Positions 1 to 64,000 of a stretch of 64,000 nucleotides of DNA are shown here, piece by piece. Position 1 is the stretch's first letter, and every line of letters starts with the position of its first letter. Source of the DNA: Malacoraja senta (Eukaryota). The translations under genes were made by a program, and so were the position numbers. The stretch is from the NCBI GenBank assembly GCA_038087875.1, contig CM075995.1, positions 4,838,001 through 4,902,000 on the forward strand. Reading direction: 5' to 3'. Under the pieces are notes generated by a model. It was given only the letters and a program-made list of their open reading frames with translations. It made no database searches and was not told where the DNA came from.

Positions 1-487
1 GAGAGGTTGCTCCACAATGATATACTCCAAAGGAGGTAGTTATCAGCGCGGGTCTCCTCGGGGGCCCACGGCAGCGGCATCTGTTCCAGGGCTGCACAAT
101 GTCTCCCTCTCTGAGGAGGGGAGCATTCGGGGTCAGTTTCAGTCTGACTCAGAGCAAAAATCCTGATATAGGTCCGTGGGAGGGGCCGTGTCAGCGCAGG
201 TATCCTCAGGAGCCTGCGGCAGCACCTGTTTTCAGGGCTGTCTATGAATCTCCCTCTCTGTGGAGGGGAGTGCGAGGAAATACTCACAAGCGAAGGGGTT
301 ACTGCCGGAAGAATTGGTTCCAGCCGTTGGCAGAAAACCCAGAAGGGGCCAGAGTTCCCCTCACGCTACAAGTGCCGGCAGTGAACAGCGCTATCAGGGG
401 TGACATTGGAGGGGGCATGAAATCCAGGAAATGAAACCTAGCCGCCGAATCTTCTCTTCAGGTAAGACTTATCCAACAGGTATACCT

Positions 488-3400
488 GGATGAGGAAGCA
501 AAAGCTGTCGGACTGATCAAGGGACCGACGACGAACAAAGCTTCATCGTATCGGCGCCGACACACCCCACGCCTCATCGGCAGTAAGCAGTTCACTGAAG
601 CTGGTGGCAGCTTGAAAGCTGGGCAGAGGTCTTTCAGGCCAAGGTCCAAGCTGGTCTCAGGAAATATGGAATCCACATACACTACCAGTCCTACTCTCCA
701 ATCAAGGACGGGAATAGAACCCACATCAGGGGCCTTTGGGCTTACCATAAGACCACCGGTAACCATGGAGGTAGGTTGGTCTGGTTCTTCCCAAACATGA
801 GGTATGTGGACCATTTACAAGTTGGTAATATTTACACTTGTTTTTGTACAAATGACAATGATAACATGAGATTCCGATCCGTTTATAAACTAAAATGATA
901 ACATGTGATTGGTTTATTATTGCACAGTATTCAAGGGTACCAAGCATGGCTTGGAATTGGGGCCAGAGTTGTCTTTCGAGGCAGGCTCAGTATTACGGCC
1001 AGGATTGCCTTCCGAGACAGGCTCAGGAATTTGGCCAGAGTTGTCATTCGAGGCAGGCACGGAATTATGGCAGGCGTGGCCTGTTCATTGTGAAAGATGG
1101 AGGATGTCGGTTCATAATTGATTTAACTCGCATGTGCAACATAGACTTTTCAGTGTATGGAACTTCGTTACTGTCTAACAACTGATTTCCTTAGGATCTT
1201 TATGGCATGCATCTATCTCAAAGATGCATACTATTTAGGTCCCATTCACAGGGATCACCGGAGACATTTGAAATTTATCTGGATGGGGCAATGATAACAG
1301 TTAATGCATTACAAAATGGGCTAACTTCAGCTCCCAGGTCAACTACCAAATTACTAAACCGGTGCTTGGACTGCTCAGAGCTCAAAAACACTTGTTATGG
1401 CTTAACTGGATGATATTCTAAACGCTGTATTTTGCTAAAATCAACTGTTTCAGCCGCAACTACATTTGAGAAATTGGGGTTCCTCAACCATCCAGTTAAA
1501 TTTAAGTTGATACCAACTAGAGTTATTGATTATTCGGATTTACCTTTAACTATTAATTTATCTGTGACTCCGCCCTGGGGCAAGAGATTGGAATCAATAG
1601 AAGCCTGTATGAAGCAGCCTTCTATTCCTCAAGTGTAATTGGCAATATAGCAGCTGTGTTTCAGCTGTGCAATTGGGCCTTTGCATTATCAGAACTTACA
1701 ACGTGCAAAGTAGTAACCTCTCAAGTGCCATATAGGTCATTGTTAACAGACCTATGCTATTACCAGCTGAAGCTACCAACGTCACAATGGTGGACAAACA
1801 ATATTCAGCATTGCTCCAGTAGTTTTGGTCAGTAATTCTTCAGTTATATTACAAACTGATGCTAGTGCTCAAAGATGGAAAATTACGAATGCCATCTCTA
1901 GTTACGGAGGCGGATGGGATTTGCATGAATTACCAATTCTTCAGTTATTGGTATCAACTACCTATAGACACTAGGTGCATACTATGGGTTAAAGGGTTAT
2001 TATGCGAATATGCATAACCTGCATGCTCAGTTCCAAGTTGATACACTGTGGTGGTGGCATATGTTAGTCACATGGGTGCAATCAAATCAAAGTATACTGT
2101 CATAATTTACACAACCTCATTTGGCGCTGGTGTATCATCACGTAAAATCAATGACAACACAGAATGGATGTTGGATCACAAAGTATTTTATGACATTATG
2201 GCTCGATGGAACACCGAATATCGATATGTTTGCATCCAGGCTAATTCACCGGTTGCAAAAACATGTGGCATCACAGTGGCGAGAGATACATTCTCGCTAC
2301 ACAGGGGAGGAATGTTCTTTTATGTCTTTTCTCCATTTTGCGTCATGAGTCGGGTCTTGCAATAAATTCAGCAAGATCCCGCTTCAGGTTTTTCGTACTA
2401 TCTGACTGGCCTATGCAGCCATGGTTCCCGCTAATGTTGGGAATAATAATAGAACTTTATATGGGTATTCTAATAAAACTTTGCTGGTTCAGCCTGGGAT
2501 TCGGGGAACCAGCCTCTGCATGATTAAATCAATTCAATGCCTTGCAGACTCTGAGTAGACTGCTCCTGCGGCTCAGGTTGTCAGACCGATCCATGTATGT
2601 GCTCACTGCAGAGTGCAGGGATAGCACCAAAAAAGCAGTACATTTCCTCTTCAGGAGATGGGAAGCGTTTTGTTTAAATGTTATGTTACATATAATACGG
2701 CACGGATACTGACGTCTTAGAGTTCATTTTCAAATGGGTCCTTGACAATAAATTAAGTTATTGTCGCATTAACTGTGCCCAACGTGCTTTCTCATCATAT
2801 TTGCTGCAGTGAGCAGGACCCGCTCTCGGGTCTCACCCTCTGATGTCCAGTTTATTAAGGATATCTTTAACACAAGTTCTCCCAGGCCCAAGTACATGGG
2901 ATATTGACACTGTGTTAACACTACTTCACCAGGGGGCTCCAGCTATATCCTTATCTTTGGCTCGGCTCTCATAAGGTAGTTATCCCCATGGCGCTGTTCT
3001 CAGCGCAACGGGTCCAGTCATTACATAAATTGTGACTGGACAGGATGGTTACACCTGCTAATAATAAAATATTTCATGTTTACGATTTAGTTAAGCAGGG
3101 CAGCCCAGGGGTGTCAGGTCTCAAACAAGTTCTCATGGCATACCCCATGCACCTTCGGTTATGTGTGGTCACACATTTACAACATTACGTCAAGGTCACC
3201 TAGAGCCTTAGAGGCTCTGAAACTAGCTATGTTTGTTAGTTACAAAAAAACCTCATAAGAAGGTATCAGTTCAGACCATCTCCAGGTGGTTAAAACGGGG
3301 TTTTGGCTTATGCAGGAGTAGATACTAATTTTCTAATCTCACTCCACCAGGGCTTTCTACAACATCAGCAGCAAGGGTTATGTACGATCCTCTGGATCAC

Positions 3401-4027
3401 ACCCTAGCGACTGCAGGATGGTCTAACGAACGAGTTTTCCAAACATTTTATGATAACCCATTGCCAGACCAGGGGTATTTGCCAACTCTATTTTAGGCTC
3501 TATTTTATAGTTTCCCCCCAGATGAGAGGGGTTACTATTATTATTATTTGTTCATTTATCAGCATCAGCATGTTTTAATCTATGTCATGTCTGTATGCAT
3601 TATGAATGTTTCCCTTATCTGTGGTCAACTGATGCAGTTGTGTTTGTGTGGACTCGTTTTCCATGGCATGAAATCACAGAGCTTTGAAATCTTCACGTAG
3701 TCACTCACGTGACTCCGAAGTAAAATAATAAGATTAAACGAGAACTTACCAGTTTGAAGTTTGATCTTTATTTTATGAGGAGTTACGATGAGCGATTACG
3801 TGCCCTCCGCTCCCAACCCTCGTATCATAAAGGTAATCTGGTAGTTCTAGTCTTCTCTAATCTTACTATGTTCAGTTCACCAATTGTTATCTGTGATTTC
3901 ACACCGCTGCTTTGAAGATTGACGCGCATGCGGGCTGACGGCCTTCTTCACGTAATCGCTCATCGTAACTCCTCATAAAATAAAGATCAAACTTCAAACT
4001 GGTAAATTCTCGTTTAATCTTACTATT
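488..4027 (+). repeat. 3,540-bp direct repeat, copy 1 (partner 10312-13851), flanking the L1
   Basis: Constant offset of 9824 bp; ORF-track translations of the two copies are identical. The only difference I spotted is 2575 A vs 12399 G. Confidence 0.95.
953..1075 (+). repeat. Degenerate 36-bp tandem repeat (3 units plus a partial unit) inside DIRS A; duplicated at 10777-10899
   Basis: Units 953-988, 989-1024 and 1025-1060 (e.g. GGAATTGGGGCCAGAGTTGTCTTTCGAGGCAGGCTC); reads as GQSCLSRQAQ/GQDCLPRQAQ/GQSCHSRQAR. Confidence 0.8.
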
Positions 4028-4456
4028 TTTTTTTTTTTTTTTTTTTTTAATTTTTATTTTTTAATTTTTATTTATTAGAAGTACATTACATCACAGCCAC
4101 ATACATTAATACTCGTCATTTATATCTTCTTACAATTAATGTACTCCCTTTATTTATTTTTTTACACTAAAGAAAGAAAAGATTGAAAGAGAGAAGAAAG
4201 TGAAGGAAAAAGTGCAAGTGTAGAAAAGTGTAGAAAATGTAACAACAAAAAAGGACGAAGACCCTATGAGAGCGAAATTAAAAACAAAAAGAAAAAGAGT
4301 TAAGAAATAGGCCCTAAGAAAAGAAAAGAGAAAGAGAAAAAAAGAAAAACAAATGTTTTTTTTTGAGCATCACGTAAATAGGACATACCAACTCTTCAAC
4401 TATCATCCCCCCTTACCCGACCTCAATTTTTTATTTTTTTAAAGTACTTTTGCACC

Positions 4457-7400
4457 CTATGTTTGTAATAATTCTATAAATGCAGACCACGTCAGGTGGA
4501 AGTGATCTGGTTTACCTGCTAGGAGGAGTCTTATCTCTTCAAGGTGTAGTGTTTCAAACATATTTGAAATCCACATATTTATAGTTGGTATTGGAGCCTT
4601 CTTCCAAAATTTTAGAATTAGCTTTTTTCCAGTTATTAACCCATAATCCATTAATTTCTTTTGAAACACATTTAGTTCTGGATCATCTTCCGTTATTCCG
4701 AAGATAATCCATTCTGCTTTGGGTATCAGTCTTGTTTTAAATAACTTTGTAAAGATTTCAAAAATTTCATTCCAAAATTTTTGAATTTTTGTACAGAAGA
4801 CAAATGAGTGCGCTATAGTTGCTTCTTGGGATTGACATTTATCACAAATAGATGATACGTTTGGGAAAATTTTATGAATTTTAGTTTTCGAATAATATAA
4901 TCTATGTAAAATTTTAAATTGTATTAAAGTGTGTCTTACATTAATCGAGCATTTATGTACTTTTAATAAGTATTCATTCCAACTTTCCTTTGAAATTTTA
5001 ATAGCTAACTCTTGTTCCCAGTCTCTTCTGATACCCTCCGTAGATGGTATTTGTACATTTAAGATAATATTGTACAAATATGATATTAAGTTTGCTGATT
5101 CCGCTTTTATCTGCATTGCCTCGTCCAGTACATCTGCTGGGTTATTATGATGATCTTTTATATATTTTTTCAAATAGTCGCATATTTGAAAGTATTTAAA
5201 ATATTGATTATTTCCGAGTTTATATTTTATTTGTAATTGTTGAAATGAAAGTAATTTTCCAGTTTCATACAAGTCACCAAGCGTTTTAATTCCTAGTCTA
5301 TCCCATTGTGTATAAGCTTTATCTATAATAGAAGGACTAAACGAAGGGTTATTGACTATAGGTAATAAAAGTGATAAGTTTCTTAATTTTAAATTTTGTT
5401 TTATTTGTTTCCAAATACGGATTGTACTATGAATAATTGGGTTCTTATTATAGTTTATGTTATTCAATTTCATTGGAGAGAGGAGGATCGCTCCAATGTT
5501 TCTAGAGGAGCAATCCTCTTTCTCCATTACAATCCAGTCTACTTGCTGGGCGGAGTTATCCATCAGTTGAATCATGTTTTTAATATTTACTGACCAATAA
5601 TAATACATAAAATTGGGTAGTGCTAGACCCCCCAATACTTTAGATTTATTCAGATGGGTTTTTTGTATTCTATGTGATTTATAGTCCCATATAAAATTAG
5701 TGATATCTGAGTCGAGTTTTTTAAAAAACTTCTTAGGTAAGTATATAGGAATTGATTGAAATAGGTATAAAATTTGTGGTAAAAAGATCATTTTTATTGC
5801 GTTTATTCGGCCTATTAAAGACATCGGAAGCGTTTTCCAGAATTTAATTAATGTATTCAGTTTATTAAGTAGGGGGTCAAAATTTGCCCTGAGCATACCT
5901 TGATATGCTCTGGTAATTTCGATTCCCAAATATTTAAATTTTTCTGTAGCTATTTTAAAAGGGAATTTTAAAAGATGTGTTGAATCTTTCGGTTTTATTG
6001 ACATAATTTCACTTTTATTCCAATTTATTCTATATCCAGAAAAAGATCCGAAGTCTTCAATTAAATTTAATATATTTGGTATAGTGATTTGAGGTTTTGT
6101 AATATACAATAATATATCATCCGCGTATAAAGATATTTTATTATATGAGTCTTTAGTATTATATCCATGAATATCAGGGTGTATTCTAATTTTTTCTGCT
6201 AGCGGTTCAATAATGAGAGCAAACAGCTGTGGTGATAATGAGCATCCTTGTCTATTTCCCCTTGATAGTTGAAATTTCGAGGATAATATGTTATTAGTAA
6301 GTATTCTAGCTGTAGGTTTGTTATATAGTAACTTAATCCATAAAATAAAATTCTCTCCCAGTTGAAATTTTTGTAATACTTTATCCATATAATTCCATTC
6401 TACTTGATCAAATGCTTTTTCAGCATCCAGCGAAATAATTGATAATTCTTGATCTTCAGATTTGTGTGAGTGCATTATGTTGAGTAGACGTCTCATATTA
6501 TTAGAAGAGTATCTCTTAGGGATAAACCCTGTCTGATCTGGGTTTATTAATTTACTAATGTATTTACTTAATCTTCTGGCTAATGTTTTCGCTAATATTT
6601 TTTGATCTGTGTTTAACAATGCTATAGCTCTATATGAGCCAGGTTCTTCTAAATCCTTATTTTTCTTAGGTATTAATGTAATCGTTGATTCCGCTAATGT
6701 ATCAGGTAGTATTCGTTTTTTAAAAGCGTATTGGTACATTTTTTGTAATCTTGGTATTATTTTATCATAAAAGTTTTTATAAAATTCATTAGTAAATCCA
6801 TCAGGGCCTGGTGTTTTTCCATTTTTTAGTGAGTTTATTGTATCTTCTAATTCCTTAATTGAGATTTGTGCACCCAGTTCCTCTTGTTCCTTCAGCTCTA
6901 ACTTTGGAAGATTACAGGTATCCAAGAACTTTGTGATATTATTGGAATCAATTATCGTTTTAGATGTATACAAATTCTCGTAAAATTGCGCAAATCTTTT
7001 ATTAATATCCTTCGGTGTTGTTAATAATTCCCCTTTATCTGATTTGATCTTTGGTATAGTATGTTCCTTTTCTCGTTTTTTTAGCTGGCGAGCCAAAAGT
7101 TTATGCGGTTTATCCCCAAATTCAAAGTGCTCTTGTTTTGTAATTTGAAAAAGTCTTATAAGTTTGGCAGATAATAATTTATTTAATTTAAATTTTAAAA
7201 TTATTATTTTATTATGTTTATCTATTGATGGATCTTTAGCATTATCTATATCCATTTGTCTAATAAGTTCTTCTAACTGTCTTTGTTCATTCTTATTCTT
7301 TTTATTTTGAAAAGCTTGATATGAAATTATAATACCCCTAATGTATGCTTTAAAAGATTCCCAAAGTAAAGTAGGCGATATATCTGAAGTATCATTTGTT

Positions 7401-8248
7401 TGAAAAAAGACCTCCATTTGTTCTTTTAAATATATACTCGCTTGTGGATCTTTTAAAATTTGAGAGTTAAATCTCCAGAATGAATTATTCTTAGACAATC
7501 CTTCCAGTTTTAAAAAGAAAGTTAGTGGAGAATGGTCTGAAATTGAATTTGTATGATATATTGCATTAGATGTTTGGGGGATTAATTTTGTATCCAGCAG
7601 AAAGTAGTCTATACGTGAGTATGTCTTATGTACCATTGAGTAAAATGAATATTCCCTGCCAGTTGGATTCACAATTCTCCAAACATCTGCTATATTAGTG
7701 TTGTTTATGTAGGTATTGAGGAGTTCCCCAGTTTTCGATTTCATATTCCCTCTCTGTTTTTGACTTGATTTATCTAAGTACGGGTCTAAAACACAGTTAA
7801 AGTCTCCGCCTATTATAACATTTTGATAGTTTGACTTTGCAATTATATTGAAGATTTTATTGAAAAAGTGGGGGTTATCAAAGTTAGGGGCATATATATT
7901 TACCAAAGTAAGTGGAGTGTCATGGATTTCTCCATTAACTATTAGGTATCTCCCTTCTATATCTGTTATAATATTCTTTGCTTTAAATGGTATACCTTTT
8001 CTTATGATAATTGACGTGCCTCTAGATTTTGAAGTGAATGAAGAGTGGTATGTTTGACCTATCCATTTCGCCCTCAGCCTAACTTGGTCCTGAGGTTTTA
8101 GGTGTGTTTCTTGTAGGAAGGTAATGTCAGAATTATACATTTTTAGCTGAGCTAATATCTTACCCCTTTTGATAGGTTCATTAATACCTCTTATATTCCA
8201 ACTACAAAATGAGACTCCTCCTAGGTTCTTTTGTGTGGTGTCATGCAT
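4457..8248 (-). CDS. L1 ORF2p: APE endonuclease + reverse transcriptase + C-terminal CCHC (1263 aa, uninterrupted)
   Basis: EN motifs SWNIRG, LQETH, GGDFN, SRIDY, SDH; RT motifs PGPDG, SLDAEKAFD, RQGCSLSP, LYADD, KYLG; C-terminal CDKC...H...C. Confidence 0.97.
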   Translation of the reverse strand: MHDTTQKNLGGVSFCSWNIRGINEPIKRGKILAQLKMYNSDITFLQETHLKPQDQVRLRAKWIGQTYHSSFTSKSRGTSIIIRKGIPFKAKNIITDIEGRYLIVNGEIHDTPLTLVNIYAPNFDNPHFFNKIFNIIAKSNYQNVIIGGDFNCVLDPYLDKSSQKQRGNMKSKTGELLNTYINNTNIADVWRIVNPTGREYSFYSMVHKTYSRIDYFLLDTKLIPQTSNAIYHTNSISDHSPLTFFLKLEGLSKNNSFWRFNSQILKDPQASIYLKEQMEVFFQTNDTSDISPTLLWESFKAYIRGIIISYQAFQNKKNKNEQRQLEELIRQMDIDNAKDPSIDKHNKIIILKFKLNKLLSAKLIRLFQITKQEHFEFGDKPHKLLARQLKKREKEHTIPKIKSDKGELLTTPKDINKRFAQFYENLYTSKTIIDSNNITKFLDTCNLPKLELKEQEELGAQISIKELEDTINSLKNGKTPGPDGFTNEFYKNFYDKIIPRLQKMYQYAFKKRILPDTLAESTITLIPKKNKDLEEPGSYRAIALLNTDQKILAKTLARRLSKYISKLINPDQTGFIPKRYSSNNMRRLLNIMHSHKSEDQELSIISLDAEKAFDQVEWNYMDKVLQKFQLGENFILWIKLLYNKPTARILTNNILSSKFQLSRGNRQGCSLSPQLFALIIEPLAEKIRIHPDIHGYNTKDSYNKISLYADDILLYITKPQITIPNILNLIEDFGSFSGYRINWNKSEIMSIKPKDSTHLLKFPFKIATEKFKYLGIEITRAYQGMLRANFDPLLNKLNTLIKFWKTLPMSLIGRINAIKMIFLPQILYLFQSIPIYLPKKFFKKLDSDITNFIWDYKSHRIQKTHLNKSKVLGGLALPNFMYYYWSVNIKNMIQLMDNSAQQVDWIVMEKEDCSSRNIGAILLSPMKLNNINYNKNPIIHSTIRIWKQIKQNLKLRNLSLLLPIVNNPSFSPSIIDKAYTQWDRLGIKTLGDLYETGKLLSFQQLQIKYKLGNNQYFKYFQICDYLKKYIKDHHNNPADVLDEAMQIKAESANLISYLYNIILNVQIPSTEGIRRDWEQELAIKISKESWNEYLLKVHKCSINVRHTLIQFKILHRLYYSKTKIHKIFPNVSSICDKCQSQEATIAHSFVFCTKIQKFWNEIFEIFTKLFKTRLIPKAEWIIFGITEDDPELNVFQKKLMDYGLITGKKLILKFWKKAPIPTINMWISNMFETLHLEEIRLLLAGKPDHFHLTWSAFIELLQT

Positions 8249-9053
8249 TTTGAATAATTATAGTACCTTTGAATCTTGTGGTGCGTCCATATCCCAGGTC
8301 TTTAGGTATTGGGGGAGTTTTTGAATTATTAACTTTTGTTGGTATGTCCATATTATTCTTATCACTAAACACAAAACACAAACAAGTGATTTTATGTAAT
8401 AAAAAAAAAACTAAAAAAGTGAGGCTACAGTGTCTATAGTCGGCACTGTAGCAAGTGACCCACCTGTAGGTGGGAAAAAACCTTATTTTGACTTCCATTG
8501 CGTTGTTGCTCAACTCGCTCCGCTCTCTTAGTTAATCATAACATATTAAAATATTAAAACGAGGCCTCACATTCATATATATAATACAATTTTACCCTGA
8601 TATTTCCTTATAACATATATATATATCAGAGTTTAATTATTAAACCAATATTTTTGATTTCAATAAGAATCAGCTGTTGGTTGAAGGGGTTAACGAGACG
8701 TGCTCCTGGACATAAGCCAGGAGCTCGTTTCTCATCCCCTCCTCCCGCTTATAGACAAGGTTACAATTTATTAAAAATTCATATTAGTATGTTAGTTCAT
8801 TATTTTTTTGTTTTTTTTGTTAGTATTCTAATCTAACCTGCATAACTTTTAAAGTTGTTAATAGGATAAGTTCTTACAATTGGTTATAACATTTTAATCA
8901 ATAAGCAATTATTTTCTAATTCATATCCCGTTATAAAGTTGTTTACACGTTTTGAACAGAAAATGTCCTTGCTTCAACATTCCGGAGATAACAATGTAAC
9001 TATCCCCAGACAAAACATAGCTGAGAATTATTCGGATCTGCCAAAGCTCCCTT

Positions 9054-10125
9054 TTATTTCTGTCTTTCAACAATCGTTTGGGCATATTTGAAAGCGTCTT
9101 CAGGCTTAACAAATGACTTTTCAAGACCATTAAAAGAAATACGCATTTTAGCGGGATAAAAAACCCCGAATCTGACCCCTTCTCTCCCTCTTAAAAGATC
9201 TTTAACCTTATCAAATTTGTTTCTTTTTTGCACAATTTCATGTGGGTAGTCCCTGAATATCTTAATAGTGTCTTTGTCCAGCCGTAATTGTACACCATAT
9301 TTGATTTTTGTCATAACATATTCCAGTTCTGCAGTGTCTCGAAATTTCACTATAATATGTCGTGGATAAGCTTTTCCCGCATCAAATCTTTTTCCAAATC
9401 TTGGGACACGATGAGCCACTTCGATTTTCGGTTCCTTGGGAAGATTCAACAGTTGTTTCAACAAGCCCATGGCAAATTCACGTACCTGTTCCCCTTCTGC
9501 CCCCTCTGAAACACCAAGAATCCTCAGATTCTGGCGTCTAGAACGAGCTTCCAGGTCCAGGCATTTGAATGAGACTTTCTCTAATTGAGTCCCCATTTGT
9601 AGTGATGCTTGTTCGTTTTCTCGCCTCATTTGCTCATGTTCTTGCCTCAATTTCGCCATGTCTTCAACCAGTCGTGCCGTATTTTTCTCCAATTCCGTAA
9701 TTGTCTGCATACTTGCAGCTACTGTTTCAAGTACAGCCGTGAACTTATCCGTAGTAATTACATCCATCTTATCCATTTTCTCTGATAGTCCATCTTTCAC
9801 CTCATCAATTCGTTTATTCATAGTGTCCAGTAAATCCGTCATATTCTTCTGGTTACCAGCATTTAAATCCTTCATCATCTTCTGCATTCCTTCCATCATT
9901 TTTGCCGAATTTTCCTTCATTTCCTTCTTATCTTCCACCCTATTATCCGAGATCTCATCTTTCAAATTTTTCATTGATTTTTTCAAGTCATCAAAGTCTT
10001 TTCTTAGATCTTGTATCCATTTCTGCAGCCACTTCAGAGACTTCAGAGGTAACTTCAGTTTCGAACTGTTTCGACAGTTTATTCACAGCTCTCTGAGGGC
10101 TCACAGCTGGAGTCAATTTACTCAT
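9054..10125 (-). CDS. L1 ORF1p (coiled coil + RRM/CTD), apparently with a 1-bp frameshift at the T4 run 9999-10002
   Basis: Main frame 9054-9986 contains a coiled coil, LEARSRRQNLRILGVSEG, AHRV and IFRDY. ATG 10125 opens MSKLTPAV...MDTRSKK, which joins DFDDLKKSMK if one A is removed (about 356 aa). Confidence 0.85.
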
Positions 10126-10311
10126 TTAAAGGGCTTCAAACCACCGTTTAAAACATCGCGTTTAACGATGACGTCATCAGCGCGGTAACCAGAAGCTCCG
10201 GTAAGGTTTTTAAAAACAATCCCGATTTTCGGACCCGTTTTACACGATAAATCGTGAAGTTTTTCGGGAGAGGAGCTGGGTGCACGTCTGTTAGTCTAAC
10301 ATGACGCCACC
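10126..10311 (-). promoter_or_regulatory. L1 5'UTR / putative internal promoter with a palindromic CRE-type site
   Basis: CpG-rich stretch upstream of the ORF1 ATG; ATGACGTCAT at 10168-10177. Promoter role is inferred from known L1 biology. Confidence 0.5.
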
Positions 10312-13300
10312 GGATGAGGAAGCAAAAGCTGTCGGACTGATCAAGGGACCGACGACGAACAAAGCTTCATCGTATCGGCGCCGACACACCCCACGCCTCA
10401 TCGGCAGTAAGCAGTTCACTGAAGCTGGTGGCAGCTTGAAAGCTGGGCAGAGGTCTTTCAGGCCAAGGTCCAAGCTGGTCTCAGGAAATATGGAATCCAC
10501 ATACACTACCAGTCCTACTCTCCAATCAAGGACGGGAATAGAACCCACATCAGGGGCCTTTGGGCTTACCATAAGACCACCGGTAACCATGGAGGTAGGT
10601 TGGTCTGGTTCTTCCCAAACATGAGGTATGTGGACCATTTACAAGTTGGTAATATTTACACTTGTTTTTGTACAAATGACAATGATAACATGAGATTCCG
10701 ATCCGTTTATAAACTAAAATGATAACATGTGATTGGTTTATTATTGCACAGTATTCAAGGGTACCAAGCATGGCTTGGAATTGGGGCCAGAGTTGTCTTT
10801 CGAGGCAGGCTCAGTATTACGGCCAGGATTGCCTTCCGAGACAGGCTCAGGAATTTGGCCAGAGTTGTCATTCGAGGCAGGCACGGAATTATGGCAGGCG
10901 TGGCCTGTTCATTGTGAAAGATGGAGGATGTCGGTTCATAATTGATTTAACTCGCATGTGCAACATAGACTTTTCAGTGTATGGAACTTCGTTACTGTCT
11001 AACAACTGATTTCCTTAGGATCTTTATGGCATGCATCTATCTCAAAGATGCATACTATTTAGGTCCCATTCACAGGGATCACCGGAGACATTTGAAATTT
11101 ATCTGGATGGGGCAATGATAACAGTTAATGCATTACAAAATGGGCTAACTTCAGCTCCCAGGTCAACTACCAAATTACTAAACCGGTGCTTGGACTGCTC
11201 AGAGCTCAAAAACACTTGTTATGGCTTAACTGGATGATATTCTAAACGCTGTATTTTGCTAAAATCAACTGTTTCAGCCGCAACTACATTTGAGAAATTG
11301 GGGTTCCTCAACCATCCAGTTAAATTTAAGTTGATACCAACTAGAGTTATTGATTATTCGGATTTACCTTTAACTATTAATTTATCTGTGACTCCGCCCT
11401 GGGGCAAGAGATTGGAATCAATAGAAGCCTGTATGAAGCAGCCTTCTATTCCTCAAGTGTAATTGGCAATATAGCAGCTGTGTTTCAGCTGTGCAATTGG
11501 GCCTTTGCATTATCAGAACTTACAACGTGCAAAGTAGTAACCTCTCAAGTGCCATATAGGTCATTGTTAACAGACCTATGCTATTACCAGCTGAAGCTAC
11601 CAACGTCACAATGGTGGACAAACAATATTCAGCATTGCTCCAGTAGTTTTGGTCAGTAATTCTTCAGTTATATTACAAACTGATGCTAGTGCTCAAAGAT
11701 GGAAAATTACGAATGCCATCTCTAGTTACGGAGGCGGATGGGATTTGCATGAATTACCAATTCTTCAGTTATTGGTATCAACTACCTATAGACACTAGGT
11801 GCATACTATGGGTTAAAGGGTTATTATGCGAATATGCATAACCTGCATGCTCAGTTCCAAGTTGATACACTGTGGTGGTGGCATATGTTAGTCACATGGG
11901 TGCAATCAAATCAAAGTATACTGTCATAATTTACACAACCTCATTTGGCGCTGGTGTATCATCACGTAAAATCAATGACAACACAGAATGGATGTTGGAT
12001 CACAAAGTATTTTATGACATTATGGCTCGATGGAACACCGAATATCGATATGTTTGCATCCAGGCTAATTCACCGGTTGCAAAAACATGTGGCATCACAG
12101 TGGCGAGAGATACATTCTCGCTACACAGGGGAGGAATGTTCTTTTATGTCTTTTCTCCATTTTGCGTCATGAGTCGGGTCTTGCAATAAATTCAGCAAGA
12201 TCCCGCTTCAGGTTTTTCGTACTATCTGACTGGCCTATGCAGCCATGGTTCCCGCTAATGTTGGGAATAATAATAGAACTTTATATGGGTATTCTAATAA
12301 AACTTTGCTGGTTCAGCCTGGGATTCGGGGAACCAGCCTCTGCATGATTAAATCAATTCAATGCCTTGCAGACTCTGAGTAGACTGCTCCTGCGGCTCGG
12401 GTTGTCAGACCGATCCATGTATGTGCTCACTGCAGAGTGCAGGGATAGCACCAAAAAAGCAGTACATTTCCTCTTCAGGAGATGGGAAGCGTTTTGTTTA
12501 AATGTTATGTTACATATAATACGGCACGGATACTGACGTCTTAGAGTTCATTTTCAAATGGGTCCTTGACAATAAATTAAGTTATTGTCGCATTAACTGT
12601 GCCCAACGTGCTTTCTCATCATATTTGCTGCAGTGAGCAGGACCCGCTCTCGGGTCTCACCCTCTGATGTCCAGTTTATTAAGGATATCTTTAACACAAG
12701 TTCTCCCAGGCCCAAGTACATGGGATATTGACACTGTGTTAACACTACTTCACCAGGGGGCTCCAGCTATATCCTTATCTTTGGCTCGGCTCTCATAAGG
12801 TAGTTATCCCCATGGCGCTGTTCTCAGCGCAACGGGTCCAGTCATTACATAAATTGTGACTGGACAGGATGGTTACACCTGCTAATAATAAAATATTTCA
12901 TGTTTACGATTTAGTTAAGCAGGGCAGCCCAGGGGTGTCAGGTCTCAAACAAGTTCTCATGGCATACCCCATGCACCTTCGGTTATGTGTGGTCACACAT
13001 TTACAACATTACGTCAAGGTCACCTAGAGCCTTAGAGGCTCTGAAACTAGCTATGTTTGTTAGTTACAAAAAAACCTCATAAGAAGGTATCAGTTCAGAC
13101 CATCTCCAGGTGGTTAAAACGGGGTTTTGGCTTATGCAGGAGTAGATACTAATTTTCTAATCTCACTCCACCAGGGCTTTCTACAACATCAGCAGCAAGG
13201 GTTATGTACGATCCTCTGGATCACACCCTAGCGACTGCAGGATGGTCTAACGAACGAGTTTTCCAAACATTTTATGATAACCCATTGCCAGACCAGGGGT

Positions 13301-13851
13301 ATTTGCCAACTCTATTTTAGGCTCTATTTTATAGTTTCCCCCCAGATGAGAGGGGTTACTATTATTATTATTTGTTCATTTATCAGCATCAGCATGTTTT
13401 AATCTATGTCATGTCTGTATGCATTATGAATGTTTCCCTTATCTGTGGTCAACTGATGCAGTTGTGTTTGTGTGGACTCGTTTTCCATGGCATGAAATCA
13501 CAGAGCTTTGAAATCTTCACGTAGTCACTCACGTGACTCCGAAGTAAAATAATAAGATTAAACGAGAACTTACCAGTTTGAAGTTTGATCTTTATTTTAT
13601 GAGGAGTTACGATGAGCGATTACGTGCCCTCCGCTCCCAACCCTCGTATCATAAAGGTAATCTGGTAGTTCTAGTCTTCTCTAATCTTACTATGTTCAGT
13701 TCACCAATTGTTATCTGTGATTTCACACCGCTGCTTTGAAGATTGACGCGCATGCGGGCTGACGGCCTTCTTCACGTAATCGCTCATCGTAACTCCTCAT
13801 AAAATAAAGATCAAACTTCAAACTGGTAAATTCTCGTTTAATCTTACTATT
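10312..13851 (+). mobile_element. Copy A2 of the decayed DIRS 3' portion (duplicate of 488-4027), with ICR and right terminus, followed by the original flank
   Basis: Near-identical to 488-4027; ends ...CTTACTATT at 13851, then unique sequence ATATGCCAG. Confidence 0.93.
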
Positions 13852-14142
13852 ATATGCCAGAATGCAGAAGTTGCAGGTTGCAGTCACTGGTCTGGAACAA
13901 ACACGACTTGTTTGTGGTTCCATGGGGCCTCTTGGGAAGGTGCTATCAAAGTGCAATTGACAGTAAACCTGGAACTCTGTACGCAATAGCATTGACGTAG
14001 GATTCTCACCGTGGAGACTGCAGCATCTTAACAGGGCAGTCCACAACATCTAGATGCCCAATGAAAGGAACAAAATGCCAGCCTTGCCCCCAGCATCAAT
14101 AAAGTGCAGGATGTTGTTGTGAGCTTTCGATCTCCCCCCTTG

Positions 14143-14437
14143 TTTTAGTTTTAGAGATAGAGGGTGGAAACAGGCCCTTCGTCCCACCGAGTCCTCGCCG
14201 ACCAGCAATCACCCATACACTAGTTCTATCCTACACACGAGGGACAATTTACAGAGGCCAATTGACCTACAAACCTGCACGTCGTTGGAATGTGGGAGGA
14301 AACCGGAGCATCCGGTGAAATCCCATGCGGTCACTGGGAGAAAGTACAAACTCCGTACGGACAACTTTAGTCAGGATTGAACCCGGGTCTCTGGCGCTGT
14401 GAGGCAGCAACTCGACCGCTGCGGCACTGAGCTGCCC
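14143..14437 (-). mobile_element. tRNA-derived V-SINE (HE1-like)
   Basis: Reverse complement shows a tRNA-like head with A/B boxes, the central V-like core (TTTCCTCCCACA) and a CTCTAAAACTAAA tail. Confidence 0.8.
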
Positions 14438-15210
14438 ATTCTCAATTGGCTAAATATTAGCACTTGATTAAGGCAGCTCAACGCCAGCCACATTATCATG
14501 CCTTACAGCAGCAAAACTTTATTGGTTCCTGCACTTACAAATACGTTGATGCTTACCAGTCAGTGTTCAGGCAAAGTAGAATATGAGAATAATCTAGCAA
14601 GAAACTTAGAAATGCATTGTAAAAGCTTCTGTAGATATTTGCAATGGAAATAAATGAGCAGAAGCTGAAGTGGCTTCTTACAGGTTAGGATTGGGGAATT
14701 ACATTGGGGAACAAAGAAATTAAACCAAATATCTTGGTTTTTATGCAAGAAGACACCGGAAACCTGTGGGAATAATGAAGAACAACAGGTCGAGAGTGAA
14801 TGTGGAACTGAAAGATATTCGCCTTTGTTTAAAAGTACTGGAGTAATTAATGAGATGGAAAGGCAATCACTGTCAGGACCAGATAGAAACATAGAACATA
14901 GGTGCAGGAGTAGGCCCTTCGGCCCTTCGAGCCAGCAGCGCCATTCAATATGATCATGGCTGATCATCCAAAATCAGTACCCCGTTCCTGCTTTGTCCCC
15001 ATCTCCCTTGATTCCTCTAGCCCCAAGAGCTAAATCTAACTCTCTGACCCAGGTGACCTCTATCCAAAGGTTTTGAAGGTGGTAACACTGGAAATTAGTT
15101 GTTGTCATCCAAATGTCCAAATATTCTGACATTGGTTCCCACTGTTTTAAGAAAAAAAAGGGCAAATGGTAAAAATGGGGAATTCAGCTATTAGGTCGAT
15201 ACCAGTTGTA

Positions 15211-15862
15211 GTTTATAGTTTCGTTTAGAGATACAGCGCGGAAACAGGCCCCTCGGGCCCACCAAGTCCGCATCGACCAGCGATCCCCACACACTTACAC
15301 TATCCGACACACATTTGGGACAATTTACATTTGTACCATGCCAATGAACCTACAAACCTGTACGTCTTTGGAGTGTGGGAGGAAAACGGAGCTCCCGGAG
15401 AAAACATACGCAGGTCACGGTGAGAACGTACAAACTCCGTACAGACAACGCCCGTAGTCAGGATTGAACCTGGGTCTCTGGCATTGTGAGGCAGCACCTC
15501 TACCGCTGTGCTGCCCACTGTGCTGCTGCTTGATGCACTTGCTGGTCAAACCCCTGTCTACAAATCAACATCAGCCTTATTCATGCCGAGGTAGATGTGA
15601 CCATTTCAGTGTGTCCCACCGAGTCCACGCCGACCAACAGTCTAATTCTATCCTACATACTAGGGACAATTTACAGAAGCCAATTCACCTCCAAACACTC
15701 ACGTCTTTGAAGTGTGGGAGGAAACCAGAGCACTTTTGAGAGAGCCCACGCAGACACAGAGAGAACGTAAAACTCCGTGCAGACTGCACCCGTAGTCAGG
15801 ATTGAACCTGGGTCTCTGGTGATTTAAGGCAGCAACTCTACCGTTGCGCCACCGTGCTGCCC
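15211..15862 (-). mobile_element. Two V-SINE copies (about 15211-15516 and 15610-15862)
   Basis: Same head/core/tail sequence as the other copies. Confidence 0.75.
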
Positions 15863-16607
15863 TGTTAATCTGCTCTTCAAGTTTTATAATTCTCCACTTT
15901 GCTTTCAAATTCCTCGGTGCCCTCACCCCTTCGTATCTCCTGCCATCTCCAGCAGCCATGTGTGGCCTGGACAACATTTAGTGCAAGATTAAGTCCGATT
16001 AAAGATATCCAATGGAGTAGAGAGGAGGTCAGGACTGCTCACAGTCTTGCCATCTTCTCCAGCCCTGTGTGGCCTGTGGATAAGATTTCAATATAAGAGG
16101 AACAATGCAAGGACAGCTGGAAGATACACGGGGGAAAGACTCTCGGAATTAGTTGTAAAGTTAAATACATTATTGATCTCATTTAAGGGAAATAGTCAAG
16201 CAGGAAGTGGGAAATCTTGAGATGAAAGGATGGTAGTTAAAGGAAGATAACCAGATAATGATGAACTGTTCACTAAGTATTTCGCTTCAGCAATTATTGA
16301 GACAAGTTAGTTTAGTTTATTGTCATGTGTACCGAGGTACAGTGAAAAGCTTTAGTTGTGTGCTGACCAGTTAGCGGAAAGATTAATACATGATTACAAT
16401 TGAGCCATTCACAGTGTACAGATACACGATAAAGGGAATAACGTGAATAATATATAGTGCAAGATAAAATCCAGTTAGGTCCGATCAAAGATAGTCCGAG
16501 GGACAAATCTCTGGGGATGGAGCAGTAAAATCTTGAATTATTTAGATGGGAGATGAGAGGTAATGACCTAGATTCTGTGTTTGTAATATGATGGAAATTG
16601 CGGACAT

Positions 16608-16911
16608 TTTTTAGTTTAGTTTAGAGAAACGGCGCAGAAACAGGCCTTTCGGCCCACCGATCCACACCGACCAGCGATCCCCGTACACTAAACTGTCCGA
16701 CACACGAGGGACAATTTACAACTCCTTCCAAAGCCAATTAACCTACAAACCTCTACGTCTTTGGAATGTGGGAGGAAACGGGAGCTCTGGGAGAAAACCC
16801 AAGGGGTCACAGGGAGAACGTACAAACTCCGTACAGACAGCACCCGTAGTCAGGATCGAACCTGGGTCTCTGTCGCTGTAAGGCGGCAACTCTACCACTG
16901 TGCCACCGCGC
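16608..16911 (-). mobile_element. V-SINE
   Basis: (TTTAG)n tail at 16608-16625 and tRNA-like head at about 16850-16911. Confidence 0.8.
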
Positions 16912-17157
16912 CTCAACTACGCTTGCTCTGTGTGGTACGGATGGTCACACAGGATGCTGAAGTTGCTGAAGTAAAACCCCACAAATGGCCAGGTGACACC
17001 ACCCCTCCACTCAGTATGCTAATGAAGTCCTTGAAAATTGAAATCCTTTTGAAATCAATGGTTTAACGATAGCTTCTGCTTAAGCTCATATTCTGTTGTT
17101 GAAAAGCAAAATCCCTTGTTAATTAAATAATTAATTAGACAAAGATATTACAGAGAA

Positions 17158-17468
17158 GGGCGGCACGGTGATGCAGTGGTAGAGTTGCTGTCTTATAGCG
17201 CCAGAGATGTGGGTTTGATCCTGACTACGGGTGCTTGTCTGTACGGAGTTTGTACGTTCTCCCCGTGAACTGCGTGGGTTTTCTCAGGGTATCACGGGTT
17301 TCCTCCCACACACCAAAGACGTGCAGGTTTGTAGGTTCATTGGCTTGATATAAATGTAAATTGTCCCCAGTGTGTGTTGGATAGTGTTGGTGTGCAGGGA
17401 TCGCTGGTCTGCGCAGACTCGTTGGGCTGAAGGGCCTGTTTTGCGCTGTATCTCTAAACTAAACTAAA
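17158..17468 (+). mobile_element. V-SINE
   Basis: GGGCGGCACGGTGATGCAGTGGTAGAG head, V-like core, CTCTAAACTAAACTAAA tail. Confidence 0.8.
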
Positions 17469-17805
17469 TATTATTTCCGTATTTACTAATGAAAATCTGT
17501 CCAGGCACAGAAAAAAACAAAACAATTTCACGTCTGGTGCCTAATTCCTTCAAAATAATTATTCTTAAGGCTTTGCTTTAATGTGAGAGGGGCAAAGTTT
17601 AAAGGAGATATGCGGGCCAATAGGCTGTGGGCCGAGCATCAAAAATGTGTCTAGAAATCGATTTTCGTAATCCACGTCACAGAACTACATTAAATTTTCC
17701 ACAGATTTAGATGAAATATAATTGAGAAGGATGTCATATCTCGTCAGTGCCAAAGGTTGCACATTAATTAATTAAACTAATTAGAAAAAGAGATCGGGAA
17801 AGTAA

Positions 17806-17819
17806 GCGCCATCTAGTGG
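17806..17819 (-). promoter_or_regulatory. CTCF core motif (CCACTAGATGGCGC on the minus strand)
   Basis: Exact match to the canonical CCASYAGRKGGCRS consensus; binding is not shown. Confidence 0.55.
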
Positions 17820-18708
17820 CCAATGCCCATATTACACCATGGGCAGCCTATTTCCGTGTTGCAGTCCATTTAAACTATTATATATATATATGACTTGTAA
17901 ATATGACTGTAATCATATATAATTAAGTATAATTATATTATATAAAAATAATATAATGAATATAATTGTGAGTGTTTTTTTAATGACACTGTCGCAGAGG
18001 TCCTGCTCCTGAACCAGCCTAATTAATGGGTGAGGGCAGTTCTTGTGGGTTCCTCCCTTTACTGAACCCCACTGACTGCCAGTGTGCAGAGTGGGAGTCA
18101 CAGCCATAGTGGGACTGGGGCAGTTCCAGGCTGGGGGACAGTCCTGTAAGGCATCTTCCAGTCGCTTTAATAGGAAATGTAATGAGACTGCAGCAGAGGT
18201 CCCAGGTTTTAAGGGCTCATGAACCTGCCTAATTAAAGGGTCAGGACAGATCCTCTGGGTTCCCACGTTTACTGAACCCCACTGACTGCCATAGTGGGGA
18301 GAATGGGGATAACAGCCATAGTGGGACTGGGGCAGTGCCAGGCTGGGTGGCAGACCTGTAAGAAACCTGTCTTATTTCTGATGTAAATGTCACATCCTGA
18401 CCAAGAATCAAATGCTCTGATGTTTACTCGATGAGTATTCATTTTAAGCTACAATGAGCCTATATTTATGTTAGAGATGGTGCCTTTGCAAATGATGGTT
18501 AATACCTTTAACCTAAAATAACCCTAAAAGTGTTGCATTGTTTGAGTATCTGTAGTTTGTGTGTGTGTCTGTGTATACCTGTCAAACGTGTATCTGTGGA
18601 TATGTGGATGTAAGTGTGTATGTATGTGTGGATGGATGTATGTGTGGATGTATGTGTGTGAATGTATGTGTGTGCATGGATGTGTACATGTATGTCTGCG
18701 TGCGGATG

Positions 18709-19505
18709 CAGGGCTCGAAATTAGAGGTTGCCCGGGTGCCCCTGACCACTCAAAGCGCCGCCGGGCAACCTAAACGGCGAGTCATTTTGCCCGGCTTGGC
18801 AACCAGATACTGGGTTGTACCGAAGATAGACACAAAAAACTGGAGTAACTCCGCGGGTCAGGCAGCATCTCTGGAGAAAAGGAACGCGACGTTTCGTGTC
18901 GGCGGCGGCTGTGCGGGGCAAAGATACTAGGTGCGGGGTGAGGAAGGGTCGGAGCTAATGACGGCCCCGAACAGCGGCGGCAGCGGTGGCCGCGACAGCG
19001 GCTCCATCTCCTCCTCCCGCCCCCCGCCCGCCCTGATAAGGGCCTCTGCTTGTAAATCCGCTAACCGCGATAACCGCTTTCAAAACAAACCCTCCCGCAC
19101 GCCGAGGCCGGGAGGAAGGAGGGAGGGAGGGGGAGGCCTCGGAGTGCGGGAGGGTTTGTTTTGAAAGCCTGTTAGCGGATTTACAAGCAGAGGCCCTTAT
19201 CAGTGCGGGCGGGGGTCGGGAGGAAGAGGAGATGGAGCCGCTATCACTGCCGCTGTGCGAAGCCCGTCATTCGCTCCGACCCTTCTGAAGCAGCTGCACC
19301 AAAGATCTTATTTGAAGCAGAAATAATATGTGAATGCTTCATTGAGTATAATTCCAACTGGTAACTACGCACTTCGTCGGAGCACATTATCGCACGCGTC
19401 ATGCAAGCCATCTTAAATGACCACCTAAACTGTCATTTGGCAACCTAAAAAGCTGCCAAGGTTGCCCGGCTGGCAACAGGGAAAAAAAGTTAAGCGAGAG
19501 CCCTG
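18709..19505. mobile_element. hAT-like non-autonomous element (797 bp) with an apparent 5-bp TSD, nested in a TG-rich microsatellite inside the Academ-like element
   Basis: Ends CAGGGCTC...GAGCCCTG; GGATG on both sides (18704-08, 19506-10); subterminal GGCAAC/GTTGCC repeats; internal long inverted repeat. Confidence 0.7.
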
Positions 19506-20560
19506 GGATGTATGTGTGCATGTATGTGTGTGTGTGTGCATGCATGGAAGTGTGCGTACGGATGGATGTGTGTGTGGATGTGTGTATGTATGTGTGGATG
19601 GGTGGGTGGACTGTTGCACTGTCATTCACCAGCACGCCATTATCATAAGTAATTCACTCATTGTTTAAATAATTTGACCAAATAAACAGTGAAACGATCG
19701 ACACTAAAATAAAACTTTATATAAGCATTTATTTCCCCAATTTATTTGTTTACATTACATCTGATCTTCATCTGAATATTCTTCATCAGATTCCAAGTCT
19801 TTCGATAAGTTTTGATAAGTCCATTGATAAGTTAGTTCAAGTTCAAGTGGAGGGTCAGGCAGAGGCTACAAAAAACCCCATCTCATAGACATTAAGTCTG
19901 CATGGACTTCAATTCATAAAATTTCAACCTCTTCTTAATGTTAATGAGAATAACACTGTTACTACCATAGATAAATTAGTTCAAGTTCAAGTTCACATGC
20001 ACCAATTCATTTCTACATAAACATCAGCCATTTCTGACCATTTCTCACTCCAATGGCAGCCTATAATGTGCAATGAATATTCCTCCGTTTTTCTCCCGTG
20101 GTCGGGGCTGGAAATGGCCGTAGCGGACGGCACTATGTACAGCCCCCCCACCCCCCCCCCCCCCCCCGCCCGCGGAGATGATCCAAACACACTCCGCGTT
20201 CGCGAATCGGTCGCTTCTTAATTGAGACCGCGGCTTCACTATGTTAAGTACATAGGCCCCGCGATCGGAGCACTTGTACTCGGTAAGTGATCGCAGGCAA
20301 CTCCGAGATTAGATGTTAAAGACTTATTAGACTCCAACAAGCTGGCATTAGTGACAATGTTTAATTTAAAACTTGTTATGGATACACATAGTTTAGGCCC
20401 TCGAATGAATGAATGAGTGAATGAATGAGTGAATGAATGAGGGAATGAATGAGGGAATGTACAGCCTCCAAATCTCATTTTTTCACATTATAAAGGGTGC
20501 AATTAAATTAATTAAAGTCCATACAGATTAATTTTCATAAATTCAGACTTTAGATCTTAC

Positions 20561-20810
20561 CTTTCAGTTCGTTGATTCACAAAGTTTGACTGGTTTCACA
20601 ACTTTGTGTTGCAGCATCTCAGCAGCGACTTTGCTTTCAAGACTTCCACTTCTATCCACTTAGCTGCACATTCTTCAGACTTCTTAATGCTTTTCTCACT
20701 AAATTCAATTACCCTGCTGCAAGTTTCCACGACATGTATTCCACAGAACTAGAAAGAACCTTCATCGGAATCTCCAATAAAACAGGCATCAGTGAAGTCC
20801 TCTCAGCCAT
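20561..20810 (-). pseudogene. Decayed first coding exon of the Academ-like element's putative transposase gene
   Basis: ATG at 20810; remnant reading CGIHVVETCSRVIEFSEKSIKKSEECAAKW; donor AAG|GTAAG at 20561/20560; CCAAT boxes upstream (about 20851 and 20892). Contains a stop and frameshifts. Confidence 0.4.
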
Positions 20811-21180
20811 GTTGTGTGCTCCCTGCCTAGCTAGCCTGAAACAAAGCGCGTGATTGGCCAACTGGCAAACAACTCAATGTTAAACGTGCTTTGATTGGAC
20901 TAAAAATACACAAAAAAATTCAGTTTTTTCTCTAATTTAATAAAAAAAAATGCAAGTCTTGTTCTTGATGAGTTTCAGGGGTGATTTATATAATATTTTT
21001 ACACAATATGTGAAAATTTCATGTAGTTCTGTGACTTGGGTCACGAAACATTAGAATAAAGCTCCTCGGCCCACAGCCTGCAAGTTTTTTTGACACATGG
21101 GGTGGTGAGTGCCTGGAATGAGCTGCCATGGGTGGTGGGTTGAAGCAGTTGTGACAGTGGCATTTAAAATACTTTGGATA

Positions 21181-21513
21181 GGCACGGTGGCGCAGCGGTA
21201 GAGTTGCTGCCTTACAGCGCTTGCAGCACCAGAGAACTGTATTTGATCCCGACTACGGGTGCTGTCTGTACGGAGTTTGTACGTTCTCCTCGTGACCGCG
21301 TGGGCTTTCTCCAAGATCTTCGGTTTTCTCCCACACTCCAAAGATGTACAGGTTTGTATGTAGGTAAATTGGCTTGGTAAATGTAAAAATTGTCCCTAGT
21401 GTGTGTAGGATAGTGTTAATATGTGGGTATCGCTGGTCGGCGCGGACCTGATGGGCTGAAGGGCCTATTTCCACGCTGTATCTCTAAACTAAACTGAACT
21501 AAACTAAACTAAA
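21181..21513 (+). mobile_element. V-SINE (variant with a duplicated CAGCGCTT in the head)
   Basis: Full head, core and (AAACT)n tail. Confidence 0.82.
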
Positions 21514-21774
21514 ATATGGATATGCAGGGAATGGAGGGGTGTGGGTGATGTGCAGGGAGGTAGGTAATGGTCTTTGCATCATGTTCAGCTCAGACGTTGT
21601 GGACCGATGGGCCTGTTCTTGTGCTATGCGGTTCTATCTTCTAAAATTTCGCCTTTTTTAAAGTTTCTTACTTAATCTTCTATTTTAATCTCATTATTAA
21701 CCCTACCATTTTGGCTTCTCAAATGTTTAGAGTTGATTAGAAAAGAAAGTATTGTTTTTGCTTCCTGGCTTGAT

Positions 21775-22062
21775 AAGATGTCATAGCCTCAGAATTAAAG
21801 AATGTTCCTTTAGGAAGGAGATGAGGAGGAATTTGTTCAGTCAGAGGGTGGTGAATCTGTGGAATTCATTGCCACAGTAGGTTATGGAGGCCTGATCAAT
21901 GGATATTTTTAAGGAACAGATAGATAGATTCTTGACTAGTACAGGTGTTAGAGGTTATAGGGAGGGCAGGAGAATGGGGTTTGGAGGGAAAGATAGATCA
22001 GCCATGATTGAATGGCGGAGTAGATGTGATGGGCGATAGGCCTAATTCCTGTCACTTATGAA
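21775..22062 (+). mobile_element. CR1/HER1-type LINE 3' fragment
   Basis: Degenerate RVVNLWNSLP C-terminus plus the shared 3'UTR GATCAGCCATGATTGAATGGCGG. Confidence 0.7.
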
Positions 22063-22539
22063 CTGCCCAAGTAACTGAAAAGAATTAGAAGAGATGGATT
22101 GCCAAAAGAGCATAAATCTCTTGACAGCATATTATTAAGGGAGGTAGTCTGTGTAGTTAAGACTATGTTAAGCAGATAAATGAAGATGGCAAACATTTTC
22201 AGTTACAGCATAAAATCATTGTAAATTGAATTTGCTACATTTCCTTGGTGGAAATGATGACTAAATATAACTTTTATTGAAGCCTTTCAAGAAATTGCAA
22301 TTTAGTGTCTCACTGAACTACTCGAAAACAATGCATTGCAGACATGAAATTGATTTAAATTATTATTTTGTAGATTATGTCCAATCATAGCAAAGGGCCA
22401 AAGTAATGTTGCTTTGATTCCAACTGGACTGTAAAAGAAAATCTTCAAAAAGCAAAGATTCATGGAAATATTAAGAAACATTTATCTCTATCAAGAAAGC
22501 GGACAGACAGGTCAAGTCCCAAGTGCATGACAAGCTTTT

Positions 22540-22748
22540 AGATAAGTGATAGGAGCAGAATTAGGCCATTCGGCCCATCAAGTGTACTCCGCCATTCAAT
22601 CATGGCGGATCTATCTCTCCCTCCTAACCCCATTCTCCTGCCTTCTCCACATAACCCCTGACTCCGTACTAATCAAGAATCTATCTATCTATCTCTGCCT
22701 TAAAAATATCCATTGACCTGGCCTCCACAGCCTTCTGTGGCAATGAAT
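22540..22748 (-). mobile_element. CR1-type 3' fragment interrupted by the DIRS; continues at 27604-27835
   Basis: CCTTCTGTGGCAATGAAT + TTCACAGATTCACCACCCTCTGAC rejoins to match the intact copy at 48470-48510. Confidence 0.85.
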
Positions 22749-23255
22749 AGTAAGATTAAACGAGAACTTACCAAGTTTGAAGTTTGATCTTTATTTTATG
22801 AGGAGTTACGATGAGGGATTACGTGAAGAAGCCCGCCAGCCCGCATGCGCATCAACCTTCAAAGCAGCGGTGTGAAATCACAGACAAACAGTGTTGAACT
22901 GAACATAGTAAAATTCGAGACTAGAACTACCAGCTGACCTTTATGAGAGAGGGTTGGGAGCGGAGGGCATGTAATCCCTCATCGTAACTCCTCATAAAAT
23001 AAAGATCAAACTTCAAACTTGTTAAGTTCTCGTTTAATCTTACTATTTTACTTCGGAGTCACGTGAGTGACTACGTGAAGATTTCAAAGCTCTGTGATTT
23101 CATGCCGTGGCCACGAGTCCATGCGTCACACACACATCAGTTGACCAAGGATGAGTGAAAATTAATAATGCATTCAGACATGACATAGATTTAAACATGC
23201 TGATGCTTTAATGTGCAAATGAAAATAATAGTGACCCCTCTCATCCAGGGGGAAA

Positions 23256-24209
23256 CTATAAAACAGAACTTAAAATGGAATTGGCAAATACCCCCGGTCT
23301 GGTAATGGGTTTGTTATAAAATGTTTGGAAAGTTTGTTCGTTTGACCATCCTGCAGCCGCTAGGATGTGGTCCAGTGGAACGTCCATTACCCTCGCTGCT
23401 GACGTTGTTGCAGCCCTGGTGCAGTGAGATTTGAAAACGTCAGTGTCCACTCCTGCACAAGTCAGAACCCATTTTAACCACCTGGAGATGGTCTGTACTG
23501 ATACCTTCTTATGAGTTTTTTTGTAAATAACGAACATAGTTAATTCAGAGCCTCTGAGGCTCTTGGTGACCTTGATGTACTGTTGTAAAAGTGTAACCAC
23601 ACACAACGGAAGGTCCATGGGGTATGCCATGAAAACTAGTTTGAGCCCTGACACCCCTGGTCTGCTCTGCTTGATTAAATCATAAACATAAAATGTTATA
23701 TTATTTGCAGATGTAACCATCCTGTCCAGTCGCAGCTTATGCAACGACTGGACCCGTTGCGCTGAAACCAGCGCCATGAGCATGACCACTTTGTAAGTGA
23801 GTTTGGGCAAGGACAGGGATGTAGCTGGAGCCCACCGGCGAAGCAGCGTCAGCACCACGCTCACATCCCATATCTCCAAGTACGTGGGCCTGGGGAGATT
23901 TGAGTTGAAGATACCCTTCATGAACCTGGATATCAAAGGGTGAGACCCGACAGAGTGGTGTCCCGATCCCAGCAATAAGTATGACGGTAAGGCACTTCTG
24001 GCACTATTTATGGCACTATAACTCAGTCTCTCATCAAAATATAGTGTTGAGAGGAATTCCAACACATCCGTTATGCGTGCCGTGTCATACGATATGTTGG
24101 ACTGTAAACAGAACACCTCCCATTTCTTGATATGAGAGATGTACTGTTTCTTGGTACTATCCCTCCAGCCCACCGTACGATCTGACAGTCCGAGCCCCAG
24201 GAACTGCAA
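23256..24209 (-). CDS. DIRS tyrosine recombinase (317-aa open frame; no ATG at its 5' end)
   Basis: Catalytic set AQR, HCTR, AAGW, FQTFY; N-terminal core-binding region SYSAINSARSAL. Confidence 0.88.
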   Translation of the reverse strand: MQFLGLGLSDRTVGWRDSTKKQYISHIKKWEVFCLQSNISYDTARITDVLEFLSTLYFDERLSYSAINSARSALPSYLLLGSGHHSVGSHPLISRFMKGIFNSNLPRPTYLEIWDVSVVLTLLRRWAPATSLSLPKLTYKVVMLMALVSAQRVQSLHKLRLDRMVTSANNITFYVYDLIKQSRPGVSGLKLVFMAYPMDLPLCVVTLLQQYIKVTKSLRGSELTMFVIYKKTHKKVSVQTISRWLKWVLTCAGVDTDVFKSHCTRAATTSAARVMDVPLDHILAAAGWSNEQTFQTFYNKPITRPGVFANSILSSVL

Positions 24210-26161
24210 ACCAACAAATTGATTCGGTCATGTAGTGGATGGTTCTCCCCAGTCACAGGATGAACCAGCAGATTTCTGCATTTGGGGACAGCCATAAAAG
24301 GCTGTGTTATCATTCCCAGAAAGAGTGGGAACCATGGCTGTGTAGGCCAGTCAGGCACTACCAAAACGCCTGAGGCGGAGTCTTGCTGGATCTTAAGCAA
24401 GCACCGACTGATGAGGCAAAATGGGGGGAATGCATAAAAAAACATTCCACCCCAGTGTAGCGAGAATGCATCTACCGCCACTGCCCCTGGGTCTGGTTCC
24501 CATGCAACATACTTTGGTAACTGGTGATTGAGTCTGGATGCAAACAAATCAATATTTGTATGCCATACCGAGCGACAATGTCGTTAAACACTTCATGATT
24601 CAACATCCATTCTGTGTTGTCATTGAATTTCCATGACCTGGTGTCCGCCACCATGTTGAATCTACCTGGTAAGTAGATAGCTAAAACCCAAATGTTTCTT
24701 GTAATACACCAGTGCCAAATAAGGTTAGCCAATTTATCACAGGATACTGACTTGATTCCACCCATGTGATTAATGTATGCCACCGCTGTAGTGTTGTCAA
24801 TCTGAAGTTGAACACGCAAATGATGCATATTGCCACAATAAGCCTTCAGCCCATAGAGTGCTCCCAGCAACTCTAAGTAGTTAATATCATGTGACTGAAG
24901 AATTTATGACTCATGCACATTCCATCTGCCACCGCAGCTAGAGATGGTATTATTAGCTCCCCATCCTAGAGCACTAGCATCAGTTTGTAATATAACTGAA
25001 GGTTTATCGACCAATATTTTACTGGAGCAATGCCGAATATTTGTCATCCACCATTGTAACTCAGCAATGGCTTCAGCTGGCAACCGCATGGGTCTACTGA
25101 AGTGACCTGCATGGAATTTGAGTGCCTGCTTCTTTGCACGTTGTAAATTTTTATAATGCAAAGGCCCAAACTGCAGCTGGAAAAGCAGCCACTAATTTGC
25201 CAATTATACTAGCTACATGTCGAATAGAAGGTTGCTCCTTAACAATGAGATTGTTACAGGCTTCTATTAATTCTAATCTCTTGCCCCAAGGCAGAGTCAC
25301 AGACATGTGAATCGAGTTAATGGTATATCCCAAATAATCAATAACTCTAGATGGTATCAACTTGGATTTAACTGGATGGGTGAGAAACCCCAATCTCTCA
25401 AACATGAGTTTAGTAGCTGAAACAGATAATTTAGTTAATTTCAGAGTTTTCCCTATGATTAGGATATCATCCAAATAAGCCATCACAATATGATTCTGAG
25501 CCCGGAGTAGCCCCAGCACCGGTTTCAATAATGTTGTAAATAATCTGGGGGCTGAAGTTAACCTATTAGGCAATGCTTTAAACTGCCACAGTTGCCCCAT
25601 CCAGCTAAACTTCAAATATCTCCGGTGATCCCAGTGAATGGGTACCGAATAGTATGCATCTTTGAGATCGATGCATGCCATATAACATCCTGTGGAAACC
25701 AGTTGTTTGGCAGTAACAAAGTTTTCCATTTTGAAATGTTTATACTGCACAAAGGAGTTAAGTCGAGTCAAATCAAGGATGATTCGGCATCCTCCATCCT
25801 TCTTTTGCCTTGTGAATATATTAGACACAAATTGGTGAGGTTCATGACACGACTTCTCAATTACCCCTTTTTTGTATAATACTTCAATTTCAGCTTGTAC
25901 ATCCAAACATTCCTGTTGTGAAAAAACAAATGTCCGGTTCGGTGTATGCTGTGTGGGTGGAAACAAATTGGGAAGGAATTCGATTTGGAACCCTTGTATA
26001 CTGTGCAGTATAAACGGATCTGATGTTATCCAACGGCATTCATTCAAAAACAAGTGCAATCTCCCACCAACTTGTAACTGATCCATACACCCTATGTTCC
26101 GGAAAGAACCAGACCCACCTACCTCCATGGTTACCAGTGGATGAATGGTTTTTATTTCCAC
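24071..26161 (-). pseudogene. DIRS pol (RT - RNase H - Dam-like methyltransferase domain) broken by about 3 frameshifts
   Basis: RT: IDLKDAY, LTSAPRLF, YLDD. RNase H: TDAS, IDNTT, ADTRS. MT: FASRLN...FYAFPPF...VVPDWPTQPWFP. Spread over ORFs 25151-26161, 24904-25161, 24472-24870 and 24071-24547. Confidence 0.9.
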
Positions 26162-27386
26162 CCCCGAGGTTTTGGGGGTAGGACTGATGGAGTGCGCAAA
26201 CTGCGCATCTTTGACAAGGGCCGGCTTGGGCCTTGGCCTAAAAAAGACCTCTGCCCAGAGTGTTCGGCCTTCGAGCTGCCACCAGTTTCAGCGAACCGTT
26301 TGTTGTTGACGGGAGCGTAGGGGTGCTGCCGCCGGAATGATGAAGCTTTGCTAGTTGATGGGACTTTCATTAGCCCGACCGCTTTCGCTTCGTCGTCCAG
26401 CTCCCTGACCTGCTTCGGCAGATCTTCTCCGAACAAAAAATTCGGCGGCTGTACGTTGCTGGCCTTGCACAGTCCCGCGAAATTGGGGTTCAGTGTAGGT
26501 CGGATGGCATTTTTGCGTAAACAGTTGATTTCAAAATGTGCGTTGCACGTTAATGCCAGGGCATCCTGTTGCACATCAGACAGGGTACCCTCATCCACCG
26601 ACCTGGCAAAGGCCGTGATGCCTGAGGCCAGCAACTTTAGGATTTTCTGGAGCTTCACCTCCTGGGCTCTGATGCCCCTTCCGATGTAACCCCAGATGGA
26701 GTTGTTAACAGCCGGCATGTTTAACGAAGCACAGTTAGCAGGTGTGTGGTACTTCATAGAAGTTTCTGCCATTGCCTGTTCTTGGAGCTGGTGTAATGCC
26801 AGGTAATTGATGCTCGTAGCCAATTCCTCATCCAGTGGTTCCCCTGTTTGCGATGGAATTGCAAATTTCGATGCTATAGTAGGCACATCTGCTTCACGCC
26901 CTTCGTGCCTCATGGTATGCTCCCCGGCTATACCTCCGAACTCCGAGTCAGACCAAAACTGACCCCGAATGCTCCCCTCCTCACAGAGGGAGACATTGTG
27001 CAGCCCTGAACCAGGTGCCGCTGCCGCGGGCCCCCGAGGAGACCCGCGCTGATATAACTCAGTTCGTTGGAGCATATCATGATGGAGCATCCTCTCCATC
27101 AGGTGCTCCATCCGGGATAAACGTCCGAAGACGCTATCCATTGTAGGAGGGGAACCTCCTGGCCCGACTCGTCCGAGTCAACAGGCCTTACAGACTTTCT
27201 TTTGGCTTTCCCTCCTAGCGGGGTTGCCAAGGTGCTCTCGACTGGCACCAAGTCTGAAGCCGCTGGCCGCACCGCCAGCAACTCAGAAGGCGAAATCGAC
27301 GGCCGCCCGCTACCCGCACTCCCGCTGTCTTCCGTAGCTGCTTTCCCCGTAGCCCGTCTGGACTTCACCTTGGACATTTTCTCCAT
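26152..27386 (-). CDS. DIRS gag-like ORF1 (probable frameshift near 27140)
   Basis: 329-aa frame 26152-27141 (PANC..L..PAVNNSIW, FLFGEDL) preceded by the MEKMSKVK... frame starting at ATG 27386. Confidence 0.75.
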
Positions 27387-27926
27387 AGCAGTCCGTACTT
27401 GAAGTTCTACAATCAAGAATTACCGAACAAAAAGAAATGACCTCAAAATAAGTTTTAAACACTTACCTGTAGGATTTTTAAACTTACTGCTGGAGGAGCG
27501 ACGCGCCTGCCAGCCAGTCGTTGCGCAATGCGTTAGACGTAATTGACGCGCATGAGGGCTGGCGGGCTTCTTCACGTAGTCACACGTGAATCTGAAGTAA
27601 AATTTCACAGATTCACCACCCTCTGACTAAAGAAATTCCTCCTTATCTCCTTCCTAAAGGAACATCCTTTCATTCCGAGGCTGTGAGCTCTAGTCCTAGA
27701 CTCCCACTAGTGGAAACATCCTCTCCACACCCACTCTATCCAAACCTTTCACTATTCGGTAAGTTTCAATGAGGTTCCCCCTCATCTTTCTAAACTCCAG
27801 CGAGTACAGGCCCAGTGCCGTCAAACGCTCATCATGATTGCAGCATCTATTTATTGCAGCGCAAAACACCATTTACAGTTGAAATACTGAGATATTACTT
27901 TTTTTAAAAACCAAGGGCATATTTTA

Positions 27927-28238
27927 GGGCAGTACCATGGCACAGCTAGTAGAGCTGCTGCCTCACAGCGCCAGAGACCCGGGTTCTATCCTGACGCCGG
28001 CTGCTGCTTGTGTGGAGTTTGCATGTTCTCTCTGTGACCATATGGGTTTTCTGCGGGTGGTCTGGTTTCCTCCCACATCCCAAAGAGGCTCAGGTTTGTT
28101 GGTTAATTGGCTGTTGTATGAGCTGTTAATTGGCTGTTAAAGTGGTATAACATAGAATTAGTGTTAACGTGTGATTGATGGTCGGCATCATTTTTGTGGG
28201 CCATTGAGCCTATTTCCATGCTCTAACTCTAAGCTAAA
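27927..28238 (+). mobile_element. V-SINE (diverged)
   Basis: tRNA-like head, V-like core and tail remnant. Confidence 0.7.
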
Positions 28239-28551
28239 CAGGTAACAGAACAAGAGTATTGACCAACCTTGTGAGGTTTGTGGTATTTTTTTCCAAAAAG
28301 CAACTTTATTCTTAAAAATGTGTAAGAAAGAACTTCAAATGCTGATTGACACCGAAGATAGACACAAAAATCTGGAGTAACTCGGCGGGTCAGGCAGCAT
28401 CTCTGGAGGAAAGGAATGGGTGACGTTTCGGGACGAGACTCTTCTTCAGTATGAAATGTTGCTGTAGGAGTACAGATTTAAAAGTACATATAAGGCAAAA
28501 AAAGTGCAAAACTCTTAATACATTCTTAGTGTGCCTGTACATTTAACATGT

Positions 28552-29114
28552 GGGGCGGCACGGTGGTGCAGTGGTAGAGTTGTTGCATTACAGCGCCAGA
28601 CCCAAGTTCGATCCTGACCACGGGTGTTGTCTGTATAGAGTTTGTATGTTCTCCCCGTGACCCTGTGGGCTTTCTCTGGGTGCTCCGTTTTCCTCCCACA
28701 CTCCAAGGGGTGGCATGGTGACGCAGCGGTAGAATTGCTGCCTTATAGCGCTTACAGCGCCGGAGACCCATGTTCGATCCCGACCACGGTTGCTGTCTCT
28801 GTACAGAGTTTGTACATTTTCCCTGTGATCTGCGTGGGCTTTCCCTGAGTTCTTCAGTTTCCTCCCACACTCCAATGACATGCAGGTATGTAGATTAATT
28901 GGCTTGGTGTATGTGTAAATATTGTCCCCAGTGTGTGTAGGATAGTGTTAATGTTGGTCGGCGGGCATTCGATGGGCTGAAGAGCCTGTTTCCACACTGT
29001 ATATCTAAACTAAACTTCAAAGATGTGTAGGTTTGTAGGTTAATTGGCTTCTGTACATTGCCCCTAGTGTGTATGATGGAACTAATGCTTCCTGTTTCCA
29101 TGCTGTATCTCTAA
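28552..29114 (+). mobile_element. Nested V-SINE cluster (one SINE inserted in another)
   Basis: Two heads (28552, 28708), cores and tails; the last tail is interrupted by the CR1 at 29115. Confidence 0.75.
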
Positions 29115-29190
29115 AAGCTTGTGGATGTAACTAGGAAAATGGACAAGGGAGAGCCAATGGATGTAGTGTACCTGGACTTTCAGAAAGCAT

Positions 29191-29299
29191 CCCCTCCAGG
29201 ATGTCACTGTATGTCGTTGCCACTTGCGGGCGGAGCACCAAGGCAAATTCCTTGTATGTGAATACTTGGCCAATAAACTTATTCATTCATTCATTCATT
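29191..29299 (+). mobile_element. Short LINE 3' end (Rex1/Babar-like) with a (CATT)n tail
   Basis: CAAATTCCTTGTATGTGAATACTTGGCCAATAAAC followed by (ATTC)n; splits the CR1 AAAGCAT/TTGATAAG. Confidence 0.6.
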
Positions 29300-29718
29300 C
29301 ATTTGATAAGGTTCCACAAAGGAGATTAGTGGGCAAAATTAGGGCACATGGCATTGGGGGTAGAGTGCTGACATGGATAGAAAATTGGTTGGCAGACAGG
29401 AAACAAGGAGTAGGGATTAACGGTTCCCTTTCAGAATGGCAGGCAGTGACTAGTGGAGTACCGCAAGGTTCGATGCTGGAACCGCAGCTATTTACAATAT
29501 ATATTAATGATTTAGATGAAAGGATTACAAGTAACATAAGCAAATTTGCAGATGACACAAAGCTGGGTGGGAGGATGCTATGAGAATGGAGGGTGACTTG
29601 GATAGGTTGGGTGAGTGGGCAGATGCATGGCAGATGCAGTTTAATGTGGATAAATGTGAGGTTATCCACTTCGGTAACAAAAACTGGAAGGCAGATTATT
29701 ATCTAAATGGCGTCAAGT

Positions 29719-31752
29719 CAAGTCAATTTTATTTCTATAGCACATTTAAAAACAACTCTCGTTGACCAAATTGCTTTACATTGGTGCAGGTACTAATGTG
29801 CTACAAACAGTGGTACATAGATCAACAATACATACATAAATACTTACATACAGCGCTCCCTCAGAGGACCTCAAGAAAGGCTTGAGAGTAGAAATAAGTT
29901 TTAAGTCTAGACTTAAAAGATGGAGGGGGCAGTTCTGATGGGAAGAGGGATGCTGTTCCATAATCTAGGAGCTGCAACCGCAAAAGCGCGGTCGCCCCTG
30001 AGCTTATGCCTAGACCGCGGGATGGTCAGTAACCCCAAGACGTACGATCTGAGTGACCTCGAGGTGGTATGGTGGGTAAGCAGATTTTTGATGTAGGTGG
30101 GGGCAAGCCCGTTAAGGGCTTTGTATACATAAAGAATGAGCTTGAAATTGATTCGGAACCGCACAGGGAGCCAGTGGTGAGAGGCCAGAATCGGGGTGAT
30201 GTGGTCCCTGTTTCGGGTGCCCGTCAGGAGTCTCGCTGCGGCGTTTTGGACCAGTTGCAGGCGGGACAGGGAAGATTGGCTGATGCCAGTGTAAAGGGAG
30301 TTGCAGTAATCAAGGCGGGAGGAGATAAATGAGTGGATGATCTTTTCGAGGTCATCAAATTGGAGGAATTGTTTTATTTTAGCTATCGTCCGAAGCTGGA
30401 AGAAGCTAGCTTTTACCACGGCATTGACTTGTTTGTCAAATTTCAACGCGGAGTCAAATATCACGCCAAGGTTTTTGACATGAGGTTTGAGTAAGGGGAT
30501 AAGGCTTCCATGGCTGCCTGCTATCGTTTTGATTGAGTCCGAGGGGCCGAGTAGGATGACCTCAGACTTACTCTCGTTTAGTTGGAGGAAGTTCTGGGCC
30601 ATCCAACACTTTATATCCTCGAGGCAGTGGATAAGGCCGAGTAGATTAGATCGGTTGTTGGGCTTCAGGGGGAGATAGAGTTGTGAATCGTCTACATAGC
30701 AGTGGAAGGAAATGCTGTGCCTTTGAATGACTTGGCCTAAGGGGAGCATATACAGGGAGAAGAGAATGGGGCCTAGGATGGAGCCTTGTGGAACCCCGCA
30801 GCAAAGGCTAGCTGGGGAGGGGAAAGAGTTACCTATGTTTGTAGAGAAACTCCTATCTTTGAGGTAGGAGACGAACCAGCAGTGCCATCAATACTAACTC
30901 CGTACCGGAGACAGTCAATAAGGATGGTGTGGTCGACTGTATCAAATGCTGCGCTGAGGTCGAGAAGGAGCAGGATTGCACAGTTGCTGGAGTCAATGGT
31001 GAGAAGTAGGTTGTTATGTACCTTCAACAAGGCAGACTCTGTGCTGTGGTGGGCCCTGATACCTGATTGGAAAGTTTCCAGGATGGTATTTTGATGAAGG
31101 TAAGGCATAAGTTGACTTAAAATTATCTTTTCAAGGACTTTTGAAAGGAAAGGCAGTTTGGAAATAGATCTGTAGTTGCTAGGCAAGGTGGGGTCTAGGT
31201 TAGTTTTTTTCAGGAGGGGCTAGACCACCGCGTGCTTGAAGCAGGTAGGAACAGTGCCAGTGGCCAGAGAACTGTTGATGATGGCGAGGATGCTGGGACG
31301 GGCTATTGCAATGACATCCTTCAGAAGGGCAGAGGGGACAACATCGAGGGGGCAGGTAGTAGGTTTCATGGTGGTGACCAGCTTTACAAGGGAGGTAGAG
31401 TAATGGGTTGGAAACGGTCTAATTTTGAAAAACAGACCAATGAGACAGATAGGTCACGGATGGGAGGGGAAATATTTGATCTGACTTTCTTAACTTTGCT
31501 GGTGAAAAATGTAGTAAATTCTTCGCACTTAGCAGGGGACCCAGCAAAGCTTGGCACTGGGGGCAGCACATATGATAGAGGTAATGGTACTAAAAAGGAC
31601 CTTGGAGTTATGGGCGTTTTTGGAAATAAGCAGAAACATATTGTGTTCTCGCAGACTTTACTGCTTCCTGGTATTTGAGAAGATTGTTTCTCAGAAGTAC
31701 AAAGGAAATTTGAAGCTTATCAGATTTGTACTTCTGTTCTGATTTTCTGCTT
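29719..31752 (-). mobile_element. 5'-truncated L2-clade LINE
   Basis: LLDLSAAFDTVDH, GVPQGSILGP, YVDDSQLY, SRLDYCNSL, LQLVQNAAARLL, APRLWNS; (TTGAC)n tail; 7-bp TSD GTCAAGT (29712-18, 31753-59). Confidence 0.9.
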
Positions 31753-32489
31753 GTCAAGTTGGGAAAAGGGGAAGTACAACGGGATCTGAGGGTCCTTGTT
31801 CATCAATCAATGAAAGTAAGCATGCAGGTACAGCAGGCAGTGAAGAAAGCGAATGGCGTGTTGGCCTTCATAACAAGGGGAGTTGAGTATAGAGGCAAAG
31901 AGGTCCTTCTGCAGTTGTACAGGGCCCTAGTGAGACCACACCTGGAGTATTGTGTGCAGTATTGGTCTCCAAATGTGAGGAAGGACATTCTTGCTATTGC
32001 GGGAGTGCAGCGTAGGTTCACAAGTTTAATTCCCGGGATGGCGAGACTGTCATATGCTGAGAGAATGGAGCGGCTGGGCTTGTATACTCTGGAATTTAGA
32101 AGGATGAGAGGTTATCTTATTGAAACATTTAAGGTTATTAAAGGTTTGGACACGCTAGAGACAGGAAGACATGTTGCCGATGTTGGGGGAGTTCAGAACC
32201 AGTGGCCACAGTTTAAGAATAAGGGGTAAGCCATTTGAGATGAGGAAACACTTTTTCACACAGAGAGTTGTGAGTCTGTGGAATTCTCTACATCAGAGGG
32301 CGGTGGAGGCTGGTTCTCTGGATACCTTTAAGAGAGAGCTGTATAGGGCTCTTAAAGATACCGGAGTCAGGGGATATGGGGAAAAGGCAGGAACGGGGTA
32401 CTGGTTGTGGATGATCAGCCTTGATCACATTGAATGGCTCGAAGGGCTGAATGGCCTACTCCTGAACCTATTGTCTATTGTCTAAACTA

Positions 32490-32860
32490 AAATTGCAAGT
32501 CATACACCCATTAATGTTAATAGTTTCCTTGTTCTTCACACATGGCATCATTTCCACTTGTGCCCCCTGGGATGATATCCCCTTGTTTGAGGGGTGTCTC
32601 GATACATCCCCTCAATGTGCAGCAGCAGCAGAAGGGCCCAAGGTTGTGGTCCTCCCCCACAGAGCCTTGGCGGTGGCTGCACCGTGCTTCAGTGCGTCCC
32701 ACAGCACGTACTCCTGCAGTCTGGAGCGGGCCAGTTGGCAGCATTCCTTCACAGATATCTATGTGTACTTCCCATTTGGCGTGCTGTATTCTACACTGGT
32801 GATGTGGTCTCCTGTACATCGAAGATATTGAGCGCAAGGCGGAACACTCTTTTGTAAGGG
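32490..32860 (-). mobile_element. Tx1-like L1-clade ORF2 C-terminus and 3'UTR fragment (poly(A) end probably at about 28286-28550)
   Basis: Minus frame ISVKECCQLARSRLQEYVLWDALKHGAATAKALWGRTT resembles Tx1-type ORF2 C-termini. Confidence 0.55.
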
Positions 32861-32878
32861 TGACCCTGACCTTCCAGT

Positions 32879-32913
32879 CGTCTGAAGAAAGGTCTCGACC
32901 TGAAACGTCACCC
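32879..32913 (+). ncRNA. Minimal type-I hammerhead ribozyme-like motif in a Penelope-like element end
   Basis: CTGAAGA - A - stem II AGGTC(TC)GACCT - GAAACGTC; stem I is very short. Confidence 0.45.
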
Positions 32914-32999
32914 ATTCCTTCTATCCTTATAGCCATTCAGCTATTAAACATTACAACCTCAAATAAACTCTGAACTACATAAACTATTATTGTTGCAGC

Positions 33000-33405
33000 A
33001 CTTCTCAGTTAGAAGGATGAGAGGATATCTTATTGAAACATATAAGATTATTAAGGAATTGACACACTAGAGGCAGGAAGCATGTTCCCCATGTTGGGGG
33101 AGTCCAGAACCAGTGGCCACAGTTTAAGAATAAGGGGTAGGCCATTTAGAACAGAGACGAGGAAAAACTTTTTCACCCAGAGAGTTGTGAATCTGGAATT
33201 ATCTGCCTCAGAAGGCAGTGGAGGACAATTCTCTGGATGCTTTCAAGAGAGAATTGGATAGAGCTCTTGAAGATAGTGGAGTCAAGGGATATGGGGAGAA
33301 GGCAGGAACGCGGTACTGATTGTGGATGATCAGCCATGATCACAGTGAATGGCGGTGCTGTCTCGAAGGGCCGAATGGCCTACTCCTGCACCTATTGTCT
33401 ATTGT
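33000..33405 (+). mobile_element. CR1-type 3' fragment
   Basis: RTSGHSLRIRGRPF...FTQRVVNL; (CTATTGT)n tail. Confidence 0.8.
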
Positions 33406-33435
33406 TTTTTTTTGTGTGTGTACGTATGTGTGCAT

Positions 33436-33436
<1 letters not shown>

Positions 33437-33519
<83 letters not shown>

Positions 33520-33542
33520 TATATATATATATGTGTGTGTGT
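33437..33542. repeat. Compound (TG)n(TA)n microsatellite
   Basis: Directly visible. Confidence 0.95.
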
Positions 33543-33817
33543 ATTTGTGAGTATGCGTATATACACACACAACTGCTTTTCTCTCTCTCGTTTATTATGT
33601 TGTTTACAGTGTACTATGTTTACATATTCTGTTTGTCTGCTGCAAGTAAGAATTTCCTTGTTCCATCTGGGACATATGACAATAAAACACTCTTGACCCT
33701 TCTATTCAGAGATGCTGCCTGACCCGCTGAATTACTCTAGCATTTTGTGCTTTAATTTTAATTAATTTTAACTTTAATTTTCTATCCTTCTCTCACTCTG
33801 ACTTCTGTCTTTTGTAG

Positions 33818-33922
33818 CTGTTACCATCCTGAATGACTCTATGACTATCGTGGAATGAATTTCAGGGTCAGAGTACAGCTCAGCAGCGCTGCTAAGTTGG
33901 GTGTTGAGTCCTACTAATCCAG
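33818..33922 (+). other. Candidate 105-bp non-coding (5'UTR) exon, possibly of EEPD1
   Basis: Long polypyrimidine tract ...CTTCTGTCTTTTGTAG| and donor CCAG|GTAAGA in non-repeat sequence, 4.6 kb upstream of the EEPD1 ATG on the same strand. Confidence 0.45.
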
Positions 33923-34030
33923 GTAAGAATTTCTCGATGCGTTAGGCAAAGCCAGGCAGGGTAACAGCAGCAGGAACTTATCAAAATCCAAATGCTCCAC
34001 AGGTAGACAGGGTTTGAAGATCTTTCTCAA

Positions 34031-34652
34031 CATAGAAACATAGAAACATAGAAAATAGGTGCAGGAGTAGGCCAATTCGGCCCTTCGATATGATCATGGC
34101 TGATCATCCAACTCAGTATCCCGTACCTGCCTTCTCTCCATACCCCCTGATCCCTTTAGCCACAAGGGCCACATCTAACTCCCTCTTAAATATAGCCAAT
34201 GAACTGGCCTCAACTACTTTCTGTGGCAGAGAATTCCACAGATTCACCACTCTCTGTGTGAAAAAATAAATTCTCATCTAAGTCCTAAAAGACTTCCCCC
34301 TTATCCTTAAACTGTGACCCCTTGTCCTGGACTTCCCCAACATCGGGAACAATCTTCCTGCATCTAGCCTGTCCAACCCCTTAAGAATTTTGTAAGTTTC
34401 AATAAGAGTTTCAATCTTCTAAATTCTAGCGAGTACTATCCAGTCTTTCTTCATATGAAAGTCCTGCCATCCCAGGAATCAGTCTGGTGAGCCTTCTCTG
34501 TACTCCCTCTATGGCAAGAGCGTCTTTCCTCAGATTAGGAGACCAAAACTGTACGCAATACTCCAGGTGTGGTCTCACCAAGGCCCTGTACAACTGCAGT
34601 AGAACCTCCCTGCTCCTATACTCAAATCCTTTTGCTATGAATGCTAACATAC
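34031..34652 (-). mobile_element. CR1-type 3' fragment
   Basis: LLQLYRALVRPHLEYCVQFWSP; (CTATGTTT)n tail. Confidence 0.85.
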
Positions 34653-35486
34653 CGCCAGAGTATACCGCCATACCGCCATACCTAACAAAAAGCCACAGTA
34701 ACTCAGCGGGACGGGCAGCATCGCTGGAGAGAAGGAATGGGTGACGTATCGGGTCGAGACCCTTCTTCAGACCACCCTGTCATTCCTTCATCTCACCACT
34801 CCCGTCGGGCAGTAGATCCAGAATCTTGAAAGGGCGCACCACCAGAGTTCAGAAGCAGCTTCTACCCCTCTGTTATCAGGCTTCTGAACAGTCCTATCAT
34901 AAACTAAGGTATAATCAGATCCTCCTCTATCTCATTGCGGATATTGGACTTTGTGTCTGGAACTGTTGCACTAGAATGCTGAGAACAATATTCTGCACTC
35001 TGTATCTTTCCCTTGGCTGGCCCTATTGTACTTGAGTTTGCCTTGATTGCATTTATGAATCGTGTTATCTGATTCGATTGGATTGCATGCGAAACAAAAC
35101 TTTTCACTATCTCTCGGTACTAGTAACAATAATAAACCCAAACGTAAACTGTAACAGTCCTGAGAGCTTTGGCCAGGTTAAGAAATTTAAAACGACGAAG
35201 GAAGAGTTAAAAGGCACCTTGATTGCGTTAGTTGCGGCAATTTTTTAAGTCGGGGAATGCAGTGATATATTGGTATCATTTACTCAAAGAATAGTGTTGT
35301 TCCGTTGAATTATGCATGTTTTTGCTCATAACCAGCATTCCATTCATTCATCTGCCTTCAAATGAGATGTTTTGTTTCAAATCAGACTTGGTGAGATTAG
35401 AAATCCTGACAAGAGTTGATCAAGAGGATGCCGTGTTCTCTTTTACAACACAAGAAGATGCAGGCAGGGCAACTCCCATTTCTGGA

Positions 35487-36032
35487 GGCACGGTTGCGCA
35501 GCGGTAGAGTTGCTACCTTACAGCGCCAGAGACCCACCTTCAATCCTGACCACGGGTGCTGTCTGTACAGAGTTTGCATGTTCTCCCTGTGGTGAATCTG
35601 TAGAATTCTTTGCCACAGAATGGTCGTGGAGGCCAAGTCAGTTGACATTTTTCAGGCAGAGCTAGATATATTCTTGATTAGTGCAGGTGTCAGAGGTTAT
35701 GGGGAGAAGGCAGGAGAATGGGGTTAGGAGGGAGGGATAGATCAGCCATGATTGAATGTCGTAGACTTGATGGGCTGAATGGCCTAATTCTACTATTCCT
35801 TATGACCTTATGACCATGTGTTGTTTTCACTGGGAACTCCGGTTTCTTCTCGCATTCCAAAGACGTGCAGGGTTTTAGGTTATTTGGCTTCTGTGACTTG
35901 CCCCCTAGTGTGCAGGATGTGACACTGGGATTACATAGAACTAGTGTACGGGTGATCATTGGCCGGCTGGGACTTTGTGGACCGAAGGGCCTGTTTCCAC
36001 GCCGTATATCTCTAAACTAAACTAAACTAAAA
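35487..36032 (+). mobile_element. V-SINE split by a CR1 3' fragment (about 35590-35816)
   Basis: Head 35487-35590; core and tail resume at about 35817. Confidence 0.75.
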
Positions 36033-36219
36033 TCTCATATCTAATCTTACATGCACACTTTGGCATTAAAAAATTCTTGTAATTCCTGGAACAATCGTCA
36101 TGTGTTTGGAATTATTTTTTGGATGTATAATGAATATGTTCATATCATAGTTCACTGTTTTTGAATAATGATGCGAACATTTTATTGAAAGAAGAATCCA
36201 CTTCATATTGTCGCAGATG

Positions 36220-36505
36220 TAGTTTGGTGTAGAGATACAGTGCGGTAGTCCGTTCCGACCAGCAATCCTTGTACACTCACACTACCTACACACTAGGGAC
36301 AATTTACTATTTTATTTTACCAAAGCCTGTTAATTTACAAATCTGTAAGTCTTTGGAGTGTGGGAGGAAACTGGAGCACCCGGAGAAAACCCACGTGGTC
36401 ACAGTGACAATGTACAAACTCTGTACAGACAGCACCCGTGGTCAGGATGGAACCCGGGTGTCTGGCACTGTAAGGCAGCAACTCTACCGCTGCACCACCG
36501 TGCCG
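36220..36505 (-). mobile_element. V-SINE
   Basis: Reverse-complement head, core and tail. Confidence 0.75.
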
Positions 36506-37107
36506 CACCTTACTCTCTCCACACAGTCAAACTTCCTGAGATCTCCTGACTTCCTTCTGGAAAAAGTGCAAGCTTTGCTAGGAAAGCTGTCACCTTTTGC
36601 AACAGGCTTCTGCCAATGTACTATTCATGCTTGGTTGTAAACTGAATTAACAGAAATGCAGTGACTTTCATTAAACTATGACCTTCCACTTGTGGTCTCC
36701 TAGATCACAATAGTAAACAAGCGCCTTCAGAGGCATGAGACTGCAGATGCCAGAATCTGGAGCAAAAAAGCAGAACTGCTCAAAGAAATCAGCGGGTCAG
36801 GCAGCATCTTGTGGAAGCAGAGGGAGAATCAATGATTCAGGCTGAGATCCCTGCAGGCAGGTCACAGCCCGAAATGTTGACTGTCCCTTTGTCTCCACAG
36901 ACTTTGAGTAAGTGGTTCTGTACTGTAATTAAATACTTTGACCACTTTGTCTTTTTAAGGTAAGACCTCACTATGCTGAGTTACTCCAGCATTCTGTGTC
37001 TATCTTCTTCGGTAAAAACCGGCATCTGTAGATTAGTTTAATTTAATAGACAATAGACAATAGGTGCAGGAGTAGGCCATTCGGCCCTTCGAGCCAGCAT
37101 CGCTCGA

Positions 37108-37363
37108 AGTTTAGAGATACAGCGCGGAAACAGGCCCTTCGGCCCACCGAGTCCATGCCGACCAGCAATCCCCGCACACTAGCAATATCCTAGGCACGCT
37201 AGGGACAATTTACAATTTTACCCAGCCAATTAACCTACTAACCTGTACGTCTTTGGAGTGTGGGCGGAAACCGGTGCTCCCGGAGAAAACCCACGCAGGT
37301 CACGGGGAGAACGTACAAACCCCGTATAGGCAGCAACTCAACCGCTGCGCCACCATGCCGCCC
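37108..37363 (-). mobile_element. V-SINE (head partly deleted)
   Basis: Reverse-complement core and tail. Confidence 0.75.
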
Positions 37364-37804
37364 TAAGTTCCTTCCCACTACCTCACTATGGTTTGGTGCC
37401 TTGCATTTATCGTTAGTCCTTCAGCAATGATGTTTTTGTACTTGTGCTTAATATGGACTGATAACACTTTTGGCCAATGGATTTGTGCCCTAATGTGCTG
37501 ATAGCCAAAAAATAGAGCTCTCTTATTTCAGATTGATATGATTAAGGTATTTTCAGACCTCACCAAACAAATGCTGTTATTTAAATGAGCTTGAAACTTT
37601 TTGATATTTTTCACGAAGCAGTTTATGAAGTGAGTTGCCAGAATAGGAGGGTTTGAAAGCAAATGTTCGTCAGGCCTGTGAGTGTTGATGTAAAGTGAAC
37701 CTTCCTGCGATTGATCTGGTTTGTAACTCAGATTAAGTTTCAATGAGTTTGTAACTGGGTGACTGCGGCGCATTATTAACAGGCTCCTTGTCTCTTTTCT
37801 GCAG

Positions 37805-38554
37805 AAGCCAAGAAGCAGCCCGGCTGCTGAAACAACAAACAAATGCCAGCTTCGGGCTTGAGTGGAAATATCGGCGTTAATCCTAACTCTGAACAGGGAG
37901 AGTGTTTGCTTGCTGGCTGTTTCTTTGGCGGTCGTGGATTGAGCAAGTGAGTTGAAGCCAGGCCAGGTCGGGTGCGTGTGGAAACTCTCTGCTTCTTCCG
38001 ACTGCAGGGCTTCAATCATTTATTTGAGAGAATCCACACTCCGGGGCCGACGGCTGTAACCTGATCTGGCCCCCTCGTGACTCAGCCTGGAGTCGGTGCG
38101 TGATTTGTCGGCCGGAGAAGCTGGGTCCTCCCACCCAATGATGTGTGCTCACGACCGTTGCTAATGCTGCACAGTGATTTGACAGTGGAACTGGCACAGA
38201 GCCGCCTGTGTTGCATACATCTCTGGATTCAGCAATAAATGAAACGGGGGGGAAGAAGCGGCTTGTTGAAGGGCAGGCGACTGCGGTGGAGGAAGTGAGA
38301 AACGAGGAGAGAAGGAGACTTGAGGAAGCTTGCTACGTCCTGTGGTTAGCTGATGCGTGAGCTGGCCGCCTGGGTAACTATCGGTCAGTAGTTTGTTCCG
38401 GTTTGAAAGCGTCTCGAGCAGGAGGGGAGGGGGGGGGAAGACGGGAGACAAATGGGACTCTTGAACCTCGAGCTACGCGGGGAGAGCTGCTACCAACTGC
38501 AGCGCGGGGAGTGAATGATCCTTTCAGCCCGCTGCTGCTCATGTCTGACTGATG
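37805..38554 (+). other. EEPD1: Probable 5'UTR portion of the EEPD1 first coding exon
   Basis: Strong acceptor CTCCTTGTCTCTTTTCTGCAG| ending at 37804 with ATTAAC branch-like site; repeat-free sequence runs to the ATG. A weaker alternative acceptor lies at 38527. Confidence 0.45.
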
Positions 38555-39417
38555 ATGGGGGGGAATCTAGGATGCCATCGCTCCATTCCCCAAGATCCCC
38601 TGGAGACCGGGCAGAATCGCAAGTTCAGCGCGGCGTGCAACTTCAGCCACATCCTGGTGAACCAGGAGCGGCTCAACATCAACACTGCCACCGAGGAGGA
38701 GCTGATGACCCTGCCCGGGGTCAACCGAATGGTGGCACAGAACATTGTGGCGTACCGCGAGTGCATCGGGGGCTTCAAGAAGGTGGAGGACCTGGCGCTG
38801 GTCAGCGGGGTGGGCGCCGCCAGGTTGGCGCAGGTCAAGCTGGAGATCTGCGTGGCCAGCAGTAAGAGCGTTGGCTCGACCCAGCACTCGCCCGGCTCCA
38901 CACGCAGGGACCCCTACTCGGAGACCCTCTGGTCCGCCAGCCGGGTCAACGTCAACCTGGCCAGCGCGGCGCAGCTGGCCGGCCTGCGCGGCGTAACGGA
39001 CGAGATCGCCCGCGGCATCGTCAGCTACCGCAAGGAGCGCGGGCCGTTCGAGGCGGTCGACGACCTGGCCAAGGTGGCCTCCGTCGGCTGGTCGCTCCTC
39101 GAGCGGCTCAGGCCGCGCGTCTCCGTCGGCCTGTCGCGGCCCGCCTCCACCCACACGGCCAATGGCGGCATCGACTTCGCCGCAAAGCCTCGGCCCAGCC
39201 CCACCTCGCTCAGCCTGCAGAGCGAGGACCTGGACCTCCCGCCTGGTGGACCCACTCAGATCATCTCCACCCGCCCCAACGTGGAGGTCTTCAGCGGCCT
39301 GAGGGACGGCGAGCGTGTCCTCAGGGTGGCCAGTTGGAACCTCCAGAACTGCTCAGCCGAAAAGGCCACTAACCCAGGAGTGAGGGAGGTTGTGTGTATG
39401 ACTCTTCTGGAGAACGG
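38555..39417 (+). CDS. EEPD1: EEPD1 (endonuclease/exonuclease/phosphatase domain-containing 1), first coding exon: two HhH domains and the start of the EEP domain
   Basis: MGGNLGCHRSIP...RKFSAACNFS.ILVNQERLNINTATEEELMTLPGV...SPTSLSLQSEDLDLPPGGPTQIISTRP...WNLQ..S.EKA.NPGVREVVCMTLLEN closely matches vertebrate EEPD1. Phase-2 donor GG|GTGAGT at 39417/39418; N-terminal Gly2/Cys7 acylation pattern. An in-frame ATG also lies at 38552. Confidence 0.95.
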
Positions 39418-39449
39418 GTGAGTCCCATTTTCAAGATATCTGGTTGTAG

Positions 39450-39758
39450 TTTTATTAAGTTTCAGTTTGTGGATAGAGCATGGAAACGGGCCCACCGAGT
39501 CCGCGCCGACCAGCGATCCCCGCACAGTAACACTATCCTACAAACACCAGGGACAATTTACATGTATACCAAGCCAATTAACCTGCAAACCTATATGTCT
39601 ATGGAGTGTGGGAGGAAACCGCCTCCCCCAGAGAAAACCCGCGCAGGTCACGGGGAGAACGTACAAACTCCGTACAGACAGCACCCGTAGTCGGGATGGA
39701 ACCCGGGTCTCTGGTGCTGTGAGGCAGCAACTCTACCGCTGCGCCACCGTTCTGCCCC
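39450..39758 (-). mobile_element. V-SINE
   Basis: Reverse-complement full-length copy. Confidence 0.8.
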
Positions 39759-39788
39759 GGTAGTTGTTTAAATGTTGATTTTAAAAGA

Positions 39789-40028
39789 GTGGTGGCGCAG
39801 CGGTAGAGTTGCTGCCTGACAGCATCGGAGACCCGGGTTCGATCCTGACCACAGGTGTTTCTGTGCAGAGTTTGTACTTTCTCCCCATGAGGGTTTTCTC
39901 CTCCCACATTCCAAAGACGTGCGGGTTTGTAGGTTAATTGGCTTCTGTAACTAGTCCCCCGTGTGTAGGATAGAACTAGTGTACGGGTGATTGGTGTTCG
40001 GCACGGACTCGGTGGGCTCAAGGACCTG
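39789..40028 (+). mobile_element. V-SINE, head-to-head with the previous copy
   Basis: GTGGTGGCGCAGCGGTAGAG head; CTGTATCTCTAA tail. Confidence 0.78.
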
Positions 40029-40499
40029 TTTCCATGCTGTATCTCTAAGACAGTTATTTTATCAAATATTCCTAACCTTTGTAGCTTTGGTTCCTTCTAC
40101 CTTTTAGCTTTAGTAATTTTTATTCCCTTGAATTCCTCAAAGCTCTCTGGCTAGTCATATGCTTGTGATTTTAATGAGCCCACTTTCCATTGGCAGACTT
40201 CCAGTAGCAGTCCTTCAGTGTAGTTCACCACTTTTATATATTACTGATGCCGTTTTAACATTGAAATGCTGCTACAGGAGGTGTTGTTGGAGAGGGCATC
40301 TCATCGCTCTCCTTGCTTGTATTTGCTTGCAACCAAGAACAGTCCTTTGAAAAACACTATTGCAGGTCTGCATGTCACTGCTGCGGAAACGCATTGGAGA
40401 GCACCATCTGCAATGTTGTGCTCTGCTTGCCTAATCTAGTTTGGCATTGAAATTAATATTTCATAAAGTGGACGTACTGTCATAAAGCCTTTGTTGAAA

Positions 40500-40810
40500 C
40501 GTGGAACTGCAGGTGCTGCCTTACCAAGAAAAGACACAAATGCTGGAGTAACTCAGCGGGTCAGGCAGCATCCCTGGAGAAAAGGAATGGGTGACCTTTC
40601 GGGTCGAGACTGAGAGTCAGGGGAGAGGGAAACTAGAGGCATGAAAGGGTACGGAATAAAAATCAGAGCTGGCCAAGGAGCCCACAATGGGCCATTGTTG
40701 GCTGTGGAGGAGGTGAAACGAGGGGATACGAACAGTAAAACCAGCAGGACAACTAGGGTGGGGGAGGGATGGAGAGAGTGGGAATGCACGGGCTACTTGA
40801 AATTAGTTTT
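40500..40810 (-). mobile_element. Penelope-like element 3' end fragment
   Basis: Carries the GACACAAATGCTGGAGTAACTCAGCGGGTCAGGCAGCATC terminal repeat shared with the hammerhead-bearing copies. Confidence 0.55.
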
Positions 40811-40914
40811 GGGTTAGGACCCCTTCTGACTGATTGCTGGGGTGGCAGGAATGAAAGCTAGCAGAGTGGAGGGGCAGGACACAGCATGGCACCTCCAGCC
40901 TTCGTGACTCCTTT

Positions 40915-41253
40915 CATAAGTGATAGGACCAGAATTAGGCATTCGGCCCATCAAGTCTACTCCGCCATTCAATCATGGCTGATCTATCTTTCCTCCTAAC
41001 CCCAATTCTCCAGCCTTCTCCCATAACCCTTGACTCCCGTACTAACCAAGCATCTATCTATCTCTGCCTTAAAAATATTAATTGACTTGGCCTCCACAGG
41101 CCTTCTGTGGCAATGAATTCACAGCTTCACCACCCTCTGACCAAAAAAATTCTTCCTCATCCTCCTTCCGAAAGGAATGTCCTTTAATTCTATGGCCTCT
41201 GGTTCTCAACTCTCCCTCTAGTGGAAACATCCTCTCCACATCCACTCTATCCA
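40915..41253 (-). mobile_element. CR1-type 3' fragment
   Basis: Same 3'UTR and C-terminus as 22540-22748. Confidence 0.75.
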
Positions 41254-41916
41254 GTCCTGGCCAAATGAAAGCATGGGGTCAGTCTTTTGGAAGAATGGCC
41301 CTTTCTCCATTGGGGGATGAGAGGGGTGGGGTGGGCTTTGTGGGGGGTGGGTTAGATGTTGGGGGGGGAGGTGGGTGTGTGAAGATTTCCTCAAGCAAAA
41401 GGGCTCTACATTTTTGGGATAGTGATTTTTTTTGTTTTATTCCTCTGCGGCCTTCCACTTCCAAAGAACTTTCGGCGTGAACTTAGTATCAGCTAAAGGT
41501 TTCGCAGGATGTGCCGTTTTTGATCATAAATGTGATTCGTTTCTTTGCTTGCATTCCTGATGTAGAGCATAGTTTTGGGCCACGCTAACTGGTGAGTACA
41601 GTACACCGCATCAGCATGCACCACCTTTCAGTCAGATCTCAGTGACCTGAATCTTAATAACATCTGCCCAGCTTCTGTAACCCTTGAAAATCTGCCATTC
41701 TCAGCTGCAAACACTTCATTTGATATATCCGCACCAACTTGTTGGGACACTGGGTTTTGGGCTTTTTATGCAGTTTCCTGGTGTATCCACTTCTAATTGT
41801 AAGGTTATGAACTTTGTTCTGGCTTTGTCCGTTCAAATTTGGGGTATTTTTAATCACTTTTTTTTATTTAACCTTTTCATCTTCTTTTCTCAAGAGAACA
41901 CACGTTTAGTCCCTGC

Positions 41917-42126
41917 AAGATAGACACAAAGTGCTGGAGTATCTCAGCAGATCAGGCAGCGTCTCGGGAGAAACTAGAAATGTGACCTTTCGGATCGGAA
42001 CCCTTCCTCAGACTGTCCCGACCCGAAACATCACCTATCCATTTTCTCCAGAGATGCTGCCAAACTTGCTGAGTTACTCCAACATTTTGTGTCTATCTTT
42101 GGTATAAACCAGCATTGACGGTTCCT
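41917..42126. repeat. Inverted pair of Penelope-like terminal repeats (palindromic)
   Basis: AAGATAGACACAAA...GCTGGAGT...GGCAGC followed by its reverse complement GCTGCC...ACTCCA..ATTTTGTGTCTATCTT. Confidence 0.65.
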
Positions 42127-42393
42127 TTTTAAAATTACATTTAGTCTCTGCAACCTGTCGTTGTAATTTAACCCTCTCCAGTCTTGGTCTCATTCTGGTG
42201 CACTGCCTCCTCCATAATAACCTCGACCTGTTTCATCTACTTCCTGGTCTTTTTATTTAACACCACTGTAAATGGGCTTTAACATGGTTTGATCCGTAGA
42301 TTTTCTTGATATGTTTGAATTGCAGGTCAACGATGATGGCGTTGTAGCTAGCATTGGAATCGGAATATTAGAACATAGATTAATCTCGCACAC

Positions 42394-42602
42394 GATAGAC
42401 ACAAAAAAGCTGGAGTAGCTCAGCGGGTCAGGCAGCATTCTCTGCAGAAAAGGACCTAGGTGACATTTCTGGTCGAGGCCCTCCTTCTGAAGAAGGACCT
42501 CAACCTGAAACATCACCTATTCCTTTTCTCCAGAGATGCTGAGTTACTCCAGCTGTTTTGTGTCTATCTTCGGTTTAAACCAGCATCTGCAGTTCCTTCC
42601 TA
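42394..42602. repeat. Second inverted pair of Penelope-like terminal repeats with a hammerhead-like core at 42487-42514
   Basis: GATAGACACAAAA...CTGAAGA-AGGACCTCAACCT-GAAACATC...TTTTGTGTCTATC. Confidence 0.65.
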
Positions 42603-42905
42603 CACATGTATAGCACAGAAATAGGCTCTTCGGTCCAAACTGTCTGTGATAAACACGATGCCAAGATCAACTCTTAGCTACCTGCACATAATCTGTATCC
42701 CTCCATTCCCTGCATAACCATGTACCAATCTAAAACCCACTTGTACGCCACTAATGTATCTGCCTCCATCATCACCAATGGCAGCTGTGCCCTGATCTAC
42801 AAAGGCAGATGTGCAATCGGCCTTCTTCACCGCCTGTCGGTCCGTGTTGCCACTTTCAGGTAGTTTTGGACTTGTACCCCAGAGGTCTCTGTTCATCAGT
42901 ATTGC

Positions 42906-43105
42906 NNNNNNNNNNNNNNNNNNNNNNNNNNNNNNNNNNNNNNNNNNNNNNNNNNNNNNNNNNNNNNNNNNNNNNNNNNNNNNNNNNNNNNNNNNNNNNN
43001 NNNNNNNNNNNNNNNNNNNNNNNNNNNNNNNNNNNNNNNNNNNNNNNNNNNNNNNNNNNNNNNNNNNNNNNNNNNNNNNNNNNNNNNNNNNNNNNNNNNN
43101 NNNNN
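42906..43105. other. Assembly gap (200 N)
   Basis: Directly visible. Confidence 1.
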
Positions 43106-43635
43106 GTCAGGTCCTGGAGATTTCTGGCTCTTTTGTCCTCTGAAAAGCCTCTCCACCTCCTCTATTTTTATTGTTGATATTGGATAAGTTATGTTGTGCA
43201 GCACAGAGGGTGTGGATGATTGGGTGTGAAGTGGCGATTGGAGGGGGGTGGGTGTAGAAAGGCACAGTCTTTGCAGACTGAGGTCAGATGAGTGGGTGTG
43301 AAGTGATGGTTGGGGTGGGAAATGGTCCAGTCTTTTCATGCTGGAGTCTTGCCTTAAGTAGGTGTGAAGTGGTGAATGGGAAGGAGAGGGTGCAGGGTCC
43401 ATTCTTTGTAGACTAGGGTCTGGCTGTGTTGGTTGGGGAGGGGGTACCAGGGTTATGTTTCTGATTTTCAAACCTGCAGTAAAACTCATTCAGGTCGTTG
43501 GTCAGCTGACGATTGTCCAAAGAGCGGGGGGCTTTCCTCTTGTAGCTGGTAATTTCTTGCAAGCCCTTCCAAACTGAAGAAGAGTCACTACCTGAGAACT
43601 TGGTCCTCAACTTCTCAGAGTACCTTTCCTTGGCA
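43106..43635 (-). mobile_element. Rex1/Babar-type LINE ORF2 fragment
   Basis: DSSSVWKGLQEITSYK, LTNDLNEFYCRFE, KSPGPD. Confidence 0.7.
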
Positions 43636-43639
43636 GGAA

Positions 43640-43815
43640 AGGTACAATAGGAAGCAGGGTGGGAAGAAGTGTAGTCCAGATAGCCATGGGAATCAGTGGG
43701 TTTATAGTGGATCTCAGTCAGTAGTCTGTTACCTGCGATGGAGATAGTGATGTCTAGGAACGGTAGGGAGATGTCGGAAATGGTCCAGGTGAATTTGAGT
43801 GTCGGATGGAAGTTA
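43640..43815 (-). mobile_element. Penelope-like RT fragment
   Basis: NFHPTLKFTWTISDISLPFLDITISIAGNRLLTEIHYKPTDSHGYLDYTSSHP. Confidence 0.8.
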
Positions 43816-44139
43816 ATGGTGAATACCTTAATACAAACAAGTTAAACTCAAGTACAATAGGCAGCCCAAAGGGTAAGATACAGAGTGCAGAATATAGTTC
43901 CCAGTATTGTGGCACATCAGTTCCAGAGATAAAGTCCAATGTCCACAATGAGGTGAGGTGAATCAGTGAGTACACTAACTTATGGAAGGACCATTCAGAA
44001 GCAGGATAACAGAGAGGAAGATGCTGTTCCTATGTCTGGTGATGTGCACTTTCAATCTTTTGTACCTTCTGACAGAGAGGAGCAGAGAGAAGAAGGAATG
44101 ACCAGGGGTGGGATAATGTAGAAAATTGGACAAGTGGGA

Positions 44140-44635
44140 GAGTGGGAAAAGGTGAGAGTCTAGGACCAGAGGTCATAGCTTCAGAATTAAAGGACGTTCC
44201 CTTTAGGAAGGAGATGATGAGGAATTTCGTTCGTCAGAGGGTGAATTTATTGCCACAGAAGGCTGTGGAGGCCAAGTCAATGGATATTTTTAAAGCTGAG
44301 ATGGATAGATTCTTGATTAGTACAGGTGTCAGGGGTTATGGGGAGAAGGCAGGAGAATGGGGTTAGGAGGGAAAGATAGATCAGCCATGATTGAATGGCA
44401 AAGTAGACTTAATGGTCCGAATGGCCTAATTCTGCTCTTTTCACATGAAATCCATCCAAATCACTGGATGGATTTAAGAGAGAGTTAGATAGAGCTCTAG
44501 GGGCTAGTGTAATCAAGGGATATGGTGAGAAGGCAGATACGGGTTATTGATCAGCCATGATCACAATGAATGGCGGTGCTGGCTCGAGGGGCCAAGTTGC
44601 CTCCTGCACCTATTTTCTAAGTTTCTATGAACTTA
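44140..44635 (+). mobile_element. Two CR1-type 3' fragments
   Basis: QKAVEAKSMDIFKAEMDRFL plus shared 3'UTRs. Confidence 0.7.
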
Positions 44636-44860
44636 TGAAAATAGTATTTGCACTAACTATAAACAGTACTTTTTATTGCATTGAACGTTTAGTCACAAAC
44701 ACAATGTTTGTGAAGCCCGGTTGGGTGCAAGAAGTTGCAGAATTGTAGGGGTTTTAACTTTTGTTTAGTTTAATGGAAAGGCATAGAATTTATCAATAAA
44801 AGCTTCATGGTATTTTGCCACTATTTCTGCGTGTCGACAGCATGGAGGAAATTATACCTC

Positions 44861-45343
44861 AGTTACACAAAATCTTTGTCTGATCCTATTTGGCACGACA
44901 TGTCCACCACCGATTTTCCGCCAACTGGTAGCCTGGCACCTCCTTTAATCCGGATAAAATTACAACAGTGCACTTGAAATCCTTCCCCCCCCCCCTCCCC
45001 CCTGGAAGTCCTCCCGAAAATGTGTTGCCTAGGCTGGGTGAGGCGGCTGATCTCCACTTCCTCGGGACTTCCGTGGCCGATCGGCGGGTCGAATTTCACC
45101 CCCTGCGGCCCGGGGCTCTGGAAGTCCAGCCTGGTCGGAGCCAGCAGATCTGTTCCCAAAGCCGACTTCCGAGGGCGACATTGCCCCCTGGAGACCTCGG
45201 AGGACCATTCCAGCACCGTTCGATTCCTCTCGGAGGTCGTGACCTCTGTTGGTCCGGCAAAACGGATAATCCAGCAAGGCTCTGGAACAAAAGGTGCAGA
45301 AAACTCGGCGGTGGACCTATACAATGTATATTTTGGGGTAACT
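44861..45343. mobile_element. Unclassified GC/CpG-rich insertion with short imperfect terminal inverted match
   Basis: AGTTACACAAAAT ... ATTTTGGGGTAACT; sharp GC contrast with the flanks; no TSD recognised. Confidence 0.3.
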
Positions 45344-45939
45344 AGATTGATAATCGTTTTTCAGCTAAACCAAAATTCACCAAAATAGTGCCAGGGCTTC
45401 ACAGGTTAATTTGTGACAGAACCGATGTGAATTCCTATGGGCAGTGCAATGCAACACAGGTTATGATTACGCAAGGTATGAAAGGGAAGCAAGGCTATGG
45501 ACAGTCACCACTTTGTTTCTAGTCCATTATTTAGTCAGATATTAGTTGATCTTTTAACTTGGCGTGACTGTGCCAGTTCATCAACCGAGAACCTAGTGAC
45601 CTTCCAAAATAAATACTGATGACTATACACTCTTGACGTTGATGTGTTTCTGAGTTCACATACCTTGGCACAACTGTCAGCAAAGATCTCTGCTTTACCC
45701 AGAGATCAGCATAAGCGTTGGGAAGTCAAAACCCACACTGCAAAGTCAAGAAACTCGGAACAGTATCTATCATGAAAGTTGTGTAAAACATGAAATATGT
45801 GTTTGAAACTCCACTGAATCTTGGAAGACTTCCAAAAAGTAGGGGTGATGTGATTGGAATGTTTAATATGGTGGAAAAAAATGGATCTGGTAACTGAGCA
45901 ACTCTTTTCCACGGTCACATAATTCAGAATTAAATTAGA

Positions 45940-46264
45940 GCAGCACGGTGGCGCAGCGGTAGAGCTGCTGCCTTACGGCGCCAGAGACCTGGGTTCAATC
46001 CCGACTACGGGTGCTGGCTGTATGGAGTTTGTACCTTCTCCCCATGACCTACGTGGGTTTTCTCCGAGATCTTTGGTTTCCTCCCACACTCCAAAGACGT
46101 ACAGGTTTGTAGGATAATAGGCTTGGTGTAATTGTATAAATGTAAAATCGTCCCTAGTGTGTGTAGGATAGTGTTAATGTGCGGGGACATCTGTTCGGTG
46201 CAGACTCGGTGGGCCGACGGGCCTGTTTCTGAGCTGTATCTCCAAACTAAACTGAACTAAACTA
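45940..46264 (+). mobile_element. V-SINE
   Basis: Full head, core and (AAACT)n tail. Confidence 0.82.
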
Positions 46265-46439
46265 GAGCACCAGAAAGCATTTTATCCATACAAGGACTAA
46301 TAGCAATATGGAATATTTGAACCAAAAAGCCTATCGGGCATCAACAACGAACTTTAATGTTTTGAAGGGCAATGGGATTAAATTCAGCCGACTATTGATC
46401 ACCCATCACATTAGTTATGTGTTTTCACACGCTCACAAA

Positions 46440-46635
46440 CACTCCCTACATACTAGAGGCAATTTACCAAGGCCAATTGACCTACAAAACCCAAACATCT
46501 TTGGGGTGTGGGAGGAAACCGGAGCACCAGGAGGAAACCCACGCGGTTACAAGGCGAATGTGCAAACTCCACACGGACAGCGTCAAACTCGAGTTTATGG
46601 AGCTTTGAGGCAGCAGCTCCACCAGCTGCGCCACA
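46440..46635 (-). mobile_element. Diverged V-SINE
   Basis: Reverse-complement core GTGTGGGAGGAAACCGGAGCACC. Confidence 0.65.
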
Positions 46636-47544
46636 GCGAAGCCCTTAATATGGAGGAATATGTAGCAAAAGCAAGATTATCCAATCTAATTCTCTGACGA
46701 AACAGGTTGAAGACTCCGAATGGCTTACTCCCGTTTCTATTGATCACTATAGATTTTGAGACTGGAAAAATATCTACACCATCCCGACCTCCACCACAAA
46801 GTTTCAATCTGTGGTTGCACAATGGTTTACCTAGAAGTCTAGAGTTCAGTCACAAGGGCAATTTTACTTCTGGCAACAAAGGTTATCATTGTTGCAAGGT
46901 GATGGCGTTGCCAGAAAATGTTGTTTTTCCCCCTGACTATTTATTGCAGCGCTGCATCAAATCTGCTTAAAGTGAAGGAGTTGCGGAGGGATCTTTGGCA
47001 ACAGGGAAACACTGGCCGAGCCAACATTTCATGACACAGCACATACATCGTATGCCTATGTGTTGGGTTGTTTGATGGACACGGGCTGTGCTGATGTGGA
47101 CTGAAATCCGAAGCTTGTTACTTTAATAAACGACAGCAATTGAGCATCGATCCCAACTCCTACACCATGCTGCTGACATTCACTTCTACGGATTTACTCA
47201 AATTTCATTACTGTAACAGAACGTAGAACAGTTCAGCACAGGAACGGGCCATTCGGCCCACAATGTTTGTGTTGAACATGATGCTAAGTTAAACGGATCA
47301 AATCTGCTTGTACACGATCTATATTCATCTATTCCCTGCACTTCCATCAGCCTATCCGAAAGCCTATTGAATGCCAATCTCGTATCTGCCACCACCACCA
47401 CCCATGGCAGTGTGTTCCAGGCCCCCACCAATCCCTGCATAAAAAAACTCGCCCCGCACATTTCCATTAAACTTTCTCCCTCTCACCGTATAGCTATGCC
47501 TTGTAGGGTTTCTACTGTGATGAGCTGGGTCCTTCTTGTCAAGG

Positions 47545-47755
47545 GCGGGTTGGTGGCGCAGCAGTAGAGTTGCTGCCTTACAGTGCTTGCAGCGCCAGAG
47601 AACCGGGTTCGATCCCAACAATGGCTTGGTATAATGGTAAATTGTCCCGAGTGTGTGTAGGATAGTGTTAATGTGCTGGGATCACTGGTCGGCGCGGACT
47701 CGGTGGGCCGAAGGGCCTGTTTCCGCACTGTATCTCTAAACTAAACTAAACTAAC
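47545..47755 (+). mobile_element. Internally deleted V-SINE inside a CR1-type 3' region (47218-47485, minus)
   Basis: Head joined directly to the 3' part; (AAACT)n tail. Confidence 0.7.
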
Positions 47756-48287
47756 TTTTGTCTGTATATGAAATTCTTCTTTTGTGTAAATTAGCTTATA
47801 TATTTCTTGAGCTATGTTTACAAAGCGTTTCTGTCATTATAAAGTTATTCCGTACACGGGCAAGTTAAAAATCACACCAAATGAATGCAGACTTGCTTGC
47901 TCTTTTCTCCTTATTCGACTGAAAAGCAACACTTTTTTTTTAAGCAAGTAGGAATAAATAGCTATTCCCTCAAATTACACGGATCTTTTTGTCAGATATA
48001 CAAACTTCAGAGAGAAAGTGAGAAGTAGGAGCAAGCTCCCCTTACCATTCCCATACTGACCTTATCACTTATGAACCTATGACAAGTTGGACGGAAGGGC
48101 CAGTTACTGTGCGGTATGACTCTATGACTTTACATGCCCTGTGACACTGCGGTAGTGCTACTTTCTTACAGCTCTGCTAATTTGATCCCAACTTCCAGTG
48201 TTGTTCTTGTGCGATTACATGTGGGTTGGTCTACTCCCATGTTCCTAAGATGGGCTGGTATGTTAACTGTCAACTGTGAATTCATGT

Positions 48288-48700
48288 TCATAAGTGATAG
48301 GAGCAGAATTAGGCCATTCGGCCTATCAAGTCTACTCTGCCATTCAATCATGGCTGCTCTATCTCTCCCTCCTAACCCCATTCTCCTGCCTTCTCCCCAT
48401 AACCCCTGACACCCGTACTAAAGAATCTATCTCTGCCTTAAAAATATCCACTGACTTGGCATCCACAGCCTTCTGTCGGAATGAATTCCACAGATTCACC
48501 ACCCTCTGACTGAAGAAATGCTTCCTCGTCTCCTTCCTAAAGGGACATCCTTTAATTGTGAGGCTCTGACATCTGGTTCTAGACCCTCCCACAAGTGGAA
48601 ACATCCTTTCCATATCCACTCTATCCAGGCCTCTCACTATTCAGTAAGTTTCAATGAGGACCCTGCTCATCCTGCTAAAGTCCAGTAGAGGCCCAGCATC
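48288..48700 (-). mobile_element. CR1-type 3' fragment
   Basis: RGLDRVDMERMFPLVG...FSQRVVNLWNS. Confidence 0.8.
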
Positions 48701-49559
48701 TGCAATTATTCCTGTTGTAGGTAAGTTACAAAAAAAAGAATGAAAAGGAGTTACTTGACATGTGAGAGAGAATAAATGCTGGGGGTACAGGGAAGCATGG
48801 AGAAAAGGAGTGAGATTAATATGATTACTCTGCTGGGAGCTGTTATGGACTCGATGGAGCAAATGGCCTCCTGTGTTATAAATAGGTCAAGTTGCTCACA
48901 AAATGCTGGAGGACTCAGCTGGTCAGGCAGCGTCTGTGGAAGGAAATGGACAAGTAATGCGTTGGCTCGGGGACCTCCTCCAGATTCCAGTCTGCAGCAT
49001 CTACTGTTCCTTGTGTCTCTAAGTTACTATCTAATATCTGGTGTAGAATGAGAAGAAATGTCTGCCAATTAAATAATGGGAATGCCAATGTTGTTATTCT
49101 TAGTCCAAGTTACAAAGTGGACACAGACTCTCTAGGAATTGTGGAACTGTTGGAACTGAACCAGAATATTTGGATTTTTTGTTTTGTGTTTGCACTCTTG
49201 TCGACTCTTGGACTTCATACCTGTGCCGTCAGGAGGACCATGAAACGATGCTTAATTCCCACCTTCTGCCTGGCTTATCTTCCGCTGAAATAGCTTTGAG
49301 CCTGGATCCTAAGACTCCAAAGAGCTTCTTGCCTGTTCTCTTTGAACACTCTTCATAAACCCTACGCACTGCAGACACCCTAATGCCCTTGTGTGTTTGA
49401 GCATAGAACATGGAGCAGTACAGCCCAGGGACAGGCCCTTCGGCCCACAATGTCCGTGCCGAACATGATGACAAGAATTTGCTAACCCATGCTGATCCAT
49501 TGTTAAAATGCTCATGCCTAGTGTTCTGATCCAACCAGATGCTCGCATCTTGTTGTATC

Positions 49560-49835
49560 TGAGTGGGTCGTCGACGGCCAAACCGGGGTCGGCTGCCTGC
49601 CCCCATTCCGGGCCTACGTCCATGCCCGGATGTTCCTGGAGAGGGAACACGCGGTGTCCATGGGGACTTAGGAGGCCTTCCGTGAACGCTGGTCGCCGAG
49701 GGAGGACGAGTGTATTACTGAGGATGACGTTATTTTAAAATTGATGACTGTTGTTTTGTAAACTGCCACAAAGGCAGTTTTGATCGTTTTATCCTTTTGA
49801 ATAAAAGTATTTGTATAATTTTTTAATTTTTTAAA
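49560..49835 (+). mobile_element. Tx1-like ORF2 C-terminus and 3'UTR fragment
   Basis: FRAYVHARMFLEREHAVSMGT*EAFRERWSP followed by AATAAA. Confidence 0.6.
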
Positions 49836-50356
49836 ATCTTGTTGCATCTGTAATCACCTCCAGTCCTATTGTCCTCCAATATTTGCAGTCCCCTATATCT
49901 AGCTTCATTACAACATAGAACAGTACAGCACACGAGCGGGCCCTTCAGCCCACAATTTTATTCCAGGAACCACAAAATCAAGTACGGTTGTCTCGATCAT
50001 CATCACTTTTTTGGGGTGAACTGGGGCTGGGGACTGGACATTGTGCCTTCCCCCACAATGGAAATCATTGTGGGGGGATGATTTTTGTATGTAATTGTTT
50101 GTAATTGTATTTGTTAGTCTGTGTTCAAGATGGCGGTCGGAGGGGAGAGTGGACGCTGGCGTTAAATTGCCGCTGCTCTCTCCTCAAATTGTGCTTCTGA
50201 TTTTCTTTTTTTTGTGTTTTTGGAAGGAATTCTGTCCCTGATTTATGTATTGGTCTTTATAATCCTATTTTTTTTTAAATTCTGATTATATGTTTTCTAT
50301 AAATCTCTGTATGGTGTCCTTGAGACCTCGGTATAAGGCGCCCGTAAATAAAATCC

Positions 50357-50382
50357 ATTATTATTATTATTATCATCATCGA

Positions 50383-50413
<31 letters not shown>
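50357..50413. repeat. (ATT)n(CAT)n microsatellite
   Basis: Directly visible. Confidence 0.9.
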
Positions 50414-50632
50414 GTTGTAAACATCAACGGGTACAATGCTATGTACGACAGTGATCGCAACTTCTACTGAAGTGTGGATGGCCGTTGGCTCGCTAGGAGC
50501 TCATCCGCCCTTTGACAGGTCTTGTTTTTGGTCCTGCTGGGGGTCCACAGCCCCCTCCTCACCTGGCAAACCAGGTGGGGAAGACGGTTTAGTCGCTAAC
50601 TATCCGACCATGGAGCAGGTAGCACGGGATTA

Positions 50633-50961
50633 CATGTTCTGGGAGTCCAGAACCAGGGGCCACAGTTTAAGAATAAAGGGTAGGCCATTTGGAACGGAGA
50701 TGAGGAAAAACCTTTTCACCCAGAGAGTTGTGAATCTGTGGAATTCTCTGCCTCAGAAGGCAGTGGAGGCCAACTCTCTGGATATTTTCAAGAGAGAGTT
50801 AGATAGAACTCTTAAAGATAGCAGAGTCAAGGGATATGGGTAGAAGGCAGGAACGAGGTACTGATTATGGATGATCAGCCATGATCACAGTGAATGGCGA
50901 TGCTGGCTCGAAGGGCTGAATAGCCCACTCCTGCTCCTATTGTTTATTGTTTATTGTCTAT
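50633..50961 (+). mobile_element. CR1-type 3' fragment
   Basis: ESRTRGHSLRIKGRPF...FTQRVVNLWNSLPQKAVEA; tail repeats. Confidence 0.82.
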
Positions 50962-51706
50962 GGTCACATGTACACCGAGGTACAGTGAAAAGTTTTTGTT
51001 GTCAACTTTGTACTCAATCTGGGATTCTACTTCATTATGTACGGTAATAATTTACTGAACTGTAAGCAAAAAACTTTTCACTGCACCTTCGTACAGGTGC
51101 GAATAAAGAACCATTGAACCCTTCGATCTGCCACTGTGACCAACATTTTAATCATTCGCTCCACTATCACCACATCAATTTCTTGTTCGAGAACCCTCCA
51201 GCAAATGCTAAAGTGAGTGTCGTTTGCAAGGCTTACTTGCATCTATTCCATGAACCCAAAAAAAATCAAGTACAGTTGCCTCAAGGCCTATTCAATCCGT
51301 CATGGTATGTGGCAGGAATTGGTGGAGGTGGGGATGTGTGGAAACGCCAATCTGCCATTGGCATCCATCAGTCATGCCCAATCAAATCTCAATGGTTGCT
51401 GCTCCCAAAGAGGGATGCATTTAAATATCTGGCACCCAAGTGAAGGCGACTTATGATGTTGTCTTATCCGGATATTAAAGGGCCTGTGGAAACTGGTTAG
51501 TTTAATTAGTTAGGTTGATTTCACAATTTAGAGACCGTCATTGTCAGCCGAGGAGTTGAGTTGGAGCTGTTATTGAGCATGTGCAGAATTTAATATGCTA
51601 TACTTTGAAAACATACGGAAAATGCTGTCTTTCTCTCCAGTAACAAAAGACAGAACAATAAATGTATTTAACAAGTGCTGTCAATTTTTGGGAGGGGAAA
51701 TAGATA

Positions 51707-52012
51707 GGGCGGCACAGTGGCGCAGTGGTAGAGTTGCTGCCTTACAGCGTTAGAGACCCAGGTTTGATCCTGACTACGGGTGCTTGACTGCAAGGAGACT
51801 GCAAACTGACCTGCGTCAGTTTTCTCCGAGATCTTCAGTTTCCTCCCACACTCCAAAGTCGTACAGGTCTGTAGGTTAATTGGCTTGGTGTAAATGTAAA
51901 TTGTCCCTAGTATGTGTAGTATAGTGTTAATGTGCGGGGATCGCTGGTCGGTGCGGACTCGGTGGGCCAAATGGCGTGTTTCCGCGCTGTATCTCTAAAC
52001 TAAACTAAACTG
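51707..52012 (+). mobile_element. V-SINE
   Basis: Head, core and (AAACT)n tail. Confidence 0.8.
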
Positions 52013-52690
52013 AATGAAATGAAGGACGCGTCCTGTTACAGTCTGGGTGGCTTGTGGCCTCTTTGGTTTTTCTATCAATGATATGGCCAGTCATCTCTAC
52101 AGTGGCCGGGGTGTGGTGTTTTCTGCTCTTCACACAATGTGCAGGTTGCTAGTAAGGCATGTGTTTATGAAGAGAAAAGGAACTGCAGATGCTGGTTTAC
52201 AAAAAGTTACACAAAAATGCTGGAGTAACTCAGCAGGTCGGGCAGCATTTGTGGAGAATATGGATAGGTGACATTTCGGGTCGGAACCCTTCTTCAGCTG
52301 ATTGTGGTGGGGATTGGGAGGGAAAATACTTAAAGTTTAGTTGAGTTTATTGTCACGTTTACGAGGTGCAGTGAAAAGCTTTTTTTGTTGTGTGCAATCC
52401 AGTCAGCTGAATAGTAGACATTATTACAATCAAGCTGTCCACAGTGTACAGATACAGGATCAAGGGAATAACATTTAGTGCAAGATAAAGTCCAGTAAAG
52501 TCCGATTAAAGATAGTTTGAGGGTTTCCAATGAGGTAGATGGTAGGTCAGAACTGTACTCTAGTTGGTGATAAATAGATAATTCAGTTGCCTGATAGCAG
52601 CTGGGAAGAAATTGTCCTTGAATCTGGAGGTAGACAAAAGTGCTGGAGAAACTCAGCGGGTGCGGCAGCATCTATGGAGCAAAGGAAATA

Positions 52691-52725
52691 GGCAACGTTT
52701 CGGGCCGAAACCCTTCTTCAGACTG
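52691..52725 (-). ncRNA. Minimal hammerhead ribozyme-like motif (Penelope-like end)
   Basis: Minus strand CAGT-CTGAAGA-AGGGTTTCGGCCC-GAAACGTT-GCC. Confidence 0.45.
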
Positions 52726-53170
52726 AGTGAATCTGGAGGTATGTGTTTTCACTCTTCTGCACCTCTTGCGAGTGTCCTGGGCGAGACTCGTCCTTGATCA
52801 CGCTGCTGGCCTTGATGAGTCAGGGTGAAGTGTAAACAGAGTCGATAGAAGAGAGGTTGGTTTATGTGATGGTTTTGGCTGCATCTACGATTTTCAGCAA
52901 ATTCTTGCAGTCTTGGATGGAGCTGTTCCCAAATCATGATGCATCCTGATAAAAGGCTTTCAACGGCGCATCTGTGGAAGTTGGGGAGAGTTGTTAGGGA
53001 CATGTCGAACTTCCTAAGCCATCTAAGAAAGTAGAGACGTTGGTGTGCTATCTTGGTCATTGCTTTGATATGGGTGGTCCGGGACAAGTTCCTGCTGATA
53101 TTTACTCTTAGGAACATGATGTTTTCAACCATCTTTACTTTGGCGAAGTCAATGTATTTCGCTTTGGTAA

Positions 53171-54045
53171 ACATAGAAACATAGAAAATAGGTGCAGGAG
53201 GAGGCCATTCGGCCCTTCGAGCCAGCACTTGTCCAGTCCTTTTATAATTTTATATGTTTCTATAAGATCCCCCCTCATCCTAAACACCAGTGAATACAAG
53301 CCTCGTCTTTTCAATCTTTCCTCATATGACAGAACCACCATCCCAGGGATCAATCTCGTGAACCTACGCTGCACTGCCTCAATCACAAGGATGTCCTTCC
53401 TCAAATTAGGAGACAAAAACTGTGCACAATACTCCAGATGTGGTCTTACCAGAGCCCTATACAACTGCAGAAGAACCTCTTTACTCCTACACTGGAATCC
53501 TCTTGTTATGAAGACCAACATTCCATTAGCTTTTTTCACTGCCTGTTGTACCTGCACACCAACTTTCAGTGACTTGTGTACAAGGACACCCAGGTCTTTC
53601 TGTCCCTTACCTAACCTAACCCCATTGAGATAATAATCTGCCCCCTTGTTTTTGCTGCCAAAATGGATAACCTCACATTTATCTATATTATACTGCATCT
53701 GCCACGCATCTGCTCACTCACTCAACCTGTCCAGGTCACCCTGCAACCTCCTAACATCCTCTTCACATTTCACACTGCCACCCAGCTTTGTGTCATCTGC
53801 AAACTTGCTAGTGTTGCTCCTAATTCCCTCTTCCAAATCATTAATATATATGGTAAACAGTTGCGGCCCCAACACCGAACCTTGCGGCACTCCACTCGCC
53901 ACTGCCTGCCATTCTGAAAAGGACCAGTTCACTCCTACTCTTTGCTTCCTGTCTGCCAACCATTTTTCTATCTACGTCAACACCCTACCCCCAATACCTC
54001 TAATTTTAGTCACCAGTCTCCTGTGCGGGACCTTATCAAAGTCTT
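53171..54045 (-). mobile_element. CR1-type LINE fragment
   Basis: [36 protein letters not shown]. Confidence 0.88.
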
Positions 54046-54908
54046 TCTGATCTGTGTACCGCTTCACTTCCTGAAGTCGATCATTATCTCCTTTATCTTG
54101 CTGACATTCAGAGAACGATTGTTGTCGAGGGTCCCAATCTCCTTCCTGTTCTCCGTCTTGTAATTATTTGATATTTGGCCCACTACAGTGGTATCGTCTG
54201 CGAACTTGTAAATTGAGTGGGATTTGTACCTATTTGTACGGACCTGGGTGAATAAGGGAGCTGAGAATGTATCCTTGCAAAGCACCAGTGTGGAGGATTA
54301 TTGTAGAGGATATATTTGTCTCGTATCCTCACTGATTGGGGTCTGTTGGTCGGGAAGTTGAGGATCCAGTTGCAGAGATGAGTGCTGACCCCAAGTTCCA
54401 TGAGTTTGGAGATGAGATTGGATGGGATAATAGTGTGAAATGCAGAGGTGTACTCTATGAATAGAAGTCTGACGTAGATGTCTCTCTTAGGTGTCCAGGG
54501 ATGAGAGTAGGGCCAGGGATGTGGCATCAGTGGTGGACCTGTTGTCAAAAGACAATAGACCATAGGTGCAGGAGTAGGCCATACGGCCCTTCAAGCCAGC
54601 ACCGCCATTCAATGTGATCATGGCTGATCATCCCCAATCAGTACCCCGTTCCTGCCTTCTCCCCATATCCCCTGACTCTGCTATCTTCAAGAGCCCTATC
54701 TAGCTCTCTCTTGAAAGTTTCCAGAGAACCGGCCTCCACCGCCCTCTGAGGCAGAGAATTCCACAGACTCACTACTCTCTGTGTGAAAAAGTGTTTCCTC
54801 ATCTCCGTTGTAAATGGCTTACCCCTTATTCTTAAACTGTGGCCCCTGGTTCTGGACTCCCCCAACATCGGGAACATATTTCCTGCCTCTAGCGTGTCCA
54901 AACACTTA

Positions 54909-55753
54909 AAGGCCTGTCCCACTTGGCCATCATTTACGCGACAGGCCGGTAGTGACTGTCGCGCGACGGTCGCCCCCGTCATCATGCGCCTTCAAATATT
55001 TTATCTGCTCTGCAAGTAGAATTAGCGTATTGACATCATTTGTTAAGTGAAACATTGATAAAATTATTGTTTGCTGGAAAAATGCATTTACTTTTAAACT
55101 TTCTGAAATACTCCCAACAAACACAAAGTTGTATTCCATTGTAGCAGTTTGAGGGTTTTAATCCCAGTTTAAGAATTAGTTTGCAATTTTTTTTTTTAAT
55201 GGTGTTAGTAAAATTGTTGGTGGTTATTTAACAAAAAAGACTAATTTGGTTACTAGTGTTCTTTTAGGATATAAAATCTGCAATCCTTACCTGGATGTTA
55301 ACTTTTGAAACATCCTTAACTAAGGATGTTTCAAAAATACTTATTACGGTGTTACTCTGAAGGCATTACGCTGAAAGCATTGATGCTTACGGTGTAATTA
55401 TTTTCTCATTGTGGCCGACTGCGTACGGGCGGCGCCCGGCGGCGCATGGTTTACACACAGTGACGTAATCATGCGTCACCACACACCACACGTACGAGGG
55501 CAGGACGTCAGCGTGCGACCGCAGTACGTCCGCGTGCGTAAGCGATATCCAACGTCGGTGGCGCGCGAAGATTTTGTGCAGCACAAAATCCTGGAGCACC
55601 GCGCGGTACCGCGCGCAACTCCATACTCCTCCACGCCTCTCCATGCACCCATCCCGCGCTACCCACACGCTACCCGTGCGTCAAAACGCGACGACCAAAT
55701 TTTTGGAGGTCGTGGAAATAGCGCGCAAATGACGGCCAAATGGGACAGGCCCT
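54909..55753. mobile_element. PIF/Harbinger-type MITE (845 bp) inserted in a CR1 3' fragment
   Basis: About 32-bp TIRs AAGGCCTGTCCCACTTGGCCATCATTTACGCG / CGCGCAAATGACGGCCAAATGGGACAGGCCCT; TTA on both sides (54906-08, 55754-56). Confidence 0.8.
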
Positions 55754-56859
55754 TTATATGTTTCAATAAGATACCCTCTCATCCTTCTAAATTCCAGAGT
55801 ATACAAGCCCAGCCGCTCCATTCTATCAACATATGACAGTCCCGCCACCCCAGGAATTAACGTGTTGTGGCGGTAGGTGAACTGCAGTGGGTCAAGCTTC
55901 CTCGGTAGACTGGATTTAATGCTTTCCATAACTAGCCTCTCAAAGCACTTTGTGATGGTGGATGTCAAGGCCACTGGACGTTAGTTATTAAGTGGGAGCA
56001 GGCCAAAGCCTGGCAAGTGTGTGCTTATTACCAATCCTGAAATGCTCTTGAGAAGATGGTGCTGAGCTGGCAGCACTTTGCACTTGTGGAGCAAAGAGCT
56101 CCTACAGGGCTGTTTTTGGATGTAATTTGCAAGATTTTGATGCAGTATTGTTGATATACACCATGCTCGTACAGAACATGCCTTGCAGTTTGTTCCTGTG
56201 CACCTCCTTCCCGTACTGTTTTACGTGGCAGTGTTGTTGTGTTTTGGAACCTGCTGCTGAGAATGTTTTGGCAAATTGTTGCACACTGTCTTGCAAATCT
56301 TACGCACCGTAGCCACGCTGCATGGCTGGTGCAAGGTTTCAACTTGTAAGGTGGTGATGGATTTCACATGGAATAAGCGACTTTGTCCTGGATGGTCTTT
56401 AGTTCTTGAGTATTAACAAAGCTCCATTTATCCAGGAGAATGAAGAGCATTTCATTGGGTCTCTAACCTGTACCTTGATAAGCGTCATAGAGTCATAGGG
56501 TGATACAGCGTGGAAGCAGGCCATTCGGCCCAACTTGCCCACACCGGCTAGCATGTTCCAGCTACACTGATCCCACCTGCCCGCATTTGACCCACATCCC
56601 TGCTTACCTCCAATCCCTCCAAGAGTTTGAGAAGTTAGAAGCTGCAGAGTACCCCCTGGTCTTTACTCGGCATTTTTAGTCACAGTGTTGAAGTGGCAAG
56701 TCCTGTTAGGTTTAGAGTCAAATGTTAACCCCTTGTATGATGACAGTGAGGGATTTAATCATGGCAATGCCGTTGAAAGTCAAGGAGTTGTGGTTATCTT
56801 CTCGTTGGGATTGATCACTGCATAGTACAGGTGGTGCAAATGTAACATCCCACATACTA

Positions 56860-57118
56860 GCCCATTGAGTCCAGGCCGGCCATCGATCATACCAGTTCTG
56901 TGTTATCCCCCTTTCCCACACACTCACTACACACTTGAGGTAATTTACCGAGGCCAAATCCGCAAGCCCTTGAGATGTGGGTGTAAGCCGTAACACCCGT
57001 AGGAAACCCACGCTGTCAGAGTGAGAATGTGCAAACTCCACACAGACAGCACCCGAGGTCAGGATCGAACCTGGGCCACTGGTGCTGTGAGGCAGCAGCT
57101 CTACCAACTGTGCCACCC
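56860..57118 (-). mobile_element. Diverged V-SINE
   Basis: Reverse-complement head and core. Confidence 0.65.
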
Positions 57119-58004
57119 TGTGTCGTGTTTGATCATTGAGATAGAACTTAAGGAATAATTTGTGGAGAAACCTTGGGGGGAAAAGGCCTTTTCAATACCG
57201 AGAATTGGCATCAAACACATACATTGTACCATATAGGGCATTTTATCTTAATCTTCTGAGACCATTTCTGATTGCTTCGGGGAACGCTCTCCCTTATCCC
57301 ACTTCTACACAAAGCGAACAGCTTCCTTGTATTATACTCTTTGTATATTACGTGGCCAGAACAGGAACCTGGTTGTGTTTTTTTTAAAGTTTCGGAATAT
57401 GCTTAAAATAACCAAGTTAAGTTGATCATAATCTTGCATCTTTTGTGCAGACGTGAATGCACACCCAAAGGCATAAATACGAGGTTAATTCTCCCTTCTC
57501 TCCGTAGCTGCTGGCTCGTGCGGCGGTGTAGTTTTCCACTGCCTCTAACAACACTCTGGTGGTTTGATCAAATGCCGATCCCTCATGGGAGCCCCGGACA
57601 GTATCAGTCATGGATCATTTATCCGCACGGAAATTGCAGTGGTTGCATGTGCACATAAGTGTGTGATCTTGAAACAATGTTATCGCCACTGTTTACCCAG
57701 ATGGGATGTAAGCTGATTTATAACATTAATTGCTCCCTGTTGTTGGTGTGAGGACTTATTTGACCTCCATTCCAGATGGCTTGCTCTTCACGCCGAAGGA
57801 AATAACCACCGTTGCTATTTTGTGAAGGTGTGAAAGCACATGGGAGAAGGGTTATATAAGGGTGGCACTTGTTTATCACGGTAGGTTAATGTTTAAGTGC
57901 GATAAAGCAGGCAAATTAAATGCACATAGATCATCCGTGCTGTCGGCTGCTCCACCACAAATATTAGATACACAGCCCAACAAAAAAGTGAAAGTACCTT
58001 AATG

Positions 58005-58428
58005 TATTCAAGAGAGAGTTAGATGTATTCAATAGAGAGTTAGGCTCTTGGGGCTAACAGAATCAAGGGATATGGGGAGAAAGCAGGAACGGGGTACTGA
58101 TTTTGGATGATCAGCCATGAGCATATTGAATGACTCGAATGGGCCGAATGGCCTACTCCTGCACCTATTTTCTATGTTTCGAAAATGGAGATGAGTAGGA
58201 ATTTCTTCAGCCAGAGGGTGGTGAATCTGTGGAATGCGTTGCCACGGACGGCTGTGGAGGCCAAGACATTGAGTATTTTTAAGGCGGTGATTGATTATGA
58301 GAAGGTGTCGAAGGTTATGGGGAGAAGGCAGAAGCATGGAGTTGAGAGGGAATATTAGATCAGCTATGATTGAACGGAGGTGTAGATTCAATCTGCTGAA
58401 TGGCCTAATTCTGCTTCTATGTCTTATG
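58005..58428 (+). mobile_element. Two CR1-type 3' fragments
   Basis: Shared CR1 3'UTRs and tails. Confidence 0.7.
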
Positions 58429-59744
58429 TTGTAAATGTTGGAACTGACACGAATTCGCCAGTAACACATGGCCAAAAAACCTCACCAGCAGTGCCCAAAA
58501 TAACAATAACTCCCATCTAAAAGGAGTGAGGTACAACAACATCTCTTCACCCCTGGACTCCTCTCCCACCTCGTGCAACACACTGACATGGAGACCCTCG
58601 GACTATCATTGATCTGACTTTACTGGACTTTATCGTGCACTAAACGTTATTCATGTTATTCCCTTTATCACGTCTCTGTACACCGTGAATGGCTGAATTG
58701 TCTTTCCGCCGACTGGTTAGCACGCAACAAAAAGCTTTTCCCTGTACCTCGGTACACGTGACAATAAAACTAAACTCAACTCAAGAGTCAAAAGTAGAAA
58801 CAAGGACACAAAAGGATACAAAACATATGAAATAGGTGCAGGAGAAGGCCATTCAGCCCTTCGAGCCAGCACCGCCATTCAATATGGTCACGGCTGATCA
58901 TCCAGTATCAGTACCCTGTTCCTGCTTTCTCCACATATCTCTTGATTCTGTTGGCTCTAAGAGCCGTAGTAACTCAGCGGATCAGGAAGTATCCCTGGAG
59001 AACATGGATAGGTGACGTTTTTGATCGGGATCCTTTCCGAGTCTTATGTACCAAAACAGAACAATGAAATTCTCACTTGCAGCAGCATAACAGGCCTGTA
59101 AGCACCGTACTTATAGGCATAATAACAAAAAAACACAAAAATCAATGAATAAAAATAGTATTCACAGCAAAGCAAAGCCTGAAATCCCTAGTGCAAACAA
59201 GACAGTTCGTAGTTGGAAGTTTAGTTGGTGCTTTCTTTGCTGTGTCAATTATTGCTGTTCCTTCCGCATGGCTGGGCAAGAATCCCTGCCCAGCGGTGTT
59301 ATAGAGGCACTGTTGCCACATGGTCTGCTGCATATGAAGGAGAATGTTTGCAAAGATGGCTGTGGATAAGCTGGCTTAGCTCGCTACCTGTGGAACCTAA
59401 AATGAACAAAGTAAGAAAGGTCTGGAGAAGGGTCTCGGCCCTAAACCTTACCCATTCCTTCTCTCCAGAGATGCTGCCTGTCCCGCTGAGTTCCTCCAGC
59501 ATTTTGTGTCTATCTTCGGTTTAAAACAGCATCTGCAGTTCCTTACCACACAAAGTGAGAAAGATATTTGGAAACAAGGAACTACAGGTGCTGATTTTCA
59601 CAAAAGGACCCGCTGAGTTACTGCAGCACTTTGCGGCCTTTAAAAAAGATATTTGATTGTTGGGAAACAGAAAATCTATGCTTTGTCCAGACTTGTACTG
59701 AGAAGCAGAGAACTGAAACTGCCTGAATGTTATCTGTGTTTTAG

Positions 59745-60064
59745 TTGAGTTTTTTTTTTAGTTTTAGAGATACAGCTCAGAAACAGGCCCTTCGACTCAC
59801 TGAGTCCGCACCGAACAGCGATCCCCGCACACATTAACACTATCCTAGGGACAATTTACACTATACCAAGCCAATTAGCCTACAAACCTGTACGCCTTTG
59901 GAGTGTGGGATGAAACCGATAATCGCAGGAGAAAACCCATGCAGGTCACGGGGAGAATGTACAAACTCCGTTCAGACAGGACCCCTTAGTCGGGATCGAA
60001 CCCGGGACTCCAGCGCTGCATGTGCTGTAAGGCAGCGACTCTACTGCTGCGCCACCGTGGCTGC
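59745..60064 (-). mobile_element. V-SINE (duplicated-head variant)
   Basis: Reverse-complement full-length copy. Confidence 0.8.
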
Positions 60065-61142
60065 TCTTTAAATAGGTATCTTCTCCCTGTTAAAGGTAAT
60101 GTTCTGCACTTGGTATGTTCGGTGAAGATGATAGGGACGATATTTTGCATTAACAAAGGCTAAATTTAGTTTAGTTTATTCTCACGTGTACCGAGTGAAA
60201 AGCTTTTTGTTGCGTGCTAACCAGTCAGTGGAAAGACAATCGAGCCATTTACAGTGTATATGTACATGCAAGATTTAGTACTGGGCTACCATTAGTTTTG
60301 ATGAATTTTTTCAATAAGCTCCGTTTTGCTTCTCTCCTATGCCAAGCAATTATTATTGTTATTATTGCTATTACTGTTCTGTGTAGGAAGGAACTGCAGA
60401 TGCTGGTTTAAACCGAAGATAGACACAAAAAGCTGGAGTAACTCAGCAGGAGAGAAGGAATGGGTGAATGGGTGAAACGTCACCCATTCCTTCTGTCCAG
60501 AGACGCTGCCTGTCCTGTGGAATTTACTCCAGCTTTTTGTGTCAATCTTCCTATTATTGTTCTATCGTAAACACTAAAGTTCAAAATGTTGTGGCCACAA
60601 CACTAGAGATTTGCTTTTTGGAATCTGGACCAAGTTATTGGAATTTTTAATTTTTCTCCACATATTGCAGCTGTTTCCGTTATTTTAATTTTACAGTTGA
60701 GTGGATGTGCTCTTCATGCAGTAAGACTCTGTGCCTGAACTCACTGAGGCCTGGATAGAGTGGATGTGGAGAGGGTGTTTCCACTAAGGGAGAGTCTAAG
60801 ACCAGAGGTCATAGCCTCAGAATAAAAGGACATTTAATATCTTAATATAGAGTCATAGAGTGATACAGTGTGGAAACAGGCCCTTCGGCCCAACTCGCCC
60901 ACACCGGCCAACAATGTCCCAGCTACACTAGTCCCACATTGCCTGTGTTTGGTCCCTCCAAACCTGTCCTTCCCATGCACCTATCTAACTGTTTCTTAAA
61001 CGATGGTATAGTCCCAGCAACAACTACCTCCTCTGGCAGCTTGTTCTATACACCCACCACCCTTTGTGTGAAAAAGTTACCCCTCGGATTCCTATTTGAC
61101 TAGATATCAGACAAGAAAAAGCTTTTCACTATATCTCGTTAC

Positions 61143-61440
61143 ACATAGAAACATAGAAAATAGGTGCAGGAGGAGGCCATTTGGCCCTTCGAGCCAGCAC
61201 CGCCATTCATCATGATCATGGCTGATCGTCCCCAATCAATAACCCGTGCCTGCCTTCTCCCCATATCCCTTGATTCCACTAGCCCCTAGAGCTCTATCTA
61301 ACTCTCTCTTAAATCCATCCAGTGATTTGGCCTCCACTGCCCTCTGTGGCAGGGAATTCCACAAATTCACAACTCTCTGGGTGAAAAAGTTTTTTCTCAC
61401 CTCAGTCTTAAATGGACCCTTTATTCTAAGACTGTGGCCA
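61143..61440 (-). mobile_element. CR1-type 3' fragment
   Basis: GHSLRIKGPFKTEVRKNFFTQRVVNLWNSLPQRAVEA; (CTATGTTT)n tail. Confidence 0.82.
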
Positions 61441-62885
61441 TAGTTAACCAATATCAGCGGAGCAGGCTTTGTAGTCAAGAGTCATACAGTGTCGATACAG
61501 GCCCTTTGGCCCAACTTGCCCATGCCAACCAACACGCCCCATCTACACTAGTTCCATGGTCTTTGGAATTCTCAAAGTGATATCGAACCAAATAATTGCC
61601 ACTGTTGTAATGCAGGTAATACAATGTAAAATCTGTGCACACAAAGCCCCGGGAACATCAATGAGTTGGATAACCAAGTATTGGTCTTGATTTGTTATTG
61701 CCGTGTGTCCCAAGGTACAATGTAAAGTCTTGTTTACCTGCTGTCCAGTCAAATTATACCGTACAATCAAGCCGTACACAAATACCACAGGTGGTGCAAA
61801 GAGGAAAATATCAGAATGCAGAATACAGCATTACAGCAATTTTTAAAAAAAGAGCAAAGTCAGCAAGGAGGTAGGCTGGGTGATCGGGACTGCATCCTTG
61901 GTATGTGAGAGGTGCGTTCAGTAGTCTGATGACAGCAGAGAATCTCGAGGTGTGCGCTTTAAAGCTTTAGTATTTTCTGCCTGACGAAGGGTGGTGAATC
62001 TGTGGAATTCATTGCCACTGATGGCTGTGGAGGGAGGCCAAGTCAATGGATATTTTTAAAGCAGAATTTGACAAATTCTTGATTAGTAAGGGTGTCAGGG
62101 GCTAAGGGGTGAAGGCAGGAGAATGGAGATGAGAGGGAAAGATAGATCAGCCATGATTGAATGGCGGAGTAGAATTGATGGGCTGAATGGCCTAATTCAA
62201 GGTTTCAAGGTTGCAAGGTCAGTTTATTGTCACATACCAATTAAGGTACAGTGAAATTTGAAGTTGGGCAGGATAGGACTTTATTCCTTGGAGTGCAAGA
62301 GGGTGAGGGGTGATCTTATAGATGTGTATAAGATCTTGAGGGGAATAGATTGGGTGAATACACAGTCTTTAACCTAAGATAGGAGAATCAAGACCCAGAG
62401 GACAGGCTTAAGGTGAGAAGGAAAAGATGTAATACAAACCTGAGGGACAACTTTTTTCACACAGAGGGTGGTGGGTACATGGAACGAGATGCCAGAGGCG
62501 GTAGTTGAGGCAGGTATTATAACAGCATTTAAAAGACACATGGATAGGAAATGCTTTGAGCGATATGGACCAAAGTGGCGCCTCTTGCATATGGACTCGG
62601 TAGGCTGCTCTGTGTGTACTGCACTAACTGGGGCGATTGTGTTTATGTGCGGGGATAGTCTTGCGGATCTGTATGCAAGGAATGTATTTCACTGAACCCG
62701 GTACACATGACAATAAAGAAACCATTGACCATCAAGCATGGAAAATGGGGGTTAGTTTAGATGGGGCATCTTGGGTGGGCATGGACAAGTTGGGCCGAAG
62801 GGTCCGATTGCGTGCTGGATGGACTCATGTCTCTGTGACTAATTAATTATCCCGTTAAGTAAAAGAGGAAATGCACTATACACAA

Positions 62886-63207
62886 GGCGGCACAGTGGCG
62901 CAGCGGTAGAGTTGCTACCTCACAGCGCTTGCAGCGCCAAAGACCCGGGTTCGATCCCGACTGCGGGTGCTGCCTGTACAGAGTTTGTACATTGACCGCA
63001 TGGGTTTTCTCTGAGATCTTCGGTTTCCTCCCACACTCCAAAGACGTACAGGTTTGTAGGTTAATTGGCTTTGGTATAAATGTAAATTATCCCGAGTGTG
63101 TGTAGGATAGTGTTAATGTGTGCGGGGATCGCTGGTCGGTGCAAACTCGGTGGGCCGAAAGGCCTGTTTCCGCGCTGTATCTCTAAACTAAACTAAACTA
63201 AACTAAA
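62886..63207 (+). mobile_element. V-SINE (duplicated-head variant)
   Basis: Head, core and long (AAACT)n tail. Confidence 0.82.
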
Positions 63208-63856
63208 CACAGTGAGAGTAGTGACTGCAGAGAGGAGCGTTTCATTGACTAACTGAATACATAACCCAGAGTTCAAATTCCAGGGCTAGCTGTTGTTGCT
63301 TGTATGAGAAGGAAAGTCAGACACAGTGCTCTGTGTGATGTTAGCTGTGCTAATATCAATTTCACAGCACATTCTGCAGGCCAGCTCATTATCTCTGGGT
63401 TTGCTGGCTTTCTACAGTAGCTCTCTCACCTGAACTGTGCATTTATTATTTTTCGCCTTTAACGTTTAATAAACTGCACACCGCACCTGCTCCCCCCCCC
63501 ACCACCCCACCTCCTCCAGAGATCAACAAAACACCCTGTGCCTTATTTCGAGCAGACTGGCTAATTAGACCAAGTGTAAGCCAGTTTATTAGATGGAGTG
63601 CTTCCCAGTGGCGGAGCATTTTAAATCGCACTGATTCCACAAATACATCCGTGATTCAACCCGATCCCGGACATTAAAAATAAGCTCTGTTTGCCTTATT
63701 ATTAGTTCCACGTGTACCGAGATGCAGTGAAAGATCTTTGCACTGCATGCTATCCGGTCAAATCATGAACACAATCAAACCACACACAATCACAACAGGT
63801 AGAGCTGGGGATATGGAGGAAAGGGGAAGAAATTTACGTGTGTTTTATTCATATGT

Positions 63857-64000
63857 TCATAAGTTATAGGAGCAGAATTAGCCCATTCGGCCCATCAAGT
63901 CTACTCCGCCATTCAATCATGGCTGATCTATCTCTCCCTCTCAACCCCATTCTCCTGCCTTCTTTCCATAACACCTGACACCCGTACTGATCAAGATTCT
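63857..64000 (-). mobile_element. CR1-type 3' end (runs off the window)
   Basis: Same 3'UTR as 22540-22700. Confidence 0.75.

Follow-up and report, generated by a model that had tools for sequence, protein, structure and literature searches.

Results

An L1-type element sits between two direct repeats of DIRS-like sequence. We analysed a window of 64,000 nucleotides from Malacoraja senta (GCA_038087875.1, contig CM075995.1, positions 4,838,001 to 4,902,000); all coordinates below are those of the window. Near its left end the assembly shows a target region present twice in direct orientation, with one minus-strand L1 immediately between the copies and none at the outer ends (Table 1). Self-comparison of the assembled window returned the repeats as 488-4027 and 10312-13851, which agrees with the coordinates of the initial annotation. 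On alignment they differ at 1 of 3,540 positions (2575 A versus 12399 G), and neither edge can be extended, even by one base, on either side. The next-longest repeat in the window is 79.7% alike over 1.95 kb; nothing else comes close. Copy 1 passes directly into a T run at 4026-4048, whose first two letters (4026-4027) still belong to the ATT that ends the DIRS, and the L1 5' end directly adjoins the start of copy 2. Upstream of copy 1 lies more DIRS sequence (positions 1-154 match a third DIRS copy at 87.8%) and the flank beyond copy 2 is non-DIRS sequence, again as first described. Unlike the canonical TPRT insertion, with its target-site duplication (TSD) of 5-25 bp, this L1 has no separate short TSD: its flanking repeat is the 3,540-bp unit. 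Elsewhere in the window the assembly holds a 200-N gap (42906-43105).

Table 1. Features of the window bearing on the duplication
Feature	Position	Strand	Details
Decayed DIRS1-like element, upstream part	1..487	+	Unduplicated; from alignment to the third copy
Repeat copy 1	488..4027	+	3' part (3,540 bp) of the decayed DIRS, with remains of RT and tyrosine recombinase, ICR, right terminus
ICR of copy 1	3724..3802	+	Reverse complement of 3949-4027 (77/79 alike)
DIRS right terminus of copy 1	3949..4027	+	Last trinucleotide ATT (4025-4027); putative primed nick at the final base
L1 poly(A) tail	4028..4076	-	21 A at 4028-4048, then an A-rich stretch and AATAAA (4071-4076)
L1 ORF2	4457..8257	-	Open frame of 1266 aa between stops; endonuclease, reverse transcriptase, zinc finger
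L1 ORF1	9054..10125	-	ATG at 10125; after a frameshift close to the four-T run 9999-10002 the long frame reaches 9054
L1 5' untranslated region	10126..10311	-	GG at start (10311); the family's exact first base may differ
Repeat copy 2	10312..13851	+	Same DIRS part, joined to the original flank; X15 contig 13829-14174, 0 differences
ICR of copy 2	13548-13626	+	
Right terminus of copy 2	13773-13851	+	
Third DIRS1-like copy	22746..27603	-	Near-complete, 75-79% alike internally, ATT at both ends

Domain order and the names of its matches mark the central element as a probable L1-type non-LTR retrotransposon. ORF2 matches PF03372 (E 9e-17) and PF00078 (E 1.5e-39), with a C-terminal zinc finger under its cut-off (PF13966, E 5e-4); its full-length relatives are 36-54% alike, the named ones being LINE-1 reverse transcriptase-like. 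A poly(A) tail follows the polyadenylation signal. ORF1 has four homologs and a match to the L1 RNA-binding domain PF02994 that is under cut-off (E 0.0025). BLASTP of the 44-aa ORF1 start against P0001 gave no match; local alignment of the same peptide to P0001 scored 61 (0 of 5,000 shuffles, versus 4,763 of 5,000 for the other frame). The L1 is thus full-length in structure, but its ORF1 is frameshifted as assembled. The earlier description of a full-length young L1 therefore stands for the structure and for ORF2, not for ORF1. This one-base homopolymer frameshift could be a consensus error; one X16 contig has a loose end at 10001, in the same region. Relatives of the L1 5' half at 90% identity or more are abundant in two organism-E runs and almost absent from two related organisms, and hence we regard the family as lineage-restricted. 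The remaining 57.7 kb of the window hold no second ORF2 relative, and a metagenome scan for sister L1 copies returned one locus with 22 residues matching, which we set aside.

The duplicated sequence has the features of a decayed DIRS1-like tyrosine-recombinase retrotransposon. Elements of this group carry an ICR complementary to both termini, and the trinucleotide found at each end recurs at the circle junction. We used the third copy, which lies outside the duplication and retains PF00078 (E 2.5e-16) and PF00589 (E 1.8e-6), as the reference for termini and ancestral letters. ATT stands at both of its ends and at the circle junction predicted from the ICR. Against this reference the duplicated copy is 70-91% alike per 500 bp, the termini and ICR being much better kept than the interior (87-96% versus 70-78%). 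The longest stop-free stretch on the coding strand is 137 aa in copy 1 versus 323-378 aa in the third copy. The decayed element continues past the left edge of the window, and the alignment, with its 504-base overhang, would place the left terminus some 500 bp further.

Both copies descend from one locus. We compared contigs of four runs with the window, among them the same-species run X15; they bear on species identity and on the abundance of the repeats. At private DIRS sites, where nearly all contigs of the family differ from the window, copies 1 and 2 share the window letter at all 13 listed, while the third copy carries the family letter at 12. (These 13 sites are the DIRS rows among 40 listed; there are 607 further rows besides.) Since the private changes are common to both copies, we conclude that both descend from one decayed locus and that the duplication was local and recent. 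At 6 of the 13 sites no X15 contig has the window letter, which we put down to collapsing: in high-copy repeats, rare variants are easily lost from contigs. We take these sites as evidence neither way. The third copy has G at the column of the single difference. Hence it is copy 1 that carries a derived CpG-to-CpA change, as had been proposed.

Perhaps the DIRS element itself drove the event? The same decayed DIRS, mobilised in trans, could have re-inserted at the ATT beside the L1 tail, or a DIRS-L1-DIRS unit could move as a composite. The breakpoint is the exact DIRS terminus with its trinucleotide, termini and ICR are the best-kept parts, and for DIRS-1 the literature describes an RT active in trans and frequent insertion into copies of itself. 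However, the donor would have to be this very locus, because the private decay common to both copies is absent from the family, L1 priming would have had to occur in the purine-rich sequence of the left breakpoint, and we know of no second locus with this junction. We consider a DIRS-driven origin very unlikely. Mobilisation of the composite by DIRS proteins, which the initial annotation had envisaged, fares no better: the element is decayed, as its short stop-free stretches indicate; on the model of PMC7192593 a transcript would probably meet copy 1's own ICR and right end first; and direct repeats of such length should tend to be lost by recombination (PMC5223499).

The junctions fit a single L1 insertion. 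The 3' junction presents a relaxed endonuclease site, TATT/A, at the tail. It fits a rule of three T in four and is not among the three canonical motifs (TTTT/A, TTTT/G, TTTC/A), a consensus that is that of human L1 and may not be that of this family. The 5' junction has 0 nt of exact microhomology; the resemblance seen there earlier is a gapped ACC(T)/GGATG alignment. The microhomology-primed second strand that had been suggested thus lacks support, and we rejected it. The 5' joins of full-length insertions reportedly show little or no microhomology. Against the single-insertion reading, full-length insertions were, in cultured cells, the class with the tightest TSDs (12-18 bp).

An ordinary tandem duplication could have come first, with the L1 entering its junction later, exactly and with no TSD. 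One sequence alone leaves room for this order of events, but it requires two rare events at one base, and the bare junction would have read TATT/GG, which is probably less favourable than TATT/A, the site as it stood before insertion. We regard this order as extremely improbable.

The primed nick would fall precisely on the DIRS right terminus, at the foot of the 79-bp stem that the ICR hairpin would form, and is 1 of 63 similar sites in the unit, a post hoc count with n=1. The initial annotation noted that the DIRS right terminus was kept and missed this base-exact coincidence. Mismatch-guided cutting, for which PMC12809410 (in excerpt) describes a W-G mismatch two bases upstream, was rejected; the hairpin mismatches here are A-C and C-A. 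We found no report of target-specific, Tx1-like behaviour at DIRS ends in the literature listing consulted.

At the left breakpoint there is no strict endonuclease-like site 0-30 nt inside, and a relaxed site, TGTC/GG, lies 22 nt inside. A minus-strand TTTT/G site 12 nt inside predicts a boundary at 500, not 488, and we regard it as chance. The lack of a strict site is weak evidence, since 25% of random positions have a strict site 5-25 nt downstream (79% for a relaxed one).

Two earlier insertions or an assembly artefact are unlikely. We wondered if the structure could derive from two insertions. In an unequal crossover of the Bar type, two L1s of the same orientation, one per breakpoint and on different homologs, would recombine to leave one hybrid L1 between the duplicates. 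The geometry would be exactly that seen here, as with roo at Drosophila Bar (PMC13322080, in excerpt); the L1 family is abundant in this species, and the single difference between the copies could be allelic. On the other side, we found neither a strict site within 30 nt inside the left breakpoint nor, in the rest of the window, a further ORF2 relative, which together weigh against two independent insertions, and the excerpt of PMC13322080 describes the Drosophila copies as substantially diverged.

The near-identity of the copies also bears on this point. The X15 flank contigs differ from the window at 5 of 1,759 bases, a rate at which two haplotypes of the unit should differ at about 10 positions (range 4.9-10.1), where 1 was seen. 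The Poisson probability of so few is 0.0005-0.045; under the coalescent, the probability of at most one difference is 0.17, or 0.31 when the most divergent contig is set aside, so that this comparison, drawn from 6 listed contigs, carries little weight when coalescent variance is taken into account. We judge the crossover unlikely. The initial annotation had left it unweighed, though its own proposal, one L1 insertion duplicating 3.5 kb, is the best-supported reading.

A mis-join through near-identical L1s, between haplotypes or between paralogous loci, would mean that the unit occurs once per chromosome. The L1 junctions are known from the assembly alone, both components are high-copy repeats, the ORF1 frameshift could be a consensus error, and the assembly has the N gap mentioned above. 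That gap, however, is 29 kb away, and the sole difference between the copies is a CpG transition, typical of real mutation, we infer. The flank and its join to the DIRS end match an independent X15 contig (13829-14174) with 0 differences, although only 23 letters fall on the DIRS side. Both novel junctions must still exist, on separate molecules, and hence an artefact inherits the requirement for two insertions. We doubt that the structure arose in this way.

Discussion

The arrangement as assembled is best explained by a single event, in which an L1 was primed at TATT/A and its other end was joined to DNA 3.5 kb upstream, that is, an insertion-mediated duplication or long TSD; we put its probability at roughly two-thirds (0.68). 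We base this on the exact abutment at both ends, the 1 difference in 3,540, the tail at a T-rich end, the blunt 5' junction and the private decay shared by the copies. ORF2p would have nicked the plus strand at TATT/A (4027/4028, equivalent to 13851/13852 before insertion), and the whole L1 RNA would have been copied from this nick at the DIRS right end. The cDNA end would then have been ligated, with no microhomology, to a break at 487/488. This break may have been on the sister chromatid, or a distant bottom-strand nick may have been followed by strand displacement; fill-in would then copy the 3.5 kb. Both routes would yield an identical product, and we favour the replication-linked sister-chromatid route.

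Such duplications are an already known, rare outcome. L1 TSDs in cultured cells span 5 bp-5.3 kb, the upper limit coming from cells deficient in NER (Servant et al., PMC5223499; Gilbert 2002/2005 and Symer 2002 as cited there). As here, one L1 lies between direct target repeats; 3.5 kb is within that range, a distant second nick was proposed, and the repeats were predicted to recombine and remove the L1. Those were engineered human L1s, mostly in NER-deficient cells, whereas the present L1 is endogenous and full-length, belongs to the assembly of a vertebrate and lies between copies that are already one difference apart. Among 20 human long-read genomes, xTea found 24 insertion-mediated duplications (6 L1 and 18 Alu; PMC8219666). 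These are likewise natural and germline, with the element in the middle and its two sides matching a single region of the reference; our case differs in its non-mammalian host and in that a further retrotransposon is what was duplicated.

Tandem duplications mediated by L1 in tumours and in induced clones (22.6 Mb, PMC7058536; small ones, PMC11702581) share the single L1 at the junction, the endonuclease motif at the 3' end and a sister-chromatid bridging model, but are somatic and mostly far larger, with short truncated inserts in the example. Kilobase-scale TSD-like duplications also flank LINEs of other clades: Dualen-4b in Chlamydomonas (median 900 bp, PMC9977147), where they are a family trait, and ZfL2-2 in DT40 cells (1 of 25 TSDs, at 1,228 bp; PMC2666801). 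At Drosophila Bar, roo lies between 203.5-kb duplicates (PMC13322080), one element between tandem copies with none at the outer ends, as here; that case differs in its diverged copies and in its origin, a crossover between two insertions that were already present on separate chromatids. No closer case was found in the excerpts of 10.1101/522623, 10.1101/2024.08.27.596794 and PMC2718515.

The single-insertion model leaves the exact coincidence of the nick with the DIRS terminus unexplained. Are DIRS right ends structural hot spots for L1 priming? In single-stranded fork DNA the ICR might pair with the terminus as a 79-bp hairpin; a cut at the end of the stem could let L1 prime there, and fork restart upstream would duplicate kilobases. 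We consider this idea speculative and probably wrong.

The structure itself has no function: what it duplicates is dead transposon DNA, and for this reason the locus is of little importance. If the repeats recombined, the L1 would disappear cleanly and scarlessly, so that genomes may under-record such events. If reads confirm the assembly, the locus would be a clean, natural, non-mammalian example of a LINE insertion duplicating kilobases of its target, a process so far studied mostly in cell culture and tumours and one that can copy exons. Enrichment of young L1s at DIRS termini, if true, would tie target choice to the DNA structure of another element; one retrotransposon would then steer the insertions and rearrangements of another across a DIRS-rich vertebrate genome.

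An L1 between two copies of a decayed DIRS element

The initial annotation described a near-perfect 3,540-bp direct repeat with one difference, and alignment bore this out. The two copies, each 3,540 bp long, mismatch only at 2575 (A) versus 12399 (G), and identity ends sharply, with 0 bp of further extension at either edge of the unit. Divergence is 0.028% (95% range, 0.0007 to 0.16%), and the derived letter, 2575 A, is in copy 1. A 6,284-bp minus-strand element fills the space between the copies and has no second copy within the window. This duplication geometry is real in the assembly, which alone shows it.

Positions of the main features in the window
Feature	Position	Strand	Remarks
Small direct repeats in DIRS	43-123/191-270		79% alike
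DIRS repeat, copy 1	488-4027		
Small direct repeats in DIRS	953-999/1026-1071		85% alike
L1 tail	4028-4048	-	21 A, after AATAAA
L1 ORF1-ORF2 spacer	8258-9053		strongly AT-rich
ORF1 frameshift	9999-10002	-	four-T run
DIRS repeat, copy 2	10312-13851		
Copy 2 ICR	13548-13626		
Copy 2 right terminus	13773-13851		
Dispersed repeats, many	14144-63212		300-350 bp; at least 2 families; 76-90% identity; SINE-like
Shared contig ends	16307-16353		
Third DIRS copy	22746-27603	-	
Possible LINE remains	29916-31219	-	frames of 324 and 128 aa
EEPD1 ortholog, large coding exon	38549-39418	+	E 4e-118 to PDB 9yi2_A
Assembly gap	42906-43105		200 N

The duplicated unit corresponds to the 3' portion of a DIRS1-like element. 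The third copy is near-complete: it matches reverse transcriptase (RT) and tyrosine recombinase, has ATT at each end, and keeps long frames (341, 378, and 323 aa), with several breaks across the RT-to-recombinase region. Its internal complementary region (ICR) spans the circle junction via the same ATT as its ends; the DIRS model, as outlined in PMC7192593, requires the ICR to read through the circle junction trinucleotide. A Pfam search of the DIRS gave no gag match, so the "DIRS gag" placed upstream by the initial annotation keeps its label by position only. The duplicated DIRS is 70 to 78% alike to the third copy in its interior and 87 to 96% near the end, with several deletions, and its longest stop-free stretch is 137 aa. 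The small direct repeats inside the decayed DIRS are older local duplications.

Did both copies come from one locus? We scored 13 copy 2 sites among 40 listed differences (607 more lay outside the test). Nearly all family contigs differ from the window letter at these sites, as does the third copy at 12 of the 13, where it carries the family letter. Because copies 1 and 2 share the window-private letter at 13/13 listed sites, we conclude that they derive from one decayed locus. Nothing supports the proposal that DIRS-L1-DIRS moves in one piece, which is improbable: the donor DIRS is decayed, and copy 1 already carries an ICR and a right end. Recombination between such long direct repeats would be expected to remove the L1 (PMC5223499).

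The L1 had been called full length, and it is so in structure. It has a tail and an open ORF2 (1266 aa, with matches to endonuclease, RT, and zinc finger), but ORF1 is frameshifted as assembled. The frameshift may reflect either mutation of the element or an error in the consensus; the run length differs in one contig from sequencing run X16. The ATG at 10125 starts a 44-aa frame that aligns to the N-terminal start of the ORF1 homolog P0001 (score, 61; 0/5,000 shuffles), a likeness that plain BLASTP did not detect, while the first 29 aa of the long ORF1 frame did not align to the P0001 start (4,763/5,000 shuffles). ORF2 relatives are 36 to 54% alike, those with names being teleost LINE-1-like proteins, and the closest named ORF1 relative is a skate protein (39%). 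The mammalian L1 inter-ORF spacer is shorter than the ~800-bp spacer found here.

The duplication lies ~25 kb upstream of the EEPD1 exon. The SINEs of the window are presumably shark HE1-like; together with the relatives of the two ORFs, they make a cartilaginous fish the likely host. The possible LINE remains resemble, by eye, the RT of another LINE.

A single insertion as the probable source of the duplication

The L1 tail abuts the T-rich side of a relaxed endonuclease site, TATT/A. Microhomology had been suggested at the 5' junction; this join is instead blunt, with an exact overlap of 0 nt, and full-length insertions are likewise reported to join with scant or no microhomology (PMC11702581, section 6). 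We propose that in one L1 insertion, the cDNA would have been joined to a DNA end 3,540 bp upstream, either on the sister chromatid (model of PMC7058536) or at a distant nick (PMC5223499). The locus is most likely an L1 insertion-mediated duplication, and we give a probability of roughly two in three to its production by a single L1 insertion event. Counting against a single event, full-length inserts had the tightest target site duplications (TSDs) in cells (PMC11702581).

The initial annotation had likewise favored one insertion for the 3.5-kb duplication. The main rival yields identical geometry: a crossover between two L1s that had inserted earlier into different chromatids, as happened at Bar (PMC13322080). 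Against a crossover, no strict site lies in the first 30 nt inward of the left breakpoint (although a relaxed one is present at +22), no other L1 occurs across the remaining 57.7 kb of the window, and the copies differ at 1 position versus 4.9 to 10.1 expected between haplotypes. Each argument is weak: a strict site is in range at only 25% of random positions, the site rules are those of human L1 and may not apply to this family, and coalescent variance raises the probability of so few haplotype differences to 0.17 to 0.31. We nonetheless consider the crossover improbable. An assembly artefact seems quite unlikely too; a haplotype mis-join requires the same two insertions.

The primed end coincides with the final base of the DIRS element. 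Pairing of the ICR with the terminus gives a 79-bp stem (predicted fold of 13500-13900, -100.7 kcal/mol; 0/100 shuffles as good), whose pairing is first lost at 13852, the base following the nick. Strict sites on the nicked strand number 63 in the unit and 1,001 in the window. Given insertion in this DIRS, the terminus coincidence is about 1 in 60, a figure obtained post hoc from one case. The stem is inherent in DIRS structure, and its end is the terminus by definition; its mismatches did not fit the W-G rule of the human L1 endonuclease. A structural link between the DIRS stem and L1 priming is very doubtful.

Contigs of four sequencing runs

Of 21 runs, all consisting of contigs, four (X1, X15, X16, and X17) were compared over 3960-18300, with 3960-4076 masked. 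Among the rows listed, neither L1 junction appeared. X15 differs from the flank at 5 of 1,759 bases in six listed contigs and, judged by this sequence, comes from the same or a very close species. One X15 contig matches exactly from the end of the DIRS into the flank; 23 of its letters fall within the DIRS, below the 31-letter bridging rule. X15 is possibly the source sample and therefore not independent support. The X1 flank is ~95% alike. Sequences 90% alike to the L1 5' half abound in X15 and X16, but X1 and X17 have almost none, so this L1 family is lineage restricted. Hundreds of contigs from all four runs stop at the same short motif with AT-rich loose letters (shared contig ends in the table), which suggests the end of a high-copy element whose flanks vary.

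Comparison with known duplications

In NER-deficient cells, TSDs spanned 5 bp to 5.3 kb, and in HeLa cells they exceeded 100 bp in ≤10% of events (PMC5223499); ZfL2-2 had one TSD of 1,228 bp (PMC2666801), and Dualen has a median of 900 bp (PMC9977147). Twenty human genomes held 6 L1-mediated and 18 Alu-mediated duplications (PMC8219666), and an L1-mediated duplication in a tumour reached 22.6 Mb (PMC7058536). The TSD range and endonuclease motifs were taken from PMC12016303. Given these published cases, insertion-mediated duplication is a known kind of event, germ lines included, and xTea (PMC8219666) may include kilobase-scale L1 cases, which would lower the novelty further. Our search, mainly of the open literature, found no fish or shark case and, at listing level, no such duplication at a DIRS end. 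The notable aspects of this locus are the size of the duplication, the full-length insert, and the coincidence with the DIRS terminus.
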